From: Ignavibacteria bacterium
Lineage (GTDB): Bacteria > Bacteroidota > Ignavibacteria > Ch128b
NCBI GenBank assembly: GCA_013177855.1
Contig: JABLYA010000001.1
Span: forward strand, 2,000,983 to 2,064,982
Reading direction: 5' to 3'
DNA length: 64,000 nt
In this document: positions 1 through 64,000 of the stretch, one piece after another
How the letters are laid out: the number at the start of each line of letters is the position of its first letter
How positions within the stretch are numbered: position 1 is the stretch's first letter
Position numbers and translations under genes: made by a program
The notes under the pieces: model-generated
Seen by the model: the letters and a program-made list of their open reading frames with translations, nothing else
Databases searched by the model: none
Told to the model about the DNA's origin: nothing

Positions 1-2418
1 ATTATGGCTGCAAATATTTTGCAACTTTATAAGAGGGGATATCGAAATTTTATATTTTTTGTTAATAGTGTAAATATCATTGAGAAAACACGGGATAATT
101 TCTTAAATCCTTTATCAGAAAAGTATCTTTTTGCTCCCAAAATCAAGTTTGGTGAAAAAGAAGTTCTTATAAAAGAGGTTCAAAATTTTGAGGGTGTTAA
201 TTCAGATAACATAAATATAATTTTTACTACAATTCAGGGATTGCATACCAGGCTAAATCAACCAAGAGAGAATGTTTTAACCGAAGAAGATTTTGAAGGA
301 AAAGATATTGTCTTAATTTCAGATGAAGCACATCATTTGCAAACATTAACCAGAAACAATAAAAATGAAAAGGAAATTGAAAAAAGCTGGGAATACACAG
401 TTTTAAAAAGAATATTTGAAAAAAATCGAAAAAATATCTTATTAGAGTTTACTGCTACTGTTGATTTAAATAACCCTGATATCAGAAATAAATATCAGGA
501 TAAGCTTATATTTCAATACGATTTAAAACAATTCAGACTGGACAAGTATTCAAAAGAGATAGAAGTTCTTCAAGCATCTTTAGAGCCAATTGATAGGGCT
601 TTACAGGCAGTTATTTTGAGTCAGTATCGCAGAAAAATTGCTGAAAAGCATAAGATACTCTTGAAACCTGTTATTCTTTTTAAATCAAAGAGTATTAAAG
701 AATCAAAAGAGAATTATGAAAAATTCTTAACTAAGATTAAAAATCTTTCCTTAAAAGATATTGAAAAGATAAAATCAAGGTCATCTGGAACTGATCTGGG
801 AAAGGCGTTTGAATATTTTGATAAAGAAAAAATAACACTTGATAATTTAATTAATGAATTAAAGATAGATTTCTCTGAAGAAAAGATTATGCTTTTGGAT
901 TCTGAGAATATTGATGAAGAGAAACAATTAAAACTTAATTCCCTTGAAAATCCAAACAATGAAATAAGAGCTATTTTTGCGGTCAATATGCTTAACGAAG
1001 GCTGGGATGTATTGAATTTATTCGATATTGTCAGATTGTATGATACACGGGACGGCAAAACTTTAAGAGATGGTACATATATTCCAGGCTCGACGACAAT
1101 GAGCGAAGCACAATTAATAGGAAGAGGGGCAAGGTATTTCCCATTTGTTATACAAAATAATGATGATATGTATCGAAGAAAATTTGATGATGATCTTGAT
1201 AATGAATTGAGAATAATTGAAACTTTACATTATCATTGTAAACATAATCCAAAATACATTTTTGAAATAAAGCAGACACTCACACAAATTGGAATTTTGC
1301 CTGAAAAGACATTTCAATATGACTTATTTGTTAAACCAGAAATAAAAAATAAAAATATTTGGAAAAGGGGATATATTTTTCAAAACGAAAGGCAAAAGAG
1401 GGATCGATCTGAAATTTTTAGTTTAAATGATATTCATATTAAAAATGAATATTATTACGAATTCCCCACTGGTCAAATTGAAGAAAGTTTTTTGTTCGAT
1501 GAACAAAATGTTATTAAATCAAAAACTAATGTAACCGAAATTTATCTTAATTTTCTTGATCTTGGTATAAATTTAATAAGAGCAGGAATGGATTATCTTG
1601 AATTTTATCGTTTCAATAATCTTAAAAGATATTTCCCAAATATTAATTCGATTAATGATTTTATTTTAGATAATAACTATCTGTCAGGAATAAAGGTTAA
1701 GATTAAAGGTCCAGATTTTAGAATTAATGAATTAACACAAAAAGATAAACTAAATATAGTTTTGTATGTTTTGACAAGTATTTCGGAAAAACTCATTACA
1801 ACTGATTCAGAGTATAGAGGAACGAAAGAATTTAAACCATACGAAATAAGTAAAGTCTTCTTTGATAGAAAAGTAAAGTATGATGTTTCAAATGCAGGTG
1901 GAATTAATCTTATTAGTTTCAATTATGATTGGTTTGCACAGACAAGTTTTTATGGTACATCCGAAGAAAGAAATTTTCTTGAATTTATATCAAGATTTAT
2001 AAAAGAGTTAAAAAAGAAATATAAAGAAGTATTTTTATTTAGAAATGAAAGGTATGTTAAGATATATAATTTTGATGATGGATCAGCTTTTGAACCCGAT
2101 TTTATTTTATTTCTCGTAGAGAAACAAAAATCCTCCAGAGGTTCAAAGAAGCGATATAAGTCAACAAAGAATGAGCGAATAATTAGTTACCAAATTTTTA
2201 TTGAACCAAAAGGAGATCTATTTTTAGATGCAAATGGTACATTTGAACATTCGAAAGAAGGTTGGAAGGAAAAATTCCTATTAAGACTTGAAAATGAAGC
2301 TGAAATATTTTTAGAATTTCAAAATTCAGAATACAAACTTTTAGGCTTACCTTTTTATAATCAACAACTTGAAGAAAGATTTCGGGAATTTTTTGAACAA
2401 AAATTATTGAGTCGATAA
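1..2418 (+). CDS. Type III restriction enzyme Res subunit (SF2 helicase + C-terminal PD-ExK nuclease), 5'-truncated by window edge
   Basis: Frame 1 is open from nt 1. A DEAH box (LISDEAHH) lies ~aa 105 with no Walker A upstream, so the N-terminus is off-window. The C-terminus has a PD...ExK-like signature (FEPDFILFLV ... FIEPKGD), as in Type III Res endonuclease domains. Confidence 0.55.
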   Translation: MMAANILQLYKRGYRNFIFFVNSVNIIEKTRDNFLNPLSEKYLFAPKIKFGEKEVLIKEVQNFEGVNSDNINIIFTTIQGLHTRLNQPRENVLTEEDFEGKDIVLISDEAHHLQTLTRNNKNEKEIEKSWEYTVLKRIFEKNRKNILLEFTATVDLNNPDIRNKYQDKLIFQYDLKQFRLDKYSKEIEVLQASLEPIDRALQAVILSQYRRKIAEKHKILLKPVILFKSKSIKESKENYEKFLTKIKNLSLKDIEKIKSRSSGTDLGKAFEYFDKEKITLDNLINELKIDFSEEKIMLLDSENIDEEKQLKLNSLENPNNEIRAIFAVNMLNEGWDVLNLFDIVRLYDTRDGKTLRDGTYIPGSTTMSEAQLIGRGARYFPFVIQNNDDMYRRKFDDDLDNELRIIETLHYHCKHNPKYIFEIKQTLTQIGILPEKTFQYDLFVKPEIKNKNIWKRGYIFQNERQKRDRSEIFSLNDIHIKNEYYYEFPTGQIEESFLFDEQNVIKSKTNVTEIYLNFLDLGINLIRAGMDYLEFYRFNNLKRYFPNINSINDFILDNNYLSGIKVKIKGPDFRINELTQKDKLNIVLYVLTSISEKLITTDSEYRGTKEFKPYEISKVFFDRKVKYDVSNAGGINLISFNYDWFAQTSFYGTSEERNFLEFISRFIKELKKKYKEVFLFRNERYVKIYNFDDGSAFEPDFILFLVEKQKSSRGSKKRYKSTKNERIISYQIFIEPKGDLFLDANGTFEHSKEGWKEKFLLRLENEAEIFLEFQNSEYKLLGLPFYNQQLEERFREFFEQKLLSR

Positions 2419-2979
2419 CCCATTAAAAACGATATTTTTTATCTTTAATAGTAAATTTCTATCTCTTTCAATTAACTTTATCTCTTTTTCACTCAAAATT
2501 GTCTCTTTTAACCTCATTGATGACTCTTTTCCAATAAACGATGGCTCTTTTTCACTTAACGATGCTTCTTTTTCACTCAACGATGGCTCTTTTTCAGTCA
2601 ACGATGGCTCTTTTTCAGTCAACGATGGGTCTTTTAGAACCAACGATGGGTCTTTTTCATTCAAAATTGGCTCTTTTTTACTCAACGATGGGTCTTTTAG
2701 AACCAACGATAGGTCTTTTTCATTCAAAATTGGCTCTTTTTTACTCAACGATGGGTCTTTTAGAACCAACGATGGGTCTTTTTCATTCAAAATTGGCTCT
2801 TTTTCACTCAACGATGGGTCTTTAAGAACCGACGATGGGTCTTTTTCACTCAAAATTGGCTCTTTTTCACTCAACGATGGGTCTTTAAGAACCAACGATG
2901 GGTCTTTTTCATTCAAAATTGGCTCTTTTAGACCCAACGATGGCTCTTTTTCACTAAAAACCGTTAATTTTTTGTTCAA
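2404..2979 (-). CDS. Heptad-repeat low-complexity protein (K(E/D)PxL(x)x repeats), hypothetical
   Basis: 191-aa ORF translated from the tandem repeat (EKEPILN/EKDPSLV/LKDPSLS...). The repeat length is a multiple of 3 and the ORF has a non-repetitive C-terminal tail. It overlaps the Res gene 3' end convergently by 15 nt. There is no signal peptide and no clear RBS, so its coding status is uncertain. Confidence 0.4.
   Translation of the reverse strand: MNKKLTVFSEKEPSLGLKEPILNEKDPSLVLKDPSLSEKEPILSEKDPSSVLKDPSLSEKEPILNEKDPSLVLKDPSLSKKEPILNEKDLSLVLKDPSLSKKEPILNEKDPSLVLKDPSLTEKEPSLTEKEPSLSEKEASLSEKEPSFIGKESSMRLKETILSEKEIKLIERDRNLLLKIKNIVFNGLSTQ
2461..2960. repeat. Coding tandem repeat: 21-bp primary unit (~23 copies) organised into a 63-bp higher-order unit (~8 copies)
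   Basis: Direct reading: aacgatgg(g/c)tcttttt(c/a)(a/t)t(t/c)caa units recur every 21 nt. 'attgg' recurs at 2666, 2729 and 2792, giving a 63-bp period. The period is a multiple of 3. Confidence 0.9.
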
Positions 2980-3345
2980 AAAAAGCTTTTTTCAGCGAGT
3001 TTTTTGGGTTTCCAGAATAAATAATTGTGCTTTAATCTTAAATTATGAAACAAAAGAGTTAATAAATTCCTACTAATTATCCAATAATTAATTTCATATC
3101 ATTTTTTTTTGATTATTTTTTCCTCAATTTTTAATTCCAGAATGTTTAATATTTCTACATAACCTACTTGAATTTTTCAACACCCCTAAACATTGAAAAA
3201 TCAAACAATTATAATTTTTTTAGCTTAGTATGTGATTAAAATTTCAACATTCCTTTATACAAATACAATTTTAGGTTTTCCCTTTTGTCTCTATATCTAT
3301 TTGTAATTTAAGGAGTTACGCTCATAATTCATCTCAGCGTTTTTC

Positions 3346-3360
3346 TGGCATTGCGTTTGA
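3346..3360 (+). promoter_or_regulatory. Candidate sigma54 (-24/-12) promoter: TGGCAT-N5-TTGA
   Basis: TGGCATTGCGTTTGA, with GG at 3347-3348 and TTGa where TTGC is expected at -12 (one mismatch in the GC dinucleotide). It lies ~55 nt upstream of the operon start at 3414, and a sigma54-dependent activator is encoded at 9324. Confidence 0.25.
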
Positions 3361-3413
3361 CCTTATATAATAGAAATAGTTGAATTAGAAACTAAAAAAT
3401 TGAGAGGTTAAAA

Positions 3414-4103
3414 ATGGTTGCATTATTTGTCTTATTAACTTTCGTTCTTATCATTTCAATAAACTTAATTGTCACGAAAGTTCGTGAAAAACGAATTTCG
3501 GTCTTTGAGGAAACTCAACCAGAGCCGGTCACTGGAACCGTATTTTCAAAAGAATCCATCTATGTCCCTCAGGGATTATATTATTCCAGAGGACACACCT
3601 GGCTCAATTTTTCTGAAGATGGTAAAATTAAACTCGGTATAGATGATTTTATCAACAAAGTATTAAAGCCAGGTAAAATATCTCCACTTAAAGCCGACGG
3701 CGATAAAATTTCGAAAGGCGAGCCGATCTTTGAAGTCTTTGCCAATGGAAGGAAAGTGAAAATTTATTCTCCTGTTGACGGCATTATTACTTCGCTAAAT
3801 AAATCAATCCTCGAAAATACTCAGCTGCTTAGAGAAAATCCTTATCGAGAGAATTGGTTAATTGAAATTGAACCAGCTGATGTAAAGGAAATTCTGCCAT
3901 CATTTAAGATTGGTAGAGAAGTTGTCAACTGGATGAAAGAGGAAGTAAACCGTTTCAAAGATTTGCTTGCCCATCTATCACCTAAACCATCGCTCGTCGG
4001 TGCAACACTTTATGATGGTGGAAATATCGTTGAAGGTGTTCTTAGAATGCTTGATGACAGCAGTCTTTCAAAATTCGAAGAAGAATTTCTGAAATTATCC
4101 TGA
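3414..4103 (+). CDS. Membrane-anchored glycine-cleavage-H-like (lipoyl-domain-like) protein
   Basis: N-terminal TM helix followed by K/R residues, so the domain is cytoplasmic. The region YYSRGHTWL..GKIKLGIDDF..G..ISKGEPIFEVFANGRKVKIYSPVDGII..N..L...P.LLRENPYRENWLIEI aligns motif-for-motif with GcvH (HEW, GITDxAQ, ESVKA..YAPVSG, PY..GWI), including candidate lipoyl-Lys positions. RBS gagagg precedes the start. Confidence 0.65.
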   Translation: MVALFVLLTFVLIISINLIVTKVREKRISVFEETQPEPVTGTVFSKESIYVPQGLYYSRGHTWLNFSEDGKIKLGIDDFINKVLKPGKISPLKADGDKISKGEPIFEVFANGRKVKIYSPVDGIITSLNKSILENTQLLRENPYRENWLIEIEPADVKEILPSFKIGREVVNWMKEEVNRFKDLLAHLSPKPSLVGATLYDGGNIVEGVLRMLDDSSLSKFEEEFLKLS

Positions 4104-4121
4104 AAAACCTGAGGTAGAAAG

Positions 4122-4898
4122 ATGAAAAGAAAAGCATTTCTGATTGATATAACCGAATGTGTCGGCTGCGGGGCTTGTTATGAAGCCTGCAAAGAACAAA
4201 ACAATCTTCCTCAAACTTCTGATGACCCTTTAAGGGATTCGCTCTCTGATAAAACATATACAATTGTTGAACAGCGAGGCGATTTCTTCGTGAGAAGAAT
4301 GTGTCAGCATTGTGAAGATCCAACCTGCGTTTCTGTTTGTCCTGTTGGTGCATTTACAAAGACTGAAGTTGGTGCAGTTCTTTACGATGAATCTAAATGT
4401 CTTGGATGCCGCTATTGTATGCAAGCCTGTCCATTCCAGATTCCGAGATATGAATGGGGCAGCGTGAAACCGAGAGTGCAAAAATGCATTATGTGTTATG
4501 ACCGAGTTAAGAATGGAGAACTGCCAGCCTGTGCGGAAGCCTGTCCAACTGGTGCAACCTTATTCGGTGATAGAGATGAGATGATTGAGATTGCAAAACA
4601 GAGACTCGCTGAAAATCCGGAAAAGTATTATCAGCATATTTATGGGCTTGAAGAAGTCGGCGGCACATCGGTTTTATATATTTCACCAGTACCATTCGAA
4701 GAACTCGGTTTCAATACAAAGTTATTGAAGACAGCTCTTCCAAATTTCACTCACGAAGCTTTAGCGAAGATTCCAACACTGGTAACAGTCGGCGGTGTAT
4801 TATTGACAGGTTTCTATTGGTTAACTAATCGAAAGAATGAAATTGCACGAGAAAAATTTGAGGAAAAGAAAAAACAAAACTTACGAGGTGAGGAATGA
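4122..4898 (+). CDS. NrfC/PsrB/HybA-type 4x[4Fe-4S] ferredoxin subunit with C-terminal TM anchor; no Tat signal
   Basis: Four Cys clusters (CVGCGACYEAC; CQHCEDPTCVSVCP; CLGCRYCMQACP; CIMCYDRV...CAEACP). A C-terminal hydrophobic helix (IPTLVTVGGVLLTGFYWL) is present. The N-terminus is MKRKAFLIDITE without an RRxF motif. Confidence 0.8.
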   Translation: MKRKAFLIDITECVGCGACYEACKEQNNLPQTSDDPLRDSLSDKTYTIVEQRGDFFVRRMCQHCEDPTCVSVCPVGAFTKTEVGAVLYDESKCLGCRYCMQACPFQIPRYEWGSVKPRVQKCIMCYDRVKNGELPACAEACPTGATLFGDRDEMIEIAKQRLAENPEKYYQHIYGLEEVGGTSVLYISPVPFEELGFNTKLLKTALPNFTHEALAKIPTLVTVGGVLLTGFYWLTNRKNEIAREKFEEKKKQNLRGEE

Positions 4899-6085
4899 AT
4901 CCAGCAATTGAAAGACTTCTCAAACCAACATTCTGGAAAGTTGTTGGAACTGTAATTTTTGTTCTTGGACTATATACGATCTATTTGAGATTTACAGGCG
5001 GACTTGCAGCAGTAACTAATTTAAATGATCATTTCCCCTGGGGATTGTGGATTGGTTTTGATATTCTTTGTGGAGTTGGAATGGCTGCCGGTGGTTTTAC
5101 GCTTTGTGCAATTGTCTACATCTTTAATATCAAAAAATTTAAACCAATCATTCGTCCAACTATATTAACTGCTTTTCTCGGATATTTACTTGTAATATTA
5201 GCTCTTCTGATAGATCTTGGAAGACCCTGGGCAATATGGCATGCAATAATTATGTGGAACCCAAGATCGGTTATGTTTGAAGTTGCCTGGTGTGTGATGC
5301 TTTATACTACTGTTCTTTTTCTTGAATTCAGTCCTGTTATACTTGAAAGATTTAAAGTTGAAAAGCTATTAAAAATAATTCGAGGAATAACAATCCCGCT
5401 TGTAATTCTGGGAATTTTACTTTCCACTCTTCATCAATCTTCACTTGGAGCTTTGTATTTAATTGTTCCGAGTAAAATGCATCCATTATGGTATTCAACA
5501 AATCTTCCATGGTTTTTCTATTTGAGTGCGATAGGTGTTGGCTGTGCGATGATAATTTTTGAATCATATCTCAGCGCCAAAGCATTTAAGAAAAATCTTG
5601 AATTTGATCTGGTCTCCGATGTTGGAAGATGGATTGTGGTTGTAATGAGTGCATATTTAACATGGAGATTTATGGATTTACTTTTGAATGATAAACTTAA
5701 TCTTTTGTTTGTAAATTCTATTGAAACATATCTCTTCTGGCTTGAGATAATTATTGGTGCAATTATTCCAATAATTTTGCTTGCTCAACCAAGAATAAGA
5801 TTAAATCGTGTGGGACTATTCGTATCTGCGTGTTTTGTAATTGGTGGATTTTTACTGAATAGATTGAATGTGAGTGTGACATCTCTTCAAGCATCATCGG
5901 GAGTTTCTTATTTCCCATCGGTGTATGAAATTATAATAACATTATTCCTTGTAACCTTAGGAGTAACTATCTTTAATCTTGCAGTCCAATATCTGCCTGT
6001 TTATGAAAAAACAAAAGAAACAATTCCAATTGAATTCGAAGTTATTTCTGACGATGAACTAAAGACAGAACCAGCAACAAAATGA
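4895..6085 (+). CDS. NrfD/PsrC/HybB-family integral membrane quinone-interacting subunit
   Basis: ~396 aa with 8-10 predicted TM helices and NrfD-like conserved stretches (WGLWIGFDILCGVGMAAGG; LGRPWAIWHAIIMWNPRSVMFEVAW). Its start overlaps the previous stop by 4 nt. Confidence 0.8.
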   Translation: MNPAIERLLKPTFWKVVGTVIFVLGLYTIYLRFTGGLAAVTNLNDHFPWGLWIGFDILCGVGMAAGGFTLCAIVYIFNIKKFKPIIRPTILTAFLGYLLVILALLIDLGRPWAIWHAIIMWNPRSVMFEVAWCVMLYTTVLFLEFSPVILERFKVEKLLKIIRGITIPLVILGILLSTLHQSSLGALYLIVPSKMHPLWYSTNLPWFFYLSAIGVGCAMIIFESYLSAKAFKKNLEFDLVSDVGRWIVVVMSAYLTWRFMDLLLNDKLNLLFVNSIETYLFWLEIIIGAIIPIILLAQPRIRLNRVGLFVSACFVIGGFLLNRLNVSVTSLQASSGVSYFPSVYEIIITLFLVTLGVTIFNLAVQYLPVYEKTKETIPIEFEVISDDELKTEPATK

Positions 6086-6783
6086 GTTTAAAAATGATTT
6101 CTCAAAAATGTATCTGGATGGAATGTGGTTATGTCGAGTACAAACTATGCGATAGGAATTTTGACTGCGAGAACTGTCCATTTGATAAATCAATTAAGGC
6201 TGAAAGAGGAAACCGCTTTATCTCAGATTCAATAAAAAACAAAAGGGATATCAGCGAAATAAAAATTACACCAAATCATTTATGGTTTTATAAGAATGGC
6301 AATGTTTTCACTTTCGGGCTTGATAACTTTGCTCAGAAATTTTTTAATTCTGGCTGTTCGATTCACTTGCCTTTACTAAATTCAAGACTTTTTTCTGGTA
6401 AGACTATTCTATGGATTATTGGATCATTTGGTGCAATTGGGTTTCACTCACCGGTCAATGGTTCAGTTTTATGGATTAATGAATCGATTAAAGATAATCC
6501 ATCTTTGTTTTTTGAAGCTGATCCTTTTTCAATTGAACTTATAAAGGTTGAAAGCGATGACGATAAAATTGAAGGCAAAATTTATGATTTTAATGATTAC
6601 AAAGATTTAGTTTATCAGGATAATCTTCTGGCTCGTGAATTCTTATTAAAAAGATTTACAATTTCTGGTGATGGAATTTCTACGCTTCCTGATGGTGGCG
6701 ATTTAAAAATGGATTACTTAAAAACATTGTCCAATCAGGATTTTATTCAACTTTTAAAACTATTATTCAACAAAAAAATATAG
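6082..6783 (+). CDS. Cys-rich N-terminal motif + second GcvH-like domain protein (no lipoyl-Lys), hypothetical
   Basis: N-terminus CIWMECGYVEYKLCDRNFDCENCPFD (5 Cys: Cx4Cx7Cx5Cx2C). It is followed by HLWFYKNGNVFTFGLDNFAQ...GSFGAIGFHSPVNGSVLWINESI..NPSLFFEADPFSIELIKV, a GcvH-like pattern lacking Lys at the lipoylation position. An ATGA overlap with the NrfD-like stop implies translational coupling. Confidence 0.55.
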   Translation: MSLKMISQKCIWMECGYVEYKLCDRNFDCENCPFDKSIKAERGNRFISDSIKNKRDISEIKITPNHLWFYKNGNVFTFGLDNFAQKFFNSGCSIHLPLLNSRLFSGKTILWIIGSFGAIGFHSPVNGSVLWINESIKDNPSLFFEADPFSIELIKVESDDDKIEGKIYDFNDYKDLVYQDNLLAREFLLKRFTISGDGISTLPDGGDLKMDYLKTLSNQDFIQLLKLLFNKKI

Positions 6784-6795
6784 GGAGAAACTGTT

Positions 6796-7311
6796 ATGAA
6801 AAAACTTCTGATATTAGCACTCTCAATAATTATATGTTCTTCTTACAATCTCTTTGCTCAGAATAAATATGTTGGTGTAAAAACCTGTATGGCCTGTCAT
6901 AAAGGCGAGAAGGGAAAGATGGTTTACGAGAACTGGTTGAAGACAAAACATGCTCAAGCTTACAAAACACTCGAAACACAAAAATCAAAAGACATTGCAA
7001 AGAAGATGAACTTAAAATCTGATCCAACTGAAGCACCAGAATGTTTAAAATGTCATGCAACAGGTTATTTCCCTGGTGAACAGACAATGTCTACAAATAA
7101 AAAAGAAGATGGCGTAACCTGTGAAGCCTGTCACGGACCAGGCTCTGCTTACAAGAACAAACACGGAAAAGAAAAAACTGAAGAAGGTAAAAAACTCGGT
7201 TTAGTAATAGGTACTGACGACGAAAAGATTTGTAAAAAATGTCATAACCCTGAAAGTCCAACCTTCGCTGGATTTAATTACAAAAAAGACTGGGAAAAAG
7301 TTAAACACTAA
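6796..7311 (+). CDS. Periplasmic tetrahaem cytochrome c (c3-like)
   Basis: Signal peptide MKKLLILALSIIICSSYNLFA. Four CXXCH motifs are present (CMACH, CLKCH, CEACH, CKKCH) in 171 aa. RBS ggga precedes the start. Confidence 0.85.
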   Translation: MKKLLILALSIIICSSYNLFAQNKYVGVKTCMACHKGEKGKMVYENWLKTKHAQAYKTLETQKSKDIAKKMNLKSDPTEAPECLKCHATGYFPGEQTMSTNKKEDGVTCEACHGPGSAYKNKHGKEKTEEGKKLGLVIGTDDEKICKKCHNPESPTFAGFNYKKDWEKVKH

Positions 7312-7370
7312 AAATTTTTTGAATGTAAGCTTAGTTTCAAATTAGTTGATTAATTTCTTTAAAATATTAT

Positions 7371-7467
7371 GGTTTTCTCGATACAGTTCTTTAGAGATTT
7401 AATTTTAATTAGAAGTTTATCCGAGAGGTTTTTTATTTAAGGGTTAGGTGACTGTATCGAGAGAACC
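7371..7467. promoter_or_regulatory. 17-bp near-perfect inverted repeat (ggttttctcgatacagt / actgtatcgagagaacc) separated by 63 nt
   Basis: Seen directly: arms at 7371-7387 and 7451-7467 with one mismatch. The pair sits in the 341-bp gap between the cytochrome operon and the sensor kinase, and the right arm is followed by a T/A-rich run. Confidence 0.4.
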
Positions 7468-7655
7468 TTTAATTAAAATTCCCGCAGATAAAAAGTTGAA
7501 TTTAAGTTCAGTAATAAAAGTAGAAAAAAAATAAATTCAGAATAGAATTAATAAATCAGACTGAATAAATCCTATCTCCGATAAAATAGTTATTAATTGT
7601 TAATTGTAACTTCTTCCCATTCTCTTTAAGTTTACAGTGAGGAGAGGAAAATGTG

Positions 7656-9314
7656 ATGGAAGAAAAAAATAATTTCGAACAGGTGAATTCATCTCAGGGC
7701 AAGTCAGAAAATTCAAGGAAAACTTGTTTCTGCAAGACCTTAGCTTTTAAGTTATTTATAAGCCTTATCTTTTTATTCATTATAATCTTTTTTATTACAA
7801 CTGTAATTCTCATCGATCAAAACAAAAAGCAGATTTTTGAAATAGTAGAGAAAAATATCATACGAACTGGTGATATTATAAAACGCTCGACAAGATACTC
7901 AATGCTTTTAAACCGAAGAGAAGATGTGTATCAAATAATCAAAACAATAGGGAATGAAGAGGAAGTCGCTGGAATAAAAATCTACAATAAACTCGGAATT
8001 GTCTCTTTTGCACACATTGATACTTTGATTAATCGAAAAGTTGATATGAATTCAGAAGAATGCTCGCCCTGTCATTCTATCAATAATCCCAAACTTTACA
8101 TTACAACCGATGAAAGAATAAGAATATTTCAAAACGAAAAAGGCGAAAGAATCATTGGATTAATTATTCCTATCGAAAATGAACCTGATTGCTGGAATAG
8201 TTCCTGTCACGCCCACAATGAACAGCAAAGAATTCTTGGTGTGATCGATGTTCAAATGTCCCTGAACTCAGTTGATAAAATCATTCAAAAAAATAAAAGC
8301 AGCCTTATCTTTTATTCTATTTTAATTACAATGATTGTTTCCATTTTTAGTGGAATTTTTATCTGGTTAATGGTTCATTTAAGAGTTAAAAATTTAATAA
8401 GAGGCACAAAAGAACTTGCTAAAGGTAATTACAACTTCCGAATAAATTTAAAATCGAATGATGAGCTTGGTGAATTGTCAAAAGATTTCAACTATATGGC
8501 TGAAAATTTAAAGAAAGCTCTCGAAGAGATTAAAGCTTTGAATGAAAATCTTAATATCAAAGTAAAAGAGAAAACTCATCAGCTCAAAGAAATTTATAAT
8601 CATGTTAATCAAATTGAAAGAATTGCATCGCTCGGAAAACTTTCCGCCACGGTTGCTCACGAACTAAATAACCCGCTCGAAGGAATTTTAACTTATTCGA
8701 AACTGATTATAAAAAAACTAAACAACAATGTAACGGACGAAGAAAAGAAAAAAATTATTCAGTATTTAGAATTAATTGCAGCTGAATCAGAAAGATGCGG
8801 GAATATTGTTAAAAACCTGCTTCTCTTTTCGAGATCAGGTGAAACTAAAGTCGCTCAAAATGATCTGATTAACATTATTGAAAGAGGTTTAATGCTTATA
8901 AATCATCACCTCCAGCTTAATAACATTCATCTGATAAAAGACTTTTGCTGCAATTATCTTGAATTCGAATGTGATAAAAATCAAATACAGCAAGCAATCC
9001 TGGCAATTTTAATTAATGCTATTGAAGCAATGCCGGAGGGTGGAACATTAACAGTAAAAGTTACTTGTGATGGAAGCTTGGTATTCATTCAAATTACTGA
9101 TACAGGAGTTGGAATCCCCAAAGAAAATCTAGATAAAATTTTTGAACCATTTTTTTCGACAAAACCGGGTGGAAAAGGAACTGGTCTCGGATTATCAGTT
9201 GTCTATGGTATTGTTAAACAACACAACGGAAAAATTGAAATTCAAAGTGAGGTTAATAAAGGCACTACAGTTACTCTCATTTTTCCTAAAAAAGCAGTTG
9301 CAGAAATGGGATGA
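7656..9314 (+). CDS. Sensor histidine kinase with periplasmic haem-c-binding motifs (CXXCH + CX4CH), HAMP, HisKA, HATPase
   Basis: TM1 at ~aa 33-55. The periplasmic segment contains CSPCH and CWNSSCH. TM2 is followed by a HAMP region, an H-box ([15 protein letters not shown]) and G-boxes (DTGVGIP, GTGLGLS). ATG at 7656 is preferred over the GTG at 7653 because of the RBS gaggagagg. Confidence 0.8.
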
Positions 9315-9323
9315 GGTAAAATT

Positions 9324-10667
9324 ATGAATAATTCAGATGTAAAAATTTTAATTGTTGATGATGAACAAATTGTCAGAGAATCTCTCACTCACTGGTTTGA
9401 AGAAGATGGTTATCAGGTAAGCTCTGCTGCCGATGCGTTCGATGTGTTGAAAGATCTTCATCCAGGCAAGTATGATATTATGCTGGTCGATATTAAGATG
9501 CCAAAGATGAGTGGATTGGAACTGCTTGAAAAAGTTAAAGAAATTGATCCCGATTGCATTGTAATAATTATCACTGCCTATGCTTCAGTACCTTCTGCAG
9601 TTCAAGCTTTGAAGAATGGCGCTTTTGATTATGTAACCAAACCAATTGATCCAGATGAACTATCGCACCTGATAAAAAATGCAATCAAACAAAAAAAGTT
9701 GAAAGAGGAGAATGTTGCACTTAAAGCAAGCATTGATGAAATGTTCAGTTTTGAAGGATTGATTGGTGAAAGTCCCGAGATGAAAAAAGTTTTCGAATTG
9801 ATAAAAATTGTTGCACCACAGGATACAACTGTTATGATTCGAGGAGAAAGCGGAACAGGGAAAGAATTAATTGCTCGTGCAATTCATATGAATTCACCAA
9901 GGAGGTATTATCCCATAATTCCGGTTAATTGCGGTGCATTTACAGAGACACTTCTTGAAAGCGAACTTTTTGGACACGAGAAGGGAGCTTTTACAGGTGC
10001 TCAATACCGCAGAAAAGGTAAAATTGAAATGGCAAACGGTGGGACACTTTTTCTGGATGAAGTCGGAAGTGTCTCTCAAAAAATGCAGGTAGAATTACTT
10101 CGTGTACTTGAAACAAAACAATTCACTCGTGTTGGTGGAACTGAGATTGTAAAAGTAGATTTCCGATTAATCTCTGCAACAAACGAAAATCTTGAAAGAC
10201 TTGTTGAAGAAGGAAAATTTAGAGAGGATTTGTATTACCGTTTGAATGTTTTTACAATTTATGTCCCGCCGCTCAGGGAGAGAAGAAGTGATATACCTGT
10301 CCTTGCAAATTATTTTGTTCAGAAATTTGCCCGACAGATGAATAAACCAATCTTGAAAATTTCAGATGAAGCGATGGAAATACTTTTGAATCATTCCTGG
10401 CCTGGAAATGTTCGTGAACTTGAAAACGCAATTGAAAGAGCAATGGTAGTTGGAAAACCACCTGAAATAAAACCTTCCGATTTGCCTTTCCACTTAGAAA
10501 AAGTTAATTCGTTTGAGAGTGATTCCCTTGAAGAGGTAGAGAAAAAACACATCCAGAGAGTGCTGAGTAAATATGACTGGAATATCTCAAAAGCGGCTCA
10601 AGCATTAAACATTGATCGAGTAACCCTGTACAATAAAATCAAAAAGTATGGCTTACAGAAAAATTAA
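9324..10667 (+). CDS. Sigma54-dependent response regulator (NtrC/AtoC family): receiver + AAA+ sigma54-activation + HTH
   Basis: Receiver (ILIVDDE, D at DIKMP), Walker A (GESGTGKE), GAFTGA motif, Arg-finger region, and a C-terminal Fis-type HTH. RBS gaggtaaa precedes the start. Confidence 0.9.
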   Translation: MNNSDVKILIVDDEQIVRESLTHWFEEDGYQVSSAADAFDVLKDLHPGKYDIMLVDIKMPKMSGLELLEKVKEIDPDCIVIIITAYASVPSAVQALKNGAFDYVTKPIDPDELSHLIKNAIKQKKLKEENVALKASIDEMFSFEGLIGESPEMKKVFELIKIVAPQDTTVMIRGESGTGKELIARAIHMNSPRRYYPIIPVNCGAFTETLLESELFGHEKGAFTGAQYRRKGKIEMANGGTLFLDEVGSVSQKMQVELLRVLETKQFTRVGGTEIVKVDFRLISATNENLERLVEEGKFREDLYYRLNVFTIYVPPLRERRSDIPVLANYFVQKFARQMNKPILKISDEAMEILLNHSWPGNVRELENAIERAMVVGKPPEIKPSDLPFHLEKVNSFESDSLEEVEKKHIQRVLSKYDWNISKAAQALNIDRVTLYNKIKKYGLQKN

Positions 10668-10670
10668 TTT

Positions 10671-11195
10671 ATGGATCAAGCCGCTCTAATTTTATTAAAT
10701 TTTAATGCTGTCTCACTTTACGATAAAATTACAAATAACCTTAAACAACATTTCAACTTAAATTCAAGAACAATTATCCCGGATATTGATTTAAGAAAAT
10801 TTTATTCAGAAGAACGTGATCAATATTATTCGACAAAGTTAATTGAGTATGCACTCTTAAATTATTCAGAATTTAAGAAGATTTTAATGATTACCGACTT
10901 CGACCTTTATGTTCCAGTCTTGACATTTGTTTTTGGTGAGGCTCAATTAAATGGAAAAGCGGCTATTGTATCAGCACACAGACTCTATCCTGAATTCTAT
11001 GGTTTACCACCTAATGATGAGCTGTTTATATCAAGATTGATAAAAGAAATAAATCACGAACTTGGGCATACCTATGGTTTGCGTCACTGCTTCAATTTCG
11101 AATGCGTAATGCATTCTTCGTCAAATGTTGATGAAATCGATATAAAGTCTGAAAACTTTTGTAATAAATGTTTGGAAAAACTTAATCTCTTTTGA
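10671..11195 (+). CDS. amzA: Archaemetzincin-family zinc metallopeptidase (M54)
   Basis: HELGHTYGLRHCFNFECVMH-x16-CNKC matches the archaemetzincin signature HExxHxxGxxHCx4CxMx17CxxC. It starts 4 nt after the RR stop. Confidence 0.7.
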   Translation: MDQAALILLNFNAVSLYDKITNNLKQHFNLNSRTIIPDIDLRKFYSEERDQYYSTKLIEYALLNYSEFKKILMITDFDLYVPVLTFVFGEAQLNGKAAIVSAHRLYPEFYGLPPNDELFISRLIKEINHELGHTYGLRHCFNFECVMHSSSNVDEIDIKSENFCNKCLEKLNLF

Positions 11196-11204
11196 GTGGA
11201 TCAT

Positions 11205-11915
11205 CCCGAAGCTTTGCGTTCTTTGTATCTTCGCGTTTTAATTCATTTTCAACATTCATTCTTCAATAATATCATCCCTTCGAAATTTTAATTTTTTGGT
11301 TGTATTTTCATTCCTATAATAATTTCATCCCTTCGGGATTTTATTTTTTTTGTTGCATTTTCATTTCTATAATAATTTCATCCTTTCAGGATTTTTTGAG
11401 TGATAGATATAACTTCTTTCCAAAATTAACATATCTAATCTTTGCGAACCTTTGCGTTCTCTGCGTCTTTGCGTTTGAAAGAATTTTAGACTTTAATTCT
11501 TCAAAAATTTCATCCCTTCGGAATTTTAATTTTTTGGTTGCATTTTCATTTCTATAATAATTTCATCCTTTCAGGATTTTTTTTGAGTGATAAATAAAAT
11601 TTCTTTCTAAACTAAAAAACTAATCTTTGCGAAACTTTGCGTTCTTTCCGTCTTTGCGTTTGAAAGAATTTTTGACTTTACTTTTTCAATAATGTCATCC
11701 CTTCGGGATTTTAATTTTTTTTGTTGCATTTTCATTTCTATAATAATTTCATCCCTTCGGGATTTTAATCTATTTATTGCTTCTTCATTTCTATAATAAT
11801 TTCTTCCTTTCAGGATTAGACTTTTTGGGGATAAATTTTTTTCAAAAACTAAATCAAATGATCTTTGCGAAACCTTGTGTTCTTTGCGTCTCTGCGTTTG
11901 AAGAATCATTTACAC
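11205..11915. repeat. Intergenic composite repeat array: ~4 degenerate copies of a ~195-230-bp unit, each with a (c)tttgcg-rich block and 2-3 short tetraloop hairpins followed by T-runs
   Basis: tctttgcgaa..ctttgcgttct.tgcgtctttgcgtttgaa blocks begin at ~11213, 11438, 11634 and 11862. Hairpins atcccTTCGggat+tttaatttttt and atcctTTCaggat+tttttt recur 8+ times. ORFs 11300-11557(+) and 11607-11909(-) lie over the repeats and are likely spurious. Confidence 0.8.
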
Positions 11916-11960
11916 TATAATCCACTCAATTCTTTATTTTAGAAAAAAAGGAGTTTAAAA

Positions 11961-12362
11961 ATGGAAATAAATTTACTTGCAGTTCTTGTATGTTCAATCT
12001 TCACTTTCATTTTAGGCGGATTATGGTATTCAAAACTTTTATTTGCTAATCTGTTTATGAAAAATATAAACAAGACCGAAGAAGAACTAAAAAAAGGTGG
12101 AGTTGGTCTTACATTTATTTATGAGTTTATTGCAATTTTAGTAACTAACTATGTTCTTGCTGCCGTTATCCTTTTTGTTGGTGCCGCCGATTTCTGGAGA
12201 GGATTTCAAATTGGAATTATACTCTGGATTGGATTTGTTGCAATGACTCATCTTTCAACGGTTACTTTTGAAAAAAGAAATTTCAATCTCTATTTAATTC
12301 AAATCACCTATCGTTTAATTGCGATTTCAATTTCAGCAGGAATACTTGCAGTCTGGAAATAA
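11961..12362 (+). CDS. Small integral membrane protein (DUF1761-like), hypothetical
   Basis: 133 aa with 3-4 hydrophobic helices. RBS aaggag precedes the start. Confidence 0.5.
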   Translation: MEINLLAVLVCSIFTFILGGLWYSKLLFANLFMKNINKTEEELKKGGVGLTFIYEFIAILVTNYVLAAVILFVGAADFWRGFQIGIILWIGFVAMTHLSTVTFEKRNFNLYLIQITYRLIAISISAGILAVWK

Positions 12363-12378
12363 AAACAGGAGATTAATA

Positions 12379-14406
12379 ATGCGAAAGTTTATCATTTTTT
12401 ACTTAATCATTTCTATTAATTTAATTTTTGCTCAAAGCAAGCGGGCGTTAGAAATTGATGATATGTTTAAGATTAAAAGAATTTCACAAACGACATTATC
12501 GCCTGATGACCGTTACATTGCTTTTGTTGTGACATCATTCAGTATGGAAGAGAATAAAGGGACAAGTGATATCTGGATTCTTGATTTAAAAACTGGTGAA
12601 CAAAAAAATCTAACAAACTCACCATATTCAGAAAGTTCACCTGTATGGTTTCCTGACTCAAAAACTCTAGCATTTGTCTCGATGAAAACTGGTACACCAC
12701 AGATTTTCAAAATGAATGTTGAAACTCAATCAGAGCCAGAACAATTAACAAATCTTTCAACAGGAGCAACTGGTCCAGTTGTTTCAATTGATGGCAAAAA
12801 AATACTTTTTGTTTCTGAAGTCTATCCAGATTGTCTTAATGATGATTGTAACAAAGAAAAAGAAGAGGCAAAAGAGAAAAGTAAAGTTAAAGCCAGAATA
12901 ATTACGGAATTAATGTATCGTCACTGGGATTCCTGGAGAGATGAAAAACGAAGTCATCTCTTCTTGCTTGATCTACAGACTAAAGAAATAAAAGATATCA
13001 CTGAAGGCAGTCAATACGATTGTCCGCCAATCGCGCTTGGTGGAAAACTTGACTATGTGTTTTCACCAGATGGAAAAGAAATTTGTTATGTAACCAATAC
13101 AGATAAGATGTTGGCAATTTCAACTAATAACGATTTGTGGATCTCAACCCTTGATGGTAAGGTGAAACGAAAAATAACAACAAACAGAGGAAATGATAAT
13201 CAACCAGTTTATTCTCCAAACGGAAAATTTATTGCATATAGACAGATGGCAAGACCAGGATTTGAAGCTGACAGACAAACATTAATGCTTTATGATCGTG
13301 AGAAAAATACAATTACAAATCTCACTGAAAATTTTGATCGTTCAGTTGAAGAAGTTTTATGGCTTCCCAATTCAAAGGAAATAATTTTCACGGCTGATAA
13401 TCAGGGCAGAAGAGTTATTTATCACCTCGATATTTCTACAAAGAAAATTACAACACTTTACGATAAACATTGGAATACCGATTTAAATCTTTCAAGCGAT
13501 GGCAGTTTCTTAGTCTTCAATCAAAGCTCTGTTACTCGACCAGTTGATATTTTCAAATTTGATTTAAAGAAAAAGCAATTAACCCAGCTCACTAAATTAA
13601 ATGATGAATTATTATCTCAAATCGAAATGATGCCTCTTGAAGAATTCTGGTCAAAAGGCGCTGATGGTGTGATGGTGCATAGTTTAATGATTAAGCCTCC
13701 ATTTTTTGATCCAAACAAAAAATATCCGATGGTGTTTTTAGTTCATGGTGGTCCTCAGGGTGCCTGGGAAGATTTATGGCATTACAGATGGAATCCAGAA
13801 CTATATGCATCACGCGGTTATGTTGTTGTGATGCCAAATCCGAGAGGAAGTACGGGTTATGGTCAAAAATTTACTGATGAAATAAGCGGCGATTGGGGCG
13901 GAAAAGTTTATAAGGATTTAATGAATGCCTATGACTATGCAATTAAGAATTTCAAATTCATTGATCCGGAAAAAACAGTTGCTGCTGGAGCATCCTATGG
14001 CGGTTATATGATGAACTGGATTGCCACTCAAACAAACCGCTTCAAAGCAATTGTCACTCACGCTGGAGTTTTCAACACAGAAAGTATGTATGGAACAACT
14101 GAAGAATTATGGTTCCCTGAGTGGGAATTTAAAGGAACGCCATGGACTAATAGAAAGCTATATCAGAAATATTCGCCGCATATGTATGTTGATAAAATAA
14201 AAACGCCAATGCTTGTTACTCATGGAGCTTATGATTTTCGCGTACCAGAATCACAAGCCTTTGAGTTGTTTACATCATTGCAGAGACTTGGTGTTCCGTC
14301 CAGATTTGTTTATTTCCCGGATGAAACACACTTTGTTGCAAAACCGCAAAACTTCAAATTATGGATGACGGAAATTTTCAATTGGTTTGAAAAATGGTTG
14401 AAGTGA
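12379..14406 (+). CDS. S9-family serine peptidase (prolyl oligopeptidase/acylaminoacyl-peptidase type) with N-terminal beta-propeller
   Basis: Signal peptide. TolB/PD40-like repeats are present. The C-terminal alpha/beta hydrolase has a GASYGGYM nucleophile elbow plus D...H (HGAYDFRVP). The in-frame ATG at 12379 has RBS aggag. Confidence 0.8.
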   Translation: MRKFIIFYLIISINLIFAQSKRALEIDDMFKIKRISQTTLSPDDRYIAFVVTSFSMEENKGTSDIWILDLKTGEQKNLTNSPYSESSPVWFPDSKTLAFVSMKTGTPQIFKMNVETQSEPEQLTNLSTGATGPVVSIDGKKILFVSEVYPDCLNDDCNKEKEEAKEKSKVKARIITELMYRHWDSWRDEKRSHLFLLDLQTKEIKDITEGSQYDCPPIALGGKLDYVFSPDGKEICYVTNTDKMLAISTNNDLWISTLDGKVKRKITTNRGNDNQPVYSPNGKFIAYRQMARPGFEADRQTLMLYDREKNTITNLTENFDRSVEEVLWLPNSKEIIFTADNQGRRVIYHLDISTKKITTLYDKHWNTDLNLSSDGSFLVFNQSSVTRPVDIFKFDLKKKQLTQLTKLNDELLSQIEMMPLEEFWSKGADGVMVHSLMIKPPFFDPNKKYPMVFLVHGGPQGAWEDLWHYRWNPELYASRGYVVVMPNPRGSTGYGQKFTDEISGDWGGKVYKDLMNAYDYAIKNFKFIDPEKTVAAGASYGGYMMNWIATQTNRFKAIVTHAGVFNTESMYGTTEELWFPEWEFKGTPWTNRKLYQKYSPHMYVDKIKTPMLVTHGAYDFRVPESQAFELFTSLQRLGVPSRFVYFPDETHFVAKPQNFKLWMTEIFNWFEKWLK

Positions 14407-14611
14407 TTTGGTAAATGTTCAAATTATTTTCAAAAGATATTTGATTTTTTAGTTGGTAAAAAAAGTCTTTAGTTGAAGCAGACTCAGAATGAAAATTAAT
14501 TTTTTAAATGTCTTTTTTAGGTCTTCATTATTCCCTAAAAGACCAAAAATCAAAGTTCGAGAATGGTGAATTCAAATTGTTTCCCATTTTAGATTGAAAT
14601 GAAAGTTTTGA

Positions 14612-15919
14612 ATGGTAAAGATTATGAGAAATTCAATTATCATCGTTTTGATTCTTTTTATAACAATTTTAGAAGTTCATTCATCTGATAAACCCAAACT
14701 TCTATGGTTTGATGCGACTGCAAATTTTGAAAGGTTGAGTTACCCAGATTCAATTCAATTTTATTTAAAGAAAGCAAAGGAAACGGGATTCACTGATGTT
14801 GTGCTTGATTTAAAACCAATCACAGGTGAAGTTTTATATCAATCAGAATTTGCTCTGCAAATGAATGAGTGGAATGGTTTCTATCGTAATAGTCAATTTG
14901 ATTTTCCAGCCTATTTTATTTCTGAAGCGAAGAAACTTGGATTAAATGTTTATGCATCAATTAATGTTTTTGTGGCTGGACATAATTTTTTTGATCGCGG
15001 GCTTGTCTATCAGGATAAGTCGCACTGGCAATCAATTAATTACACTGATTCTGGTTTTATTCCAATCACTCAATTAAAGCATAAATATTCAGCAATGACA
15101 AATCCAGTTCATCCAGAAGTTCAAGAGCATGAGTTGAAAATCATTTCAGAGTTAGTCACAAAGTATCCTCAATTTGATGGAATTATTTTAGATCGAGTTC
15201 GTTACGATGGAATTGAAGCAGACTTCAGCGATCTCTCAAAAGAACAGTTTGAGAAATACATAAATCAAAAAATCGAGAATTACCCTGACGATATTTATAG
15301 ATGGTCTAAAAACGAAAAAGGTGAAAAATTTCGTGTTGAAGGAAAACTTTATAAAAAATGGCTTGAATGGAGAGCATCTGTAATCTATAATTTTATGACT
15401 AAAGCAAGAGAAGTCGTAAAACAAATAAATCCCGAAATGAAATTTGGAGTTTACACTGGAGCATGGTATCCAGTTTATTATGAAGTTGGTGTAAACTGGG
15501 CAAGCAAAAAATATGATCCTTCAAAAGAATTTGATTGGGCTACTGCTGATTATAAAAATTATGGCTATGCTGAACTTCTGGATATTTATACAACCGGATG
15601 TTATTTCTTTGAAGTTACAAAAGAGGAAGTTGAAAAGTTGAATGAAGAACTCATTAAGAGAAATGAAGCAGGGATGGGGAAGACAAAAGATTTCTGGTAT
15701 TCAGTAGAAGGTTCAGCTGAGATTGCGAAAAAAGTAATTATGAATGTTGTGCCCGTAATCGGTGGACTTTATGTTGAACAATACAAAAATCACCCTGAAC
15801 AATTCAAACGAGCAATTAAAATGTGTCTCAATAAAACTGATGGACTGATGATTTTTGATTTGGTGCATATTGTAAATTATGGCTGGTGGAATATCTTAGA
15901 GAATGCGATGAAAAACTGA
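14612..15919 (+). CDS. Secreted glycoside-hydrolase-like family 10 (GHL10/DUF187, YngK-like) protein
   Basis: Signal peptide. A TIM-barrel-like region resembles the GHL10 family (recalled from memory; moderate). Confidence 0.4.
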   Translation: MVKIMRNSIIIVLILFITILEVHSSDKPKLLWFDATANFERLSYPDSIQFYLKKAKETGFTDVVLDLKPITGEVLYQSEFALQMNEWNGFYRNSQFDFPAYFISEAKKLGLNVYASINVFVAGHNFFDRGLVYQDKSHWQSINYTDSGFIPITQLKHKYSAMTNPVHPEVQEHELKIISELVTKYPQFDGIILDRVRYDGIEADFSDLSKEQFEKYINQKIENYPDDIYRWSKNEKGEKFRVEGKLYKKWLEWRASVIYNFMTKAREVVKQINPEMKFGVYTGAWYPVYYEVGVNWASKKYDPSKEFDWATADYKNYGYAELLDIYTTGCYFFEVTKEEVEKLNEELIKRNEAGMGKTKDFWYSVEGSAEIAKKVIMNVVPVIGGLYVEQYKNHPEQFKRAIKMCLNKTDGLMIFDLVHIVNYGWWNILENAMKN

Positions 15920-16114
15920 TTAAGAGTAAATTTTATCGATATAGAACTTTCACACTTTTTAATTTACACTTCATTTTGGCTCCTCAAAGATTAAAAATTT
16001 TTAATCTTAATTTAATTCTATTTTAATCTTGCAAATCTATTTTAGTGGTGTAGTTAGTTGAATTAAATGAATGTTCATTAACAAAAACCAAAAACAAAAT
16101 GAGGAGACTCAAAA

Positions 16115-16450
16115 ATGTTAAAACACATCTCAATTCTCGCAGCAATCTTAGTGATTGCATTTTCGTTAAACTCTGTCGTCCTTGCTCAGCAAGAGGGCCA
16201 AAAACAAGTTAAAGCACCAAAGACTGAGGTTAAAAAAGAGGTAAGTAAAGTTCCAGCTCAATCCAAAGTAACTGTTGAGGAAAAAGCCACAGCCACAAAG
16301 AAAGCTGAAGTTAAGAAAACCGAAACTGAAGCCACCCAAAAGGAAGAAATGAAAAAGGCTGAGAAAGAAAAGGCTCCCGAAGTTAAGAAGATGGAGAAAA
16401 CAAAAGTTAAATCAGGAACTAAAGAATCTTCAACCAATCCTAAGAAATAA
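16115..16450 (+). CDS. Small secreted Lys/Glu-rich low-complexity protein, hypothetical
   Basis: Signal peptide MLKHISILAAILVIAFSLNSVVLAQ followed by a KxE/KT-rich ~85 aa. RBS gaggag precedes the start, and a strong terminator follows. Confidence 0.55.
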   Translation: MLKHISILAAILVIAFSLNSVVLAQQEGQKQVKAPKTEVKKEVSKVPAQSKVTVEEKATATKKAEVKKTETEATQKEEMKKAEKEKAPEVKKMEKTKVKSGTKESSTNPKK

Positions 16451-16487
16451 TCTTTTTCAGAAAATGAGTGCCTCCTATTAATTCGAA

Positions 16488-16528
16488 GATTGTCATTCCA
16501 GGTTTTCTGGAATGACAATCTTTTCTTA
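16488..16528 (+). terminator. Rho-independent terminator
   Basis: 13-bp perfect stem gattgtcattcca/tggaatgacaatc with loop ggttttc, then ttttctt. Confidence 0.8.
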
Positions 16529-16602
16529 AAAAAAATTCACTAATTTTAACCAGATTTAAATCCTTAAATATTAGTTGAAATTCAAAATATTTACCTTATA
16601 GA

Positions 16603-17274
16603 ATGAGAATACTTCTTGTTGAAGACGAAAAGAAAGTTGCTTCATTTATTAAAAAAGGACTTGAAGAAGAATATTATACTGTTGATGTTGCGTATGATGG
16701 AAAAGAAGGCAGTAAACTTGCCCTTTCTGAAGAGTATGATTTGATAATTTTAGATTTAATGCTTCCCTATAAAGATGGAATCAATATTTTAAAAGAGATA
16801 CGCGATGCAAAGCTTTCGGTACCTGTGTTAATTTTAACAGCGAAAGGATCAGTTCAAGATAAAGTAACCGGTCTCGATTCTGGCGCGGACGATTATTTGG
16901 CTAAACCATTTTCTTTCGATGAGTTACTTGCAAGAATAAGAGCACTTCTAAGAAGATATTCAACAGAAAAATCTATCTTACTAAAAGCTGATGATTTAAA
17001 GATGGATTTACAATCTCGAAAAGTTTTTAGAGGGAATAAAGAAATTCAATTAACTTCAAAAGAATTTTCTATCCTCGAATATCTATTAAGAAATAAAAAT
17101 CGTATCGTGACAAGGACAAAGTTAATAGAACATATTTATGAATATAATTTTGATCCGGAAACAAATTTAATTGATGTTTACATTAATAAACTTCGAAACA
17201 AAATTGATAAAGGATTTGATAAACAACTAATACACACAATTCGCGGCGCGGGTTATATACTAAAAGATGATTAA
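16603..17274 (+). CDS. OmpR-family response regulator (receiver + winged-helix)
   Basis: MRILLVEDE...D(LMLP)...K, and a C-terminal trans_reg_C region (LTSKEFSILEYLLRN..., RGAGYIL). Confidence 0.9.
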   Translation: MRILLVEDEKKVASFIKKGLEEEYYTVDVAYDGKEGSKLALSEEYDLIILDLMLPYKDGINILKEIRDAKLSVPVLILTAKGSVQDKVTGLDSGADDYLAKPFSFDELLARIRALLRRYSTEKSILLKADDLKMDLQSRKVFRGNKEIQLTSKEFSILEYLLRNKNRIVTRTKLIEHIYEYNFDPETNLIDVYINKLRNKIDKGFDKQLIHTIRGAGYILKDD

Positions 17275-18703
17275 ATCATTACAGCAAAAAATTAAGGACT
17301 ATTTCCGAAGCACTAGGTTTCAAACAACTCTCTGGTATTCCATAATACTTTTGTTTTTTGAAATTATTTTGGGTGCAATCATTTATATATATGTGAACAA
17401 TTCGATGAGAAAAGAACTCGACCATTCATTAATAAAGCAAGCTGAAACAATTTATAATTTTGTCCAAAAAAGCGATATAAATTTAGCTGACTTTGAAGCA
17501 GATTCAATTTATGCATCACCTGATGAGTTAGTTTATGACTTAATTTTCGAAGCATTAGCATATAATCCTAAAAATACTTTTGTACAGATTAAGGTTAAAG
17601 ACAAAATAGTTTTTAAAACGGCAAATCTTGTATCGACAACTTTCAATTTTAAAGATCAAAAGGAAGGACTTGAGCTTTTTGATTATAATGATCCAAACCT
17701 TTCCGATTACCTTATAAGAGTTGTTAATTTCAAAAAGAAAGAATATAACATTACAGTTGCGTATCCACTTGATTTGATATATTCTACACTAAATAATTTG
17801 TTGCAGCTTTACATTTTAATTTTTCCATTTTCATTGATAATCTCATTTGTTGTGGGTGCATTTCTTTCTTTTAGGGCTTTAGCTAGAATTGATAAAATAA
17901 TTAATCGTACTGAAGAAATAGACGCATATAATCTGAATGCTTATCTCGAAGGTGAAGATGCTTCCGATGAATATGGAAGGTTAGTCAGAACTCTTAATAA
18001 TATGTTGAAAAGAATAAAAAGCTCAATTGAGTATATGAATTATTTCACCGTGAGCGCATCACATGAACTTAAGACTCCGCTAACAATCCTTCGTGGAGAA
18101 TTAGAACTTGCTTTAAAATCAACGAAGTCGAATGAAGAGTACCTTGAAATAATTAAAAGCAGTTATGAAGAAACTATGAGATTGATAAATATCATCGATC
18201 GATTATTCTTGATCACAAAGCTTGATAACTCAATTATTAATCTTAATATTTCTCCAATTGATCTAACGAATTTGCTAAACCGCGTCGTAAACGATTTTTC
18301 TTTTCTACTAAGAGAAAAGAAAATAAAAGTTAAATATAATTTAGACACTAATGATGACTTGTTTATAAACGCTGATGGTGAATTATTAAAACAATTATTT
18401 ATTAATCTACTTGATAATGCAATTAAATATTCTTATCCAGAGACCGAAATTGTGATTAACTGCAAAAAAACTCCAGAAAACAAAGTAAGATTTGAGATTA
18501 TTAATCAGAGCGAACACATCCCGGAAGATGTTCTCCCGCATCTATTTGAAAGGTTTTATCGTGTTGAATCGTCAAGAAATAGAGGACTTGGCGGGATTGG
18601 TCTTGGTTTATCCATTGTAAAGCAAATTGTTGATCTTCATAAATTTTCAATCAATTTAAAGAGCGAAAAGGAAGGTTATTTTATAGTTTCGATTATAATG
18701 TAA
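17267..18703 (+). CDS. Sensor histidine kinase (two TM, periplasmic domain, HisKA, HATPase)
   Basis: It overlaps the RR by 8 nt. H-box SASHELKTPLT. N-box NLLDNAIKYS. G-boxes GLGGIGLGLSIV. Confidence 0.85.
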   Translation: MIKSLQQKIKDYFRSTRFQTTLWYSIILLFFEIILGAIIYIYVNNSMRKELDHSLIKQAETIYNFVQKSDINLADFEADSIYASPDELVYDLIFEALAYNPKNTFVQIKVKDKIVFKTANLVSTTFNFKDQKEGLELFDYNDPNLSDYLIRVVNFKKKEYNITVAYPLDLIYSTLNNLLQLYILIFPFSLIISFVVGAFLSFRALARIDKIINRTEEIDAYNLNAYLEGEDASDEYGRLVRTLNNMLKRIKSSIEYMNYFTVSASHELKTPLTILRGELELALKSTKSNEEYLEIIKSSYEETMRLINIIDRLFLITKLDNSIINLNISPIDLTNLLNRVVNDFSFLLREKKIKVKYNLDTNDDLFINADGELLKQLFINLLDNAIKYSYPETEIVINCKKTPENKVRFEIINQSEHIPEDVLPHLFERFYRVESSRNRGLGGIGLGLSIVKQIVDLHKFSINLKSEKEGYFIVSIIM

Positions 18704-19096
18704 CCTATGATTTTGATTGAGCATTGCATCGAGTCACACTACTTTAGTTAAATCGATTCTAATCATTAGTTTAAAATTGAGTTCTCCTTAGGCTGTATTT
18801 GAATATGACGATTTATTTCAATCGATAAATGTGAAATTGAGAGTACGAAAATAAAAATCAAAGAGTCAGGTCCTGTAATTAACAGTAAACGAGAAAAAAC
18901 TCAAAAAACATAAAGTCTTTTTTAAATAGATATATTGAGAAGGTTTTGCAAAAAGTTTTTAGAGATGTTTCGATTCCAATTGCACATTTGACCTGCGGCA
19001 TTAAAAAAAATGATTAAAGGTACATGATAATTTATAGCTTTAAAATCATAACAGAATATTATAATCAGATAAACTGCAATTAAGTTTAAAAATCTT

Positions 19097-19912
19097 TTAT
19101 TTGATTCCACCTTCAAAAATTCCTTTTTCAAAATACTTGCTTAAAAATACAGTTAGCAAAATAGATGGAAGCATTGCCAGAAGTGAACCACTTGCAATTA
19201 ATCTGAAATTATCAACAAAAGTACCGGTCATATAACTTAATCCAACTTGAAGAGTGTAATTTTCTTGAGACCTTAAGATTATTAATGGAAAAAGAAAATC
19301 GCTCCATGTTGATATGAAGACAAGCAATGCTAAAGAAATTAATGTAGGCTTTGCCATCGGTAATAAAATTTTCCAGTAAACTTTGAAAAGACTGCAGCCA
19401 TCAACAATTGCAGCGTCAATAAATTCATTCGGTATGGAAATAAAAGCCTGCCGCATCATAAAAATTGAAAAACCACTAACAAGTGAAGGAAGAATTATTC
19501 CCACAAGTGAGTCAATCAATCTTAAGTTTAGAAGAATTAAATAATTTGGAATTAAAATCATCTCTTGCGGAATTATTAAAGAAACAATCACGATAAACAT
19601 TAAAATTTTTTTAAATCTGAAATTAAATCTGGCAAGAATAAATCCAGTTAAAGAACCTAAGAAGAGATTTCCTATAACAACAAAAAGTGTGACAATAAAT
19701 GAGTTTATGTAATATCTTCCAAAAGGAATGGCTGTCCATATCTCTTTAAAATTATTTAGCGTAAATTTTTGGGGAATTAATTTTGGGGGAATTATGAAAA
19801 TTTCTTCAGAACCTTTAAATGAAGTTGAAACTAACCATAGAAAAGGAAAGACCGAAATGAAAATAAATAAAATTAATATGGTATATGTGAGCGCAGCTTT
19901 GAAAAATTTCAT
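19097..19912 (-). CDS. Carbohydrate ABC transporter permease (MalG/UgpE-like)
   Basis: 6 TM with an EAA-like loop. It is translationally coupled to the upstream permease by a 4-nt overlap. Confidence 0.8.
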   Translation of the reverse strand: MKFFKAALTYTILILFIFISVFPFLWLVSTSFKGSEEIFIIPPKLIPQKFTLNNFKEIWTAIPFGRYYINSFIVTLFVVIGNLFLGSLTGFILARFNFRFKKILMFIVIVSLIIPQEMILIPNYLILLNLRLIDSLVGIILPSLVSGFSIFMMRQAFISIPNEFIDAAIVDGCSLFKVYWKILLPMAKPTLISLALLVFISTWSDFLFPLIILRSQENYTLQVGLSYMTGTFVDNFRLIASGSLLAMLPSILLTVFLSKYFEKGIFEGGIK

Positions 19913-20763
19913 CTTTCTCTTTCTATTAGTTTTAGATTTAGATAAGAAAATCCGAGTGTGATGACAAATACAACTATTCCAATAGTTGAGCCGTAACTTA
20001 AATCAAATCTTTCAAAAGCTTGATGATAGAGGTAATAAACCATTGTTTTGTGACTGAGCGGTGCACCAGGAATCAAAATGTAAATTTCAGTGAAGAGTTT
20101 TATTGCCGCAGAACCGGATAAAACAAAAACGAGAGTTAGAGTTGGTTTTAATTGTGGTAAAACGATGAAAAACATCCTTCTGAAGAACCCAGCTCCGTCT
20201 AAAATTGCTGCTTCTTCGATGTCTTTAGAAATTGACATTAATCCTGCAAAGAAAATAATTAAGTAATAACCGAATCCTCTCCAGATAGTTAATATCATTA
20301 TACTAAAAATATTTTCCGGATAAGAAGTCAACCAGTTAACTTTGGTATTGAAGAATGAAGAAATTACATAGTTTAAAAATCCAGAATCCTCATTAAAAAT
20401 ATACCGCCACATAATTCCTGAGATAATGACTGGCGTTACAACAGGCAAAAAATAAATCGTCTTAAAAAAGTTTTGTCCTCTTTGTAAATCCTTAATTAAT
20501 ACAGCAAGAGTAAGTGATATAAGTGCAAGAACAGGAGTGACCAGTAAATAAATAAATGAATTGATTAGTGCAGAGTAGAAATATTTATCGTAAAAGAGTC
20601 TTAGAAAATTTTTTAATCCTACAAATTCAGATTTTCCGAAAAAGTTAATTTTGAACAGGCTGATTGAAAATGCTAATAAAGTCGGTAGTGATGAAAAAAG
20701 GAAAATAAAAACAAAAGTGGGGAGCAAAAATAGAACAAGTGAACTTTTTGATGCGAGTTTCAT
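19909..20763 (-). CDS. Carbohydrate ABC transporter permease (MalF/UgpA-like)
   Basis: 6 TM binding-protein-dependent transport system inner membrane component. Confidence 0.8.
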   Translation of the reverse strand: MKLASKSSLVLFLLPTFVFIFLFSSLPTLLAFSISLFKINFFGKSEFVGLKNFLRLFYDKYFYSALINSFIYLLVTPVLALISLTLAVLIKDLQRGQNFFKTIYFLPVVTPVIISGIMWRYIFNEDSGFLNYVISSFFNTKVNWLTSYPENIFSIMILTIWRGFGYYLIIFFAGLMSISKDIEEAAILDGAGFFRRMFFIVLPQLKPTLTLVFVLSGSAAIKLFTEIYILIPGAPLSHKTMVYYLYHQAFERFDLSYGSTIGIVVFVITLGFSYLNLKLIERER

Positions 20764-20794
20764 AATGCTATAATAATGAAAGAAAAGAAGAAAT

Positions 20795-20851
20795 TAATAT
20801 TAAAAAGAAAAAGGATCACCCAGAGAAAAGCTCTGAATGATCCTTTTTATT
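20795..20851 (-). terminator. Rho-independent terminator (minus strand) after the metalloprotease gene
   Basis: Nested hairpin ggatcacc-cagag-aaaag-ctctg-aatgatcc, flanked by A-run/T-run. On the minus strand it is followed by tttttcttttt. Confidence 0.6.
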
Positions 20852-20866
20852 AGGGGAATAGAACTA

Positions 20867-23080
20867 TTATTTCAGCAAGACCATCTTTTTCGTTTCAACA
20901 AATTCAGAACCAGTTTTTAAGTTCTTTGCACTAATACGATAGAAGTAAATTCCCGAACTGACTTTCTTGCCAAAAGTATCAGTTCCATTCCATTCGATTG
21001 AATGATATCCAGCTTCCTTCTGATCATTAATCAATTTCTTTACGAGCTTTCCATTAACATCATAAATTGAAACTTCAACCTGTGATCTTGCCGGCAAATC
21101 AAATCTAATTATTGTGTTAGGATTGAATGGATTAGGATAATTTTGATGCAAGAAATATCTAACAGGTAAATTTGAAATTGAATATACATCTTCCACTTTT
21201 GTTACAAAGTTTGTGTCTGCGCAATATCTTAAAGATCTAATTAAAAGAGTATCGCAATTTGCATCACTTACCATTTCCAATCCAATTCCAAAGAAAACCG
21301 TTTTCCATTTTTTAAGTGAATTCTCACTTCTGACTGCACCAATTTTTACAGTATCAGCTGTTCCAGTTCCATAATAGTATACTTTAAATGTTTTACCATA
21401 AGCGTTTTCTGTTAATTCAAGTTGATCTTTACCTGAACCAGCCATTGGAATACTTAAACCATTTCCAATATAATCACCTGCAAAACCCCGTGCACTGAAT
21501 GCAGAATTATTTGTAACAAATTTTACTCCAATATATTTCGTTAAAAGTTCATCAGTTGTGTCGGAAAATTCCGCAATATTTTTTCCAGCTAAAATTAATT
21601 TACTTCCAGATTCAAGCTGCTGGATTAAAAGATTTCTTTCTTGCTGCGAAAGATTTGATGATGAAGCACCACCAGCAACCCATAAAAATGTTAACGGTTT
21701 TGAAAATGAATTAATCAAATCATTCGAGGGTAATCCACCTTTTGCCTGAACATCCCAGCTTGAGTAAGCTACTCCCAATCTTTCAAGAGAATTGATGTAT
21801 TTGTTTTTGTTAGTCGTAACAGAATCATTCAAAACAACAAAGATTGATGTCGGTTTGAGCAAGAAATTAGTAGTTAATCCAGATCCGCCAATATAAATGC
21901 TGTCAATTACAATCGTTTTTTGAAATGGTGGATCTAAGCTAATTGTCATCTTGTAATATTCTTCACCGAAGACATTGAATGCGAAATTACCATCAGAAGA
22001 AGTGGTGTAGCTCCCAACATTTACATTATCTAAAACACTTTCTAATTTAATCGTACCTTGTACTCCCTGATTTGTATTCTGATTTATCAGAGTTCCATTA
22101 AAAGTAACCTGAGGTTTTTGACTAAGCATTGCGTCGAAGTTCAATACTTCAGTTGAACCAATTCCTCCCGGTGGATTAAAGTTAATTACTGCCGAATCGG
22201 GATAGTAACCAAATTTTTCAACCTTAACTTTAAAGTTCTGATGCATTACAGCTGTTACATATTGACCAGTTGAATCAATAACCAATTCATTTACAGGAAC
22301 CCCTGGTTTACTCCATCGATTTGTATAAGGTTGTTCGACTTTCCCAATTGTCGAACCGTAAGTTCCAATTAACTTAACCTTTGCACCAACAAGCGGTAAA
22401 CTTGTTGAAGCGTCTAATATAGTCCCCTGCAATACCCATACTGGATATAGCGAAATTGCGCCCATTGCATCATCAAGTGTAAGATGCCGTTTCGAGGTAT
22501 CACCTCGAGAATATGCATACCACATAACAGCATTCTGATTCAATGGTCCGCATCCGTTAGAACCTGATGTTGGTGATGGGGGTTGACCTGCGTGATTTAA
22601 TCCAAGATGATGTCCAAACTCATGAGTAATTACAGATCTTAAATCCATCTTGTTTGGTTCACCGTTGATGCCGGGTGTAAAATCACGGCCATTCCAGATC
22701 AAATCAGAACCTACGGCTTGATAGCCACCGACATTCGTTGTAAATGTTGAAGAGAATGCAATTACATTAGGATCGCTAAAATTAACACCCTGCATATCAA
22801 AATAAACTAAGTTAACTCCATCGTTAGCTACTTGAGAGACATTTGTATTTGCACCTCTCTGAAAGACAAAGTAACAGGCTTCAATGTTTGTCCATTCATT
22901 GGCTCCTGCTTCGATTGCTGGAATAAATTCTGCTGGTGTTGATGTATGTAATTGATATACAAATGGTAATCTATTTGGGAAGTAAATTCTATAATCCCCA
23001 TTTGAATTAGTGATTAAACAAAATCCCAGAAATCCGAAAAGGCTTAAAGCAAGTACAGTTGATAAAATATACTTTTTCAT
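20867..23080 (-). CDS. Secreted matrixin-like (metzincin, M10-like) zinc metalloprotease with T9SS C-terminal sorting domain
   Basis: Signal peptide. HEFGHHLGLNH zincin motif plus a downstream Met-turn (NAVMWY). The C-terminal ~90 aa (NYPNPFNPNTIIRF...GIYFYRI...) match the Por_Secre_tail/T9SS CTD. Confidence 0.8.
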   Translation of the reverse strand: MKKYILSTVLALSLFGFLGFCLITNSNGDYRIYFPNRLPFVYQLHTSTPAEFIPAIEAGANEWTNIEACYFVFQRGANTNVSQVANDGVNLVYFDMQGVNFSDPNVIAFSSTFTTNVGGYQAVGSDLIWNGRDFTPGINGEPNKMDLRSVITHEFGHHLGLNHAGQPPSPTSGSNGCGPLNQNAVMWYAYSRGDTSKRHLTLDDAMGAISLYPVWVLQGTILDASTSLPLVGAKVKLIGTYGSTIGKVEQPYTNRWSKPGVPVNELVIDSTGQYVTAVMHQNFKVKVEKFGYYPDSAVINFNPPGGIGSTEVLNFDAMLSQKPQVTFNGTLINQNTNQGVQGTIKLESVLDNVNVGSYTTSSDGNFAFNVFGEEYYKMTISLDPPFQKTIVIDSIYIGGSGLTTNFLLKPTSIFVVLNDSVTTNKNKYINSLERLGVAYSSWDVQAKGGLPSNDLINSFSKPLTFLWVAGGASSSNLSQQERNLLIQQLESGSKLILAGKNIAEFSDTTDELLTKYIGVKFVTNNSAFSARGFAGDYIGNGLSIPMAGSGKDQLELTENAYGKTFKVYYYGTGTADTVKIGAVRSENSLKKWKTVFFGIGLEMVSDANCDTLLIRSLRYCADTNFVTKVEDVYSISNLPVRYFLHQNYPNPFNPNTIIRFDLPARSQVEVSIYDVNGKLVKKLINDQKEAGYHSIEWNGTDTFGKKVSSGIYFYRISAKNLKTGSEFVETKKMVLLK

Positions 23081-23089
23081 CTCACCCTC

Positions 23090-23635
23090 CTACTTCTGAG
23101 CTAAATTTTTTACTGACTGAATAAATGTATTTAACTCAAAACGATTCTCAAGTCTCGATACATCAGTTATCAATCGTTTTGTTGCTGGATCAACAAGACC
23201 AACATTATTCAAACTATTCACTGCGAATTTTTTACCATTCTCTTCGTAAACCTGGAAATGACCAAGAACAATTGAATGAATCCAGTACGCTCCTTTCCAA
23301 TCTCGCAGGAAAAGAACAACTTCCTTCCCGATCTCAAGTTTTGGTGTTCCGTCAACCACCTGGGAAATGTAACCAACAGTTCCACCCAATTGTTTTACAA
23401 CAATTTTTTGTGATCTGTAATCACCTTTGATTAACTCCTTAATCTCAATTGTTGTGTAAGTATAGATTGACTTATCCTCCCAGACTGAGTAGGATGATAG
23501 AACTTTTCCGTAAACAATTATTTGGGATTCTTTGGTCATTCTTTCTAGTCCGATATATTCAACTGTCAGTGCCTTTATTTGATGGACTGACAAAAAGACC
23601 AGGCTCATGAAAATTAAAAAGATGTATCTTTTCAT
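23090..23635 (-). CDS. Hypothetical secreted protein, immediately upstream of and co-oriented with the T9SS protease
   Basis: Start chosen at MKRYIFLIFMSLVFLSV (signal peptide). A 10-nt gap separates it from the protease gene. Confidence 0.5.
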   Translation of the reverse strand: MKRYIFLIFMSLVFLSVHQIKALTVEYIGLERMTKESQIIVYGKVLSSYSVWEDKSIYTYTTIEIKELIKGDYRSQKIVVKQLGGTVGYISQVVDGTPKLEIGKEVVLFLRDWKGAYWIHSIVLGHFQVYEENGKKFAVNSLNNVGLVDPATKRLITDVSRLENRFELNTFIQSVKNLAQK

Positions 23636-23824
23636 ATTGATCACCTCATTATTAGTTTTAATTATGTGTTTTTGTTTTTTATTATAAATAAACAATTAGA
23701 AAAAATCTATTTTTATTAATCCTAAAAGTTCTGGAATTTTTTCTGAAAACAAAACTTTTTTGAAAATAAGTTTCTTTATGATAAAGCTTAATTTTATTTT
23801 TGTTATGAAAAATTTTGAAATAAT

Positions 23825-24577
23825 ATGAAAACTTTCAAACTAATCCTTCCACTTGTGATCTTTTTTCTTCAGACTAAATTTTTATTCCCACAATCAGCCC
23901 TTGAAATTGTCAATAAAGCTCAGGATTTACTTTATGCAAAGAGCAGTTATGTCGAGATGACAATGACAATTGTGAAACCTAACTGGCAAAGAAAACTCGG
24001 TATGAAAGTGTGGGCACTCGAACCTGACTATGCAATGATTTACATCACCGAACCAGCAAGAGACAAGGGAACCGTGACCTTAAAGAGAAAAAATGAAATA
24101 TGGAATTATCTACCATCCGTTCAAAAAATAATTAAAATACCGCCTTCAATGATGAATCAATCGTGGATGGGTTCTGATTTTACCAATGATGATTTAGTTA
24201 GATCTTCTTCATATAAAGATGATTATACTCACAATTTAATTGGCAGTGAGAAAATTGGAGAATATGATTGCTATAAAATTGAATCAATTCCAAAACCAAA
24301 TGCTGGAATCGTCTGGAGCAAAGTAATCTCATACATTTCTAAAAATGGGTTTATGCAATTAAAATCAGAATTTTATGACGAAGATGGAAAATTGATTAAA
24401 AATTTTAATGGCAGTGAAATCAAAAAAGTGGGTGGCAGAACAATCCCAACCAGATGGGAAATGATTCCACTTGATAAACCAGGTAATAAAACAATAATTG
24501 AATATCAGAAAATCGAGTTTAATATCAACATCAAAGAATCTTTCTTCTCACAGCAAAATATGACTCGTGTAAGATGA
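23825..24577 (+). CDS. LolA-like outer-membrane lipoprotein-sorting family protein
   Basis: Signal peptide. Its size and position ahead of the FtsX/ABC genes match this conserved cluster type. Confidence 0.6.
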   Translation: MKTFKLILPLVIFFLQTKFLFPQSALEIVNKAQDLLYAKSSYVEMTMTIVKPNWQRKLGMKVWALEPDYAMIYITEPARDKGTVTLKRKNEIWNYLPSVQKIIKIPPSMMNQSWMGSDFTNDDLVRSSSYKDDYTHNLIGSEKIGEYDCYKIESIPKPNAGIVWSKVISYISKNGFMQLKSEFYDEDGKLIKNFNGSEIKKVGGRTIPTRWEMIPLDKPGNKTIIEYQKIEFNINIKESFFSQQNMTRVR

Positions 24578-25794
24578 AATTATATTTAAAACTTGCCTGG
24601 CGAAATATCTGGCGAAATAAAAGACGAACCATTATCGCCGCATCTTCAATCTTCTTTGCAATTTTACTTGCCATCTTTACAAGATCATTGCAGCACGGAA
24701 GCTACGACTACATGATTGATAGTGCTGTTAGATTGTACACAGGCTACCTTCAAATTCATGGCAAAGGTTACTGGGAAGAAAGAACCTTAGAAAAATCAAT
24801 TGAGGCTAATGAAGAGTTTATCAATAAAATTGAAAAGACAAAGTTTGTGGAAATTGCAGTTCCCAGATTAGAAAATTTTATGCTTATTTCTTCGAATAAT
24901 ATTACGAAGGTTGCTTCTGTAATTGGAATTGATCCTGAAAAAGAAAATCAAATGACCAGGCTCAAAGAAAAATTGGTCGCGGGTCGTTATTTGAATGATT
25001 ACGATGAAGGAATTCTTATCTCCGAAGGACTTGCTCGATTGCTTAATGTGCAAACTGGTGACAGTGTAATTTTATACGGGCAGGGGATTTATGGAATAAC
25101 CGCTGCAGTTATCTCTCCAATCATTGGGATTGTAAAGTTTGCTTTGCCCGATTTGAATAATTCTTTTGTTTACTTGCCGATTAGATTTGGTCAGAATTTG
25201 TTTTCAATGGAAAATAAAATTACCACCATATCTGTGATGCTGAATAATCCTAAAAAGATTGATGAAGTTGAAATTGAATTGAAAAAACTTGCAAACAATG
25301 AATCTGAAATTATGCGATGGGAAGATATGATGCCCGAACTTGTTCAGGGTATTCAACTTGACAGCGTAAGTGGAATGATTATGCTTTTAATTCTTTACCT
25401 TGTGATTGCCTTTGGAATTTTAGGGACTGTTATGATGATGACCGCAGAAAGAACGAAAGAATTCGGCATCTTAATTTCCATTGGAGTGAAAAAATCTAAA
25501 CTAATTTTGATTACCACAATAGAGTCTGTTTCTATTGCTTTGATTGGCGGACTTTTGGGTGTTTTGTTCTCTATACCTGTTGTCTATTATTTCCATAATA
25601 ATCCAATCAGATTTACTGGTGAACTTGAAGAAATAAGTTTAAAATTTGGAGTTGAGCCTATCCTGCCATTAAGCATTGATCCAGGAATATTTGTCGCTCA
25701 GGCTTTCATTGTATTTTTTATTGCATTATTGAGTTCAATTTATCCATTGAATTTTATTAGAAAATTAAAACCAGTTGAGGCTATGAGATTGTGA
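24574..25794 (+). CDS. ABC transporter permease, FtsX/MacB/LolC family
   Basis: N-terminal TM, a large periplasmic loop, and a C-terminal 3-TM FtsX domain. 4-nt overlap with the upstream gene. Confidence 0.8.
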   Translation: MKLYLKLAWRNIWRNKRRTIIAASSIFFAILLAIFTRSLQHGSYDYMIDSAVRLYTGYLQIHGKGYWEERTLEKSIEANEEFINKIEKTKFVEIAVPRLENFMLISSNNITKVASVIGIDPEKENQMTRLKEKLVAGRYLNDYDEGILISEGLARLLNVQTGDSVILYGQGIYGITAAVISPIIGIVKFALPDLNNSFVYLPIRFGQNLFSMENKITTISVMLNNPKKIDEVEIELKKLANNESEIMRWEDMMPELVQGIQLDSVSGMIMLLILYLVIAFGILGTVMMMTAERTKEFGILISIGVKKSKLILITTIESVSIALIGGLLGVLFSIPVVYYFHNNPIRFTGELEEISLKFGVEPILPLSIDPGIFVAQAFIVFFIALLSSIYPLNFIRKLKPVEAMRL

Positions 25795-27009
25795 ATGTTA
25801 GCTAAACTTGCGTGGAAAAATATCTGGCGAAATAAAAAAAGAAGTTTGATCATAATTCTTTCAGCTTTGTTTGGAATTTGGGGCGGTGTTCTCTCAAATG
25901 GAATTTTTGTTGGAATGTGGGAGACTACTATTGAAGCTGCAATTAATCGTGAACTATCACACATTCAAATTCATCATCCTAATTTTAGAGATGAAAAATT
26001 AATTACTCAGTTTATTTCAAATCCTGATGATGTTGAAAGAATTTTGAAAAGCAATTCCCTCATTAAAGCTTATTCATCACGTACAATTTTAGAAGGAATG
26101 GCTTCCTCGCCAAATTCAGTTAGCGGAGTTAAAATTATCGCTATCGAACCAGAAGAGGAGAAACAGATCACTTCAATTTATCAGAAATTGATTGAAGGAG
26201 AATATTTTTCAAAAAATGATTACGAAATTTTAGTTGGCCAAAAATTAGCTGAGCGGCTCAAGCTTAAATTAAACTCAAAAGTTGTTTTATCATTTCAGGG
26301 ACTTGATAATAATCTCATCGCCTCTGCATTTCGAGTGGTGGGAATTTTCAAAACTGAATCAAAAATTTTCGATGAAACAAACGTTTTTATCAAGCGAAAT
26401 GATTTATTGCCAATTTTAGGGACTTCACCACCAATTCATGAGTTTGCAATTCGTGTAATATCAGCTGAGTTAATTGACAGTACTGCAAACCTTATTAAGT
26501 CCAGAGTCAATAACTTAAAAGTTGAAACCTGGAAGGAACTTGCACCAGAACTAAGTTTAACTTCTGGATTTCTTTATATGGAATTAAACATTTTTATGGG
26601 AATTATTTTATTCGCGCTCCTCTTCGGAATTTCCAATACGATGATGATGTCTGTCTTTGAAAGAATAAGAGAATTTGGAGTATTGATGGCAATTGGAATG
26701 AAAAGGCTCAGATTGTTCTTGTTAATCATTCTTGAATCAATCTTTTTACTTTTTAGTGGTGGTTTGATAGGAACATTACTTGGTTTCATATCAATTGAAC
26801 TTCTCTCGAAGAATGGAATTGATCTTTCAATTTTCGCTGAGGGAATGGCAGCTTATGGTATGTCAGCAATTCTTTATCCCGCATTACCTTTTCATATGTA
26901 TATCTCTTTGTTTGTAATGATGATGATCACAGCAGTTATTGCTTCAATTTCTCCAGCTCTCAAAGCAATAAGATTAAAACCAGCGGAAGCAATTAGAACT
27001 TATATGTAA
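25795..27009 (+). CDS. ABC transporter permease, FtsX/MacB/LolE family
   Basis: Paralogous to the previous gene (MLAKLAWKNIWRNKKRS vs MKLYLKLAWRNIWRNKRRT). Confidence 0.8.
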   Translation: MLAKLAWKNIWRNKKRSLIIILSALFGIWGGVLSNGIFVGMWETTIEAAINRELSHIQIHHPNFRDEKLITQFISNPDDVERILKSNSLIKAYSSRTILEGMASSPNSVSGVKIIAIEPEEEKQITSIYQKLIEGEYFSKNDYEILVGQKLAERLKLKLNSKVVLSFQGLDNNLIASAFRVVGIFKTESKIFDETNVFIKRNDLLPILGTSPPIHEFAIRVISAELIDSTANLIKSRVNNLKVETWKELAPELSLTSGFLYMELNIFMGIILFALLFGISNTMMMSVFERIREFGVLMAIGMKRLRLFLLIILESIFLLFSGGLIGTLLGFISIELLSKNGIDLSIFAEGMAAYGMSAILYPALPFHMYISLFVMMMITAVIASISPALKAIRLKPAEAIRTYM

Positions 27010-27024
27010 ACTTTTGGAGATAGA

Positions 27025-27711
27025 ATGGCTCTGATTAAAATTATTGATCTGAACAAGGTTTACGATACAACAAAAGTATCAGTTCAAGCATTGAAAGATA
27101 TCAACCTCGAAATTGAGAAAGGGGAATTTACGGCAATTGTTGGCCCTTCGGGTTCAGGTAAAACAACTTTGCTCAATATGATAGGCGGACTTGATTCTCC
27201 AACGAGCGGTAAAGTTTTTATCAATGATATTGATATATCCAGATTTAAACCAGATGAATTAATTGATTTCAGATTACGAAACATTGGATTTGTTTTTCAG
27301 TCTTTTAATCTCATTCCTGTTTTGACTGCAAAAGAAAATGTCGAATTCATTATGCTGCTGCAGGGTGTGCCAAAAGAAGAAAGAGAAAAAAGAACAATCG
27401 AATTATTAAATGCTGTTGGACTTGGTGATAAATTAGATGCTCGACCTTATGAACTTAGCGGCGGGCAGCAACAACGAGTCGCAGTAGCTCGTGCAATCGC
27501 ATCTCATCCCTCATTCGTGTTAGCAGATGAACCTACCGCAAATCTTGATTCAACTGCAGCTGAAGGGCTTCTGAACATAATGGAAGAATTAAATCAAAAA
27601 CTTCAAATGACTTTTATCTTTGCAACTCACGATAACAAAGTTATTAGAAGAGTCAAACGAGTTATCACTCTTGAAGATGGAAAGATAAAATCAGATGTCC
27701 GGCAAAATTAA
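27025..27711 (+). CDS. ABC transporter ATP-binding protein (LolD/MacB-type)
   Basis: Walker A GPSGSGKTT, signature LSGGQQQRVAVARA, Walker B VLADEPT. Confidence 0.9.
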   Translation: MALIKIIDLNKVYDTTKVSVQALKDINLEIEKGEFTAIVGPSGSGKTTLLNMIGGLDSPTSGKVFINDIDISRFKPDELIDFRLRNIGFVFQSFNLIPVLTAKENVEFIMLLQGVPKEEREKRTIELLNAVGLGDKLDARPYELSGGQQQRVAVARAIASHPSFVLADEPTANLDSTAAEGLLNIMEELNQKLQMTFIFATHDNKVIRRVKRVITLEDGKIKSDVRQN

Positions 27712-28864
27712 TTTTCTGATTTTTTTCATAACCTTTATATCACATTTGACTTTTGCACAAGAACTGGAAATTGGCGGTTATTCGAAATATCTCTTCAGTT
27801 TAAGTAAGTTCAAAGGGATTGATGAAAACCTGATTGATCATACAATTCATTCTCGTTTGAATCTCAAATATTATTTTAATGATGAATTCACAGTTTCAGC
27901 TGGAGTAAGAGATAAAATTCTCATCGGCAAATCAATCGAAAAATATCCAGCGATGGTTGATGGATTTACTCGAAAAGAATATTATTTCGATCTTGATGAT
28001 TATTTATGGAAGAAGAAAAATTCAATCAATTTTATTGAAGTTGATCGTTTTTGGCTGGATTGGAACCTTAAAAATTTTCAAATCAGTCTTGGAAGACAGA
28101 GGATTGCCTGGGGAACAAGCTGGGTCTGGAATATTACTGATATTTTTAATCCGCTTTCGATTTTGGATTTTGACTATGAAGAAAGACCAGCTGTTGATGC
28201 ATTAAGATTTCAATTTTTTCCATCAACTACTTCTAAAGTTGATATGGCAGCCAAACTTTCAGAAGAAAAGAATAATTCTTCAATTGCATTGCAATTGTTT
28301 CTGAATAAATATGAATACGATTTTTATGTAATGTTTGGTTATCACTTACAAAGATATTTTGCTGGGTTTAGCTGGTCAGGCGATATCTCAGGTGCTGGTT
28401 TTCGTGGTGAAATTTTTTTAACGGATTCACCAGATAAAATGAAATTTGATTTTCCAAATTCGTTTTCAGATGAAAAGAAAAAGCAGCTTAGCTTTGTTCT
28501 CTCCTTAGATTATACATTTGAAAATTCTTTCTACATTCATTCTGAACTTCTTTACAATAACATTGGAAAAACAAAAAGCATCGGAATTTATGCCCTCGAT
28601 GCTTTGAAAATTGGACTTCTATCACCATCAAAATTAAATTTATTTTATCAAGCCGGTTATAATTTATCTGCACTATCTCGAATTGATCTGATTGCACTTC
28701 ATAATCCCTATGACCAATCATTCGTCTTACTTCCAACTTTTTCATATTCACTTTTAGAAAATCTTGACCTTTCAGTTGTGTCATTATACTTTAATGGAAG
28801 AGACTTTGCTGAATATTCACCGACTGGCTTTATGTTTTTTTCTCGATTGAAATATTCATTTTAA
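27695..28864 (+). CDS. Outer-membrane beta-barrel protein, hypothetical
   Basis: Signal peptide, alternating hydrophobic beta-strand pattern, and a C-terminal aromatic residue (KYSF). Confidence 0.5.
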   Translation: MSGKINFLIFFITFISHLTFAQELEIGGYSKYLFSLSKFKGIDENLIDHTIHSRLNLKYYFNDEFTVSAGVRDKILIGKSIEKYPAMVDGFTRKEYYFDLDDYLWKKKNSINFIEVDRFWLDWNLKNFQISLGRQRIAWGTSWVWNITDIFNPLSILDFDYEERPAVDALRFQFFPSTTSKVDMAAKLSEEKNNSSIALQLFLNKYEYDFYVMFGYHLQRYFAGFSWSGDISGAGFRGEIFLTDSPDKMKFDFPNSFSDEKKKQLSFVLSLDYTFENSFYIHSELLYNNIGKTKSIGIYALDALKIGLLSPSKLNLFYQAGYNLSALSRIDLIALHNPYDQSFVLLPTFSYSLLENLDLSVVSLYFNGRDFAEYSPTGFMFFSRLKYSF

Positions 28865-28938
28865 TTTTTCAACACAATTATTTTTCACTTCCTATTCTAT
28901 GACTTACCTGCTCAATTCATTTAGATTATTTTTGTGAT

Positions 28939-30201
28939 ATGAAAAATAGCAAACCAAAAGTCATAATTATTGGCGGTGGATTTGGTGGACTTGCCGCTGC
29001 AAAAAAGCTAAAAAATAAACCAGTTGATGTGATATTAATCGATAAAACCAATCATCATCTTTTTCAGCCTTTATTGTATCAGGTTGCAACTGCTGGTTTA
29101 TCGCCTGCTTACATTGCTTTCCCATTAAGAAGCATTTTTAGAAAATCAAAAAATGTTCGTGTGATTCTGGGTGAAGTAAAAAGAATAGATCGAAAAGAAA
29201 AGAAAGTTTATTTGAATGGTGAAAATTATTCTTATGATTTTCTGATTGTTGCTGTGGGCGCAAAACATCACTATTTCGGTAAAGATGAATGGGAGAAGAT
29301 TGCACCTGGATTAAAAACTCTTCAAGATGCAATTAACATCAGAGAAAAGATTTTACTCGCATTTGAAAAAGCTGAAAGAATAAATGACCCTGAGGAGCAA
29401 CAGAAATATCTTAATTTTATTGTCGTTGGTGGTGGACCTACTGGAGTAGAAATGGCTGGAGCAATTGCAGAGATTGCAAGAAAAACTTTGATTGAAGATT
29501 TCAAGAAAATTGATCCAACAAAAGCTAAAGTTTATTTAGTTGAGGCGCTTGACAGAGTTCTGCCAACTTATCCGCCGAAACTTTCACAAAAGGCAAAGGA
29601 AGATTTAGAGAAACTTGGAGTAAAAGTTTTATTAAATACAAAAGTTACTGACATTAATAACGATTGCGTGAAGTTAAATGGAAAAGAAATTAAGGCAGCA
29701 ACAATTATCTGGGCAGCTGGAAATAAAGCAAATCCATTAGTTCAGCAACTCAATTGTGAGCTAGATAGAATGGGTCGTGCAATTGTTTCACCATATTTGC
29801 ATTTAAAGGATGATGAAAGCGTTTTTGTAATTGGTGATGCAGCTGCAGTTTATGATGAGAAAGGAAATACATTGCCTGGAGTTTCTCCTGTTGCAATTAC
29901 TGAAGGAAGATATGTTGCGAAATTTATTCTGAGAAAATTAAAGAACAAAAGTTCTAAACCTTACAAATATTTTAATAAAGGAAGTCTTGCAACAATTGGA
30001 AAAGCAAAAGCAGTCGCAGATTTTGGATGGTTACGATTTAGTGGATTCTTCGCCTGGCTTTTGTGGGTTTTCGTTCACATCTTCTTCTTAATTGGATTTA
30101 AAAATCGATTTATTGTGATGATAGAATGGATTTTTGCATACTTTACATATCAAAAAAGTGCACGATTGATTGTTGGTGAAAAGAAAATAATTGATGAATA
30201 A
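28939..30201 (+). CDS. ndh: Type II NADH:quinone oxidoreductase (NDH-2)
   Basis: Two GxGxxG dinucleotide folds (IIGGGFGGLAAA; VVGGGPTGVEMAG) and a C-terminal amphipathic/membrane tail. Confidence 0.85.
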   Translation: MKNSKPKVIIIGGGFGGLAAAKKLKNKPVDVILIDKTNHHLFQPLLYQVATAGLSPAYIAFPLRSIFRKSKNVRVILGEVKRIDRKEKKVYLNGENYSYDFLIVAVGAKHHYFGKDEWEKIAPGLKTLQDAINIREKILLAFEKAERINDPEEQQKYLNFIVVGGGPTGVEMAGAIAEIARKTLIEDFKKIDPTKAKVYLVEALDRVLPTYPPKLSQKAKEDLEKLGVKVLLNTKVTDINNDCVKLNGKEIKAATIIWAAGNKANPLVQQLNCELDRMGRAIVSPYLHLKDDESVFVIGDAAAVYDEKGNTLPGVSPVAITEGRYVAKFILRKLKNKSSKPYKYFNKGSLATIGKAKAVADFGWLRFSGFFAWLLWVFVHIFFLIGFKNRFIVMIEWIFAYFTYQKSARLIVGEKKIIDE

Positions 30202-30237
30202 TTCTTTTAATTCGTTTGAAAGATTTTTAAAACAAAA

Positions 30238-30270
30238 AATCCTGAGATTGTTAATCTCAATCTCAGGATT
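30238..30270. terminator. Bidirectional rho-independent terminator between convergent ndh and sucC
   Basis: aatcctgagattg-ttaatc-tcaatctcaggatt, flanked by an A-run and a T-run. Confidence 0.75.
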
Positions 30271-30290
30271 AGAAAAATTTAACTCTGGCT

Positions 30291-31454
30291 TTAGTTTTTA
30301 ATTACGCTTGTAACTTTCTCGGCTGCATCTTTGAGTGAAGTTGCAACAAGGAAATTTAGTCCAGAATTTTTTAATAACTCGGCAGCTTCTTCAGCATTTG
30401 TTCCTTCAAGTCGAATTACAATTGGAACATTGACATTAACTTTTTTGGAAGCTTCAATCACACCTTGAGCAACTCGATCGCAACGAACAATTCCACCAAA
30501 AATATTGATTAAGATCGCTTTAACATTCGGATCACTGAGAATAATTCTAAATCCATTTTCAACGGTTTCAGCACTTGCACCACCACCAACATCTAAAAAG
30601 TTTGCTGGCTCACCACCTGCGAGCTTAATGATATCCATCGTTGCCATTGCAAGTCCTGCACCGTTAACCATACACCCAACATTTCCATCGAGCTTAATGT
30701 AATTTAAATTGTATTTCGATGCTTCAATTTCAAGAGGTGCTTCTTCATTTAAATCTCTTAATTCAACTATCTCAGGATGACGATATAACGCATTGTCATC
30801 AAAATTCATTTTTGCATCGAGTGCAAGGACTCTCCCTTCTTTAGTTACGACCAGAGGATTAATCTCGGCAAGTGATGCGTCGGTTTCTTCGTAGGCTTTG
30901 TAAAGTCCAAGTAAAAACTTAACAGCGTTTTTAAATTTTTCACCTTCAAGTCCGAGACCGAATGCTAATTTTCTTGCCTGAAATTGTTGAAGACCAATTG
31001 AAGGTTCAACATATTCTTTCAAAATTTTTTCTGGTGTTTCAGCAGCAACTTTTTCGATCTCAACTCCGCCTTCTGTTGAAACCATTACCACATTTTTAGA
31101 AGTACTTCGGTCTAATGTAATTCCAACATATAATTCTTTTTCAATATTCATTCCTTCTTCAATCAAAACTTTTTGAACAATTCTTCCCTCTGGTCCTGTT
31201 TGATGAGTAACGAGACGCATTCCAATCATTTGCTTGGTCAATTCATAGACTTCATCAAGAGATCGGGCAAGTTTAACGCCGCCACCTTTACCTCTTCCAC
31301 CTGCATGAATTTGCGCTTTCACTACCCAGAGGTCACCACCAATTTCTTTAGCAACTTCAACTGCTTCTTCAGGTGAAAAAGCAACTTTGCCTTTTGGAAC
31401 TTCTACATTAAATTTTCTAAGAATTTCTTTCGCTTGATATTCATGTATTTTCAT
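30291..31454 (-). CDS. sucC: Succinate--CoA ligase (ADP-forming) beta subunit
   Basis: [15 protein letters not shown]... ATP-grasp N-terminus and a CoA-ligase C-domain. Confidence 0.9.
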
Positions 31455-31534
31455 TTAAATCCTCTTCGTTATTTGAACTTTAATGAATAAACTTTCATCA
31501 TTGGTATTTCAGTTTTTGATTAAAAATTTTTACT

Positions 31535-31585
31535 GAAGAAAAAACACAAAAATGGGTTGTCATACATTATTCAGTATGACAACCA
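31535..31585 (-). terminator. Rho-independent terminator (minus) after the P5C dehydrogenase gene
   Basis: gggttgtcatac-attattcag-tatgacaacc; the minus strand has a T-run after the stem. Confidence 0.55.
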
Positions 31586-31595
31586 CTGAATAAAA

Positions 31596-33146
31596 TTAAT
31601 TAATCTTTTCACTCATTACTTTTGCTTGTAAGAAGAGCAATAAATAATCTCTTCCACCAGCTTTGGAATCGGTTCCACTCATATTAAAGCCACCGAATGG
31701 ATGACCACCAACTAAAGCACCAGTGCATTTTCTGTTGAAATATAAGTTGCCAACAAAGAATTCTTCTTTTGCTTTTTGAATTTTCTTCTTGTTCTTTGTA
31801 TAAACAGAACCAGTTAAGCCATATTCAGTATTATTTGCAATAGCTAATGCATCATCAAAATCTTTTGCTTTAATTACTGCAAGCACTGGACCAAAAATTT
31901 CTTCCTGTGAAATTCTTGCCATTGGATCCACATCTATGAAAACTGTTGGCTCGATGTAAAAACCATCGCCTTCTATTTTATTTCCACCGCATAGAAGTTT
32001 TCCTTCGTTCTTTCCAATTTCAATATAACTTAATATTGAAAGTTGAGCTCTCTCATTAATGACTGGTCCCATAAAATAATTTTCTTTTGCTGGACCGACT
32101 TTGATTTGTTCAACTCTTTCTTTCAACATCTCAACAAATTTATCATAGACTTTCTCATCAACAATTGCTCTTGAACAAGCTGAACATTTTTGACCTTGAA
32201 ATCCGTAAGCCGAAACAACAACTCCCTCAACTGCAGCCTTTAGGTCGGCTTCGCTGTCTACGATAATTGAATCTTTACCACCCATTTCGGCAATTACTCT
32301 CTTAATCCAGATTTGTCCTGGTTGATGTTTAGCTGCAAGTTCATTTATGTGAAGTCCAACATCTTTTGAACCGGTGAAGGCAATAAACCTTGTTTTTGGA
32401 TGAGCGACTAATGTATCACCGACTTCACCACCTGATCCAGGCACGAAGTTTAAAACACCTTTTGGCAGTCCAGCTTTCTCCATAATTTCAGTGAATAGAT
32501 AACCCATCATTGGCGAGTCGCTTGATGGTTTTAGAACGACTGTATTTCCAGTTACAATCGAAGCTGATGTCATTCCAACTAAAATTGCGAATGGGAAATT
32601 CCATGGTGGAATTACAACGCCAACTCCAAGAGGTAAGTAAACTAACTCATTGATTTCACCTTTCACTTTTGTGAGAGGTTGTTTCTGAGCATAGCGCAGC
32701 ATTTCACGACCGTAGAATTCAAGGAAATCGATTGCTTCACATGTATCGGCATCAGCTTCAAGCCAGTTCTTGCCGACTTCAGAAATCATCCAAGCGTTAA
32801 TTTCAAATCTTCTTCTGCGAATTATATCAGCTGCACGGAAAAGAACTTTGGCTCTTTTTTCAGCTGGGACTCTCTTCCATTTCTCAAAAGCTTCGGTTGC
32901 AACCATTATTGCCTTTTCAGCAAGTTCTTTGTTTGCTTTTGAGAAATATCCAATAACTTGATTTTTGAAAGATGGATTGATGGAAGGAAATTTGGATTCG
33001 GTGAAAATTCTTTCACCATTAATAATAAGCGGATATTCTTTGCCAAAGTTTTTTTCTACTTCGGCTAAAGCTCTTTGGAGTCTGTTAACATTTTTTTTGT
33101 CTGAAAAATCGAGGTAGGTTTCGTTAGTAAATTTTGGTCGAGCCAT
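31596..33146 (-). CDS. L-glutamate gamma-semialdehyde (1-pyrroline-5-carboxylate) dehydrogenase, RocA/PruA-type aldehyde dehydrogenase
   Basis: ~515-aa ALDH superfamily protein with a catalytic Cys region (GQKCSA) and the Bacillus-type P5CDH N-terminus (MARPKFTNETYLDF). Confidence 0.8.
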   Translation of the reverse strand: MARPKFTNETYLDFSDKKNVNRLQRALAEVEKNFGKEYPLIINGERIFTESKFPSINPSFKNQVIGYFSKANKELAEKAIMVATEAFEKWKRVPAEKRAKVLFRAADIIRRRRFEINAWMISEVGKNWLEADADTCEAIDFLEFYGREMLRYAQKQPLTKVKGEINELVYLPLGVGVVIPPWNFPFAILVGMTSASIVTGNTVVLKPSSDSPMMGYLFTEIMEKAGLPKGVLNFVPGSGGEVGDTLVAHPKTRFIAFTGSKDVGLHINELAAKHQPGQIWIKRVIAEMGGKDSIIVDSEADLKAAVEGVVVSAYGFQGQKCSACSRAIVDEKVYDKFVEMLKERVEQIKVGPAKENYFMGPVINERAQLSILSYIEIGKNEGKLLCGGNKIEGDGFYIEPTVFIDVDPMARISQEEIFGPVLAVIKAKDFDDALAIANNTEYGLTGSVYTKNKKKIQKAKEEFFVGNLYFNRKCTGALVGGHPFGGFNMSGTDSKAGGRDYLLLFLQAKVMSEKIN

Positions 33147-33267
33147 ATTTATTCCCTTTTTAATTTGTTTTTCATTTACACAAAATTAAGAAAGGAAGGA
33201 CTAAGAAACTAAGACTGGATTTTGAGTAATTTTTATAAAATTTGAGTGATCTTACTATAAAGATTAA

Positions 33268-33501
33268 TCAAATTTTGTTAATTGCGGGATAAATGTGAAA
33301 ACAATGAGTATATTCTTTTGTATTAGCTCCTCGAAAATCCCAGCTATCATCTAAGCGCTTTATTTTTTTAGAATAAACTACTTCACTTTCTTTAACTTTT
33401 TTTACCCTTGTCCTATTTACCTTATCTTTCTTCGAATTCGTCACTTTAGATTTATTAGTTGATTTACTATTTATTTTGCTGTTTTTCTTTTGATTCTTCA
33501 T
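33268..33501 (-). CDS. Small Lys-rich basic hypothetical protein (possibly spurious)
   Basis: 77-aa ORF downstream of the putative REase. Low complexity and no RBS, so its status is uncertain. Confidence 0.2.
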   Translation of the reverse strand: MKNQKKNSKINSKSTNKSKVTNSKKDKVNRTRVKKVKESEVVYSKKIKRLDDSWDFRGANTKEYTHCFHIYPAINKI

Positions 33502-33520
33502 TCGTTTAAAAACACAAGAA

Positions 33521-34354
33521 TCAGTTAGTTATTAAGAGTACTTTTGTTAAAGCTGTATATGTCTTATTTCTATAATTAAAAACAATTTCATCGTTTGGAG
33601 AAACTGATTCTTTGCCCAGGAAAGCATCGATTGCATTAAATACGAGATCAAAATTTCTTTTTAATTCCCAACTTTTTTCTGGATTATTTTGATCAAATAA
33701 AACTACAAATAGTCTATTATCAGCACCAAATCTTTGCTCTCCTTGATTTTCATACATCCATTTAGCTAAGTCAATGGGAGTGTTAATTGCATTTAACGGA
33801 TTATAACCCTTTGGAAGGTAGGTTATTTTCAAATCAAATGGTTGCCCATCAAAAAAAATATCAATGCCTTTTATGTTTTTTATAGTTGGAATTACTTTTG
33901 GATGCTGACTTATGTGTTCTTCAATTAGCACGGTTGTCCAGTGGTTAAACCAAGTACATATTACATAGTTTGTAACCTCATTATGAAGTTTTGAAGTTAC
34001 CTCATTAATTAAATCATTGTAGCGAACAAATTTCCTTACGAATTCAATTTGTATCTTTTGATCTAACTGACCTTGAACAACACCCCAGTTAAAAGATTTA
34101 ACATTTAATAACTCCCGTTTTAGGTCGTTATCAGAAATAATTTGCTTACGTTTTTGAACTTTCTCATTATATTTTTGTTTGATAAACTGATCAATTTTAG
34201 TTTCATCTGGATTGCTGTTTAAAATACTGGCAATAATCTTGGATGAAGTTCCAGCATTAGAAATATTTAAATTCTTAGCAAGTATCTTTAAATGTAATGA
34301 TGGAATACTTTTTAATTTTAAGTTTAATACTTCTTTTTTACTATATAGAGGCAT
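33521..34354 (-). CDS. Putative Type II restriction endonuclease (partner of adjacent MTase)
   Basis: 277-aa orphan-like ORF 12 nt downstream of the MTase. Candidate PD-(D/E)xK signature GIDIFFDGQPFDLKITY. AT-rich, K/N/I-rich composition. Confidence 0.35.
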   Translation of the reverse strand: MPLYSKKEVLNLKLKSIPSLHLKILAKNLNISNAGTSSKIIASILNSNPDETKIDQFIKQKYNEKVQKRKQIISDNDLKRELLNVKSFNWGVVQGQLDQKIQIEFVRKFVRYNDLINEVTSKLHNEVTNYVICTWFNHWTTVLIEEHISQHPKVIPTIKNIKGIDIFFDGQPFDLKITYLPKGYNPLNAINTPIDLAKWMYENQGEQRFGADNRLFVVLFDQNNPEKSWELKRNFDLVFNAIDAFLGKESVSPNDEIVFNYRNKTYTALTKVLLITN

Positions 34355-34365
34355 TAAATTATTTC

Positions 34366-35499
34366 CTATTTTTTCTTAAATAAAAAGATATATTCATGCT
34401 TAAAAACATAAAATCCACCAACTAAAGCCCTATATCTCCATAGTTCTTTTTGACTTCTTTTACCTCTTGTCTCTTCGAAGTTTTTTACTATTATACTTTT
34501 TAAACTATAACTTCTCTTTAAGACTTCCTGCATACAATAAAATCCTAAAGGTATCCATTCACCCTTTGAGTATTTGTCACCGATAACCAAGACGAGATAT
34601 CTACCTCGCTCTAAATAAGAAGTGGTGTTATCAATTACTTCACCGAACATTTCTAAAAATTTATCAACGCTAATAGCATTAGAGAGATCATTTTCTTGAT
34701 TTGAAAATTTGATAATATCATGATAAGGAGGATGCATTATTATAAGTTGAAACTGTTTTATTCCATATTTATTAAGAATTCTTTTAATGTCTATTGTTCT
34801 TGAATCACCAATTATTACGTCAGTGATAATATTATATCTGTTTTCCTCTTTATTAATTAATTCTTGAGATCTTTTCGCGACTTCAGGGTTTAATTCAATT
34901 CCAATTCCATTTCTACCAAGTCTTTTACATTCAATTAAGGTTGTTCCACTACCAACGAATGTATCTAAAACCCAATCGCCTTTTTTAGTATATCTTATCA
35001 TCATTTGATGCGGGATTTGAGGAATGAAATTACCCCAGTACCAACCATTATGAACTCCAGACGAATCTCTTTTATCTAATATCCAAAGACTGTCAGTAAT
35101 AATATTGTCATATTCTTTCCATCTAAGAAGATTTATATCATTTATTTTACTGGTTTTAACTTTTTGAATCCCTTCTCTTAATCTGTTTATATAATATTTT
35201 GCTCTCTCTAAAGTTTGTGATTCCAAAATTTGATTTAAATCTGAAATAAGGATGTCTTTGCGAATTGATATTGTATCGCCATTCGTATCAATATTTAAAA
35301 GTCCTTCCTCATCTTTTCTAAAGTGAGTAATAATATTAATTATAAAAAAAATTTTATTTCTTATAATATCAATTTGATTCGCTTCTAAAATTTCTGACAA
35401 AATTTCTATAAACTTATCTTTATTTAATATTACCCTTACATTCTTTTTTGAATTCACATCATTATCAAAAAATAAATTGTCTGCATCAAATGACGCCAT
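34366..35499 (-). CDS. DNA methyltransferase (N6-adenine/N4-cytosine family) with motif I (LDTFVGSGTT) preceding motif IV (HPPY)
   Basis: The FxGSGTT...GIELNPE block is typical of N4/N6 MTases, and IIMHPPYHD is a (D/N/S)PPY variant. Start chosen at MASFDAD (35499) because a perfect AAGGAG RBS lies 8 nt upstream; the longer MEFF start lacks an RBS. Confidence 0.65.
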   Translation of the reverse strand: MASFDADNLFFDNDVNSKKNVRVILNKDKFIEILSEILEANQIDIIRNKIFFIINIITHFRKDEEGLLNIDTNGDTISIRKDILISDLNQILESQTLERAKYYINRLREGIQKVKTSKINDINLLRWKEYDNIITDSLWILDKRDSSGVHNGWYWGNFIPQIPHQMMIRYTKKGDWVLDTFVGSGTTLIECKRLGRNGIGIELNPEVAKRSQELINKEENRYNIITDVIIGDSRTIDIKRILNKYGIKQFQLIIMHPPYHDIIKFSNQENDLSNAISVDKFLEMFGEVIDNTTSYLERGRYLVLVIGDKYSKGEWIPLGFYCMQEVLKRSYSLKSIIVKNFEETRGKRSQKELWRYRALVGGFYVFKHEYIFLFKKK

Positions 35500-35672
35500 A
35501 TAAAATCTCCTTGTTTCTTTGAAAAACTCCACTCAAAATTATAAACATTTTTCAATCATTTCTTTAATTTTTTTTGAACAAATATAAACTTAAAAAACCT
35601 GAATGATTTATAGGACTATTTATCTCGATTTTGGTTCTTTCAGATTTTATTTTCTTGAACAAATATAAAAGC

Positions 35673-36929
35673 TCAAGTCTTCTGTTTTTTCTTCTTCGCT
35701 GCAGGGAATAAAACATTGTTTAAAATTAATCTGTAGCCCGGTGAATTTTTGTAAAGAGATAAATCCGTCGGAGGATCACCGACTTGATGCTGATAATCTT
35801 CAGGATCGTGCCCGCCTAAAAAACAAAATGTTCCTCGACCATAATCACCACGAATATATTTTACTTGATCAGTCCCTTCTCTTTTCCCCATAATCGTTAC
35901 ATTCTTTTTAATCAATCTTTCGCGAAAAGCTGTGGTCTGACCGAGAAATCCTCGAATTACATTAACATGATTCTGCGTCAGCATTGTGGGAACAGGATCG
36001 TATTTAGCAGAGAATTCAAAGAGTGTGAAGTAATCGTTTTCAAAATTTCCAATCTCAGCAGGTTGAATATCGATATCGGAATACTCGTAAACATAAGGAT
36101 TCATTTCAAGTTTAAAATCGGTAAATGCAAGTGTTTGTGAGTAATCGAGTTTCTTTTGAGCATCAGGGTCTGGCGGATCACCATCATACATTCGATCGCA
36201 TATGTCAACATTCTTTGCAGCAAGTGCAATGTCATAGGAATCTGTAGCCGAACACATTGCAAAAAGAAATCCGCCATTTGCAACATAATTTTTTATGGTA
36301 AACGCAACATCTCTCATCATTTCACTGACTTTCTTATATCCATTCTTCTTCGCATTGTTTTCATACAGAGCTTGCTGCTCAATGTACCATTGGGCATTCG
36401 CAAAACTTGCATAAAATTTTCCATACTGACCTGTGAAATCTTCATGATGTAAATGTAACCAATCATATTTAGCCAAATCGCCGCGCAAGACTTCATCGTT
36501 CCAGATTTTATCGTATGGAATTTCGGCATAATCAAGCGCAAGAGTTACTGCATCATCCCACGGATTGAAACCTGGTGGAACATATACTGCAATCTTTGGT
36601 TCTTTCTCAAGTCGCACAACATCCATATTGTTGTTCTCATCTTGAACTTCAGCCAGAATTTGAGATGCAACGGAACCACTTATTTGCTCAAATTTAACTC
36701 CACGTATTCTACAAACGCTTGCTACCTCATCGGAGAAATCCATCATAAATGAACCACCTCGATAATTCAAAAGCCAATCAACAACCATTCCTTTTGTTAA
36801 GGCATAATATGCAATTCCATAAGCTTTAAGGTGGTCAGTCTGTTTTAAATCCATCGGGATTAGAATTTTACCCTGCGCAGCTAACAGGGAATAAAGCATC
36901 AATATTAAAGAGATTATTCTTTTGATCAT
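35673..36929 (-). CDS. Secreted hypothetical protein (418 aa)
   Basis: Signal peptide MIKRIISLILMLYSLLAAQG. No confidently recognised domain. Confidence 0.45.
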   Translation of the reverse strand: MIKRIISLILMLYSLLAAQGKILIPMDLKQTDHLKAYGIAYYALTKGMVVDWLLNYRGGSFMMDFSDEVASVCRIRGVKFEQISGSVASQILAEVQDENNNMDVVRLEKEPKIAVYVPPGFNPWDDAVTLALDYAEIPYDKIWNDEVLRGDLAKYDWLHLHHEDFTGQYGKFYASFANAQWYIEQQALYENNAKKNGYKKVSEMMRDVAFTIKNYVANGGFLFAMCSATDSYDIALAAKNVDICDRMYDGDPPDPDAQKKLDYSQTLAFTDFKLEMNPYVYEYSDIDIQPAEIGNFENDYFTLFEFSAKYDPVPTMLTQNHVNVIRGFLGQTTAFRERLIKKNVTIMGKREGTDQVKYIRGDYGRGTFCFLGGHDPEDYQHQVGDPPTDLSLYKNSPGYRLILNNVLFPAAKKKKQKT

Positions 36930-37236
36930 GTCAATTTCGTTTCGATTGTTAATTAAAATTTTGTCGATCTAAAAAAAGTTCACTTCTCAGAGCATTTTGC
37001 AAATTGAAAGATAAGCTTCAGAATAAATCATTAAGTTTAATTCAAAAATTAAATTCAAGTTTGGATAATTAAACCCTCAAGTGATTTTACGCTCATTAAA
37101 AATTAAAAGAATAAAGTTAGTAAAAAATTGTGGTTGATATTTTTTGAATTCTAATTTTCAATTAAATCAATTTGATTTTAAAATTTTTTGAAAATGACTC
37201 CGTATTAATCACACATAAATCCGAGATTATTTGAAT

Positions 37237-38514
37237 TTATTCGCTGCTCGACTGTGCTTTTGCTTCTTTGGTTTTAGATTTATAAATATAAATTGGTTCA
37301 GCATGATTTAAGACAGTCTCTCTGGTAATTATACATTTCTCGAGATTTTTTCTCGAAGGAAGATGATACATTATATCGAGCATAAAATCTTCAACAATTG
37401 ATCTTAAAGCACGAGCGCCTGTTTTTCTTTCAATTGCTTTTTCAACTATTGCATCTAAAGCCTCTTCTTCAAACTCTAATTCTACATTTTCAAGCTGGAA
37501 TAATTTTTTGAATTGTTTCAAGATTGCGTTTTTAGGTTCAGTTAAAATTTTCTTCAATGCATCTTTATTTAATGAGTGAAGCGGTGCAATTATGGGTAAT
37601 CTTCCAATCAATTCTGGAATAAATCCAAATTTTAAAAGATCATCTGGTTGAATTTGCTCAAGCAATTCATCGGTAGAAACATCTCTTGAACCTCGGATTT
37701 CAGCTCCGAAACCTACTTTACTTTTATTAGTTCGTGCTGCGATGATTTTTTCAATTCCTTCAAATGCACCACCGCAAATGAAAAGTATGTTTTTAGTATT
37801 TATATAAATCAGTGATTGTTCAGGATGTTTTCTACCGCCTCTGGGCGGAACTCCTGCAACTGTTCCTTCAAGAATTTTCAGCAATGCTTGTTGAACTCCT
37901 TCACCTGAAACATCCCTTGTAATTGATGGATTTTCAGATTTGCGGGCAATTTTATCAATTTCATCAATGTATACGATTCCTTTTTGGGCTCTTTCGACAT
38001 TATAATCTGCAGCTTGAAGAAGACGGACCAGAACGGTCTCCACATCATCGCCGACATATCCTGCTTCGGTAATTGTTGTTGCATCAGCCATTGCAAAAGG
38101 TACATCCAGGATTTTTGCAAGCGTTTGAGCAAGTAAAGTTTTACCAACACCAGTTGGTCCGACTAGCAAAATATTGCTCTTTTCAATTTCGACATCATCA
38201 AAATCATATAAAGTGGATGATGAGTTAATTCTTTTATAGTGATTGTAAACAGCAACCGCCAGAATTTTTTTTGCTTTTTCCTGTCCTATTACAAATTGAT
38301 CAAGTGTTGATTTAATTAATTCGGGAGTTAATATTGCATCTTTTCTAATTTGAGGCGAAAGTGTTTCTAAATTATTTTTCAATATTTGAACTGCGCTTCC
38401 AACGCACAGATCACAAATGTAAACATCTTTACCAGCTATTATTCCACCGACTTCAGTTGCATCTCTACCACAAAATGAACATTTAATTTGTTTATAATTT
38501 CTTTTATCTGCCAT
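37237..38514 (-). CDS. clpX: ATP-dependent Clp protease ATP-binding subunit ClpX
   Basis: N-terminal C4 zinc finger (CSFCGR...CDLC), Walker A GPTGVGKT, and ClpX-specific motifs. Confidence 0.95.
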
Positions 38515-38524
38515 TTCTTCTCCA

Positions 38525-40375
38525 TTAAAGATTTTCTGATTGGATTCTTTTAATTAATTCTCTTACTTCTGATACAAAAATAGAATCAGGAAATTCTGTA
38601 AGCAATTTGTTGAAAGTTTGTTCAGCTCGCATCTTGTCTTTTAAGCCATAAAGATACACCTGGCCAATTCTCATTAAGGCTCGATCGGAATAAATTGTTT
38701 TTTCCTTCAATTCATAAAGATAATTTAATTGAGCCAGGGCGTTTGAAAAATCATTGGTTGTGATATAAAGTTCAGCTAATGTAAGTCTCAATTTGTTTTG
38801 AAATATAGAATAATCATCATCAAGTTTTAGTGAATTTATTTTTCGAATTGCTTCCTGATATTTTTTACTATCAATCAGCTTTTGAATCTCAAGATAAAGT
38901 TTTAGTTGGTTTGGATTGTTTTCCTGTTCGGTGATTATCATTAAGAATTCAATTGCATCGTTTGCAACATCGTTTGTATTTGTTCTTTTAATTATATTCA
39001 AAACTGATTTAGCTGAATCATAAAGACTTTTTGCAATTAAAATTTCTGCAATTTGAAATTGAGCAGAATATCTTTCTGTTTCACTTGCTCGTGAAAATGT
39101 TCTGACTTTTTCATATTGCTCAATGGCTTTGTCATTATTTCCTTCCAGATATTCGATATCACCAAGAAGTAATAAACCTCTGGCATAAAAATCAGTCAGG
39201 ACATAATCATTAACTAATCTTTGAAGTAGTTGTTTAGCTTTTGAAAAATTCTGGTAATGTTCTTTATAGAAAAGAGCAGTTTTATAGATAGCTTCTGCTA
39301 CGAGGTTTGGCAAAGTGTAATTTGACAAAATGATATTATAGTATTGGATAGATTCTTTAAGATTTCTATTGTTTGTATCGGCTGAAGGTTTGTAAGTTTT
39401 CCAGAATAAATCAGGTGAGTTCATTTCGTTTTCGAATAATTTTTCATATGATCTGGCAAGGCCAATTACCGACATTGCTTCCAGATCTTTTTTCTCTTTA
39501 TAATTTTTTAAAATAAACTCGTAACCTTTGACAGCTTCTTCAATTACACCTTCCTGATAAGCACGATTAGAAAAATCTAAAATTTCATACCCATTGGCAT
39601 TGGTTAGTTTTTCAATTTCAATTGTAAGATCGAAAGCTTTTTTGAAATCTCTATTTTGAAAATAAAGCCAGGTCAAAATTTTTAGTATTGGGAAACTTCT
39701 TCGGTCAAAATTTTTTTCAAAGATTTCGATTGAGGTTTTGAGGGCAACAGGATTGGTGATCATTTGAGCAAGTTTATTTTGAACAAAAGTGATTTGTTGT
39801 GGTTGCTTCTTGAGTAATTCGATCATTTCAGTGCAGGCTTTGGGGTAATTCATTAAGATAGAATTAATGTTTATCAAGTCGATTATGAACATCTCATTGT
39901 CTGATATTCGAGACTTACCTTCTTCGAGGACATAATTAGCATAATCAAACATCCTGTTTTGAATTAAAACATTTGAGATAAACTTATAACTCATTGGATT
40001 TTTTGGATCACGGCGAATTCCTTCACGGATATAATAATCTACCGAATCTTTAATACCTTTTCTTTCATAAAGTACTGCTATTTCGGCATAGGTATTAAAA
40101 TCATTTGGATTTGCATTTAATCTTTTTTTTAATAGTTCAATAGCTTCGTCATACCTTTTTAATTGCGTCAGCATTCTATAGTAAGCGTCGTAAAATTGGA
40201 ATTGTGAGGGAAATTGAAAATAAAGTTCACGATAAAGTTCAAATGCTTTGTCATAATTCCCAAGACTCTCATAACTTTGTGCAAGTCTGAACTTGTTCCA
40301 ATCGTCTTGAGTTTGTGAATAAAGATTGGTTGTAATTAAAGCTAAAATTAAGATTAATATTTTTTTCGAATTCAT
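38525..40375 (-). CDS. Secreted tetratricopeptide (TPR) repeat protein
   Basis: Signal peptide plus multiple TPR-like helical repeats; 10-nt gap to clpX. Confidence 0.6.
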
Positions 40376-40627
40376 TTCACCACGAAAATATTTTTGACAA
40401 TTTAGTCACTTTAATCATTCAGAACAATAAAAAGTTTCGTTAGAGAAATAGGTTTAGGTACAGGATTTAAATTGAAATCTTTGTTGAATTATGATTTTTA
40501 ATGATTGAAGTTAATGGTTTATTGATGAGAAAATTTTTATTGCATTTACAAATCAAATTGAAGAATAATTTTCTGTATGGAAAAAATTTTAAGTTAATGT
40601 TAGTTTGCAATGCGGAAAATTGTTTTT

Positions 40628-40700
40628 GCCCCCGTAGCTCAGCTGGATAGAGCACCGGCCTCCGGAGCCGGACGCACAGGTTCGAGTCCTGTCGGGGGTA
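40628..40700 (+). tRNA. tRNA-Arg (anticodon CCG)
   Basis: Cloverleaf read by eye: acceptor GCCCCCG/CGGGGGU (G1-U72), D-arm GCTC-AGCTGGATA-GAGC, anticodon stem CCGGC/GCCGG with loop CUCCGGA, T-arm ACAGG-TTCGAGT-CCTGT. CCA is not encoded. Confidence 0.8.
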
Positions 40701-40749
40701 CAGTTTTTCTTTGAATTTTAAATAAGAGAGTAAATTGATGGAGAACAAA

Positions 40750-41166
40750 ATGAAAGTATCTAAAGAATTTCATTGGGAAATGGCTCATCGTTTGCCTTTT
40801 CATTCAGGAAGATGTAGAAATCTACATGGACATTCTTACAAAGCTTTAGTCCAGTTCGAAGGCGAGTTGAATCAAAATGGAATGTTAATTGATTTCTACG
40901 ATATTTTTAGTATTGTAAATCCAATTATAGATGAGATGGACCATTCGATAATTTGTGATATAAATGATAAGGAGTTAATTGAAATTGCTCAAAAAATTAA
41001 TGAACGAATTGTGATTATTGATAAACCAACAACCGCTGAAAATATTTCAATTTATATTGCAGAAAATATTTTGAAATCTAAATTACCTGAAAATTTAGTG
41101 TCAGTTACTGTCATGGTTTATGAAACTTCTGATGCTTTTGCTGAATATTCAGTAAGAATTAAATAA
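40750..41166 (+). CDS. queD: 6-carboxy-5,6,7,8-tetrahydropterin synthase QueD
   Basis: [11 protein letters not shown]...CRNLHGHSY motif of the QueD/PTPS family. The start could alternatively be 40735 or 40738. Confidence 0.85.
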
Positions 41167-41185
41167 ATTCTGGAGTGAATTGCTT

Positions 41186-41893
41186 ATGTCTGACAAAGGA
41201 GTAAATTCAAACAAAAAACTTGCTGTGGTTCTTGCAAGTGGTGGAATGGATAGTTGCGTAACTACTGCAATAGCAGCTCAGGATTATGAGCTCGCAATGC
41301 TTCATTTAAATTATGGCCAAAGAACCGAGAAAAGAGAACTTAAAGCTTTCAATGATCTGGCTGATTATTTTAAAGCAAAATATAGACTCGTACTTGATAC
41401 AGATTTCTTCAGAAAAATCGGTGGCTCATCACTAACTGATCAGAACATTGAAGTAAGTCAGGCAAACTTAAATTCAACCGAAATTCCATCTTCCTATGTG
41501 CCTTTCCGAAATGCAAACATTTTGGCTATGGCAGTTGCCTGGGCAGAAGTCATTGGAGCCGAAAAAATTTTTATCGGTGCAGTTGAGGAAGATTCGTCTG
41601 GATATCCTGATTGCAGAAAAATTTTTTATGAAAAATTTAATGAATTAATTAAAGTTGGAACCAAACCTACAACAAACATAACAATTGAAACCCCGATCAT
41701 CTCAATGAAAAAATATGAAATCGTGAAAAAGGGGATTGAACTTAATGCACCATTTCATCTGACATGGAGTTGTTATAAAGATGAAGATTTAGCCTGCGGA
41801 GTTTGTGACAGCTGTGCATTGAGATTGCGAGGGTTTCAATTGGCTGGTGTTGAAGATCCAATTCCTTATAGAGTAAAACCAAAATATATTTGA
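41186..41893 (+). CDS. queC: 7-cyano-7-deazaguanine synthase QueC
   Basis: PP-loop [11 protein letters not shown] and a C-terminal Zn-binding CGVCDSC. Confidence 0.9.
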
Positions 41894-41894
41894 G

Positions 41895-42263
41895 GTGATT
41901 ATGAACGAGAAATATAAAATTCTTGAAACATTTGATAATCAATATCCCGATCGTGATTATTTAATTACTCATGTTCAACCTGAATTTACTTCTGTGTGTC
42001 CTAAAACAGGCAATCCAGATTTTGGAAAAATTACAATTGAATACATACCAGATAAGAAATGTGTCGAGTTGAAATCTTTGAAATATTACTTCAATTCATT
42101 TCGTAATGATGGAATTTTTTACGAAAGCGTTGTCAATTTTATTTTAGATGATCTGGTAAAAGTTTTACAACCAAGATATATGAAAGTCACTGGTGAGTTT
42201 AACCCAAGAGGCGGAATGTATTCCATAGTAGTTGCTGAATATCCTTATAAGAAATCTCAATAA
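41895..42263 (+). CDS. queF: NADPH-dependent 7-cyano-7-deazaguanine reductase QueF (type I, unimodular)
   Basis: Catalytic Cys in [15 protein letters not shown] and QueF motif E(x)KSLKYY. Confidence 0.9.
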
Positions 42264-42274
42264 GTCTTATTGCG

Positions 42275-42898
42275 ATGATTAAAACTCTAACATTATATAT
42301 TGGCGGTGTGATTGTATTTTTGCTTGGAATGATTGCTTATGGAATTTTTCTTGATTTGAGAAAATCCAGTTTAGATGAATTACTAATAGAGAGGAAAATT
42401 ACAAAGATCGAAAAACCGAAGCTTGTAATTAATAGAATTGATTACAAGCTTCATTTTTATGTTGATACAATTTTAATTAAGACTTATAACATTGCTCTGG
42501 GTGGAAATCCAAAATATTCGAAACAAAGCCGTGAAGATCGATACACTCCAGTTGGAGATTATTTTATTTGCTCAAAGAAAATTACGACAGGTCTTGGCAA
42601 AGTTCTAATTCTCAATTATCCTTCACTTGAAGATGCAGTAAGAGGATTGAGAGATGGTTTAATCTCGGAAAAAGAATTTCAACTCATTCAGGAAAGTTAT
42701 TACAAGAAAGAATGCCCGCCAATGGATACAAAACTCGGCGGCTATGTAAAAATTCATGGTAATGGAAAATTCGATTTTATATTGAGAAATCTTCCATTTG
42801 TTTTCAACTGGACAGATGGTTCAATTGCAGTAAATAATTCAGAAATTGAGGAATTATATGAATCTTGCCCGATTGGTACTCCTGTTTACATTTATTAA
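42275..42898 (+). CDS. L,D-transpeptidase (YkuD)-like domain protein with Ser at the expected catalytic Cys position
   Basis: N-terminal TM. YkuD-like H...(S/T)xGC motif region: KIHGNGKF...FVFNWTDGSIAV, with the H retained and TDGS where SHGC is expected. The motif is recalled from memory. Confidence 0.4.
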   Translation: MIKTLTLYIGGVIVFLLGMIAYGIFLDLRKSSLDELLIERKITKIEKPKLVINRIDYKLHFYVDTILIKTYNIALGGNPKYSKQSREDRYTPVGDYFICSKKITTGLGKVLILNYPSLEDAVRGLRDGLISEKEFQLIQESYYKKECPPMDTKLGGYVKIHGNGKFDFILRNLPFVFNWTDGSIAVNNSEIEELYESCPIGTPVYIY

Positions 42899-43475
42899 TC
42901 TCCTGGTTTTTGTTTCATGTTCTAAAAAAACCGAGGAAAAACCTGAGACACCTTTGGTTATTGATACAATTACAATTAAAAAGATTAACTCCGTTGCTTT
43001 TTCCGATTCTGTTTTAGATAGGAAAGTTTTAATTGCCTATTACGATGACTCTCTAAAATCTATTAATGGAATTTTTGTTGAACCAAATTATGGCGTTGGT
43101 TTTTTTATTCTAAATCCTTTCGATTCAATAAACACAATTACATTTAAGTCTCAAGTTTTAGATGGAATTCTTGAAGGTTCTGAAGTAGATACAATAAAAT
43201 TAGAAGGAAATAAAAAATTACTTTATTACAACAGTGGATCAGCATTTATTGGTTCAAGCAATTTAGAGGTTTATCAGTATCTTTTTTCACCTGAAGAAAG
43301 GGTTATTTATTCTTCGTATACTTCGTTGGTTGAAAATGGAATAGTAGAAATGACTTATTCACAAAATCTGAAAGATAAATCAAAGTCATACATCGTCGAT
43401 TTCTTCAAAAATCAAATTCAAAAAAATTTTATAGATGATCTTGCAGAAAGAAAAATTAAATTAAAATATGAGTAA
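42858..43475 (+). CDS. Lipoprotein, hypothetical
   Basis: Lipobox LVFVSC with signal peptide. RBS gagg lies before the ATG at 42858. Confidence 0.5.
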   Translation: MNLARLVLLFTFINLLVFVSCSKKTEEKPETPLVIDTITIKKINSVAFSDSVLDRKVLIAYYDDSLKSINGIFVEPNYGVGFFILNPFDSINTITFKSQVLDGILEGSEVDTIKLEGNKKLLYYNSGSAFIGSSNLEVYQYLFSPEERVIYSSYTSLVENGIVEMTYSQNLKDKSKSYIVDFFKNQIQKNFIDDLAERKIKLKYE

Positions 43476-44550
43476 AAACATTTTTTTAACTGGTTTCCCT
43501 GGATTTATTGCTTCACGCTTGATCCCTAAAATTCTTCAAAACAGGGAGGAGAGCAGAGCTTATTTACTTGTTCAGAAAAAATTTTTTGATACTGCAAACA
43601 AACAAATTCAAAAACTTGAAACTGAATTTAATTTTCTTAGAAACAGATTGATACCCGTTGAAGGAGATCTAACCTTACCTGAATTGGGTATTGATAAAAC
43701 AAAAATTGATACTAATTCGATTTCAGAGATTTTTAATTTAGCCGCAGTTTATGACTTGAGAGTTTCAAAAGATCTTGCCTATAAAGTAAATGTGAATGGA
43801 ACTGAAAATATTGTTTCATTTGCAAGTCAACTGCCGCATCTTAAAAAATTTCATCATATAAGCACCTGCTATGTTGCTGGCTGGCACAAAGGTGAATTCA
43901 CCGAAGATGATTTTGACAAAGGTCAATCTTTCAAAAATTATTATGAAGAGACGAAGTTTTTATCAGAAAAAATCATTCGAGAAAATAAAGATAAGATTCC
44001 ATTTGTAATTTATAGACCTTCAATTGTCATTGGGGATTCAAAGACAGGTGAAACAAATAAATTTGATGGCCCTTATCCAGTCATTTTTTTGATTGATAAA
44101 CTTCCGAGAACTTTTGTGATGACTCAAATCGGAACAGGTGCTAATCCTGTAAATCTAATTTCAGTCGATTATGTTGTCGAAAGTATCGCTGCTTTATCTC
44201 AGTTGAATGATGTTTATCAGACTTATCATCTCTGCGATCCCGAACCTCTAAATCAAATTCAACTTATAAAATTATTCTCACAAACATTGAATAAAAAATT
44301 GCTGACGATTAAAGTAAATAAAGATTTTGTGAGAGCTTTGATGAAAGTCAGATTTATTTCAAATCTTACCGGTTTGTATCCAGAAATGATTGACTATTTT
44401 GACCATAATTTAATTCTTAAATGCGATAAAACCCTTCAAGCTTTGAGACAATACAATTTATCCCCGCCAAAACTTGAGAACTATATCGATAGGATTATTG
44501 ATTTTGCTTTGAAAAATCGAGATGTTGTTTCTAAGAAAGGTCTTTGGTAA
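43468..44550 (+). CDS. SDR-family NAD(P)-dependent oxidoreductase (NAD_binding_4 / thioester-reductase-like)
   Basis: N-terminal Rossmann motif FLTGFPGFIASRL and a YxxxK-type region; ~360 aa. Confidence 0.5.
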   Translation: MSKNIFLTGFPGFIASRLIPKILQNREESRAYLLVQKKFFDTANKQIQKLETEFNFLRNRLIPVEGDLTLPELGIDKTKIDTNSISEIFNLAAVYDLRVSKDLAYKVNVNGTENIVSFASQLPHLKKFHHISTCYVAGWHKGEFTEDDFDKGQSFKNYYEETKFLSEKIIRENKDKIPFVIYRPSIVIGDSKTGETNKFDGPYPVIFLIDKLPRTFVMTQIGTGANPVNLISVDYVVESIAALSQLNDVYQTYHLCDPEPLNQIQLIKLFSQTLNKKLLTIKVNKDFVRALMKVRFISNLTGLYPEMIDYFDHNLILKCDKTLQALRQYNLSPPKLENYIDRIIDFALKNRDVVSKKGLW

Positions 44551-44552
44551 AA

Positions 44553-46643
44553 ATGAAATTTTTATCTGGGATCCTTTTGATAATTCTTGTTGAAATCTCT
44601 TTTGCTCAGGATTATGAGCTATCAAATATAAAGTTTGAAGGTAATAAAAATTTTTCAAGTGGTGTATTAAAAGAAATATTGATTTCTCAAGAAACTCCCT
44701 TCTGGTTCTGGAAATTTTTAAATCGTTATGTGAAAAGTCTTGGCAAACCACCAATCTATTTCGATTCGCTCAACATTAATGAGGATATAAGACGAATTGA
44801 AAGGTTTTATCGTGATAACGGTTTTTTTGATTGCTCCGTATCGGCTCGTTATCAATTAAATGATAAAAACAAAAAAGCCGAATTAATCTTTCAAATCGAT
44901 GAAGGTGAGAGATCAAGGATTAGCAGTTATAGATATTACGGGATTGATTCGGCAAAAATTGGCAGCTGGCTTTACCTGAAAATTTTAAAAGAAAAGAAAA
45001 TTGAAGAAGGAAATTTTTTCCAGCGTGAAAAAATTGAAAACGATGCATCTCGAATAGTCTCTGAACTCAGAAATTTTGGATTTATGCTTGCTGATAGAGA
45101 CAGAATTGTTGCAACTATTGATTCAGTTAAAAAAACAGTTGATGTGGAAATTACTTTTAAGCCGAATCGATATTTCACAGTTAGTGAAGTTAGAGTAGAG
45201 AAAAGCGGTATTGCAAAAGATAATGTCGAAGATGAGTTTATTTATAAACTGGTTGGAATTAAATCGGGGGAGAAATATAGTCATTCCAAAAATCTTGAAG
45301 GTCAGCTAAGACTTTACAGGACAGGTTTATTTACATCTTCGCTTGTTTCCGGTGTTGTTGCCGAAACAACTCACTCAACAGTACCTATTAATATCAGTGT
45401 CGATGTTGGAAAGATGAATGAACTTGGTCCAGAAATTATTGTTAATAATCAGACTAACAGATTTAATGTTGGACTTGGACTGAACTACACACGTAAAAAC
45501 TTTTTTGGGAATGCGAGAAAGCTCACAATTGAGGGGACAGTTGTAACTCAAGATATTTTTAATATCAATTATAAAAATGTTTTTGGTAAAAACGGATTAA
45601 AAGATACAACATTGCTCGGATTGGTTGGAATAAATTTAAGCATCGAACAACCTTATTTATTTTATAAAGATATCAAAGGTAAACTTGAATTTTTTGCTTC
45701 GGCTGAGCAGCAGAAATTTTATCGATATTATACAGCTGGTTCAAAACTTTCTTTCCTTTTTGAATTGCCTAAATTTGTAATGTTTAATAATTACAGTTTT
45801 TACCTCGGATACGAGTCAGAAAATATCAGTTTCAAACCGCAGCTTCCTTTCGATTATATCAAAGGTATTTTAATAAATTCTGGTTTTCCAATTTCACCTG
45901 AAGATACAACTGAATCAATGATCAAAAGTGAAAGCGAATCATTTCTCGATCATTCCAACACCATTCTTGGTGTGGACTTATTCGCCAATCATGCAAATGA
46001 TATTTTTTATCCGACCAGCGGTTATAATCTTCAGCTTTCGCTTGAGTACACAGGACTCCTGCCATACCTGAAAAATCTTTTGAGTGAGAAAAAAGATCGA
46101 AACATTCAATATTATAAAACTTTGGTTGGAGTGAATGTTTATACCAATCCATTTAAACCAAGTCGTGGCGCTGTAGCTTATAAATTAAGATTAGGTTACA
46201 TCCAGAAAATTGAAGGTGAAAAATCTATTTCTCAAAATAAACTCTACTACGCTGGTGGAAGTAACTCTGTTAGAGGATGGCGGGCAAGAGGACTTGGTCC
46301 AACATTTAGCTTTGTAGATGATCAAGGAAAATTAATCACCATCAGCGAAATTGGCGGAAGAGTTTTACTTGAAGGTTCTATTGAAAGCAGAAATATTTTA
46401 TTCGGCGATTTTGGATCGGCTCTGTTTTTTGATTTTGGCAATAGCTGGAGAGATTTGAAATCGGTCTCATTAAAAACTACAGCCTTAACTTTTGGTTTCG
46501 GTTTTAGATATTACACATCGTTTGCACCAATCAGAATTGATATTGGTACACAACTTTATGACCCATATTCTTATAGATTTATTTTCAAACGAGTTTTTCT
46601 GGATGCAATTCAATTTCATCTTGGTATTGGTGAGGCTTTCTAG
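44553..46643 (+). CDS. Omp85-family outer-membrane protein (BamA/TamA-like) with POTRA domain
   Basis: Signal peptide. POTRA (YELSNIKFEGNKNFSSGVLKEIL). The C-terminal beta-barrel ends ...GEAF. Confidence 0.7.
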   Translation: MKFLSGILLIILVEISFAQDYELSNIKFEGNKNFSSGVLKEILISQETPFWFWKFLNRYVKSLGKPPIYFDSLNINEDIRRIERFYRDNGFFDCSVSARYQLNDKNKKAELIFQIDEGERSRISSYRYYGIDSAKIGSWLYLKILKEKKIEEGNFFQREKIENDASRIVSELRNFGFMLADRDRIVATIDSVKKTVDVEITFKPNRYFTVSEVRVEKSGIAKDNVEDEFIYKLVGIKSGEKYSHSKNLEGQLRLYRTGLFTSSLVSGVVAETTHSTVPINISVDVGKMNELGPEIIVNNQTNRFNVGLGLNYTRKNFFGNARKLTIEGTVVTQDIFNINYKNVFGKNGLKDTTLLGLVGINLSIEQPYLFYKDIKGKLEFFASAEQQKFYRYYTAGSKLSFLFELPKFVMFNNYSFYLGYESENISFKPQLPFDYIKGILINSGFPISPEDTTESMIKSESESFLDHSNTILGVDLFANHANDIFYPTSGYNLQLSLEYTGLLPYLKNLLSEKKDRNIQYYKTLVGVNVYTNPFKPSRGAVAYKLRLGYIQKIEGEKSISQNKLYYAGGSNSVRGWRARGLGPTFSFVDDQGKLITISEIGGRVLLEGSIESRNILFGDFGSALFFDFGNSWRDLKSVSLKTTALTFGFGFRYYTSFAPIRIDIGTQLYDPYSYRFIFKRVFLDAIQFHLGIGEAF

Positions 46644-46764
46644 TTTTATACAACTTTTATAGATCATCTTTCAAAATAGTTGAACAAAAATTTGTTTTAT
46701 TCGTTGAGGATGGAAAATTCATTAAAAATCATTTCAAAAAAAATTCAAACTTTAATGGACATCG

Positions 46765-49242
46765 ATGAAAAATTTTAAAATCATAATTGGTATTCTGATT
46801 GTCTTTATTCTCTTTATCTTTTTTTCTTTTTTCTTTGTCAATCGTATCATCAAGAAATCTTTCCCTGAAACTAAAGGAGAAATTGATTTAAAAGGACTGA
46901 AGTCAGAAGTTAAAATCTATCGCGATGATTTTGGAATACCATATATTGAAGCTGAGAATGAAGACGATCTCTTTTTTGCTCTTGGCTTCGTTCATGCTCA
47001 GGATAGGTTATTTCAGATGGATATCACTCGTCGTGCTGGAATGGGCAGACTTGCAGAAGTTTTAGGTTCAAACGCTCTCGAATTTGACTTAATGTTCAGA
47101 ACAACAGGATTTAATGAAATAGCTAAAAAATTATTTGAAAATGCTTCTACTGAAAGTAAAAGAATTTGTAAATCTTATACCGATGGAATAAACGCTTTTA
47201 TAGATTATGCATCTGGTAATTTTTCAATTGAATTCGACTTATTGAATTACCAGCCTGAGAAGTGGGAACCGTATCAGGTTTATTTGATTGCTCGACTAAC
47301 TGCCTGGGAATTAAATCTTGGCTGGTGGGTTGATGTTGTTTACGCTCAGTTACAAAACAAACTTCCACCTGAAAAATTATCTCAACTAATACCAGATTAT
47401 CCTGAAAATGCACCAACAATAATCTCGACGAAATCAAATACTGATCATAAAAATTCACCACAACAAAATTCTCAATTAGGAAAAAATATTTTATCCAAAG
47501 AACTTGTTGATTTGTTAAATCAATTTTATTTGAATAACATCAAAGCAAGACAATTTTTAGGTATGAATGAAACTTATTCGGGAAGTAATTCCTGGGTTGT
47601 ATCAGGAAAACTTTCTGAATCAGGTAAACCAATTCTTGCCAACGATCCTCATTTGATGTATTCAGTTCCATCGAAATGGTATATAGTTTCGCTCAACTCA
47701 CCAACTTTGAAAGTTGCGGGAGTTACAATTCCTGGTTCTCCTTCAGTTGTGATTGGAAAAAACGACAGAATCGCATGGGGATTAACAAATTTGATGTTAG
47801 ATGACTGCGATTTGTATATAGAAAAACTTGATTCCACGGGAACGAAATATTTCTTCAATAATGAGTGGAAAGATTTAAAAATCAAAGTCGATACAATTAA
47901 AATTAAAGACTCATCAGATTTTATCTTTGAAATTAAATCGACACATCGAGGTCCTTTAATCCAATTTGCTAATAAATTTTTGAAGGAATCGAAATTCAAT
48001 CAATCCATTTCAATGAAATGGAGTGGATTTGAAATAAGTGATGAACTTCTGACTTTTTATAAGATCAACAAAGCCCGAAGCTATAAAGAATTTAGAGAAG
48101 CACTCAGGACATTTAATTGTCCCGCTCAAAACTTTTTATGTGCTGATATTGATGGAAATATTTTTTATAAAGCTGGCGGTAAAATTCCAATAAGGAATTA
48201 TTCAAATTTTCTTTCCCCACTTGATGGGACAATGCCAATCAACGATTGGAATTCATATCTAAATTTTGATTTGCAGCCAGAAATTCTAAATCCTGAAAAT
48301 GGTTACATCGCAACAAATAATAACCCGCCAACAGGTGAATTCAAGAAAATAATTGGTAATCTCTGGGAACCTCACTCAAGAGCTGAAAGAATTAATCAAT
48401 TATTGAAAAGCAAAAACAAATTTGATACGGAAGATTTCAAAAAATTTCAGATGGATGTTAATTCTCCATTTGCAAAAGATATTTCATTTCAAATAGTGAA
48501 AGCTTTTGAAAATGTTAATATCAAGAATAAAAATTTGAAACAGGCAGTTGGTTTATTTAAAAATTGGGATGGTGAGCTCAGAAAATTTGATCCGCTTTCA
48601 CTTGTCTATAATGTTTTTCTCATCAATTTGATGAAAAACACTTTCAGAGATGAAATGGGGGATGAACTTTACAAACAATTCCTGTTCGTAGGCAATGTAC
48701 CTTTGCGAGTCATCTATCAGCTAATTAATAATAATTATCCAGACTCTATTTCTGTATTTGATGATTTGAGCACAAGTAAACTCGAAACAAAAGATGAAAT
48801 CATTCGAAATTCCTTGGCTCAGACAATCGAAGAGCTTGAAAAAAGTTTAGGTCAAAATTTTAATGAATGGAGTTGGGGGAATATACATCAGGTAAGATTT
48901 AAGCATTTATTCAGTGGACAAAATAAGCTCATTGATAAATTAATCGATATTGGTCCCTATCCAATTGGTGGTGACCAAACGACTTTATTAAATACAAGTT
49001 TCAAATACTATGAGCCTTATGAAAATTATCTCGGTCCTTCAATGCGTCAGATTGTTGATTTGTCCAGAATTGACAGTTCATTGATAATTATCACAAGCGG
49101 ACAATCGGGGCATATTGGTCACAGAAATTACAAAGATCAAAGTTTGATGTGGTTAAGCGGCGACTATATAAATTTTGTGACTGATAAAAGTAAATTTTCA
49201 AAGTATGAGACTTTGATTCTGAAACCTGTAAGTCCAAATTAA
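46765..49242 (+). CDS. Penicillin/AHL acylase family protein (S45, Ntn-hydrolase)
   Basis: Signal/TM N-terminus. The alpha-spacer-beta architecture has its N-terminal nucleophile at SNSWVVSG. 825 aa. Confidence 0.8.
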   Translation: MKNFKIIIGILIVFILFIFFSFFFVNRIIKKSFPETKGEIDLKGLKSEVKIYRDDFGIPYIEAENEDDLFFALGFVHAQDRLFQMDITRRAGMGRLAEVLGSNALEFDLMFRTTGFNEIAKKLFENASTESKRICKSYTDGINAFIDYASGNFSIEFDLLNYQPEKWEPYQVYLIARLTAWELNLGWWVDVVYAQLQNKLPPEKLSQLIPDYPENAPTIISTKSNTDHKNSPQQNSQLGKNILSKELVDLLNQFYLNNIKARQFLGMNETYSGSNSWVVSGKLSESGKPILANDPHLMYSVPSKWYIVSLNSPTLKVAGVTIPGSPSVVIGKNDRIAWGLTNLMLDDCDLYIEKLDSTGTKYFFNNEWKDLKIKVDTIKIKDSSDFIFEIKSTHRGPLIQFANKFLKESKFNQSISMKWSGFEISDELLTFYKINKARSYKEFREALRTFNCPAQNFLCADIDGNIFYKAGGKIPIRNYSNFLSPLDGTMPINDWNSYLNFDLQPEILNPENGYIATNNNPPTGEFKKIIGNLWEPHSRAERINQLLKSKNKFDTEDFKKFQMDVNSPFAKDISFQIVKAFENVNIKNKNLKQAVGLFKNWDGELRKFDPLSLVYNVFLINLMKNTFRDEMGDELYKQFLFVGNVPLRVIYQLINNNYPDSISVFDDLSTSKLETKDEIIRNSLAQTIEELEKSLGQNFNEWSWGNIHQVRFKHLFSGQNKLIDKLIDIGPYPIGGDQTTLLNTSFKYYEPYENYLGPSMRQIVDLSRIDSSLIIITSGQSGHIGHRNYKDQSLMWLSGDYINFVTDKSKFSKYETLILKPVSPN

Positions 49243-49406
49243 ATTCAGAAATCTGGAATCTTATATATTATTGTCTCAGTATTTTCTTCGGAATAAGAAT
49301 TTCTTATAAGTTTTAACCAATTGAATTATTAACAAATTGTCTAATTGAACATCTTAAACATTATCTTTAACATTGTATTTAATTAATCAAAGAAAAAGGT
49401 GGAAAA

Positions 49407-51875
49407 ATGAAATATCCTGCTAATGAGATTGAACTTAAATGGCAAAAATACTGGGAAGAAAAACAGATCTATAAAACAGATTTGAATAATACAGAAAAAA
49501 AACTTTATTCACTTGTAATGTTTATTTATCCAAGTGGAGCAAAACTTCACATCGGACACTGGTACAATTATGGTCCAGCAGATTCATGGACACGATTGAA
49601 GAAACTTCAGGGTTATAATACTTTCGAACCAATGGGATACGATGCCTTTGGTTTGCCTGCCGAGAATTATGCAATTAAAACTGGAATTCATCCTCAGGAC
49701 AGCACATTACAAAATATTGAAGATATTCGAAGGCAATTGAAAAGAATTGGCGCAATGTATGATTGGGATAAAGAGTTGATGACCTGCGTGCCTGAATATT
49801 ATAAATGGAATCAATGGCTGTTTCTTAAACTTTACGAGAAAGGACTTGCATATCGAAAAAATGCACCCGTAAACTGGTGTGAATCCTGTCAAACTGTTCT
49901 TGCAAATGAACAGGTGAAAGCTGATGGAACCTGTGAAAGATGCGACAATCCAGTCGTAAAGAAATTCTTGACTCAATGGTTCTTTAAGATCACTGCTTAC
50001 GCTGAAGAGCTTTTGCAGGATCTGGATAAAATTGATTGGCCTGAAAAAACTAAGACAATGCAAATTAACTGGATCGGAAAAAGCGAAGGAGTTGAAATTG
50101 ATTTTATTGCTGAAGAGACAGGAGATAAAATCACAGTTTTTACAACAAGACCTGATACACTTTTTGGCGTAACTTATGTAGTTCTTGCTCCTGAACATCC
50201 TCTCGTGGAGAAACTCACAAAACCAGAGTTTAAGAAAGAAGTTCAGGCATATATCGATAAAGTGAAATATGAAACTGAAATAGAAAGACTTTCAACCGTA
50301 AAAGAAAAAACAGGAGTCCCGCTTGGTTCTTATGCAATCAATCCAATTAACGGAGAAAAAGTCCCAATCTGGATTGCTGATTACGTTCTTGTAACTTATG
50401 GAACTGGTGCAGTTATGGCTGTCCCAGCTCATGATGAAAGAGATTTTGAATTTGCAAAGAAATTCAATCTCCCGATTAAAAAAGTAATTCTTCAACCAGG
50501 AACTAAGGAAGGAGATGAGTTAGTTGCAGCTTATGTTGAACCAGGTTTGATGATAAATTCTGGCGAATTCACTGGATTGAATTCTGAAGAAGGTATAAAG
50601 AGAATTTCTGATTATATAGAACAAAAAGGGCTTGGAAAGAAAAAAGTTAATTACAGATTAAGAGATTGGTTGATTTCTCGTCAACGATACTGGGGAACAC
50701 CTATTCCAATAATTCATTGTCCTGTTTGTGGCGAAGTTCCTGTACCCGAAAAAGATTTGCCAGTTGTTTTGCCTTATGATGTGGATTTCAAACCAACAGG
50801 TGAGTCTCCATTACTTCGTCATGAAAAATTTATGAATGTAAAATGTCCAAAGTGCGGAGCTGATGCTAAAAGAGATCCTGATACAATGGATACATTCGTC
50901 GATTCATCCTGGTATCATTTGCGTTATTTAAATCCAAAGATTGAGAATGCGATGTTCGATGTAGAACTTGCGAATAAATGGATGCCGGTTGATAGTTACA
51001 TTGGAGGAGCCGAGCATGCGACAATGCACCTTCTTTATGCAAGATTTATTCATAAATTTTTAAGAGATCTTGGTTTATTGAAATGCGATGAACCTTATTA
51101 CAAACTTCGACATCAGGGAACAATTACGAATATGGGTGCAAAGATGTCGAAGTCAAGAGGAAATGTTGTTAATCCCGATGTGTTCGTTGAAAAATATGGC
51201 TCAGATGTTTTTCGAATGTATTTGATGTTTATGGGCCCTTACGATATGGGCGGTGATTGGAGCGACCAAGGAATAGTTGGAGTGAACAGATTTGTAAATC
51301 GTATTTACGAACTTTATCAAAAATTCTCTCCCGTATTAAAAGACCATAGAACTCTCAATCAAATTGATTTCTCCAAATTAAACGGTGATGAGAAATTTAT
51401 TTATAAAAGAATTAATCTCGGTCTGAAAAAAGTCATTGAAGATATTGATACTCTTCATTTCAACACAGCGATTGCATTTTTAATGGAATTATTAAATGAC
51501 TTTTCTAAGCTGAATTCAATTCAGAACAAAGATTTGATTTATTATACTCTCGAAAGATTTGCATTTATGATTGCTCCACTTGCACCACATCTGGGTGAAG
51601 AATGCTGGTCATTACTTGGCAAGGAAAAAAGTATATTTGAAGAACCTGTCTGGTTCGACTACGATCCAGCTGCTTTGGTTCAAGAAACTTTTACTTTAGC
51701 AGTTCAGGTAAATGGAAAATTAAGAGCAGCTATTGATTTCGAAATTGATACTCCAGAAGAGGAGATTAAAGCAAGATCAAAAGAAGATCCGAGAGTGAAA
51801 AAATTTATTGATGGGAAAGAAATTGTTCGTGAAATTTATGTGAAGAATAAAATCCTGAACATTGTTGTCAAATGA
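49407..51875 (+). CDS. leuS: Leucine--tRNA ligase
   Basis: HIGH (HIGHWYNY) and KMSKS motifs, CP1 editing domain, 822 aa. Confidence 0.95.
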   Translation: MKYPANEIELKWQKYWEEKQIYKTDLNNTEKKLYSLVMFIYPSGAKLHIGHWYNYGPADSWTRLKKLQGYNTFEPMGYDAFGLPAENYAIKTGIHPQDSTLQNIEDIRRQLKRIGAMYDWDKELMTCVPEYYKWNQWLFLKLYEKGLAYRKNAPVNWCESCQTVLANEQVKADGTCERCDNPVVKKFLTQWFFKITAYAEELLQDLDKIDWPEKTKTMQINWIGKSEGVEIDFIAEETGDKITVFTTRPDTLFGVTYVVLAPEHPLVEKLTKPEFKKEVQAYIDKVKYETEIERLSTVKEKTGVPLGSYAINPINGEKVPIWIADYVLVTYGTGAVMAVPAHDERDFEFAKKFNLPIKKVILQPGTKEGDELVAAYVEPGLMINSGEFTGLNSEEGIKRISDYIEQKGLGKKKVNYRLRDWLISRQRYWGTPIPIIHCPVCGEVPVPEKDLPVVLPYDVDFKPTGESPLLRHEKFMNVKCPKCGADAKRDPDTMDTFVDSSWYHLRYLNPKIENAMFDVELANKWMPVDSYIGGAEHATMHLLYARFIHKFLRDLGLLKCDEPYYKLRHQGTITNMGAKMSKSRGNVVNPDVFVEKYGSDVFRMYLMFMGPYDMGGDWSDQGIVGVNRFVNRIYELYQKFSPVLKDHRTLNQIDFSKLNGDEKFIYKRINLGLKKVIEDIDTLHFNTAIAFLMELLNDFSKLNSIQNKDLIYYTLERFAFMIAPLAPHLGEECWSLLGKEKSIFEEPVWFDYDPAALVQETFTLAVQVNGKLRAAIDFEIDTPEEEIKARSKEDPRVKKFIDGKEIVREIYVKNKILNIVVK

Positions 51876-51992
51876 AATTTTCTTTGAGGAAACTTTACAA
51901 TCTATGCGTGGTTGCGATTACTAAAACTACGGAAGTATTGACTCGAAAAGTTTATAAATTAAATGAAATTAATAATAAAAAAGAGGTTTTGA

Positions 51993-53273
51993 ATGTTAGA
52001 CCTGAAATTTATTCGCGAAAATCCTGAGCTCGTAAGACAGGCAATAAAGAATAAAAATGAAAAAGACAATCTAGACCAATTACTTCAACTCGATTCAAAA
52101 AGGAGAGAATTGTTAAAACAAGTTGAAGATCTAAAGTCACAAAAAAACAAAGCATCTGATGAAGTTGCCAGACTTAAAAGAGAAGGGAAAGATGCCAGTG
52201 AGATAATTCAGAAAATGAAATCTGTTTCCGACGAAATCACAAATCTTGATAAACAACTCTCAGAAATCGAAAAGCAAATTGATCAAATACTTTTATTCAT
52301 TCCCAACATTCCACATTCATCTGTACCTGTTGGAACAGATTCAACTCAAAATGTAGAAGTAAGACGCTGGGCACCAGAAGGTTATTCGTATGAATTAGAA
52401 AATGGGAATTATCTTGATCATCTTGCTCTCGGAAAGAAATTAGGCATACTTGATTTTGAAAGAGGAGCAAAAATATCTGGCAGCGGTTTCCCTGTTTATG
52501 TTGGTAAAGGTGCGACACTTGAGAGAGCATTGATAAACTTTATGCTCAATTATCATATTGAAAAGCATGGTTATAAAGAAATTTTTCCGCCATTTCTTGT
52601 CAATCGTGCATCGATGATTGGAACTGGTCAAATTCCAAAACTTGAAGAAGATATGTACCATTGCGAAGAGGATGATTTGTTCCCAATTCCAACTGCCGAA
52701 GTTCCAATTACAAATTTTTACCGTGATGAAATTTTAAAAGAAGATGATTTACCAATAAAATTTGTCGGCTATTCTGCCTGCTTTAGACGAGAAGCTGGAT
52801 CTTATGGCAAAGACACAAAAGGATTTTTAAGAGTTCATCAATTTAATAAAGTTGAAATGGTAAAGTTCGTTAAACCGGAAGATTCTTATGATGAACTTGA
52901 AAAACTTGTAAACGATGCCGAAGACATTTTGAAAGAATTAAAAATCCCATATCGAGTTATGCTTTTGTGTACTGGTGACTTGAGTTTTTCAGCAGCAAAA
53001 TGTTACGATATTGAAGTCTGGGCTCCAGTCGAAAAGAAATATCTTGAAGCTTCTTCCTGCAGTAACTTTGAAAGTTTTCAGGCCCGAAGAGCAAATATCA
53101 GATTTAGAAGAAAAGAGGGTGGTAAACCAGAGTTCGTTCATACATTAAACGGAAGTGGACTTGCAACTTCACGATTGATGGTGGCTATTATGGAAAATTA
53201 TCAAACACCTGAAGGTAAATTAATTGTGCCTAAGGTATTGCAGAAGTATACAGGTTTTGAAATTATTGATTGA
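51993..53273 (+). CDS. serS: Serine--tRNA ligase
   Basis: N-terminal coiled-coil arm and class II motifs (FRRE, GLATSR). Confidence 0.95.
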   Translation: MLDLKFIRENPELVRQAIKNKNEKDNLDQLLQLDSKRRELLKQVEDLKSQKNKASDEVARLKREGKDASEIIQKMKSVSDEITNLDKQLSEIEKQIDQILLFIPNIPHSSVPVGTDSTQNVEVRRWAPEGYSYELENGNYLDHLALGKKLGILDFERGAKISGSGFPVYVGKGATLERALINFMLNYHIEKHGYKEIFPPFLVNRASMIGTGQIPKLEEDMYHCEEDDLFPIPTAEVPITNFYRDEILKEDDLPIKFVGYSACFRREAGSYGKDTKGFLRVHQFNKVEMVKFVKPEDSYDELEKLVNDAEDILKELKIPYRVMLLCTGDLSFSAAKCYDIEVWAPVEKKYLEASSCSNFESFQARRANIRFRRKEGGKPEFVHTLNGSGLATSRLMVAIMENYQTPEGKLIVPKVLQKYTGFEIID

Positions 53274-53408
53274 AAATAAATTCACTTAATTTAAGTTTGA
53301 AAAGCTTTGAATCTGGCTGAATATTGATTGTTAAAATCACAAAAAATATTTTTGATTAGTAAACAAGTTATTATCAAAAATCATTAACAACAAAAAAGTG
53401 AGGGCAAT

Positions 53409-54020
53409 ATGAAAAAACTTTATTTTATAATTCTCTTACTTTTCTTTTCGTCAGTTGTTAATGCACAATTAAAATATGGAGTAAAAGGCGGATTTAATTT
53501 CGCCTCTTTTGGTGGTTCTGACGCACAAAACATTAAAAGTCAGACTCGATTCCAATTCGGCGGATTTGTTAATTATTCATTGCCATTTCTCTTTGGTTTT
53601 CAAGCTGAAGCTCTTTATTCAATGAAAGGTGCTCAGCAAAAAGTAACTGATAACTATGGAAATAATTGGACCTTATCATACAATGTTGATTATCTCGAAA
53701 TTCCAGTTCTTGTACAGTTTAATATCCCTCTTGCTGTCCCAGTTCCTTTAACTCCTTATCTTGAAGTCGGTCCATCTCTGGGAGTAACATTATCAGCAAA
53801 AGAAAAGGCTGAAACGCAAGGTTTCAGTCAGGAAAGTGATATTAAAAATGATTTGACAAGTACAGATTTCGGTCTTGCTTTAGGTTTTGGACTTAATGTT
53901 TTAAAAACTTTCGGCGTTAACCTGCGCTATACTTTTGGATTTAATACAATTGATAATACATCGGATCCAGATGATATAAAAAATAGTGTTGTCGCTCTGA
54001 CTTTGAGTTATAGCTTTTAA
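53409..54020 (+). CDS. Small outer-membrane beta-barrel protein (OmpA-like/porin_2 family)
   Basis: Signal peptide; ~8 amphipathic beta strands; C-terminal ...LTLSYSF. Confidence 0.6.
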   Translation: MKKLYFIILLLFFSSVVNAQLKYGVKGGFNFASFGGSDAQNIKSQTRFQFGGFVNYSLPFLFGFQAEALYSMKGAQQKVTDNYGNNWTLSYNVDYLEIPVLVQFNIPLAVPVPLTPYLEVGPSLGVTLSAKEKAETQGFSQESDIKNDLTSTDFGLALGFGLNVLKTFGVNLRYTFGFNTIDNTSDPDDIKNSVVALTLSYSF

Positions 54021-54045
54021 TTGATTATCTAAAAAGTTTGAAATA

Positions 54046-54086
54046 AGTCAGTTAGAGACACTATCTCTAACTGACTTTTTTATTTT
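54046..54086 (+). terminator. Rho-independent terminator
   Basis: 13-bp stem agtcagttagaga/tctctaactgact with loop cacta, then tttttatttt. Confidence 0.85.
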
Positions 54087-54284
54087 AAATCCACTTTGAT
54101 TAAAAAAGTTAATGAAACTAGATACTTTAAAACCAATTCTTCCAATGCTTACAATTCATTTCGAGTTAAAAACTTTCTCTTAAAATTCTTTCAAGCTCCA
54201 TCCAGAATCATTTTTTGTTTTGCTTCTCAAAACTAATTCTCTATTATCAATCAAAATTATATTTTGAAGAAAAAGGAGTGCAGA

Positions 54285-57200
54285 ATGAAATACTTTTACA
54301 TATTTCTATTAGTGAGTTTTACATCTCTTTTTGCGAATGATTTTAATCAGAAAGTTTCTTATAAAATTGATGCAGAGTTAATTCCAGAAAGCAAAATCTT
54401 AAAAGTAAAATCTTTAATGACTTATCAAAATAACTCACCTGATGAATTAAAAGAAATTTATGTTCACATCTACTGGAATTTGTATTCAAAGAACAGTTAT
54501 GCCCGTAAGCTCGCCGAATCTCAAAAAGATTATTATTCACAAACAACAAAAGATGTAGAAATCAAAAAAGTTGTTTTGATGCAAAATGGAAAAGAGAAAT
54601 TGAATGATTACGAACTTGATAATACCGTGATGCGAATTCCATTAGTTAATCCATTAAAATCTGGTGAAACATTAAATCTTGAAATTGAACTCGAAGAGGA
54701 AGTTCCGCCTGAAGGCTTAAGAATGGGATATTACAAAAGATATTTTTCAATTGCTCACTGGTTTCCATCAGTTTGTGCTTATGACAAATTTGGCTGGCAC
54801 AAAGATCAGTATCTTGGTACAGGTGAATTTTATGAAGAGATCTCTGACTTCGAGGTCAATATAACTTTACCAGAAACTTTTCTGATTTTTTCCACAGGAG
54901 TTGTTCAAAATTCCGATGAAGTTTATTCTAAGGAAATTTTAGAAAGATTAGCTCAAGCAAAAAATTCTTCTCAACCGGTTCGCATATTTAATCCGCCAGA
55001 TAAGATTGAAACGAATGATATAGAACTCAAGACTTGGAAAATTAAAGCTGAAAATGTTAGAACTTTTGCATTCACCGCGTATGAAGATTATCTGTGGGAT
55101 GCGGCTTCAACAGGTAGTGTTTTAGTTCATACCGTTTACCCAAAATCGCTTGAATATTTTTATAAAGAAGAAGGAATGAAAGCTGCGCTTCACGCAATTA
55201 AATTTTATTCAGAAAAAATTGGACCTTATGTTTATCCTCAAATGTTTGTAACTGTGGGTGGATCAACTGGAGGAATGGAGTATCCAGGAATTGTCTTTAT
55301 GGGGCGTGGACAGATCGGCGGAATTATGTCTAAAAATACTGCTTCAGTTATTATTCATGAGATTGGTCACAATTGGTTTCCTATGATGCTCAACTCCAAT
55401 GAAGTTGAATATGCTTTTCAGGATGAAGGATTTAATACATTCTTTACTACTCTTGCAATGGAAGAACTTTATGGCAGAGAGAAAAATAGATTTCAACTTG
55501 ATGGATCGTTAGAAAAGTTGATAAGCAACTCTGATATAAGAACCGAAGATTATGCCGAAGTTATATCTTATCAAATGACAGGCTATTCTGAACCAATTAT
55601 GACTCACTCAGATCGTTATGAACAGACTTTTGCATATTTCCCAAATTCATATTCAAGAACTTCGATGAATTTGTTTATGCTTCAATATGTGATGGGCGAT
55701 GATGCTTTTAATGAATTGTGGAGAGAATATTACATCCATTTTTTGTTCAAGAAAATTTATCCTGAAGATTTTTTCAATTTAGCGGAGGAGATTTATCAGA
55801 AATATCATGGAAGAAAGTCACTTCGATGGTTTTTTGATCAATGGTTCTATAAGAATTACAAACTTGATCTCGCACTTGTCAAATGTAAGTATGAAATTAA
55901 AGACGGAAAATTTTTAACAACAATCGGAATTGTGAATAAAGAACAGGCTGTAATGCCCTGTGATGTTGTAATCGAACTTGAAAATGGTTCAAAAGTTACT
56001 TTATGGTTAGATGTTGACGATTTCACAAAAGGAAGCAAATATGCTTCAAAGTCAATTTTACTCGATGCAAAACCTATAAGAGCTGAAATTAATCCTGATA
56101 AACGCCTGCTTGATATAAATCGATTAAATAACTCTTCAGGTTTTTTGCCTGAAATTCAATTTGGACTAAAACCAATCATGGAATTGAATCAATTTCCTTT
56201 TGATTATAGAATTTATTTCTATCCTACTCTCTGGTTTAATAACATTGATAAACTTAAAATTGGTGCCGGACTTGAAGGTAAATATCTTCAGGATCAAAAA
56301 TATTTTGATATAAATTTTTCAACAGGAATAGGATTGAAAAAGTATTCTTTGGCAGGTGAAATAACTTTGGGCGATAGATTAAGTTTTTTAGGTCCACTTG
56401 CCTATGGTTCAATCAAGTATTTCAATCTCGAAGGAAGAAGAGGATTGAAGGTAAAAGTCGATAAAGAATTTGCTAAATACTACAATCGAAATCCAAAGTT
56501 TGATGTTTCTATCTCGGCAAACTACTTTGATGCTTTTGATGATAGATACTTTGAAAGTGAAAAATTTGATTGGGTTAAATATAATGTTTCTCCTTCGCTC
56601 TATTACAAAGAAGTGTATCTTCAAAGAAAATATTTATATCTCGATCTAAACTTCACTTACAAGAATAACTGGCAATATTTTAGAACTAAATTTGATCTTA
56701 ATTACAAAAGCGGACTCGTGAGACAATATGTTTATAAATATTTAGATTTAAGTTCGTTCTGGCCACTACCTCCGAACGAGTATGATTTGGAGAAAAGGTA
56801 TCTTCAATTTCAAAAGTTAAGTGTTAGCTTTTTACAGGAATTCAGACCAGAAAATTTTTTCACATCAATTAAATTAAGACAATATGTAGGTGTAACGCCT
56901 AATAAACTTCCAAAAGCAACAGAATTTTATCTGGCTACTGTTGATCCAATTGAAGAATTTGATTTGCCATTTTACCGAACTTATGGATTTATTTCGAGGA
57001 ATTTCAGACAGAATCATTCTGTTCCAAACGGCGGTGGTTTTATGCGAGGTTACTATAAGAACAATTTGTCGGATGATTTGATTACAGTTCTCAACACAGA
57101 GATTAATTTTGGTAAAACTTTTTCTTATCTCGGTACTTTTGGAAAAATAATCAGTTTGCTGAATCCTTCGTTCTTCTTTGATTATGGAAATGTTTGGGCA

Positions 57201-57431
57201 AATCAGATGGAATTTAATTTCAAAGCTTTTAAATATGACTGGGGTCTCAGTTTCTCTTTAATTCCACAACTTGAACCAGCCGTTGAGCAAGCACTAAACA
57301 GAATTAATCCATTTAGTAGAACCGGGATTCAGGATGTGCGATTTGATTTTCCGCTTTATGTGAGTCATCCACCAGCTGGTGAGAATAAATTTCAATTCAG
57401 ATGGTTGATTGGATTTAGAAGTGAGCTTTGA
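54285..57431 (+). CDS. M1-family (gluzincin) metallopeptidase fused to a ~500-aa C-terminal beta-barrel-like domain
   Basis: Signal peptide MKYFYIFLLVSFTSLFA. HEIGHNWF plus a downstream E (HExxH-x18-E). The C-terminal half alternates hydrophobic residues and ends FRSEL. Start at 54285 has RBS aaggag. Confidence 0.7.
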   Translation: MKYFYIFLLVSFTSLFANDFNQKVSYKIDAELIPESKILKVKSLMTYQNNSPDELKEIYVHIYWNLYSKNSYARKLAESQKDYYSQTTKDVEIKKVVLMQNGKEKLNDYELDNTVMRIPLVNPLKSGETLNLEIELEEEVPPEGLRMGYYKRYFSIAHWFPSVCAYDKFGWHKDQYLGTGEFYEEISDFEVNITLPETFLIFSTGVVQNSDEVYSKEILERLAQAKNSSQPVRIFNPPDKIETNDIELKTWKIKAENVRTFAFTAYEDYLWDAASTGSVLVHTVYPKSLEYFYKEEGMKAALHAIKFYSEKIGPYVYPQMFVTVGGSTGGMEYPGIVFMGRGQIGGIMSKNTASVIIHEIGHNWFPMMLNSNEVEYAFQDEGFNTFFTTLAMEELYGREKNRFQLDGSLEKLISNSDIRTEDYAEVISYQMTGYSEPIMTHSDRYEQTFAYFPNSYSRTSMNLFMLQYVMGDDAFNELWREYYIHFLFKKIYPEDFFNLAEEIYQKYHGRKSLRWFFDQWFYKNYKLDLALVKCKYEIKDGKFLTTIGIVNKEQAVMPCDVVIELENGSKVTLWLDVDDFTKGSKYASKSILLDAKPIRAEINPDKRLLDINRLNNSSGFLPEIQFGLKPIMELNQFPFDYRIYFYPTLWFNNIDKLKIGAGLEGKYLQDQKYFDINFSTGIGLKKYSLAGEITLGDRLSFLGPLAYGSIKYFNLEGRRGLKVKVDKEFAKYYNRNPKFDVSISANYFDAFDDRYFESEKFDWVKYNVSPSLYYKEVYLQRKYLYLDLNFTYKNNWQYFRTKFDLNYKSGLVRQYVYKYLDLSSFWPLPPNEYDLEKRYLQFQKLSVSFLQEFRPENFFTSIKLRQYVGVTPNKLPKATEFYLATVDPIEEFDLPFYRTYGFISRNFRQNHSVPNGGGFMRGYYKNNLSDDLITVLNTEINFGKTFSYLGTFGKIISLLNPSFFFDYGNVWANQMEFNFKAFKYDWGLSFSLIPQLEPAVEQALNRINPFSRTGIQDVRFDFPLYVSHPPAGENKFQFRWLIGFRSEL

Positions 57432-57654
57432 TAAAAGTTTCCCTGAAGAAATTGAAAAAGTAAAATGAGTTGGTTTGAAAAAGTTGAACATTAATATGAA
57501 AACTTTAATTGTTTCTAAAATATTTTTGTGAGCAACTGCCTTTTAATATTATGTAGTCGTTGTGTTTATTATTTTTACGAATAAGATTTGAATTGAAAAG
57601 ATTAATTCAATTAACTGAAAAAATTTAATCATTAAAAAAACCTAAAAGGATCAA

Positions 57655-58566
57655 ATGAATAAATTAGCACTTGCACTCGGTGGAGGTGGAGCAAGGGGAC
57701 TTGCACACATTGGCGTTCTCAAAGTTTTTGAAGAACAGAAGATAAAAATTGAAGCCATTTCTGGTTGTAGTATGGGAGCAATTGTTGGCGGGTTATATGC
57801 TTATTTCGGTAATGCAAAAGCCGTTGAAGAATTTGTATTTGATACAATCTCAAGCGAAAAGTATAAAGAGCTTGGAATCGATAAATTAAGCAATAGGAAG
57901 GATTCCAGCTTTAGATACCTTGAACAGTTCTTTGATTTTATTGGAACGAGTATTCAGATTTTAAAAGCAATAAATCGAAATTCTTATTTTGATGAAGAAC
58001 TAACTGAAGAAGTTTTTGATTTCATTCCCGATGTTGATATCGAAACTCTGAAAATAAAATTTTTTGCAGTGGCGACAGATTTAATCTCTGGACAGGAGAT
58101 TGTTTTTTCAAATGGCAGTTTGAGAAAGGCGCTTAAAGCAAGTGCAGCTATTCCTGGAATTTTTCCGCCAGTCAAATATCGCGGTTATTATTTGGTTGAT
58201 GGAAGTGTGACCGACCTTGTACCAGTTACGATACTGAAAAATTCAGGCTATGAAAAAATTTTGGCAATTGATGTTGTGAAAAGTCTTGAAAATCCAGAAC
58301 CTCCAAAAAATATAATTGAAGTTCTTTATCGGGTTGAAAGTATCTCTTCCTATCAACTTTCCGCATTGCAACTTAAAGATGCTGACTTTTTGATTTATCC
58401 CGATGTTAGAGAGTATGATTGGTCTGATTTTCGGTTTGCTAATGAGATAATAAAACAAGGTGAAATTGCCGCAAAATCAATTCTGAATGAAATAAAGAAA
58501 CTTTATAATGCAAATATTTTCTTTTTCCGTTTAAGAAAACTATTGGATCGAATTAAAAACAAATGA
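57655..58566 (+). CDS. Patatin-like phospholipase
   Basis: GGGxRG oxyanion motif (LGGGGARG), GCSMG serine elbow, and DGSV catalytic Asp. Confidence 0.85.
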   Translation: MNKLALALGGGGARGLAHIGVLKVFEEQKIKIEAISGCSMGAIVGGLYAYFGNAKAVEEFVFDTISSEKYKELGIDKLSNRKDSSFRYLEQFFDFIGTSIQILKAINRNSYFDEELTEEVFDFIPDVDIETLKIKFFAVATDLISGQEIVFSNGSLRKALKASAAIPGIFPPVKYRGYYLVDGSVTDLVPVTILKNSGYEKILAIDVVKSLENPEPPKNIIEVLYRVESISSYQLSALQLKDADFLIYPDVREYDWSDFRFANEIIKQGEIAAKSILNEIKKLYNANIFFFRLRKLLDRIKNK

Positions 58567-59336
58567 ACTATCCATTAATCGTTGCTCATCGCGGCTACCC
58601 ATCGAAAGCTATTGAGAATACAATTGAATCGTTTCAAATCGCATTTGAAAATGGAGCTGATTTTGTCGAAGGTGATTTCTGGTTAAGTGCTGATGATGAA
58701 ATTATTTGTATTCATGATGAGGATTTGGTTAGAGTGACAGATAAAGAGTCCTCACTTAATGTTAAAAGTTCAAATCTGGCTGCGATAAAAGCTGTAAATT
58801 ATCTTGAAAAAAATTTTGACCAGAAATTGATTTTACCAACTTTAGAGGAAGTTCTTTTAAACATTCCATCGGGTAAAGGTTTGTTTATTGAAATCAAGGA
58901 TACCCTTTTGAAATTTGTGGATGTCTTAAAATCAAAAATCGAAAAATTAAATTTCCCTGCTGAAAGGTTAAGGATCATCTCTTATCATTCGCATATTTTA
59001 AAGTATTCGAAATCGATTTTACCTGAGATTAAAACATATTTAATCTTTGATTGGTTTTTGACAAGAGAAAAATGTAAAAATAAAGTTGTCTTTACGAGAT
59101 TTTTACAAATGCTGAATGAAATTACTTGCAATGGAATTGATTTGTGTTTCTCTCAAAGCATTAATATGGAATTTGTGAGTAAGGTGAAACAAGCGGGTTT
59201 TGAAATCGGAATTTATGATGTTAATGATGAGAAACAATTACAAAAAGTTATTGATCTAAATGTAAATTTTATTACGACAGATTTCCCCGATCTTGCTTAT
59301 GGAATTTTATACAAGTCCAAACAATCTGAAATTTGA
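58563..59336 (+). CDS. Glycerophosphodiester phosphodiesterase (GDPD family)
   Basis: VAHRGYPSKAIENT...EGDFWLSADDEIICIHD are GDPD catalytic motifs. 4-nt overlap with the patatin gene. Confidence 0.85.
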   Translation: MNYPLIVAHRGYPSKAIENTIESFQIAFENGADFVEGDFWLSADDEIICIHDEDLVRVTDKESSLNVKSSNLAAIKAVNYLEKNFDQKLILPTLEEVLLNIPSGKGLFIEIKDTLLKFVDVLKSKIEKLNFPAERLRIISYHSHILKYSKSILPEIKTYLIFDWFLTREKCKNKVVFTRFLQMLNEITCNGIDLCFSQSINMEFVSKVKQAGFEIGIYDVNDEKQLQKVIDLNVNFITTDFPDLAYGILYKSKQSEI

Positions 59337-59417
59337 AATTGTAAATGACAGATTTTAGTTGAGGCTCGCGGTTTTAAAAAAGATAATTCGTTCATAAGAA
59401 AATTTTAGAATTAAGTG

Positions 59418-59700
59418 AATAACCTCTAATTGCATTCGGTAATTTAGTTCAAAAAAGATTATACAACCCCGAAGGATTTAAATGTGATTCGCCCCGAATT
59501 ACATTCGAGGTTAAGAATAATAAATAAATCATTCAACCTTGAAGGGGTTGAATGTGAATATCTTCGATTAGCGTTCGAGTTTTTGAATGATTAGAAATTT
59601 CTTCAACCCTGAAAGGGTTGAATATGATTAGCCCCGAATTGCATTCGGGGTTAAGAATAAGAAATAAATCATTCAACCCTGAAGGGGTTGAATGTGAATA
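59418..59700. repeat. Intergenic tandem ~70-bp repeat (3.5 copies), each with two 9-bp-stem hairpins (ttcaaccc-tgaa-gggttgaa; accccgaat-tgc-attcggggt)
   Basis: attcaaccctgaaggggttgaatgtgaata begins at 59531, 59601 and 59671. The (a)gccccgaattgcattcggggttaagaata part recurs at ~59489 and 59629. Confidence 0.8.
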
Positions 59701-59918
59701 ATCGCTCATAGTCTAATTAAGTTTTACTTTTATTCAATCGATTAATGGCTAATTAAATTAAAACATCTTCTAATTATCTCTAACGAACTGAGATTAATAA
59801 TTTCTGATCAATAAAACAGGTTCTATTAATATTTCCCCTTTGAATGAAAAAATTGAAAACTTCTTTAAACGACTTAAATCGTTTTGAAATGGAATAAAAT
59901 ATTTAATCTAAATTAAAA

Positions 59919-59938
59919 TGAGATTCAGATTTATCTCA
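59919..59938. terminator. Possible bidirectional hairpin terminator
   Basis: tgagat-tcagattt-atctca flanked by A/T runs, just downstream of the minus-strand AKR gene. Weak. Confidence 0.3.
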
Positions 59939-59949
59939 ATTAAAATAAA

Positions 59950-60900
59950 TTACCACTTACTCTTAAACCACGCCGCTTCATCAAAGTAAGGTTTGGTTAA
60001 CTCTTCTAACTCTCTCATCTGTTTTTCACTTAGCGGTTTGAAATTTTTCGCAATTCGGACATTCTCTTCAAGTTCATTTAATGTTGAAATGCCAACGATT
60101 ATCGTGCTTACTGGAAGAGTTAAAACATATTCCATCGCTTGCTTCATTGAAGTAATCCCGCCTTCACGGAAGATTCTGCCTCGAGCAGGAATCTTCATCC
60201 CTATGATTCCAAGATTCTTTTGAACAGCAAAGGGGAGCAAATTGTCAATGAATGATTTATTGTGTCTATCGGCAGCATTGAGAGCCATTAAAATACAGTC
60301 AAAGTCATACTCATCGATACCTTTCTTCAAAACCCATGGATCGTAATGACCGGTAATTCCTAAATATCTTACAACACCGCTGCGTCTTGCTTCTTCAAGA
60401 GCTTTGATTGCACCATCGGAAGCAAAAATTTTCTTTAAGTCATCCTCAGTTCTGACATTATGAAGCTGCCATAAATCAATTCTATCGGTTTGAAGTTGTT
60501 TAAGACTTTTTTCCAGCATTTGCATTGATCCATCATAAGAACGATTGTGAGTTTTCGTTGCGAGGAATACTTCATTCCTTCTGTCTTTCATAACTTTACC
60601 AATGTATGTCTCACTGATTCCTTGTCCATATGCTGCCGCTGTATCAATGTAATTTACTCCAAGATCAATCGCTCGATTTATAATTTTGATGGACTCTTTT
60701 TCAGTGCCAGCTTGCTCTAAAGTTGCCTGTCCACCTAAAGAAAAAATTCCAACCTGATAACCAGTTTTGCCCAAAACTCTTTTAGGCATCTTTGTATCTT
60801 TTGCAGCTAATTCGGGAATAAGTTTCCCGGATTTTGTTAAGAAGTAGGTTCCAGCGGCTGCAATTGTAACCTTAATAAAATTTCTTCTTGAAAATTTCAT
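59950..60900 (-). CDS. Aldo/keto reductase with twin-arginine (Tat) signal peptide
   Basis: MKFSRRNFIKVTIAAAGTYFL (SRRxFIK Tat motif), then an AKR fold (GINYIDTA, KTHNR...). Confidence 0.8.
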   Translation of the reverse strand: MKFSRRNFIKVTIAAAGTYFLTKSGKLIPELAAKDTKMPKRVLGKTGYQVGIFSLGGQATLEQAGTEKESIKIINRAIDLGVNYIDTAAAYGQGISETYIGKVMKDRRNEVFLATKTHNRSYDGSMQMLEKSLKQLQTDRIDLWQLHNVRTEDDLKKIFASDGAIKALEEARRSGVVRYLGITGHYDPWVLKKGIDEYDFDCILMALNAADRHNKSFIDNLLPFAVQKNLGIIGMKIPARGRIFREGGITSMKQAMEYVLTLPVSTIIVGISTLNELEENVRIAKNFKPLSEKQMRELEELTKPYFDEAAWFKSKW

Positions 60901-60939
60901 TTGAGTTTCTCCTGTTTTTTCAGAGATATATTTGAAAAG

Positions 60940-62367
60940 TTATACCGAAACAACCTTTATTAAATTTGAAACTGATTTTTGTTTGGTTTTCAAACTTCCA
61001 ACAAAAAGAAGCAAGTCATTCTTCTTAACAATTTTATTCTTAAGGAATAAATTAATTGAACTTTCGATTACCTTTTCAAAGTCTGAAATGTCTTCTAAAA
61101 CTATTGCTTCAATTCCACGATAAAATTTTAATGACTTCATCGTTTTCACACTGTTTGTGATAGCAATTATTGGAGCCAATGGAAAATATTTAGCAAGAAC
61201 AACTGCAGTAAATCCCGAGTATGTAATCGGAACAATCGCTTTCGATTTCAAATCGTTAGCTAACTGGCAGGATGCGAAAGCAATTGATTGAATGTGAGCT
61301 TCATCTGTTTCGATATAATCGTAGTTTAAATTATAGTTTGTTTTAATTTTTTCGGCGCGTTTAATAAGTCGAGACATAGTTTGTACAACACGAACAGGAT
61401 TTTTACCAATAGAAGTTTCGGCAGTAAGAAGAACTGCATCGGTTCCATCAAGGACTACATTGGCAACATCAGAAGCTTCGGCTCGGGTTGGTATTGGATT
61501 GTTAATCATACTATCTAACATTTGAGTCGCTGTAATTACAAGTTTTCTTGATTCAATGCTTCTCCTTATAATAAATTTTTGAACTGGCGGAACTTCTTCA
61601 GGACCGAGTTCAACACCCAAATCACCACGAGCGACCATCAAACCATCAGAAACTTTTAGAATCGATTCAAAATTTTTTACTCCCTGTTTTAATTCAATCT
61701 TTGCGATTATTGGGATATCAGCTTTTTTTCTTTTTAAATAATTTTTTAGATCGAGAATATCTTGTTCGGATCGAACAAAAGACAGAGCCAAGTAATCAAG
61801 TTTATGTTCAATTGAAAAATCAACCCATCGTTTATCGATTGAAGTGAGAGAAGGAGTTTTAAGATTTGTATCAGGAACATTAACACCTTTTCTTTCTTTC
61901 AGAATTCCGCCTTCAATAACTTTACATTGAACATAGTTACTTAGCTTTTTTATAACTCTTAATTTTATCAATCCATCATCAATTAAAATTTTTTCACCAA
62001 TCTTTAATTCTTTTGAGAGAGATCTATATGAAGTTGAAAATCCATTCTCATCACCTAAAATTTCTTTGTCAAGAATATTAATAATTTGACCTTCCTTTAA
62101 ATCAATCTCGCCGCCTTTCAAATTTCCTACACGAATCTTTGGACCCTGAAGATCTCCAAGTATTGCTATATCTTGCCCAATTTTTTTTGCCTCATCTCTT
62201 ATGGTTTTAACGAACTCACCAAAAGTTTTTACATCACCATGGGAAAAATTAAGTCTTATTCCATCAACTCCGGCTTTTATCATTCCGCGAATAATTTTCG
62301 GATCGCTTGAAGCTGGACCAATTGTTGCGATAATTTTTGTTTTTTCACCTTGAAATATTTTTAACAT
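60940..62367 (-). CDS. pyk: Pyruvate kinase
   Basis: KTKIIATIGPASS..., NFSHG, MVARGDLGVE motifs. Confidence 0.95.
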   Translation of the reverse strand: MLKIFQGEKTKIIATIGPASSDPKIIRGMIKAGVDGIRLNFSHGDVKTFGEFVKTIRDEAKKIGQDIAILGDLQGPKIRVGNLKGGEIDLKEGQIINILDKEILGDENGFSTSYRSLSKELKIGEKILIDDGLIKLRVIKKLSNYVQCKVIEGGILKERKGVNVPDTNLKTPSLTSIDKRWVDFSIEHKLDYLALSFVRSEQDILDLKNYLKRKKADIPIIAKIELKQGVKNFESILKVSDGLMVARGDLGVELGPEEVPPVQKFIIRRSIESRKLVITATQMLDSMINNPIPTRAEASDVANVVLDGTDAVLLTAETSIGKNPVRVVQTMSRLIKRAEKIKTNYNLNYDYIETDEAHIQSIAFASCQLANDLKSKAIVPITYSGFTAVVLAKYFPLAPIIAITNSVKTMKSLKFYRGIEAIVLEDISDFEKVIESSINLFLKNKIVKKNDLLLFVGSLKTKQKSVSNLIKVVSV

Positions 62368-62399
62368 TTCAATCTTCCCTATTAATTAAATCTCTCGAG

Positions 62400-64000
62400 C
62401 TATTTTTTACTAATCACGAACCCAACTTTTTTAGTTCGTTTGCCTCTTTCTTTTTTATTCAATTCAACTGAGATTTCATAAAGTTCTTTCAGACGATTAT
62501 AAACTAATTCATAAACCGTGTTCTTCTCCCACTTGCCATTTACTAATTTACCAGCTTTCACACCTGTTAGAATTTCAATCCCTTCGTCAATTGTATCGAT
62601 AGCCCATATATTAAATTTGCCTTTCTTGACTGCTTCTACAACTTCATCTTTTAATAACAAATCTTTTAAGTTTCTTTTTGGAATGATTACACCCTGAGAA
62701 CCATCGAGACCTTTGATTTTGCAAATTTTGAAGAAGCCTTCAATTTTTTCGTTCACACCGCCAATTGGTTGAATTACTCCTTTTTGATTTACTGAACCAG
62801 TTACAGCAATTCCCTGTTTGATTGGAATTCCACTCAGAGCTGAGAGCAAGGCATAGATTTCTGTTGATGAAGCACTATCTCCATCAACTCCCGAATATGA
62901 TTGTTCAAAACAAATGCTTGCAGAAAATGAGAGAGGAAAGTCCTGACCAAATTTTTCTCTTAATAGACCGGAAATAACTAAAACACCTTTATCATAAATT
63001 TTACCCGAAAGTCTTGCCTCTCTTTCTATGTTTACAATGCCTGCGTTGCCAGCTGAAACAGCAACTGTAATTTTTGACGGTTTACCAAATGTGTAATCGT
63101 TTATAGAATAAACTGCCAAGCCATTAATTTCACCAACTTTTTCTCCAGAAATATCAATTATGATCTTACCATCTTTGATCATTTCATTAATTTTTTCTTC
63201 AATCATATCGTGACGATAGATATAATTTTCATAAGCAATTTTTACATGATCGCCGGTGACAATATCAGCACCAGAATCTTTTGCCCAGAAGTTTGCTTCA
63301 CGAACAATATCAGCAACAACAGAAAATCTAGCAGTTAATTTATCTTTTGATCCAGCGTATCGAGCAGAAAATTCTGCTAACCTTGCAATCGCAGATCGAT
63401 CAAAGTGAAGTAAATTTTCTTCCTGACACAATTTCCTGACAAGCCCGGCTAAGTCGTTTAGTGCCTTCGGTGTGTTTTTCATTTCATAATCAAAATCAGC
63501 ACGAACTTTGAATATCTTCTTAAAATCTTCTTCGTACTCACTTAAGAGGTAATAAATCTCATCACTTCCAATAAAAATTACTTTTGTATTAATTTCGATT
63601 GGCTCCGGCTTTATATTGGTTGTATACAGAAGATATTGGCCTAAGTAATCTTGAATTTCAAGTTTTCTATACATTAAAACTCTTTTCAAAGCTTTCCAGA
63701 CTCCTGGTTCTGTTAACGCATCGAAAGCATTTAAAACAAGATATCCTCCGTTAGCTCTTAATATTGAACCAGCTTTAATATTCATAAAATCAGAATACCA
63801 GGCACCACCGCCTTCATAAACTCTTTCAATAGTTCCAAAAAGATTTGTATAAGTTGGAGTTGTTTCTATAATAACTGGACATTCTTTAGTCGTTGAATTG
63901 TCTAAAATCACATTGACTCGATAAATTCTGAACGGATCTCGAATTTCTTCGAGTGCTGGTGGAAGTGGAGGTTGTGGTTGAGGCTGTTGCTGTTGTTCTG
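62400..64000 (-). CDS. Lon-like ATP-dependent protease (LonB-type S16 domain), 5'-truncated by window edge
   Basis: C-terminal protease domain with Ser-Lys dyad context (GVDGDSASSTE ... TGSVNQKGVIQPIGGVNEKIEG). The frame stays open upstream of the annotated GTG to nt 64000 (..EQQQQPQPQPPLPP..), so the N-terminal AAA+ module is off-window. Confidence 0.6.
   Translation of the reverse strand, partial: EQQQQPQPQPPLPPALEEIRDPFRIYRVNVILDNSTTKECPVIIETTPTYTNLFGTIERVYEGGGAWYSDFMNIKAGSILRANGGYLVLNAFDALTEPGVWKALKRVLMYRKLEIQDYLGQYLLYTTNIKPEPIEINTKVIFIGSDEIYYLLSEYEEDFKKIFKVRADFDYEMKNTPKALNDLAGLVRKLCQEENLLHFDRSAIARLAEFSARYAGSKDKLTARFSVVADIVREANFWAKDSGADIVTGDHVKIAYENYIYRHDMIEEKINEMIKDGKIIIDISGEKVGEINGLAVYSINDYTFGKPSKITVAVSAGNAGIVNIEREARLSGKIYDKGVLVISGLLREKFGQDFPLSFSASICFEQSYSGVDGDSASSTEIYALLSALSGIPIKQGIAVTGSVNQKGVIQPIGGVNEKIEGFFKICKIKGLDGSQGVIIPKRNLKDLLLKDEVVEAVKKGKFNIWAIDTIDEGIEILTGVKAGKLVNGKWEKNTVYELVYNRLKELYEISVELNKKERGKRTKKVGFVISKK

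Follow-up and report, generated by a model that had tools for sequence, protein, structure and literature searches.

A pair of paralogous proteins with the fold of the glycine cleavage H-protein (GcvH), together with an NrfCD-type quinone module, a diheme sensor kinase, a sigma-54-dependent response regulator and an archaemetzincin-type peptidase (M54), makes up an undescribed gene cassette that is present in at least nine bacterial phyla. It was identified in the window, a 64-kb (64,000-nucleotide) stretch of an Ignavibacteria bacterium genome, where the functional unit spans positions from about 3346 to 11195. This is more than the initial annotation of this locus had delimited: its range, 3414–7311, contains the operon genes but misses the promoter upstream and the kinase, regulator and M54 genes downstream. 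No description of the cassette or of its gene combination was found in the literature, so the proposal that the combination is undescribed holds, and the locus did not turn out to be a module of known function with a catalytic partner always encoded elsewhere.

Gene organization and promoter

The five ORFs at 3414–4103, 4122–4898, 4895–6085, 6082–6783 and 6796–7311, all on the + strand (ORF1 to ORF5, hereafter G1–G5), are organized in a single operon that is preceded by a conserved promoter of the -24/-12 (sigma-54) type. As originally described, this operon joins two GcvH-fold proteins and a periplasmic tetraheme cytochrome to an NrfCD-type module. Of the two 4-nt overlaps reported, the one between ORF2 and ORF3 (ATGA) is confirmed, with a strong GAGGTGAGGA ribosome-binding site before ORF3; the other, between ORF3 and ORF4, exists only with the upstream start codon of G4 and is replaced by an 8-nt gap if translation starts at the second ATG (6094). 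The latter start is used by most homologs and in the NCBI gene call, and is likely to be the true one.

The promoter (TGGCAT-N5-TTGAC, 3346–3361, + strand) precedes the ORF1 start codon by 53 nt and is the only match to the motif in the 64-kb window, with 0.02 expected. Both of its elements (TGGCA and TTGAC) are unchanged across 8 Ignavibacteria loci, the remaining flanking sequence being poorly conserved, and related loci have the promoter at a distance of 46–69 nt before the first gene. In other phyla, the canonical form, TGGCAC-N5-TTGC, occurs in 19 of 75 upstream regions (about 1.6 expected). The -12 element in the window, TTGAC, departs from the canonical TTGC, which counts against the functional prediction given below.

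A scan of 39 window ORFs, among them every ORF of at least 200 aa, revealed no molybdopterin, hydrogenase, heme-copper or Hdr subunit, and a catalytic subunit is missing near the module both in the window and in 80 related loci. The absence noted initially is thus real, but it is not in itself unusual: NrfCD-type modules may function alone with soluble periplasmic partners (PMC6303296).

The quinone module and the cytochrome

By sequence comparison, ORF2 and ORF3 encode an NrfCD-type quinone module of a known, HybAB/HmcBC-like kind. G2 (4122–4898, + strand) is an iron-sulfur subunit of the NrfC/HybA/HmcB/FdnH type that matches Fer4_11 above the Pfam gathering score (2.4e-27). It contains 16 cysteines in four ferredoxin ([4Fe-4S]) motifs and, toward the C-terminus, a TM helix followed by a K/R-rich tail; only 11 residues precede the first cluster motif, and there is no signal peptide. 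G3 (4895–6085, + strand) is an NrfD-like quinone-interacting membrane subunit with 10 TM helices, which matches NrfD above the gathering score (5.2e-24) and belongs to the HybB/HmcC/NhcC clade. The best NCBIfam matches are HmcC (1.8e-102) and HybB (7e-92) for G3, and HmcB (4e-81) and HybA (1.5e-58) for G2, with scores below every equivalog cut-off. G3 aligns with Escherichia coli HybB over the full length (32% identity) and keeps its quinone-site and proton-channel residues, among them HybB R89, Y99, E148 and H184; in this alignment, G3 retains D56, D107, S125, E129, R87, Y97, E144, E151, H180, K194, E284 and R323.

The closest characterized systems are HybA/HybB of E. coli hydrogenase-2 and HmcB/HmcC and NhcB/NhcC of Desulfovibrio, with which the module shares the N-in, 10-TM architecture of G3 and the four [4Fe-4S] motifs and C-terminal anchor of G2. 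Unlike these systems, the cassette includes neither a hydrogenase nor a 9- or 16-heme cytochrome, and adds two cytoplasmic GcvH-fold proteins. HybA carries a Tat signal, which G2 lacks, the alignment with the HmcB model starting only at model position 37. The best match of G2 among solved structures in PDB is FdnH, the beta subunit of E. coli formate dehydrogenase-N (4e-40). Like G2, FdnH lacks a signal peptide, has a TM helix at the C-terminus and holds four [4Fe-4S] clusters; its Fe-S domain is periplasmic, and it crosses the membrane through the Tat signal of its partner FdnG. An FdnG-like Tat partner is encoded neither in the cassette nor in the window.

Both the lack of a Tat signal and the C-terminal anchor of the iron-sulfur subunit had been correctly recognized, but the cytoplasm-facing clusters deduced from them are doubtful. 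G3 has the canonical N-in orientation, as indicated by the K/R bias and by 18 relatives that possess an additional, 11th TM helix preceding a c-type triheme domain, and the residues of the P-side quinone site of HybB are in place. The K/R-rich tail after the TM helix of G2 is retained as in Tat-bearing relatives, and a genuine RRxFLK signal is found on the G2-type subunit in 17 related cassettes, which contain the same cytoplasmic G1/G4 pair. Together with the resemblance to FdnH, these observations point to a periplasmic location of G2, even though in about 56 loci it comes without a signal peptide and no Tat-bearing partner is encoded in the cassette.

G5 (6796–7311, + strand) is a tetraheme cytochrome c, with a hydrophobic leader at the N-terminus and four CxxCH motifs in its sequence. 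The previous description of this protein as tetraheme and periplasmic is consistent with its Sec-type export, but it belongs to the c554 rather than the c3 family, with a Pfam match to Cytochrome_C554 above the gathering score (1.4e-19) and a match to PDB entry 1bvb, cytochrome c554 (4.5e-10). In 16 loci, the cytochrome is encoded by a gene of its own; elsewhere it is represented by a triheme domain fused to G3 or by a large downstream multiheme gene, or is absent. G5 is an accessory part found in only some cassettes. In composition, the module resembles Cbc4 (CbcSTU) of Geobacter sulfurreducens. This putative quinone:cytochrome c oxidoreductase likewise lacks a catalytic subunit and brings together a tetraheme cytochrome c, an iron-sulfur protein that holds four [4Fe-4S] clusters, and an integral membrane subunit devoid of cofactors (bioRxiv 10.1101/2025.04.14.648717). 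The cytochrome of that system, CbcS, is a membrane-anchored NapC/NirT-type protein, in contrast to the soluble c554-type G5, and no GcvH-like genes, diheme kinase or M54 peptidase are reported in the Cbc4 paper (bioRxiv 10.1101/2025.04.14.648717).

The H-protein-fold pair

G1 and G4 are paralogs with a genuine H-protein fold that have lost the lipoyl lysine. In agreement with the initial annotation, both match GCV_H in Pfam above the gathering score (1.3e-17 for G1 and 6.4e-07 for G4); their scores against the NCBIfam GcvH model are 62 and 33 bits, compared to the cut-off of about 116 bits. G1 (3414–4103, + strand) consists of a single N-terminal, N-out TM helix, the sequence of which is conserved across the family, a cytoplasmic H-protein-fold domain, a long helix and a C-terminal "DGG" region. 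G4 (6082–6783, + strand) is its cytoplasmic counterpart, in which an N-terminal mini-domain with the pattern Cx12Cx5Cx2C replaces the TM helix. An hhalign comparison of G4 with the G1 family yields a probability of 99.9% over 190 columns, and the AF2 model of G4 (mean pLDDT 78.5) matches H-proteins with the Foldseek probability of 1.0. Each cassette encodes one member of the TM type and one of the Cys type.

The G4 family alignment shows invariant cysteines and a TLPDGG motif. Only four cysteines of G4 are conserved (C10, C23, C29 and C32), so the earlier pattern, Cx4Cx7Cx5Cx2C, has to be reduced by one cysteine that is not conserved, although the missing lysine was correctly noted. The mini-domain has no match in Pfam or PDB; the metal it binds would be Fe-S or Zn. 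The candidate lipoyl lysines pointed out in ORF1 are off the lipoyl position and are not conserved. Lysine occupies the lipoyl column in 3% of the G1 family and in none (0%) of the G4 family, being replaced by Gly or Asn in the former and by Phe, Trp or Glu in the latter. A role of G1 and G4 as lipoyl or sulfur carriers, as suggested previously, is therefore not supported, given that this lysine is not conserved and that the GcvH domains of both families contain no conserved cysteine. Compared to GcvH and to LbpA of the sHdr system, these proteins also possess an extra TM helix or Cys4 mini-domain, the long helix and the DGG region, and genes for the T-, P- and L-proteins, hdr and lipoate ligase were not found near the cassette.

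Signaling genes and conservation of the cassette

Three genes follow the operon on the + strand. The first (7653–9314) encodes a sensor histidine kinase in which a 168-aa periplasmic domain between two TM helices is followed by HAMP, HisKA and HATPase domains. The periplasmic domain carries the motifs CSPCH and CWNSSCH, two putative c-heme sites, and this combination of CxxCH and Cx4CH is kept in 65 of 68 kinase homologs. The next gene (9324–10667) encodes a sigma-54-dependent response regulator with receiver (Response_reg, 1e-32), AAA+ sigma-54 activator (Sigma54_activat, 2.1e-71) and HTH_8 (2.3e-15) domains. Starting 3 nt after its end, the third gene (10671–11195) encodes an archaemetzincin-type Zn peptidase (Peptidase_M54, 1.4e-29) with the motif HELGHTYGLRH. 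A comparable arrangement is known in Geobacter, where the inner-membrane quinone oxidoreductase operon CbcBA has a sigma-54 promoter, is under the control of a neighboring sigma-54 response regulator, BccR, and shows redox-dependent induction (bioRxiv 10.1101/2021.04.15.440034). CbcBA, however, consists of a diheme b and a multiheme c cytochrome rather than an NrfCD module and includes no GcvH-like proteins, and the kinase of the cassette differs in having its own diheme periplasmic domain.

Analysis of 48 well-flanked genome loci from about nine phyla shows that the GcvH-like pair is associated with NrfCD in 46, the genes overlapping or being tightly spaced, and likewise with the diheme kinase and sigma-54 regulator in 46, in both gene orientations; kinase, regulator and M54 occur together in 41. 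Two well-flanked loci (L022 and L061) combine G1–G4 and NrfCD with no kinase or regulator nearby. Conversely, three cassettes only (L052, L087 and L088) lack NrfCD, genes for which might be located elsewhere in those genomes; two of these (L087 and L088) have the order promoter-G1-G4-kinase-regulator-M54. In addition, in one protein (P0335) the Cys4-GcvH-DGG module is fused to the HisKA and HATPase core of a kinase of a different class. Two contigs, which come from two samples, carry this fusion, and on both it is preceded by a G1-like gene; of the 462 strong family members, the best 150 include no other lineage of this kind.

Functional prediction

These observations appear best compatible with a respiratory module to which an accessory or sensory pair and signaling genes are attached. 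G2 and G3, with G5 where present, would form a quinone:cytochrome c oxidoreductase similar to Geobacter Cbc4 or Desulfovibrio Nhc that needs no further catalytic subunit. The periplasm-side site of G3 would serve either to oxidize menaquinol or to reduce menaquinone, with protons moving through the conserved HybB-type channel. The four [4Fe-4S] clusters of G2 would form the path by which electrons reach or leave a periplasmic c-type cytochrome, which in the window is G5. On the cytoplasmic side, G1, through its conserved membrane helix, and G4, with its predicted metal-binding mini-domain, might contact G3 and the kinase and couple the membrane module and/or the cytoplasmic redox state to the signaling genes. 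This accessory or sensory role is suggested because the NrfCD-less cassettes keep the pair along with the signaling genes, and because of the fusion to a kinase. Next to the diheme kinase in the signaling part, the response regulator would switch on G1–G5, presumably from the -24/-12 promoter; the M54 peptidase would be co-transcribed within this part. As a whole, this prediction is tentative, with slightly less than an even chance of being correct. Counting against it are the two loci without a kinase, the single fusion lineage, the small number of NrfCD-less cassettes and the lack of an export route for a G2 that is assumed to be periplasmic but has neither a signal peptide nor a Tat-bearing partner in the cassette.

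That G2 is not exported at all is the premise of the initially proposed scheme, a cytoplasmic electron or sulfur relay in which G3 links the periplasmic cytochrome to a cytoplasm-facing G2, a G1 acting as lipoyl or sulfur carrier, and the Cys-rich G4. The missing signal peptide here and in about 56 relatives, the absence of a Tat-bearing partner and the cytoplasmic location of G1 and G4 fit this scheme, and precedents exist in SoeABC, an NrfCD-type complex facing the cytoplasm (PMC8076601), and in the LbpA lipoate-binding proteins, which take part in sHdr sulfur oxidation (PMC6067878). It is nevertheless improbable. Because G3 is not inverted and contains no membrane-spanning redox cofactor, a chain of clusters on the cytoplasmic side would lie out of reach of its P-side quinone site; the carrier residues are absent or not conserved; the 17 cassettes with Tat-exported G2 retain the same pair, and the tail of G2 is K/R-rich as in those exported relatives; and the Pfam scan of the 39 window ORFs detects no hdr, dsrE, tusA or lipoate ligase genes. 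The unexplained export of G2, the position of G1 directly before G2 in all Tat-less arrangements and the conservation of M54 in 41 of 48 loci, as well as in the minimal cassettes, could alternatively be accommodated if G1 and G4 were chaperones escorting cofactor-loaded G2 to the membrane, or substrates or adaptors of M54 in regulated proteolysis controlling the kinase. Such roles seem very unlikely, considering that the pair is found just as well in cassettes with a Tat signal on G2 itself and in those lacking NrfCD, and that synteny is the sole link between M54 and G1/G4.

An alternative to the preferred, accessory or sensory interpretation assigns G1 and G4 an exclusively structural or gating function on the cytoplasmic face of the NrfCD complex, where they might close off or modulate the proton half-channel on the N-side of G3 or stabilize TM anchors. 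The kinase and regulator would then provide only local transcriptional control, with no signaling role for G1 and G4. This is rather unlikely. In its favor, G1–G4 share one tightly coupled operon with NrfCD, which is present in 46 of the 48 well-flanked loci; the conserved sequence of the G1 helix suggests specific helix packing; and L022 and L061 lack a kinase and regulator nearby. Against it, G1, G4, the kinase, the regulator and M54 persist together in NrfCD-less cassettes, the Cys4-GcvH module is joined to a kinase core in P0335, and the linkage of the pair to the kinase and regulator equals its linkage to NrfCD.

Gene content and operon organization

The functional unit at this locus is larger than the five genes described in the initial annotation. 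All five ORFs are present on the plus strand, at 3414-4103 (G1, a TM-type protein of the GcvH fold), 4122-4898 (G2, an NrfC-like Fe-S protein), 4895-6085 (G3, NrfD-like), 6082-6783 (G4, a Cys-type protein of the GcvH fold) and 6796-7311 (G5, a tetrahaem cytochrome c), and directly downstream of them lie the genes for a histidine kinase (7653-9314), a sigma-54-dependent response regulator (9324-10667) and an archaemetzincin-type M54 peptidase (10671-11195). The spacing is 18 nt between G1 and G2 and 12 nt between G4 and G5. Although G1 and G2 share a reading frame, two TGA codons in that frame and the good ribosome-binding site before G2 exclude read-through. Of the two 4-nt overlaps described initially, that of G2 and G3 (ATGA, with a strong ribosome-binding site ahead) stands, whereas that of G3 and G4 is real only if G4 starts at 6082; most homologues and the NCBI call use the next ATG, at 6094. 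The G4 product is identical to HPY57_08425 from an Ignavibacteria metagenome-assembled genome in NCBI.

Both proteins described as GcvH-like match Pfam GCV_H above the gathering score (1.3e-17 for G1 and 6.4e-07 for G4). G2 matches Fer4_11 (2.4e-27) and, below the respective cut-offs, the HmcB (4e-81) and HybA (1.5e-58) models; its closest solved relative is FdnH (4e-40). The protein contains four ferredoxin-type motifs with 16 cysteines (CVGCGACYEAC, CQHCEDPTCVSVCP, CLGCRYCMQACP and CIMC..CAEACP). G3 belongs to the NrfD family (Pfam NrfD, 5.2e-24) and is nearest to HmcC (1.8e-102) and HybB (7e-92). The cytochrome, initially called c3-like, belongs instead to the c554 family (PF13435, Cytochrome_C554, 1.4e-19; PDB entry 1bvb, 4.5e-10), with a hydrophobic N-terminal leader and CxxCH motifs, read as putative haem sites, at residues 31, 83, 109 and 146. 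The absence of a catalytic subunit nearby is borne out: a Pfam scan of 39 window ORFs, among them every ORF of at least 200 aa, shows no molybdopterin, hydrogenase, haem-copper or Hdr subunit, and no catalytic subunit recurs in 80 related loci.

A sigma-54-type -24/-12 element, TGGCAT-N5-TTGAC (3346-3361), lies 53 nt upstream of G1; it has no second copy in the 64 kb, for which 0.02 matches are expected. Its parts TGGCA and TTGAC do not vary among eight Ignavibacteria loci with otherwise poorly conserved flanks. The -12 element in the window departs from the canonical GC; in other phyla, 19 of 75 regions ahead of the first cassette gene contain the canonical TGGCAC-N5-TTGC, where about 1.6 would be expected. 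Scans for sigma-70 promoters and terminators performed no better than on shuffled sequence, and an Rfam search of 2400-11400 gave no match. The 340-nt gap between the cytochrome and kinase genes contains a long, nearly perfect hairpin (7371-7467; arms of 17 nt, 94% complementary; fold energy of -32.8 kcal/mol, z = -2.6) with neither a clean U-tract after it nor an Rfam match, which may be a terminator or attenuator between two transcription units.

Distribution and conservation of the cassette

The two best-conserved peptides of G4 were searched for in 185,579 species genomes, which gave 139 loci, the best 80 of which were fetched. The cassette is present in at least 139 species-level genomes, and it occurs in Ignavibacteria, Bacteroidota, Acidobacteriota, Planctomycetota, Calditrichota, KSB1, Desulfobacterota/Syntrophaceae, Gemmatimonadota and Eisenbacteria; the loci are metagenome-derived, nearly all from uncultured organisms. 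In a phmmer census limited to the 48 loci holding at least 15 kb, with mechanical ORF calls (first start codon after a stop), the NrfCD pair (G2 and G3 types) is present in 46 loci, the kinase and regulator also in 46, these two together with the M54 peptidase in 41, and all seven core genes in 39. The result is the same whether the kinase operon is co-directional with G1-G4 or convergent on them. Any other flanking gene family is confined to at most nine of the 80 loci, so that no conserved catalytic partner adjoins the cassette in any recurrent manner.

The cytochrome is the variable part of the cassette: 16 loci have a separate gene of the G5 type, and in 18 the C-terminus of G3 is extended by a trihaem domain; in Planctomycetota a gene for a 13- to 16-haem protein lies downstream, and many Bacteroidota and Ignavibacterium loci have no cytochrome at all. 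Two Blastocatellia loci, L075 and L084, hold cassettes that have decayed or been misassembled, with internal deletions, and were left out; in L084, the conserved N-terminus of G1 (MVALFV...) is joined in frame to the kinase. In locus L001, from a 4.46-Mb genome, the cassette is preceded (1294-7747) by two CbcL-like genes encoding fusions of multihaem cytochrome and cytochrome b and by an ImcH-like multihaem gene of the NapC/NirT family, and is followed (16751-16798) by the start of a gene for a NiFe-hydrogenase small subunit; these neighbors suggest a link to extracellular electron transfer.

Two paralogous families of the GcvH fold

The G1 and G4 families have the H-protein fold and are paralogous over 190 columns (hhalign probability 99.9%, E 1e-31); these columns take in a long helix and a C-terminal part around an invariant DGG motif, outside the Pfam coverage. 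With 62.5 and 32.7 bits, respectively, G1 and G4 fall below the equivalog cut-off of 115.85 (TIGR00527 / NF002270) for curated GcvH. In an alignment to an E. coli GcvH reference sequence, the column of the lipoyl-attachment lysine (K of ESVKA, at the hairpin tip) holds lysine in one of 29 members of the G1 family and none of 24 members of the G4 family, and the window residues are Gly in G1 and Phe in G4. The nearby lysines of G1, initially put forward as candidate attachment sites, are not conserved, and neither GcvH domain has a conserved cysteine. These alignments argue against the lipoyl or sulfur carrier chemistry initially proposed. Lacking the lysine that defines a lipoyl carrier, the two proteins should not be annotated as GcvH or LbpA, and the name 'glycine cleavage system H protein', which automatic annotation at present assigns to proteins of these types, is corrected by this analysis.

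G1 begins directly with a TM helix of unusually conserved sequence (M1, L4, F5, V6, T9), followed by a cluster of K/R residues that places its domain in the cytoplasm. G4 lacks a signal peptide and starts with the motif C-x-W-M...Y-K-L-C-D-R-x-F-x-C-E-x-C-P-F-D, in which four conserved cysteines form the pattern Cx12Cx5Cx2C. This Cys4 mini-domain has no match in Pfam and no sequence match in PDB, and is a putative binding site for Fe-S or Zn. In three members of the G4 family from outside the window (P0288, P0326 and P0338), two to four tandem Cys4 mini-domains are accompanied by an additional N-terminal motif, MKCPFLE..YCKA; in its tandem copies the mini-domain behaves as an independent, repeatable unit.

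Each cassette encodes at least one TM-type and at least one Cys-type member (80 and 82 proteins, respectively), and the Cys-type family comprises 462 clusters at 50% identity with E <= 1e-30, the best 150 of which were inspected. Two apparent fusions were rejected: P0026, GcvH with a cytochrome, is a truncation chimera, and P0146, G1 with G2, is a frameshifted read-through.

Association of the pair with two-component signaling

The cassette has all parts of a sigma-54-dependent two-component regulon, namely a kinase, a regulator combining a receiver and an AAA+ sigma-54 activator, and a -24/-12 promoter ahead of the putative target genes; judging by adjacency, the regulator would act on this promoter. 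Two motifs about 43 residues apart, CxxCH and Cx4CH, lie in the periplasmic domain of the kinase; the conservation of both in 65 of 68 homologues points to a c-type sensor with two haems.

A minimal cassette, made up of a sigma-54-like promoter, G1, G4, the dihaem kinase, the regulator and the M54 peptidase, is present in two independent assemblies, on a 3.6-Mb contig (L087) and a 1.9-Mb contig (L088). In both, the 10 kb flanking the M54 gene on each side contain no NrfCD genes; L052 resembles them. A single metagenome scan seeded with the G4 protein of the minimal cassette returned only one short fragment. In P0335, a complete Cys4-GcvH-DGG module is fused to a HisKA and HATPase core, the H-box type of which differs from that of the cassette kinase, so that the fusion is not the product of a deletion of the neighboring gene; the identical protein is encoded on contigs from two samples, both times after a G1-like gene. 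Conversely, two loci (L022 and L061) combine G1-G4, including NrfCD, with no kinase nearby. Taken together, the NrfCD-less cassettes, the fusion and the kinase-less loci identify the pair of GcvH-fold proteins as the centre of the cassette, with links of similar strength to the quinone module and the two-component system.

Orientation of the NrfCD-type module

G3 is 32% identical to HybB of E. coli. The quinone site of HybB (D58, D109, S129, E133), which G3 retains, and the residues of its proton pathway are listed in PMC8076601, and 20 of the 25 quinone-site and proton-pathway positions are identical (16) or conservatively replaced in G3. Four HybB residues the mutation of which impairs Hyd-2 (R89, Y99, E148 and H184; PMC8076601) are all retained, as R87, Y97, E144 and H180. 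The scores are below the equivalog cut-offs for HmcC (343.5 vs 550 bits) and HybB (308.8 vs 450), and G3 represents a distinct subfamily within the 10-TMH HybB/HmcC/NhcC/QrcD group.

G3 has the 10 TM helices of the NrfD fold, with both termini on the N-side; TM helices here and in the other proteins were called with a simple hydropathy scan. A hand count finds about 20 K/R residues in cytoplasmic loops vs 6 in periplasmic ones (an automatic count on a 9-TM model gives 16 vs 8). In 18 relatives, from cassettes with a Tat-less G2, an 11th TM helix and then a c-type trihaem domain extend the 10-TM core at its C-terminus. Since this domain must be periplasmic, it shows, together with the K/R bias, that the orientation of G3 is canonical and its quinone site is on the periplasmic side.

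As stated in the initial annotation, G2 has no Tat signal and a C-terminal TM anchor (residues 213-231). Its match to the HmcB model starts only at model position 37, so the leader is missing; no signal is present in the window protein or in about 56 relatives, whereas 17 cassettes encode a G2 with a genuine RRxFLK Tat signal, and no Tat-bearing partner for G2 is encoded in the cassette or in the window. The Tat-bearing relatives share the layout of the TM helix followed by a K/R-rich tail, which in G2 is NRKNEIAREKFEEKKKQNLRGEE, with 8 K/R. FdnH likewise has no signal peptide of its own and is exported together with a Tat-bearing partner. Because G3 carries no redox cofactor, a cytoplasmic G2 would be unable to exchange electrons with a quinone site on the periplasmic side. 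The canonical orientation of a cofactor-less G3, the tail layout that G2 shares with its Tat-bearing relatives and the FdnH precedent favor a periplasmic G2, which is somewhat more probable than a cytoplasmic one, and the cytoplasm-facing clusters initially deduced from the missing Tat signal are probably an error of sidedness. A Tat-less Fe-S subunit beside a canonically oriented NrfD protein is a concrete puzzle. In five Ignavibacterium loci (L055, L067, L069, L071 and L085), a second, divergent NrfCD pair lies immediately upstream of the cassette (about 1100-4600, minus strand), with a genuine Tat signal on its NrfC protein and a gene for a 13-haem cytochrome alongside.

Functional predictions and relation to known systems

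The respiratory core of the cassette is a 10-TMH NrfD module like HybAB, HmcBC, NhcBC and QrcCD; it constitutes a new subfamily and is the equivalog of no named complex. Geobacter Cbc4 (CbcSTU) has the same composition as the G2/G3/G5 module, but its membrane-anchored tetrahaem subunit of the NapC/NirT type is not matched by G5, a Cytochrome_C554 protein that scores 0.0099 against NrfH (TIGR03153), far below the cut-off. Geobacter CbcBA/BccR, considered as a counterpart, is a regulatory analogue only. Literature searches found no description of the combination of the pair with NrfCD, a dihaem kinase, a sigma-54 regulator and M54, and searches for NrfD with GcvH, archaemetzincin with sigma-54 and Ignavibacteria with NrfD yielded nothing on this gene cluster. 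The locus is unusual, as was noticed at the outset.

The best reading of the cassette as a whole, which we hold tentatively, at close to even confidence, combines a quinone:cytochrome c module with a cytoplasmic pair of accessory or sensory subunits and a kinase and regulator driving the operon. G2 and G3, here with G5, would form a HybAB/HmcBC-like module; G1 and G4, non-lipoylated, would link the kinase to this module or to the redox state of the cytoplasm; and the kinase and regulator would switch the operon on from the sigma-54 promoter. Set beside the nearly constant company of NrfCD on the one hand and the minimal cassettes and the P0335 fusion on the other, a purely structural or gating role of G1 and G4 is rather unlikely. 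The cytoplasm-facing electron or sulfur relay initially proposed, which would accord with the Tat-less G2, is improbable given the lost lipoyl site and the canonical G3; moreover, unlike in the sHdr-LbpA system, hdr-like and lipoate-protein ligase genes are absent among the 39 Pfam-scanned window ORFs, and no such family recurs in the 80 loci. A role of G1 and G4 in biogenesis or regulated proteolysis, tied to the frequently present M54 peptidase, is slightly less probable still.

A further proposal, possible though doubtful, is that the TM-anchored and Cys4 proteins of the GcvH fold make up an unrecognised signal-input module, seated on the cytoplasmic side of a quinone module of the NrfD type, within a two-sided redox sensor. 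From the pair, the histidine kinase would receive information on respiratory flux, on the state of the quinone pool or, by way of a Cys4 Fe-S centre, on the cytoplasmic redox state, and the same kinase would read the periplasmic redox state via its two c-haems. Should this be true, the cassette would control its own respiratory branch, sensing redox state on both sides of the membrane, and evolution would have turned the H-protein fold from a cofactor carrier into a signaling adaptor.

Few quinone-coupled units of anaerobic respiration are as widespread as the NrfCD-type modules; to our knowledge, their accessory subunits and regulation are poorly known beyond a few model organisms. The cassette offers a candidate route for coupling a respiratory branch to a two-component system in bacteria, and would be a large, clean case of an H-protein with a lost cofactor site and a new role.

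Other features of the window

Just upstream of the cassette, at 2482-2955, lies a tandem repeat that can be read as 22.6 copies of a 21-nt period or 6.5 copies of a 63-nt period, the 63-nt unit matching at 91%; on the minus strand, the repeat encodes a 191-aa ORF (2404-2979) of heptad repeats of the KDPSL/EKEPIL type. The left edge of the window, before the repeats, is taken up by an ORF of 804 aa (4-2418, starting at base 4) that contains a ResIII (type III restriction/helicase) domain. The only other gene for a quinone-linked enzyme seen in the window encodes a type II NADH dehydrogenase (28939-30201; Pyr_redox_2 and NDH2_C). At 33521-36929, on the minus strand, a gene for an N6/N4 DNA methylase (34366-35532) is located between two ORFs with no Pfam match, and this region may be a restriction-modification or defence islet.

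Follow-up and report, generated by a model that had tools for sequence, protein, structure and literature searches.

A predicted dihaem Cache sensor kinase and a sigma-54 activator adjoin a conserved quinone-linked redox operon in Ignavibacteria

The window analysed here, a 64,000-nucleotide (64-kb) stretch of an Ignavibacteria bacterium genome (GCA_013177855.1 JABLYA010000001.1:2000983-2064982), carries a five-gene redox operon that is followed on the same strand by the genes for a sensor histidine kinase, a sigma-54 enhancer-binding response regulator and a metalloprotease (Table 1). The redox operon opens with a GcvH-like protein that has an N-terminal membrane helix and a C-terminal 'TLxDGG' extension and is without the lipoyl-lysine; judged against the E. 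coli GcvH sequence, no conserved residue occupies that position. A second GcvH-like protein, which has an N-terminal Cys cluster (CX4C...CX5CX2C), likewise lacks the lipoyl-lysine in the alignment. Between the two lie a four-cluster Fe-S protein, which has a membrane helix at its C terminus, lacks a Tat signal and scores below the equivalog cut-offs for both HmcB and HybA, and an integral membrane subunit that scores 343 bits against HmcC (NF045714) and 309 bits against HybB, again under the cut-off in both cases. The periplasmic tetrahaem cytochrome gene that completes the operon was found in 10 of 60 loci, only within the Ignavibacteria subset of these loci.

Table 1. Genes, protein sites and DNA elements of the locus, in positions of the whole window
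Feature	Position	Strand	Basis or remark
Distal dyad site 1, GTTTAATATTTCTAC, candidate activator-binding site	3144..3158	+	2 mismatches to GTTGAA-N3-TTCAAC
Distal dyad site 2, CTTGAATTTTTCAAC, candidate activator-binding site	3167..3181	+	1 mismatch to dyad
Proximal dyad site 3, GATTAAAATTTCAAC, candidate activator-binding site	3234..3248	+	~105 nt 5' of -24
Sigma-54-type -24/-12 element TGGCAT-N5-TTGA, TGGCATTGCGTTTGA	3346..3360	+	54 nt before ATG at 3414
GcvH-like protein 1, first operon gene	3414..4103	+	PF01597, E=1.3e-17
HmcB/HybA-like four-cluster Fe-S protein	4122..4898	+	NF045715 HmcB 272 bits, HybA 198 bits, Fer4_11
HmcC/HybB-like NrfD-family integral membrane (quinone-interacting) subunit	4895..6085	+	PF03916 NrfD
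GcvH-like protein 2	6082..6783	+	PF01597, E=6.4e-7
Periplasmic tetrahaem cytochrome c (c554-like)	6796..7311	+	PF13435, E=1.4e-19; signal peptide, 4 CXXCH
Sensor histidine kinase	7656..9314	+	TM1, periplasmic dihaem-type single Cache, TM2, HAMP, HisKA (His336), HATPase_c
Periplasmic sensor domain (aa 55-216), single Cache/PDC fold	7815..8300	+	AlphaFold2, Foldseek
Met84, candidate distal haem ligand	7902..7904	+	Invariant in 123 representatives and 39 orthologues
Haem site 1 (predicted), C137-S-P-C140-H141, canonical CXXCH	8061..8075	+	aa 137-141; invariant in orthologues
Haem site 2 (predicted), C180-WNSS-C185-H186 (CX4CH), then A-H188	8190..8216	+	Aligns to GSU0582 CQSCH
NtrC-type sigma-54 enhancer-binding response regulator	9324..10667	+	REC Asp56, AAA+ GAFTGA, Fis-type HTH
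Archaemetzincin-family Zn metalloprotease	10671..11195	+	NF033823, 166.9 bits vs cut-off 145
Terminator-like hairpin + T-run after archaemetzincin gene	11327..11339	+	Consensus match only

The kinase gene starts 342 nt 3' of the cytochrome gene. Its reading frame opens at a GTG (7653) or an ATG (7656), giving 553 or 552 residues, and both lengths occur in public annotations. Hydropathy analysis places TM1 at about residues 30-54 and TM2 at about residues 217-241, with Lys and Arg at the cytoplasmic flanks, and the motifs CSPCH and CWNSSCH (aa 180-186, nt 8190-8210) therefore fall within a periplasmic loop some 160 residues long, where an initial annotation of this DNA had placed them. HAMP (PF00672, residues 244-287), HisKA (PF00512, 327-396) and HATPase_c (PF02518, 441-547) each exceed their cut-offs, which identifies a class I HAMP histidine kinase, and the phospho-acceptor His336 lies within VAHELNNP.

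The regulator gene is directly 3' of the kinase gene in all 71 loci compared. Its product contains Response_reg (PF00072), Sigma54_activat (PF00158, 239.5 bits), AAA_lid_14 (PF25601) and HTH_8 (PF02954), with Walker A at residue 174 and GAFTGA at residue 221, and is thus complete; the NtrC type had been claimed for the cognate regulator from the outset. The best NCBIfam matches are AtoS and ZraS for the kinase core and AtoC, NtrC and ZraR for the regulator; identification of the latter as an orthologue of any of the three was rejected on its scores (474 bits against a cut-off of 714, 433 against 559 and 408 against 760, respectively). Because the scores fall far below the equivalog cut-offs, the pair is not orthologous to AtoSC, ZraSR or NtrBC. 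The archaemetzincin gene begins 4 nt past the regulator stop as the third gene of this operon, and it is the next gene after the regulator in 63 of 68 loci. The hairpin that follows is probably the 3' end of the kinase-regulator unit; terminator-like sites of this kind were no more numerous than in shuffled sequence.

The periplasmic domain of the kinase is predicted with high confidence to adopt a single Cache fold. An AlphaFold2 model of residues 52-220, built without haem, reached a mean pLDDT of 92.9 and a pTM of 0.87, and its best Foldseek matches in the PDB were the extracellular Cache domains of WalK/YycG, KinD, CitA and DctB (E values from 1e-7 to 1e-3). CSPCH sits in an insertion between Cache strands 2 and 3, with a short helix at model residues 87-90, and this loop is the least confident region of the model (pLDDT 70-78). 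Of 80 orthologues from at least six phyla, 79 retain both motifs, the CXXCH and the CX4CH-x-H, and conservation of their Cys and His residues, on which the initial annotation had staked its haem proposal, is therefore very high; the sole exception (L010) has CTACH, a CXXCH, at site 2. Among 123 representatives clustered at 50% identity, the site-1 residues (numbered C86, C89 and H90 in that set) are invariant and those of site 2 (C129, C134, H135 and H137) are at least 90% conserved, and H188 is conserved in 195 of 210 family proteins. The wider spacing at site 2 had been singled out as unusual. The spacing itself is real, but it proves to be the family norm rather than a peculiarity of this kinase: at least 204 of about 270 family proteins have CX4CH by strict pattern, as do most others by eye, and CXXCH occurs at site 2 in only two of the roughly 270. 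Spacings of 2, 3 and 5 also occur naturally, although rarely, in the family. Within the window, CX2-4CH motifs are confined to two of the open reading frames of at least 100 residues, those of the tetrahaem cytochrome and the kinase. The former, encoded next door with a signal peptide, indicates that the organism matures c-type cytochromes; the window itself has no cytochrome-c maturation genes, and a search of it for the Trp-rich motif of CcsA/CcmF found none.

Comparison of the family profile with the PDB gave as its best match the haem-c sensor GSU0582 of Geobacter (3B42), with an E value of only 0.02. The search for Geobacter haem-PAS relatives that had been suggested for this kinase thus found the expected kin, but at a weak score, and the same holds for Pfam: the sensor domain matches PF21563 (Mcp40H-20_sensor) with 22.5 bits (E=1.4e-4), which is below the 27-bit gathering threshold. 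Of 39 family members, 26 match PF21563 with E<=0.01, the lowest value being 3.4e-7, and a precomputed match to it is present on several database homologues. PF11845 (sCache_heme) did not match the kinase at E<=10 and matched one of the 39 members (E=4e-4). In the profile alignment, the CX4CH falls on the haem-binding CQSCH of 3B42 with two additional residues between the Cys here. The family pattern 'PIxNExxC-xxxx-CH' is aligned to 'PFPNEQRCQSCH' of 3B42, and the profile lGlinPiknekeCsnaeCHaH to LSLVLPFPNEQRCQ--SCH, so that the haem motif follows the PxxNE strand and precedes the last strand in both. Compared with GSU0582, the site-1 region has about 17 additional residues. Met84 lies within one residue of Met60, a haem ligand of GSU0582 (PMC8396549), in a segment where the alignment is weak and non-significant. 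Because the CX4CH falls on the proven haem site of GSU0582 and CSPCH lies in an extra insertion, we predict from the sequence that the periplasmic domain of the kinase carries two covalent haems.

Two readings with fewer haems were weighed against this prediction. In the first, only CSPCH would bind haem, and the CX4CH-x-H would be a disulfide or metal site acting as a thiol or metal switch or in a structural role. The spacing is indeed non-canonical, and the conserved C, C and H of site 2 form a cluster of potential metal ligands together with H188. However, site 2 aligns with a crystallographic haem site, and CX2-4CH is already on record as the signature of Geobacter haem-c signal transducers (PMC8396549). 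In addition, some members have CXXCH, CX3CH or CX5CH here, a variety that would be unusual for a fixed metal site and thus fits a haem-attachment motif better. We therefore consider a single haem quite unlikely. In the second reading, this would be a ligand-binding Cache domain of the ordinary kind, whose four Cys pair as two disulfides in the periplasm or make up a Zn/Fe site. Cache domains normally bind their ligands cofactor-free, and the fold matches WalK, CitA and DctB are themselves free of cofactor. Nevertheless, each motif has a highly conserved His right after its second Cys, the domain is homologous to a haem-c sensor (3B42 and PF21563), and it is located in the periplasm of a cytochrome-c-producing organism, which together make a haem-free domain extremely improbable.

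Upstream of the redox operon, the TGGCAT-N5-TTGA element noted initially is the single exact match to TGGCAY-N5-TTGM in the 64 kb, and the window by itself shows no enrichment of the motif at one mismatch. Its -24 half is canonical. The canonical sigma-54 -12 element is TTGC, and the TTGA found here, with A in place of the expected C, makes the motif weak when it is taken from one genome. The proposed promoter thus stands poorly on this genome by itself and gains its weight from the conserved position and the dyads across loci. Of 51 loci, 36 have its relaxed form, [TC]GG[CAT]A[CT]N5TTG[ACG], no more than 300 nt 5' of the operon's first gene, with 0.023 occurrences expected by chance per 300 nt. 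Three GTTGAA-N3-TTCAAC dyads precede it, and such dyads stand at fixed distances in 33 of 37 loci, making up 69 sites where 0.056 are expected per 260 nt; both consensus patterns were defined after inspecting the data, and the enrichment over background is still about 30-fold or more. The heptamer TGTTGAA/TTCAACA is found in 31 of 37 upstream regions but in 8.5% of background windows. Dyad site 1 is about 195 nt 5' of the -24 element, and site 2 is 23 nt from site 1 and about 172 nt 5' of the -24 element; the position of site 1 is occupied in related loci, and that of site 2 is also conserved. In an intergenic alignment of seven close relatives, which is 63% identical, the promoter and dyad blocks contain most of the invariant positions, among them TGGCA, the TG of the -12 half and the TTCAACA of site 2. 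No RpoN box was detected in the 64-kb window or in 80 related loci; the intact GAFTGA activator leads us to infer that rpoN is present in the genome.

The order GcvH-like, HmcB-like, HmcC-like, GcvH-like, kinase, regulator and archaemetzincin recurs in at least six phyla, among them Ignavibacteriota, Kryptoniota, KSB1, Bacteroidota, Acidobacteriota and Gemmatimonadota. Across phyla, 52 of 60 loci retain the redox operon alongside the kinase. A family profile search returned 2,324 cluster representatives at E<=1e-3, relatives of the kinase occur in 286 species genomes, and no Pfam or NCBIfam model captures this branch of sensors. Geobacter has sensors of this type, but neither the present widespread branch nor its predicted target operon is known to have been described before. 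The kinase-regulator pair might be a mere neighbour of the redox operon, with another activator serving the sigma-54 promoter or the pair controlling distant genes. Eight of the 60 loci lack HmcBC genes directly upstream, and the kinase operon seems to possess a promoter region of its own. However, the genes keep their order in six or more phyla, the positions of the dyads co-vary with the lineage of the regulator, and most loci have no other linked activator gene; we therefore regard mere adjacency as very unlikely.

We propose, with fairly good confidence, that these components form a two-component redox switch in which a dihaem Cache kinase acts through an NtrC-type activator on the sigma-54 promoter of the redox operon. 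Motifs, fold, synteny and conserved DNA sites all lend comparative support to the haem-sensed, sigma-54-dependent switch first suggested for this locus. The kinase would cross the membrane twice and display its single Cache domain, about 160 residues in length, in the periplasm. There, the cytochrome-c maturation system would attach one haem to C137 and C140, with His141 as the proximal ligand, in the family-specific insertion, and a second haem to C180 and C185, with His186 as the proximal ligand, at the position homologous to that of GSU0582 and GSU0935 but with a spacing two residues longer. Met84 and His188 are likely distal ligands because, apart from the two proximal His, no further Met or His is invariant; this assignment is more speculative. 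If the domain works as the Geobacter sensors do, oxidising or reducing the haem may alter its coordination (Met on or off) and hence the conformation of the Cache domain. As is usual for these protein families, the change would travel via TM2 and HAMP to the DHp/ATPase core (His336), which would set the phosphorylation of Asp56 in the adjacent activator. The phosphorylated activator would then oligomerise on the three dyads (3144-3248) and open the promoter at the expense of ATP; the sites come from comparison across loci, and their activity in this regulation is presumed. The genes switched on would encode an NrfD/Fe-S membrane module that interacts with quinone, its two GcvH-like proteins without lipoyl-lysine and, in Ignavibacteria, the periplasmic tetrahaem cytochrome.

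Displacement of the haem ligand by NO or CO is a less likely signal for this switch. In such a scheme, the same architecture would serve a gas sensor for NO, CO or O2, with the operon answering nitrosative or oxidative conditions. Signalling-type sCache_heme domains have been reported as NO sensors (PMC12889525), and NO and CO both bind to GSU0582 and GSU0935, displacing Met60 (PMC8396549); site 2 of the present kinase is homologous to the haem site of those sensors. However, the conserved target is a quinone-linked redox module rather than a set of detoxification genes, and it has no linked gene for an NO reductase, a flavohaemoglobin or a hybrid-cluster protein. In addition, the second haem and the conserved extra His (CHxH) suggest an electron relay or a six-coordinate arrangement. 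We therefore judge gas sensing unlikely, and retain redox sensing as our preferred reading.

A broader possibility, which we advance tentatively and think somewhat less probable than its opposite, is that the kinase, the activator, the archaemetzincin and the GcvH/HmcB/HmcC/GcvH-like operon with its fixed promoter architecture constitute one ancient, self-contained redox module, in which a dihaem sensor of the redox state of the periplasm or quinone pool switches on an undescribed quinone-linked enzyme acting on non-lipoylated GcvH-fold carriers. If true, this would represent a new respiratory or redox-homeostasis complex with a dedicated haem-based regulator. The locus also points to a quinone-linked membrane complex that contains GcvH-like subunits and has yet to be characterised. 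The known covalent-haem periplasmic sensors comprise a few proteins of Geobacter and Desulfovibrio, together with the sCache_heme family, which was defined recently; for nearly all of them, neither the physiological signal nor the set of regulated genes is known. In contrast to most such sensors, this one comes with a readable circuit that is conserved across phyla (sensor, sigma-54 activator, three candidate dyads, promoter and target operon), and the link between haem chemistry and gene expression is therefore directly testable, either in the cultivable relative Ignavibacterium album or in vitro. The roughly 200 natural examples of CX4CH, at a site where relatives use CXXCH, should also be useful for defining the substrate range of cytochrome-c maturation.

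Several known systems resemble parts of this locus. Like HmcBC and HybAB, the operon combines a four-cluster Fe-S protein with an NrfD-type membrane subunit, but it includes neither a hydrogenase nor HmcA, its Fe-S subunit lacks a Tat signal, and the module is flanked by the two non-lipoylated GcvH-like proteins; a literature search found no paper on such a combination of an HmcBC-type module with a GcvH-like protein. The regulator shares its REC-AAA+-HTH architecture and sigma-54 dependence with the NtrB/NtrC class, AtoSC and ZraSR, whereas the sensor domain is unrelated to those of AtoSC and ZraSR.

Among haem-c sensors, GSU0582 and GSU0935 (PDB 3B42 and 3B47), which are redox-linked His/Met haem sensors (PMC8396549), likewise have a periplasmic domain of Cache/PDC fold between two membrane helices with HAMP following, and a haem motif after the P-x-x-N-E strand at the position of site 2; the conserved Met in the N-terminal helix region of the present family lies near their Met60 in the weak alignment. 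However, they are chemoreceptors with one haem on a CXXCH, whereas the present protein has a histidine kinase output, a CX4CH-x-His at the homologous site and a second CXXCH in the extra insertion. The sCache_heme domains (DUF3365/Tll0287, PF11845) similarly have a short helix with a haem-c motif inserted before the last Cache strand and are fused to signalling outputs, kinases among them, but they carry one haem on a canonical CXXCH that is about 99% conserved, in place of the CX4CH found here; the preprint that describes them (Deshpande et al. 2026, PMC12889525) is silent on dihaem or CX4CH forms and reports enrichment in phyla other than those of the present family. DcrA of Desulfovibrio vulgaris, which is proposed to sense redox potential or oxygen (PMC8396549), is, by its description, also comparable in having covalent haem in a periplasmic sensor domain, but it is a chemoreceptor with a single haem rather than a kinase with two haem motifs.

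The closest functional precedent is that of BccR (GSU0598) and the two-motif kinase GSU0599 in Geobacter. BccR is a sigma-54 activator that induces cbcBA when the redox potential falls (bioRxiv 10.1101/2021.04.15.440034), and its neighbour GSU0599, whose own role that paper does not cover, is listed as a two-component protein with two haem motifs (PMC8396549). In both cases, an NtrC-type regulator lies beside a sensor with two c-type haem motifs, as far as GSU0599 can be compared from its description, and the regulator is paired, here by inference, with the sigma-54 promoter of a quinone-oxidoreductase operon. The two systems differ in their target, which is the bc-type cytochrome CbcBA for BccR and an NrfD/Fe-S module with GcvH-like proteins here, and in their gene order, which is divergent in Geobacter and tandem here.

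Comparative evidence supports the interpretation of the initial annotation, which had proposed haem-sensed, sigma-54-dependent control of the redox operon, and points to a putative dihaem-type Cache sensor kinase and a sigma-54 activator wired to that adjacent operon. Hydropathy places two membrane helices in the kinase, at about aa 30-54 and 217-241, and because basic residues lie ahead of the first and behind the second, the loop of about 160 residues between them is assigned to the periplasm. The earlier claim that this loop carries CSPCH (site 1) and CWNSSCH (site 2) proved right in all particulars on translation and hydropathy. The kinase is complete. Its first 240 residues returned no Pfam domain, and an exact-sequence look-up showed that its public annotation is merely 'HAMP domain-containing protein' or 'ATP-binding protein'. 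In the 64 kb, only two ORFs of 100 aa or longer contain CX2-4CH motifs, the tetrahaem cytochrome and the kinase.

Features of the kinase-activator locus and its surroundings (nucleotide positions within the window)
Feature	Position (nt)	Strand	Details
ResIII helicase-domain ORF	4-2418		804 aa; start is the ATG at position 4 in an ORF listing that leaves out ORFs running off the window ends
Tandem array	2482-2955		Period 21 nt (22.6 copies) or 63 nt (6.5 copies, 91% matches)
Dyads, candidate activator sites	3144-3158, 3167-3181, 3234-3248
-24/-12-like element	3346-3360	+	TGGCATTGCGTTTGA; 54 nt ahead of the first ATG of the operon
GcvH-like protein 1	3414-4103	+	N-terminal membrane helix
HmcB/HybA-like Fe-S protein	4122-4898	+
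HmcC/HybB-like NrfD membrane protein	4895-6085	+
GcvH-like protein 2	6082-6783	+
Tetrahaem c554-like cytochrome	6796-7311	+	Signal peptide
Hairpin	7371-7467		17-nt arms, 94% complementary; nested second stem
-7-like block	7626-7634		TTAAGTTTA
Sensor kinase	7653 (GTG)/7656 (ATG)-9314	+	553/552 aa; Pfam HAMP aa 244-287, HisKA aa 327-396, HATPase_c aa 441-547
Site 1, CSPCH	8061-8075	+	aa 137-141; inside the periplasmic loop
Site 2, CWNSSCH	8190-8210	+	aa 180-186; periplasmic loop; followed by Ala-His188
NtrC-type activator	9324-10667	+	447 aa; receiver (Asp56), sigma-54-interaction AAA+ (Walker A aa 174, GAFTGA aa 221), AAA lid, Fis-type HTH
Archaemetzincin-family Zn protease	10671-11195		Starts 4 nt past the activator stop codon
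Second, unrelated two-component pair	16603-18703		OmpR-type regulator and HAMP kinase; about 6 kb downstream

The kinase belongs to a large family, as a profile of its sensor region retrieved 2,324 cluster representatives at E<=1e-3, and 435 at E<=1e-30, among 1.84 billion. Relatives were found in 286 species-level genomes, whose titles name Ignavibacteria, Kryptoniota, KSB1, Bacteroidota, Acidobacteriota, Gemmatimonadota and Schekmanbacteria. Conservation of the cysteines and histidines in orthologues had been suggested as a test of the haem reading, and both motifs, CXXCH and CX4CH-x-H, are kept in 79 orthologues in the 80 loci fetched; the lone exception (L010) has CTACH, a canonical CXXCH, at site 2. 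In 123 representatives at 50% identity, site 1 is invariant and site 2 is at least 90% conserved. The CX4CH spacing itself stands, but it is not unusual within the family, as it had been called, because site 2 is nearly always CX4CH across about 270 family proteins, with CXXCH, CX3CH and CX5CH as rare natural variants. Varying in Cys-Cys spacing and never losing the histidine after the second cysteine, site 2 behaves in these comparisons like a haem-attachment motif and unlike a fixed site for a metal or a disulfide. Besides the two proximal histidines, invariance among the Met and His residues of the sensor domain is limited to Met84 and His188, which would provide exactly the number of distal ligands needed by two six-coordinate haems.

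The AlphaFold2 model of aa 52-220 has a mean pLDDT of 92.9 and a pTM of 0.87, the site-1 loop alone being lower (70-78), and runs from a long helix through a helix, two strands, the site-1 insertion and two further strands to a short helix carrying site 2, a last strand and a C-terminal helix. Foldseek matched it to the extracellular single Cache domains of WalK/YycG, KinD, CitA and DctB; therefore, the sensor domain is a single Cache (PDC) domain. PDB sequence searches with the sensor domain as a single sequence or as an 11-sequence profile gave only noise, and a 39-sequence profile was the only one to reach 3B42, its best match among all PDB sequences (E=0.02). 3B42 is the haem-c sensor domain, located in the periplasm, of GSU0582, a G. 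sulfurreducens chemoreceptor. The search for homologous Geobacter haem sensors recommended in the initial annotation was thus rewarded, if with a weak match; a word-indexed search for homologues with the profile gave largely fragments, with Geobacter absent from the hit names. The profile alignment sets '...LGLINPIxNExxC-xxxx-CHxH' on '...LSLVLPFPNEQRC-QS-CH' of 3B42. In GSU0582, His143 is the proximal ligand of the covalent haem and Met60 is a redox-linked distal ligand (PMC8396549). By our own count along this E=0.02 alignment, with 3B42 chain positions equal to protein numbering minus 33, His143 is the histidine of CQSCH and Met60 lies one residue from kinase Met84. Because it is aligned to the CQSCH of GSU0582, the kinase CX4CH corresponds by homology to a haem site proven by structure, differing in that its cysteines are two residues further apart. 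In contrast to GSU0582, the family is about 17 residues longer between the two aligned blocks, and since CSPCH falls within this extra stretch, site 1 is predicted to be an added, second haem site. A sensor with one haem, or without any, is a less likely reading.

A predicted two-haem sensor is in line with earlier descriptions of Geobacter and Anaeromyxobacter signal transducers that have two haem motifs of signature CX2-4CH, namely GSU0591, GSU0599, Adeh_2011 and Adeh_3383 (PMC3831638, PMC8396549); Londer et al. (2006), as cited in PMC3831638, had already pointed out such a two-motif group. The one Pfam match to the sensor domain, PF21563 (Mcp40H-20_sensor), is sub-threshold (22.5 bits against a gathering score of 27) and was obtained at E<=0.01 by 26 of 39 family members, whereas PF11845 was matched by just one of the 39. 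A 2026 preprint on sCache_heme, which comprises DUF3365/Tll0287 and GSU0582/0935, reports a canonical CXXCH that is 99% conserved and leaves dihaem or CX4CH forms unmentioned (PMC12889525); the present family has instead CX4CH and a second CXXCH. Therefore, we treat the family as a separate branch within this kind of haem sensor, belonging to neither Pfam family.

The activator is likewise complete, and its Pfam domains, GAFTGA motif and Asp56 bear out its earlier assignment as an NtrC-type enhancer-binding protein. It lies behind the kinase in all 71 loci with enough sequence, and the archaemetzincin gene follows it in 63 of 68 related loci, across phyla. Same-strand upstream genes for GcvH-like, HmcB-like and HmcC-like proteins occur in 52 of 60 loci, and the tetrahaem cytochrome is confined to an Ignavibacteria subset (10/60). 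The two GcvH-like proteins are paralogues of GcvH fold with a common C-terminal extension ending 'TLxDGG...F..FL', and, judged by alignment with an E. coli GcvH sequence, neither has a conserved residue at the lipoyl-lysine position. An N-terminal cysteine cluster in the second, CX4C...CX5CX2C, could be an Fe-S or metal site. In the HmcB/HybA-like protein, the highly basic tail that goes with a C-terminal membrane helix would favour an Fe-S domain in the periplasm, but the protein has neither a Tat signal peptide nor room upstream for one. As the GcvH-like proteins flank the HmcB/HmcC-like pair in most related loci, they suggest an undescribed quinone-linked complex, and our literature search found no paper describing the combination of GcvH-like, NrfD and archaemetzincin proteins.

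Ignavibacterium album has orthologous loci (L002 and L008). Many Ignavibacteriales loci (L041, for example at L041:14765-16102, L044, L055-L058, L071, L075-L077 and L079 among the 80) also have a second HmcB/HmcC-like pair upstream on the opposite strand, accompanied by another kinase-like gene and by matches to receiver domains. In L041, L044, L055, L056, L058, L071 and L077, a second sigma-54 activator paralogue, 53-59% identical, lies a few kb downstream. The module thus appears to be duplicated in that lineage.

The TGGCAT-N5-TTGA element reported earlier upstream of the redox operon is present. In the window alone, the sigma-54 promoter scan that had been proposed is not compelling, as the -12 half is TTGA, not TTGC, and one-mismatch matches are unenriched (the TGGAAT-N5-TTGA matches at 40.8-43.1 kb fall within ORFs and were set aside as chance occurrences). 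Across species, however, 36 of 51 loci have a match to [TC]GG[CAT]A[CT]-N5-TTG[ACG] no more than 300 nt ahead of the first gene of the operon, against an expected 0.023 per 300 nt in the same loci, and several of the others have one-mismatch versions at equal distance. Although the seven closest relatives share only 63% identity across the intergenic region, TGGCA and the TG of the -12 half do not vary among them. Upstream of this element, 31 of 37 regions contain the heptamer TGTTGAA/TTCAACA, versus 8.5% of background windows; the heptamer forms a dyad, GTTGAA-N3-TTCAAC. With up to 2 mismatches, there are 69 dyad sites in 33 of the 37 regions versus 0.056 expected per 260 nt, at fixed distances from -24 of about 105, 172 and 195 nt in Ignavibacteria-like loci and about 119, 197 and 219 nt in Kryptoniota/Bacteroidota-like loci. 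A classical NtrC-type enhancer has two distal sites 22-23 nt apart and one proximal site, 100-220 nt upstream of -24/-12, and the putative activator sites match this layout. With 3 mismatches, the dyad pattern shows no enrichment across the AT-rich window as a whole, so its significance derives only from position and cross-species conservation. Because the promoter and dyad patterns were set after inspection, their significance is somewhat inflated; the enrichment is still well above one order of magnitude, and the positions are conserved.

Scans for sigma-70 promoters and terminators gave no enrichment over shuffles, and Rfam had no match in window positions 1-14000. The kinase may have a separate promoter: about 20 nt upstream of its start, six relatives carry TTAAGTTTG at the block listed in the table, followed by the ribosome-binding site GAGGAGAGG. 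This block resembles the Bacteroidetes-type -7 element TAnnTTTG and suggests, as a lead only, a promoter for the kinase, activator and archaemetzincin genes. The hairpin between the cytochrome and kinase genes (RNA fold -32.8 kcal/mol, z=-3.15) is missing from the equivalent intergenic region of the five closest relatives, so the idea that it served the conserved module, either as regulatory RNA or as an activator site, was dropped; it may represent a terminator or a small insertion. The tandem array, between the restriction-enzyme gene and the regulatory region of the operon, can be read in both directions, with a 191-aa ORF of 'KEPSL/KDPSL' repeats on the minus strand and one of 94 aa on the plus strand. 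Its TCAAC-like words raised the idea of a decoy array for the regulator, which was rejected, as the array is missing at the corresponding place in two related loci (L001 and L002). The product of the restriction-enzyme gene has a ResIII domain (Type III restriction enzyme res-subunit) right at its N-terminus, where the match begins at profile position 41.

We propose that two haems would be attached in the periplasm, with His141 and His186 as proximal and Met84 and His188 as distal ligands. Redox state would then alter haem coordination and Cache conformation by analogy with GSU0582/0935, which are high-spin when oxidised and Met-bound low-spin when reduced, with midpoints of -156 and -251 mV (PMC8396549). 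The main alternative is that the haem domain senses a gas (NO or CO) instead of redox. Under redox sensing, TM2 and HAMP would relay the change to the kinase core (His336), leading to phosphorylation or dephosphorylation of activator Asp56. From family knowledge, the activator would assemble on the dyads and remodel the sigma-54 holoenzyme at the -24/-12-like element, inducing the NrfD/Fe-S/GcvH-like operon. Signatures of rpoN and ccsA gave nothing usable in the window or the 80 loci, no cytochrome-c maturation genes were found in the window or fetched flanks, and a literature search for Ignavibacterium rpoN found nothing relevant; we infer that these genes lie elsewhere in the genome, rpoN from the intact GAFTGA activator and the maturation genes from the adjacent tetrahaem cytochrome.

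Periplasmic sensors with covalent haem are already a known kind, as is the control of quinone-linked respiratory modules by sigma-54. We found no description in the literature of the large CX4CH-plus-CXXCH branch, its spread over FCB-group phyla (Fibrobacterota-Chlorobiota-Bacteroidota) and Acidobacteriota, its conserved enhancer architecture or its target operon, which together offer an unusually complete, testable circuit for a sensor class with mostly unknown signals and outputs. In Geobacter, induction of the quinone oxidoreductase CbcBA at falling redox potential depends on the sigma-54 activator BccR (GSU0598) (bioRxiv 10.1101/2021.04.15.440034), and two c-haem motifs are listed for the neighbour of BccR, the two-component protein GSU0599 (PMC8396549). 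This pair, a sigma-54 activator beside a two-motif sensor with a quinone-linked target, is a functional precedent for the circuit proposed here.
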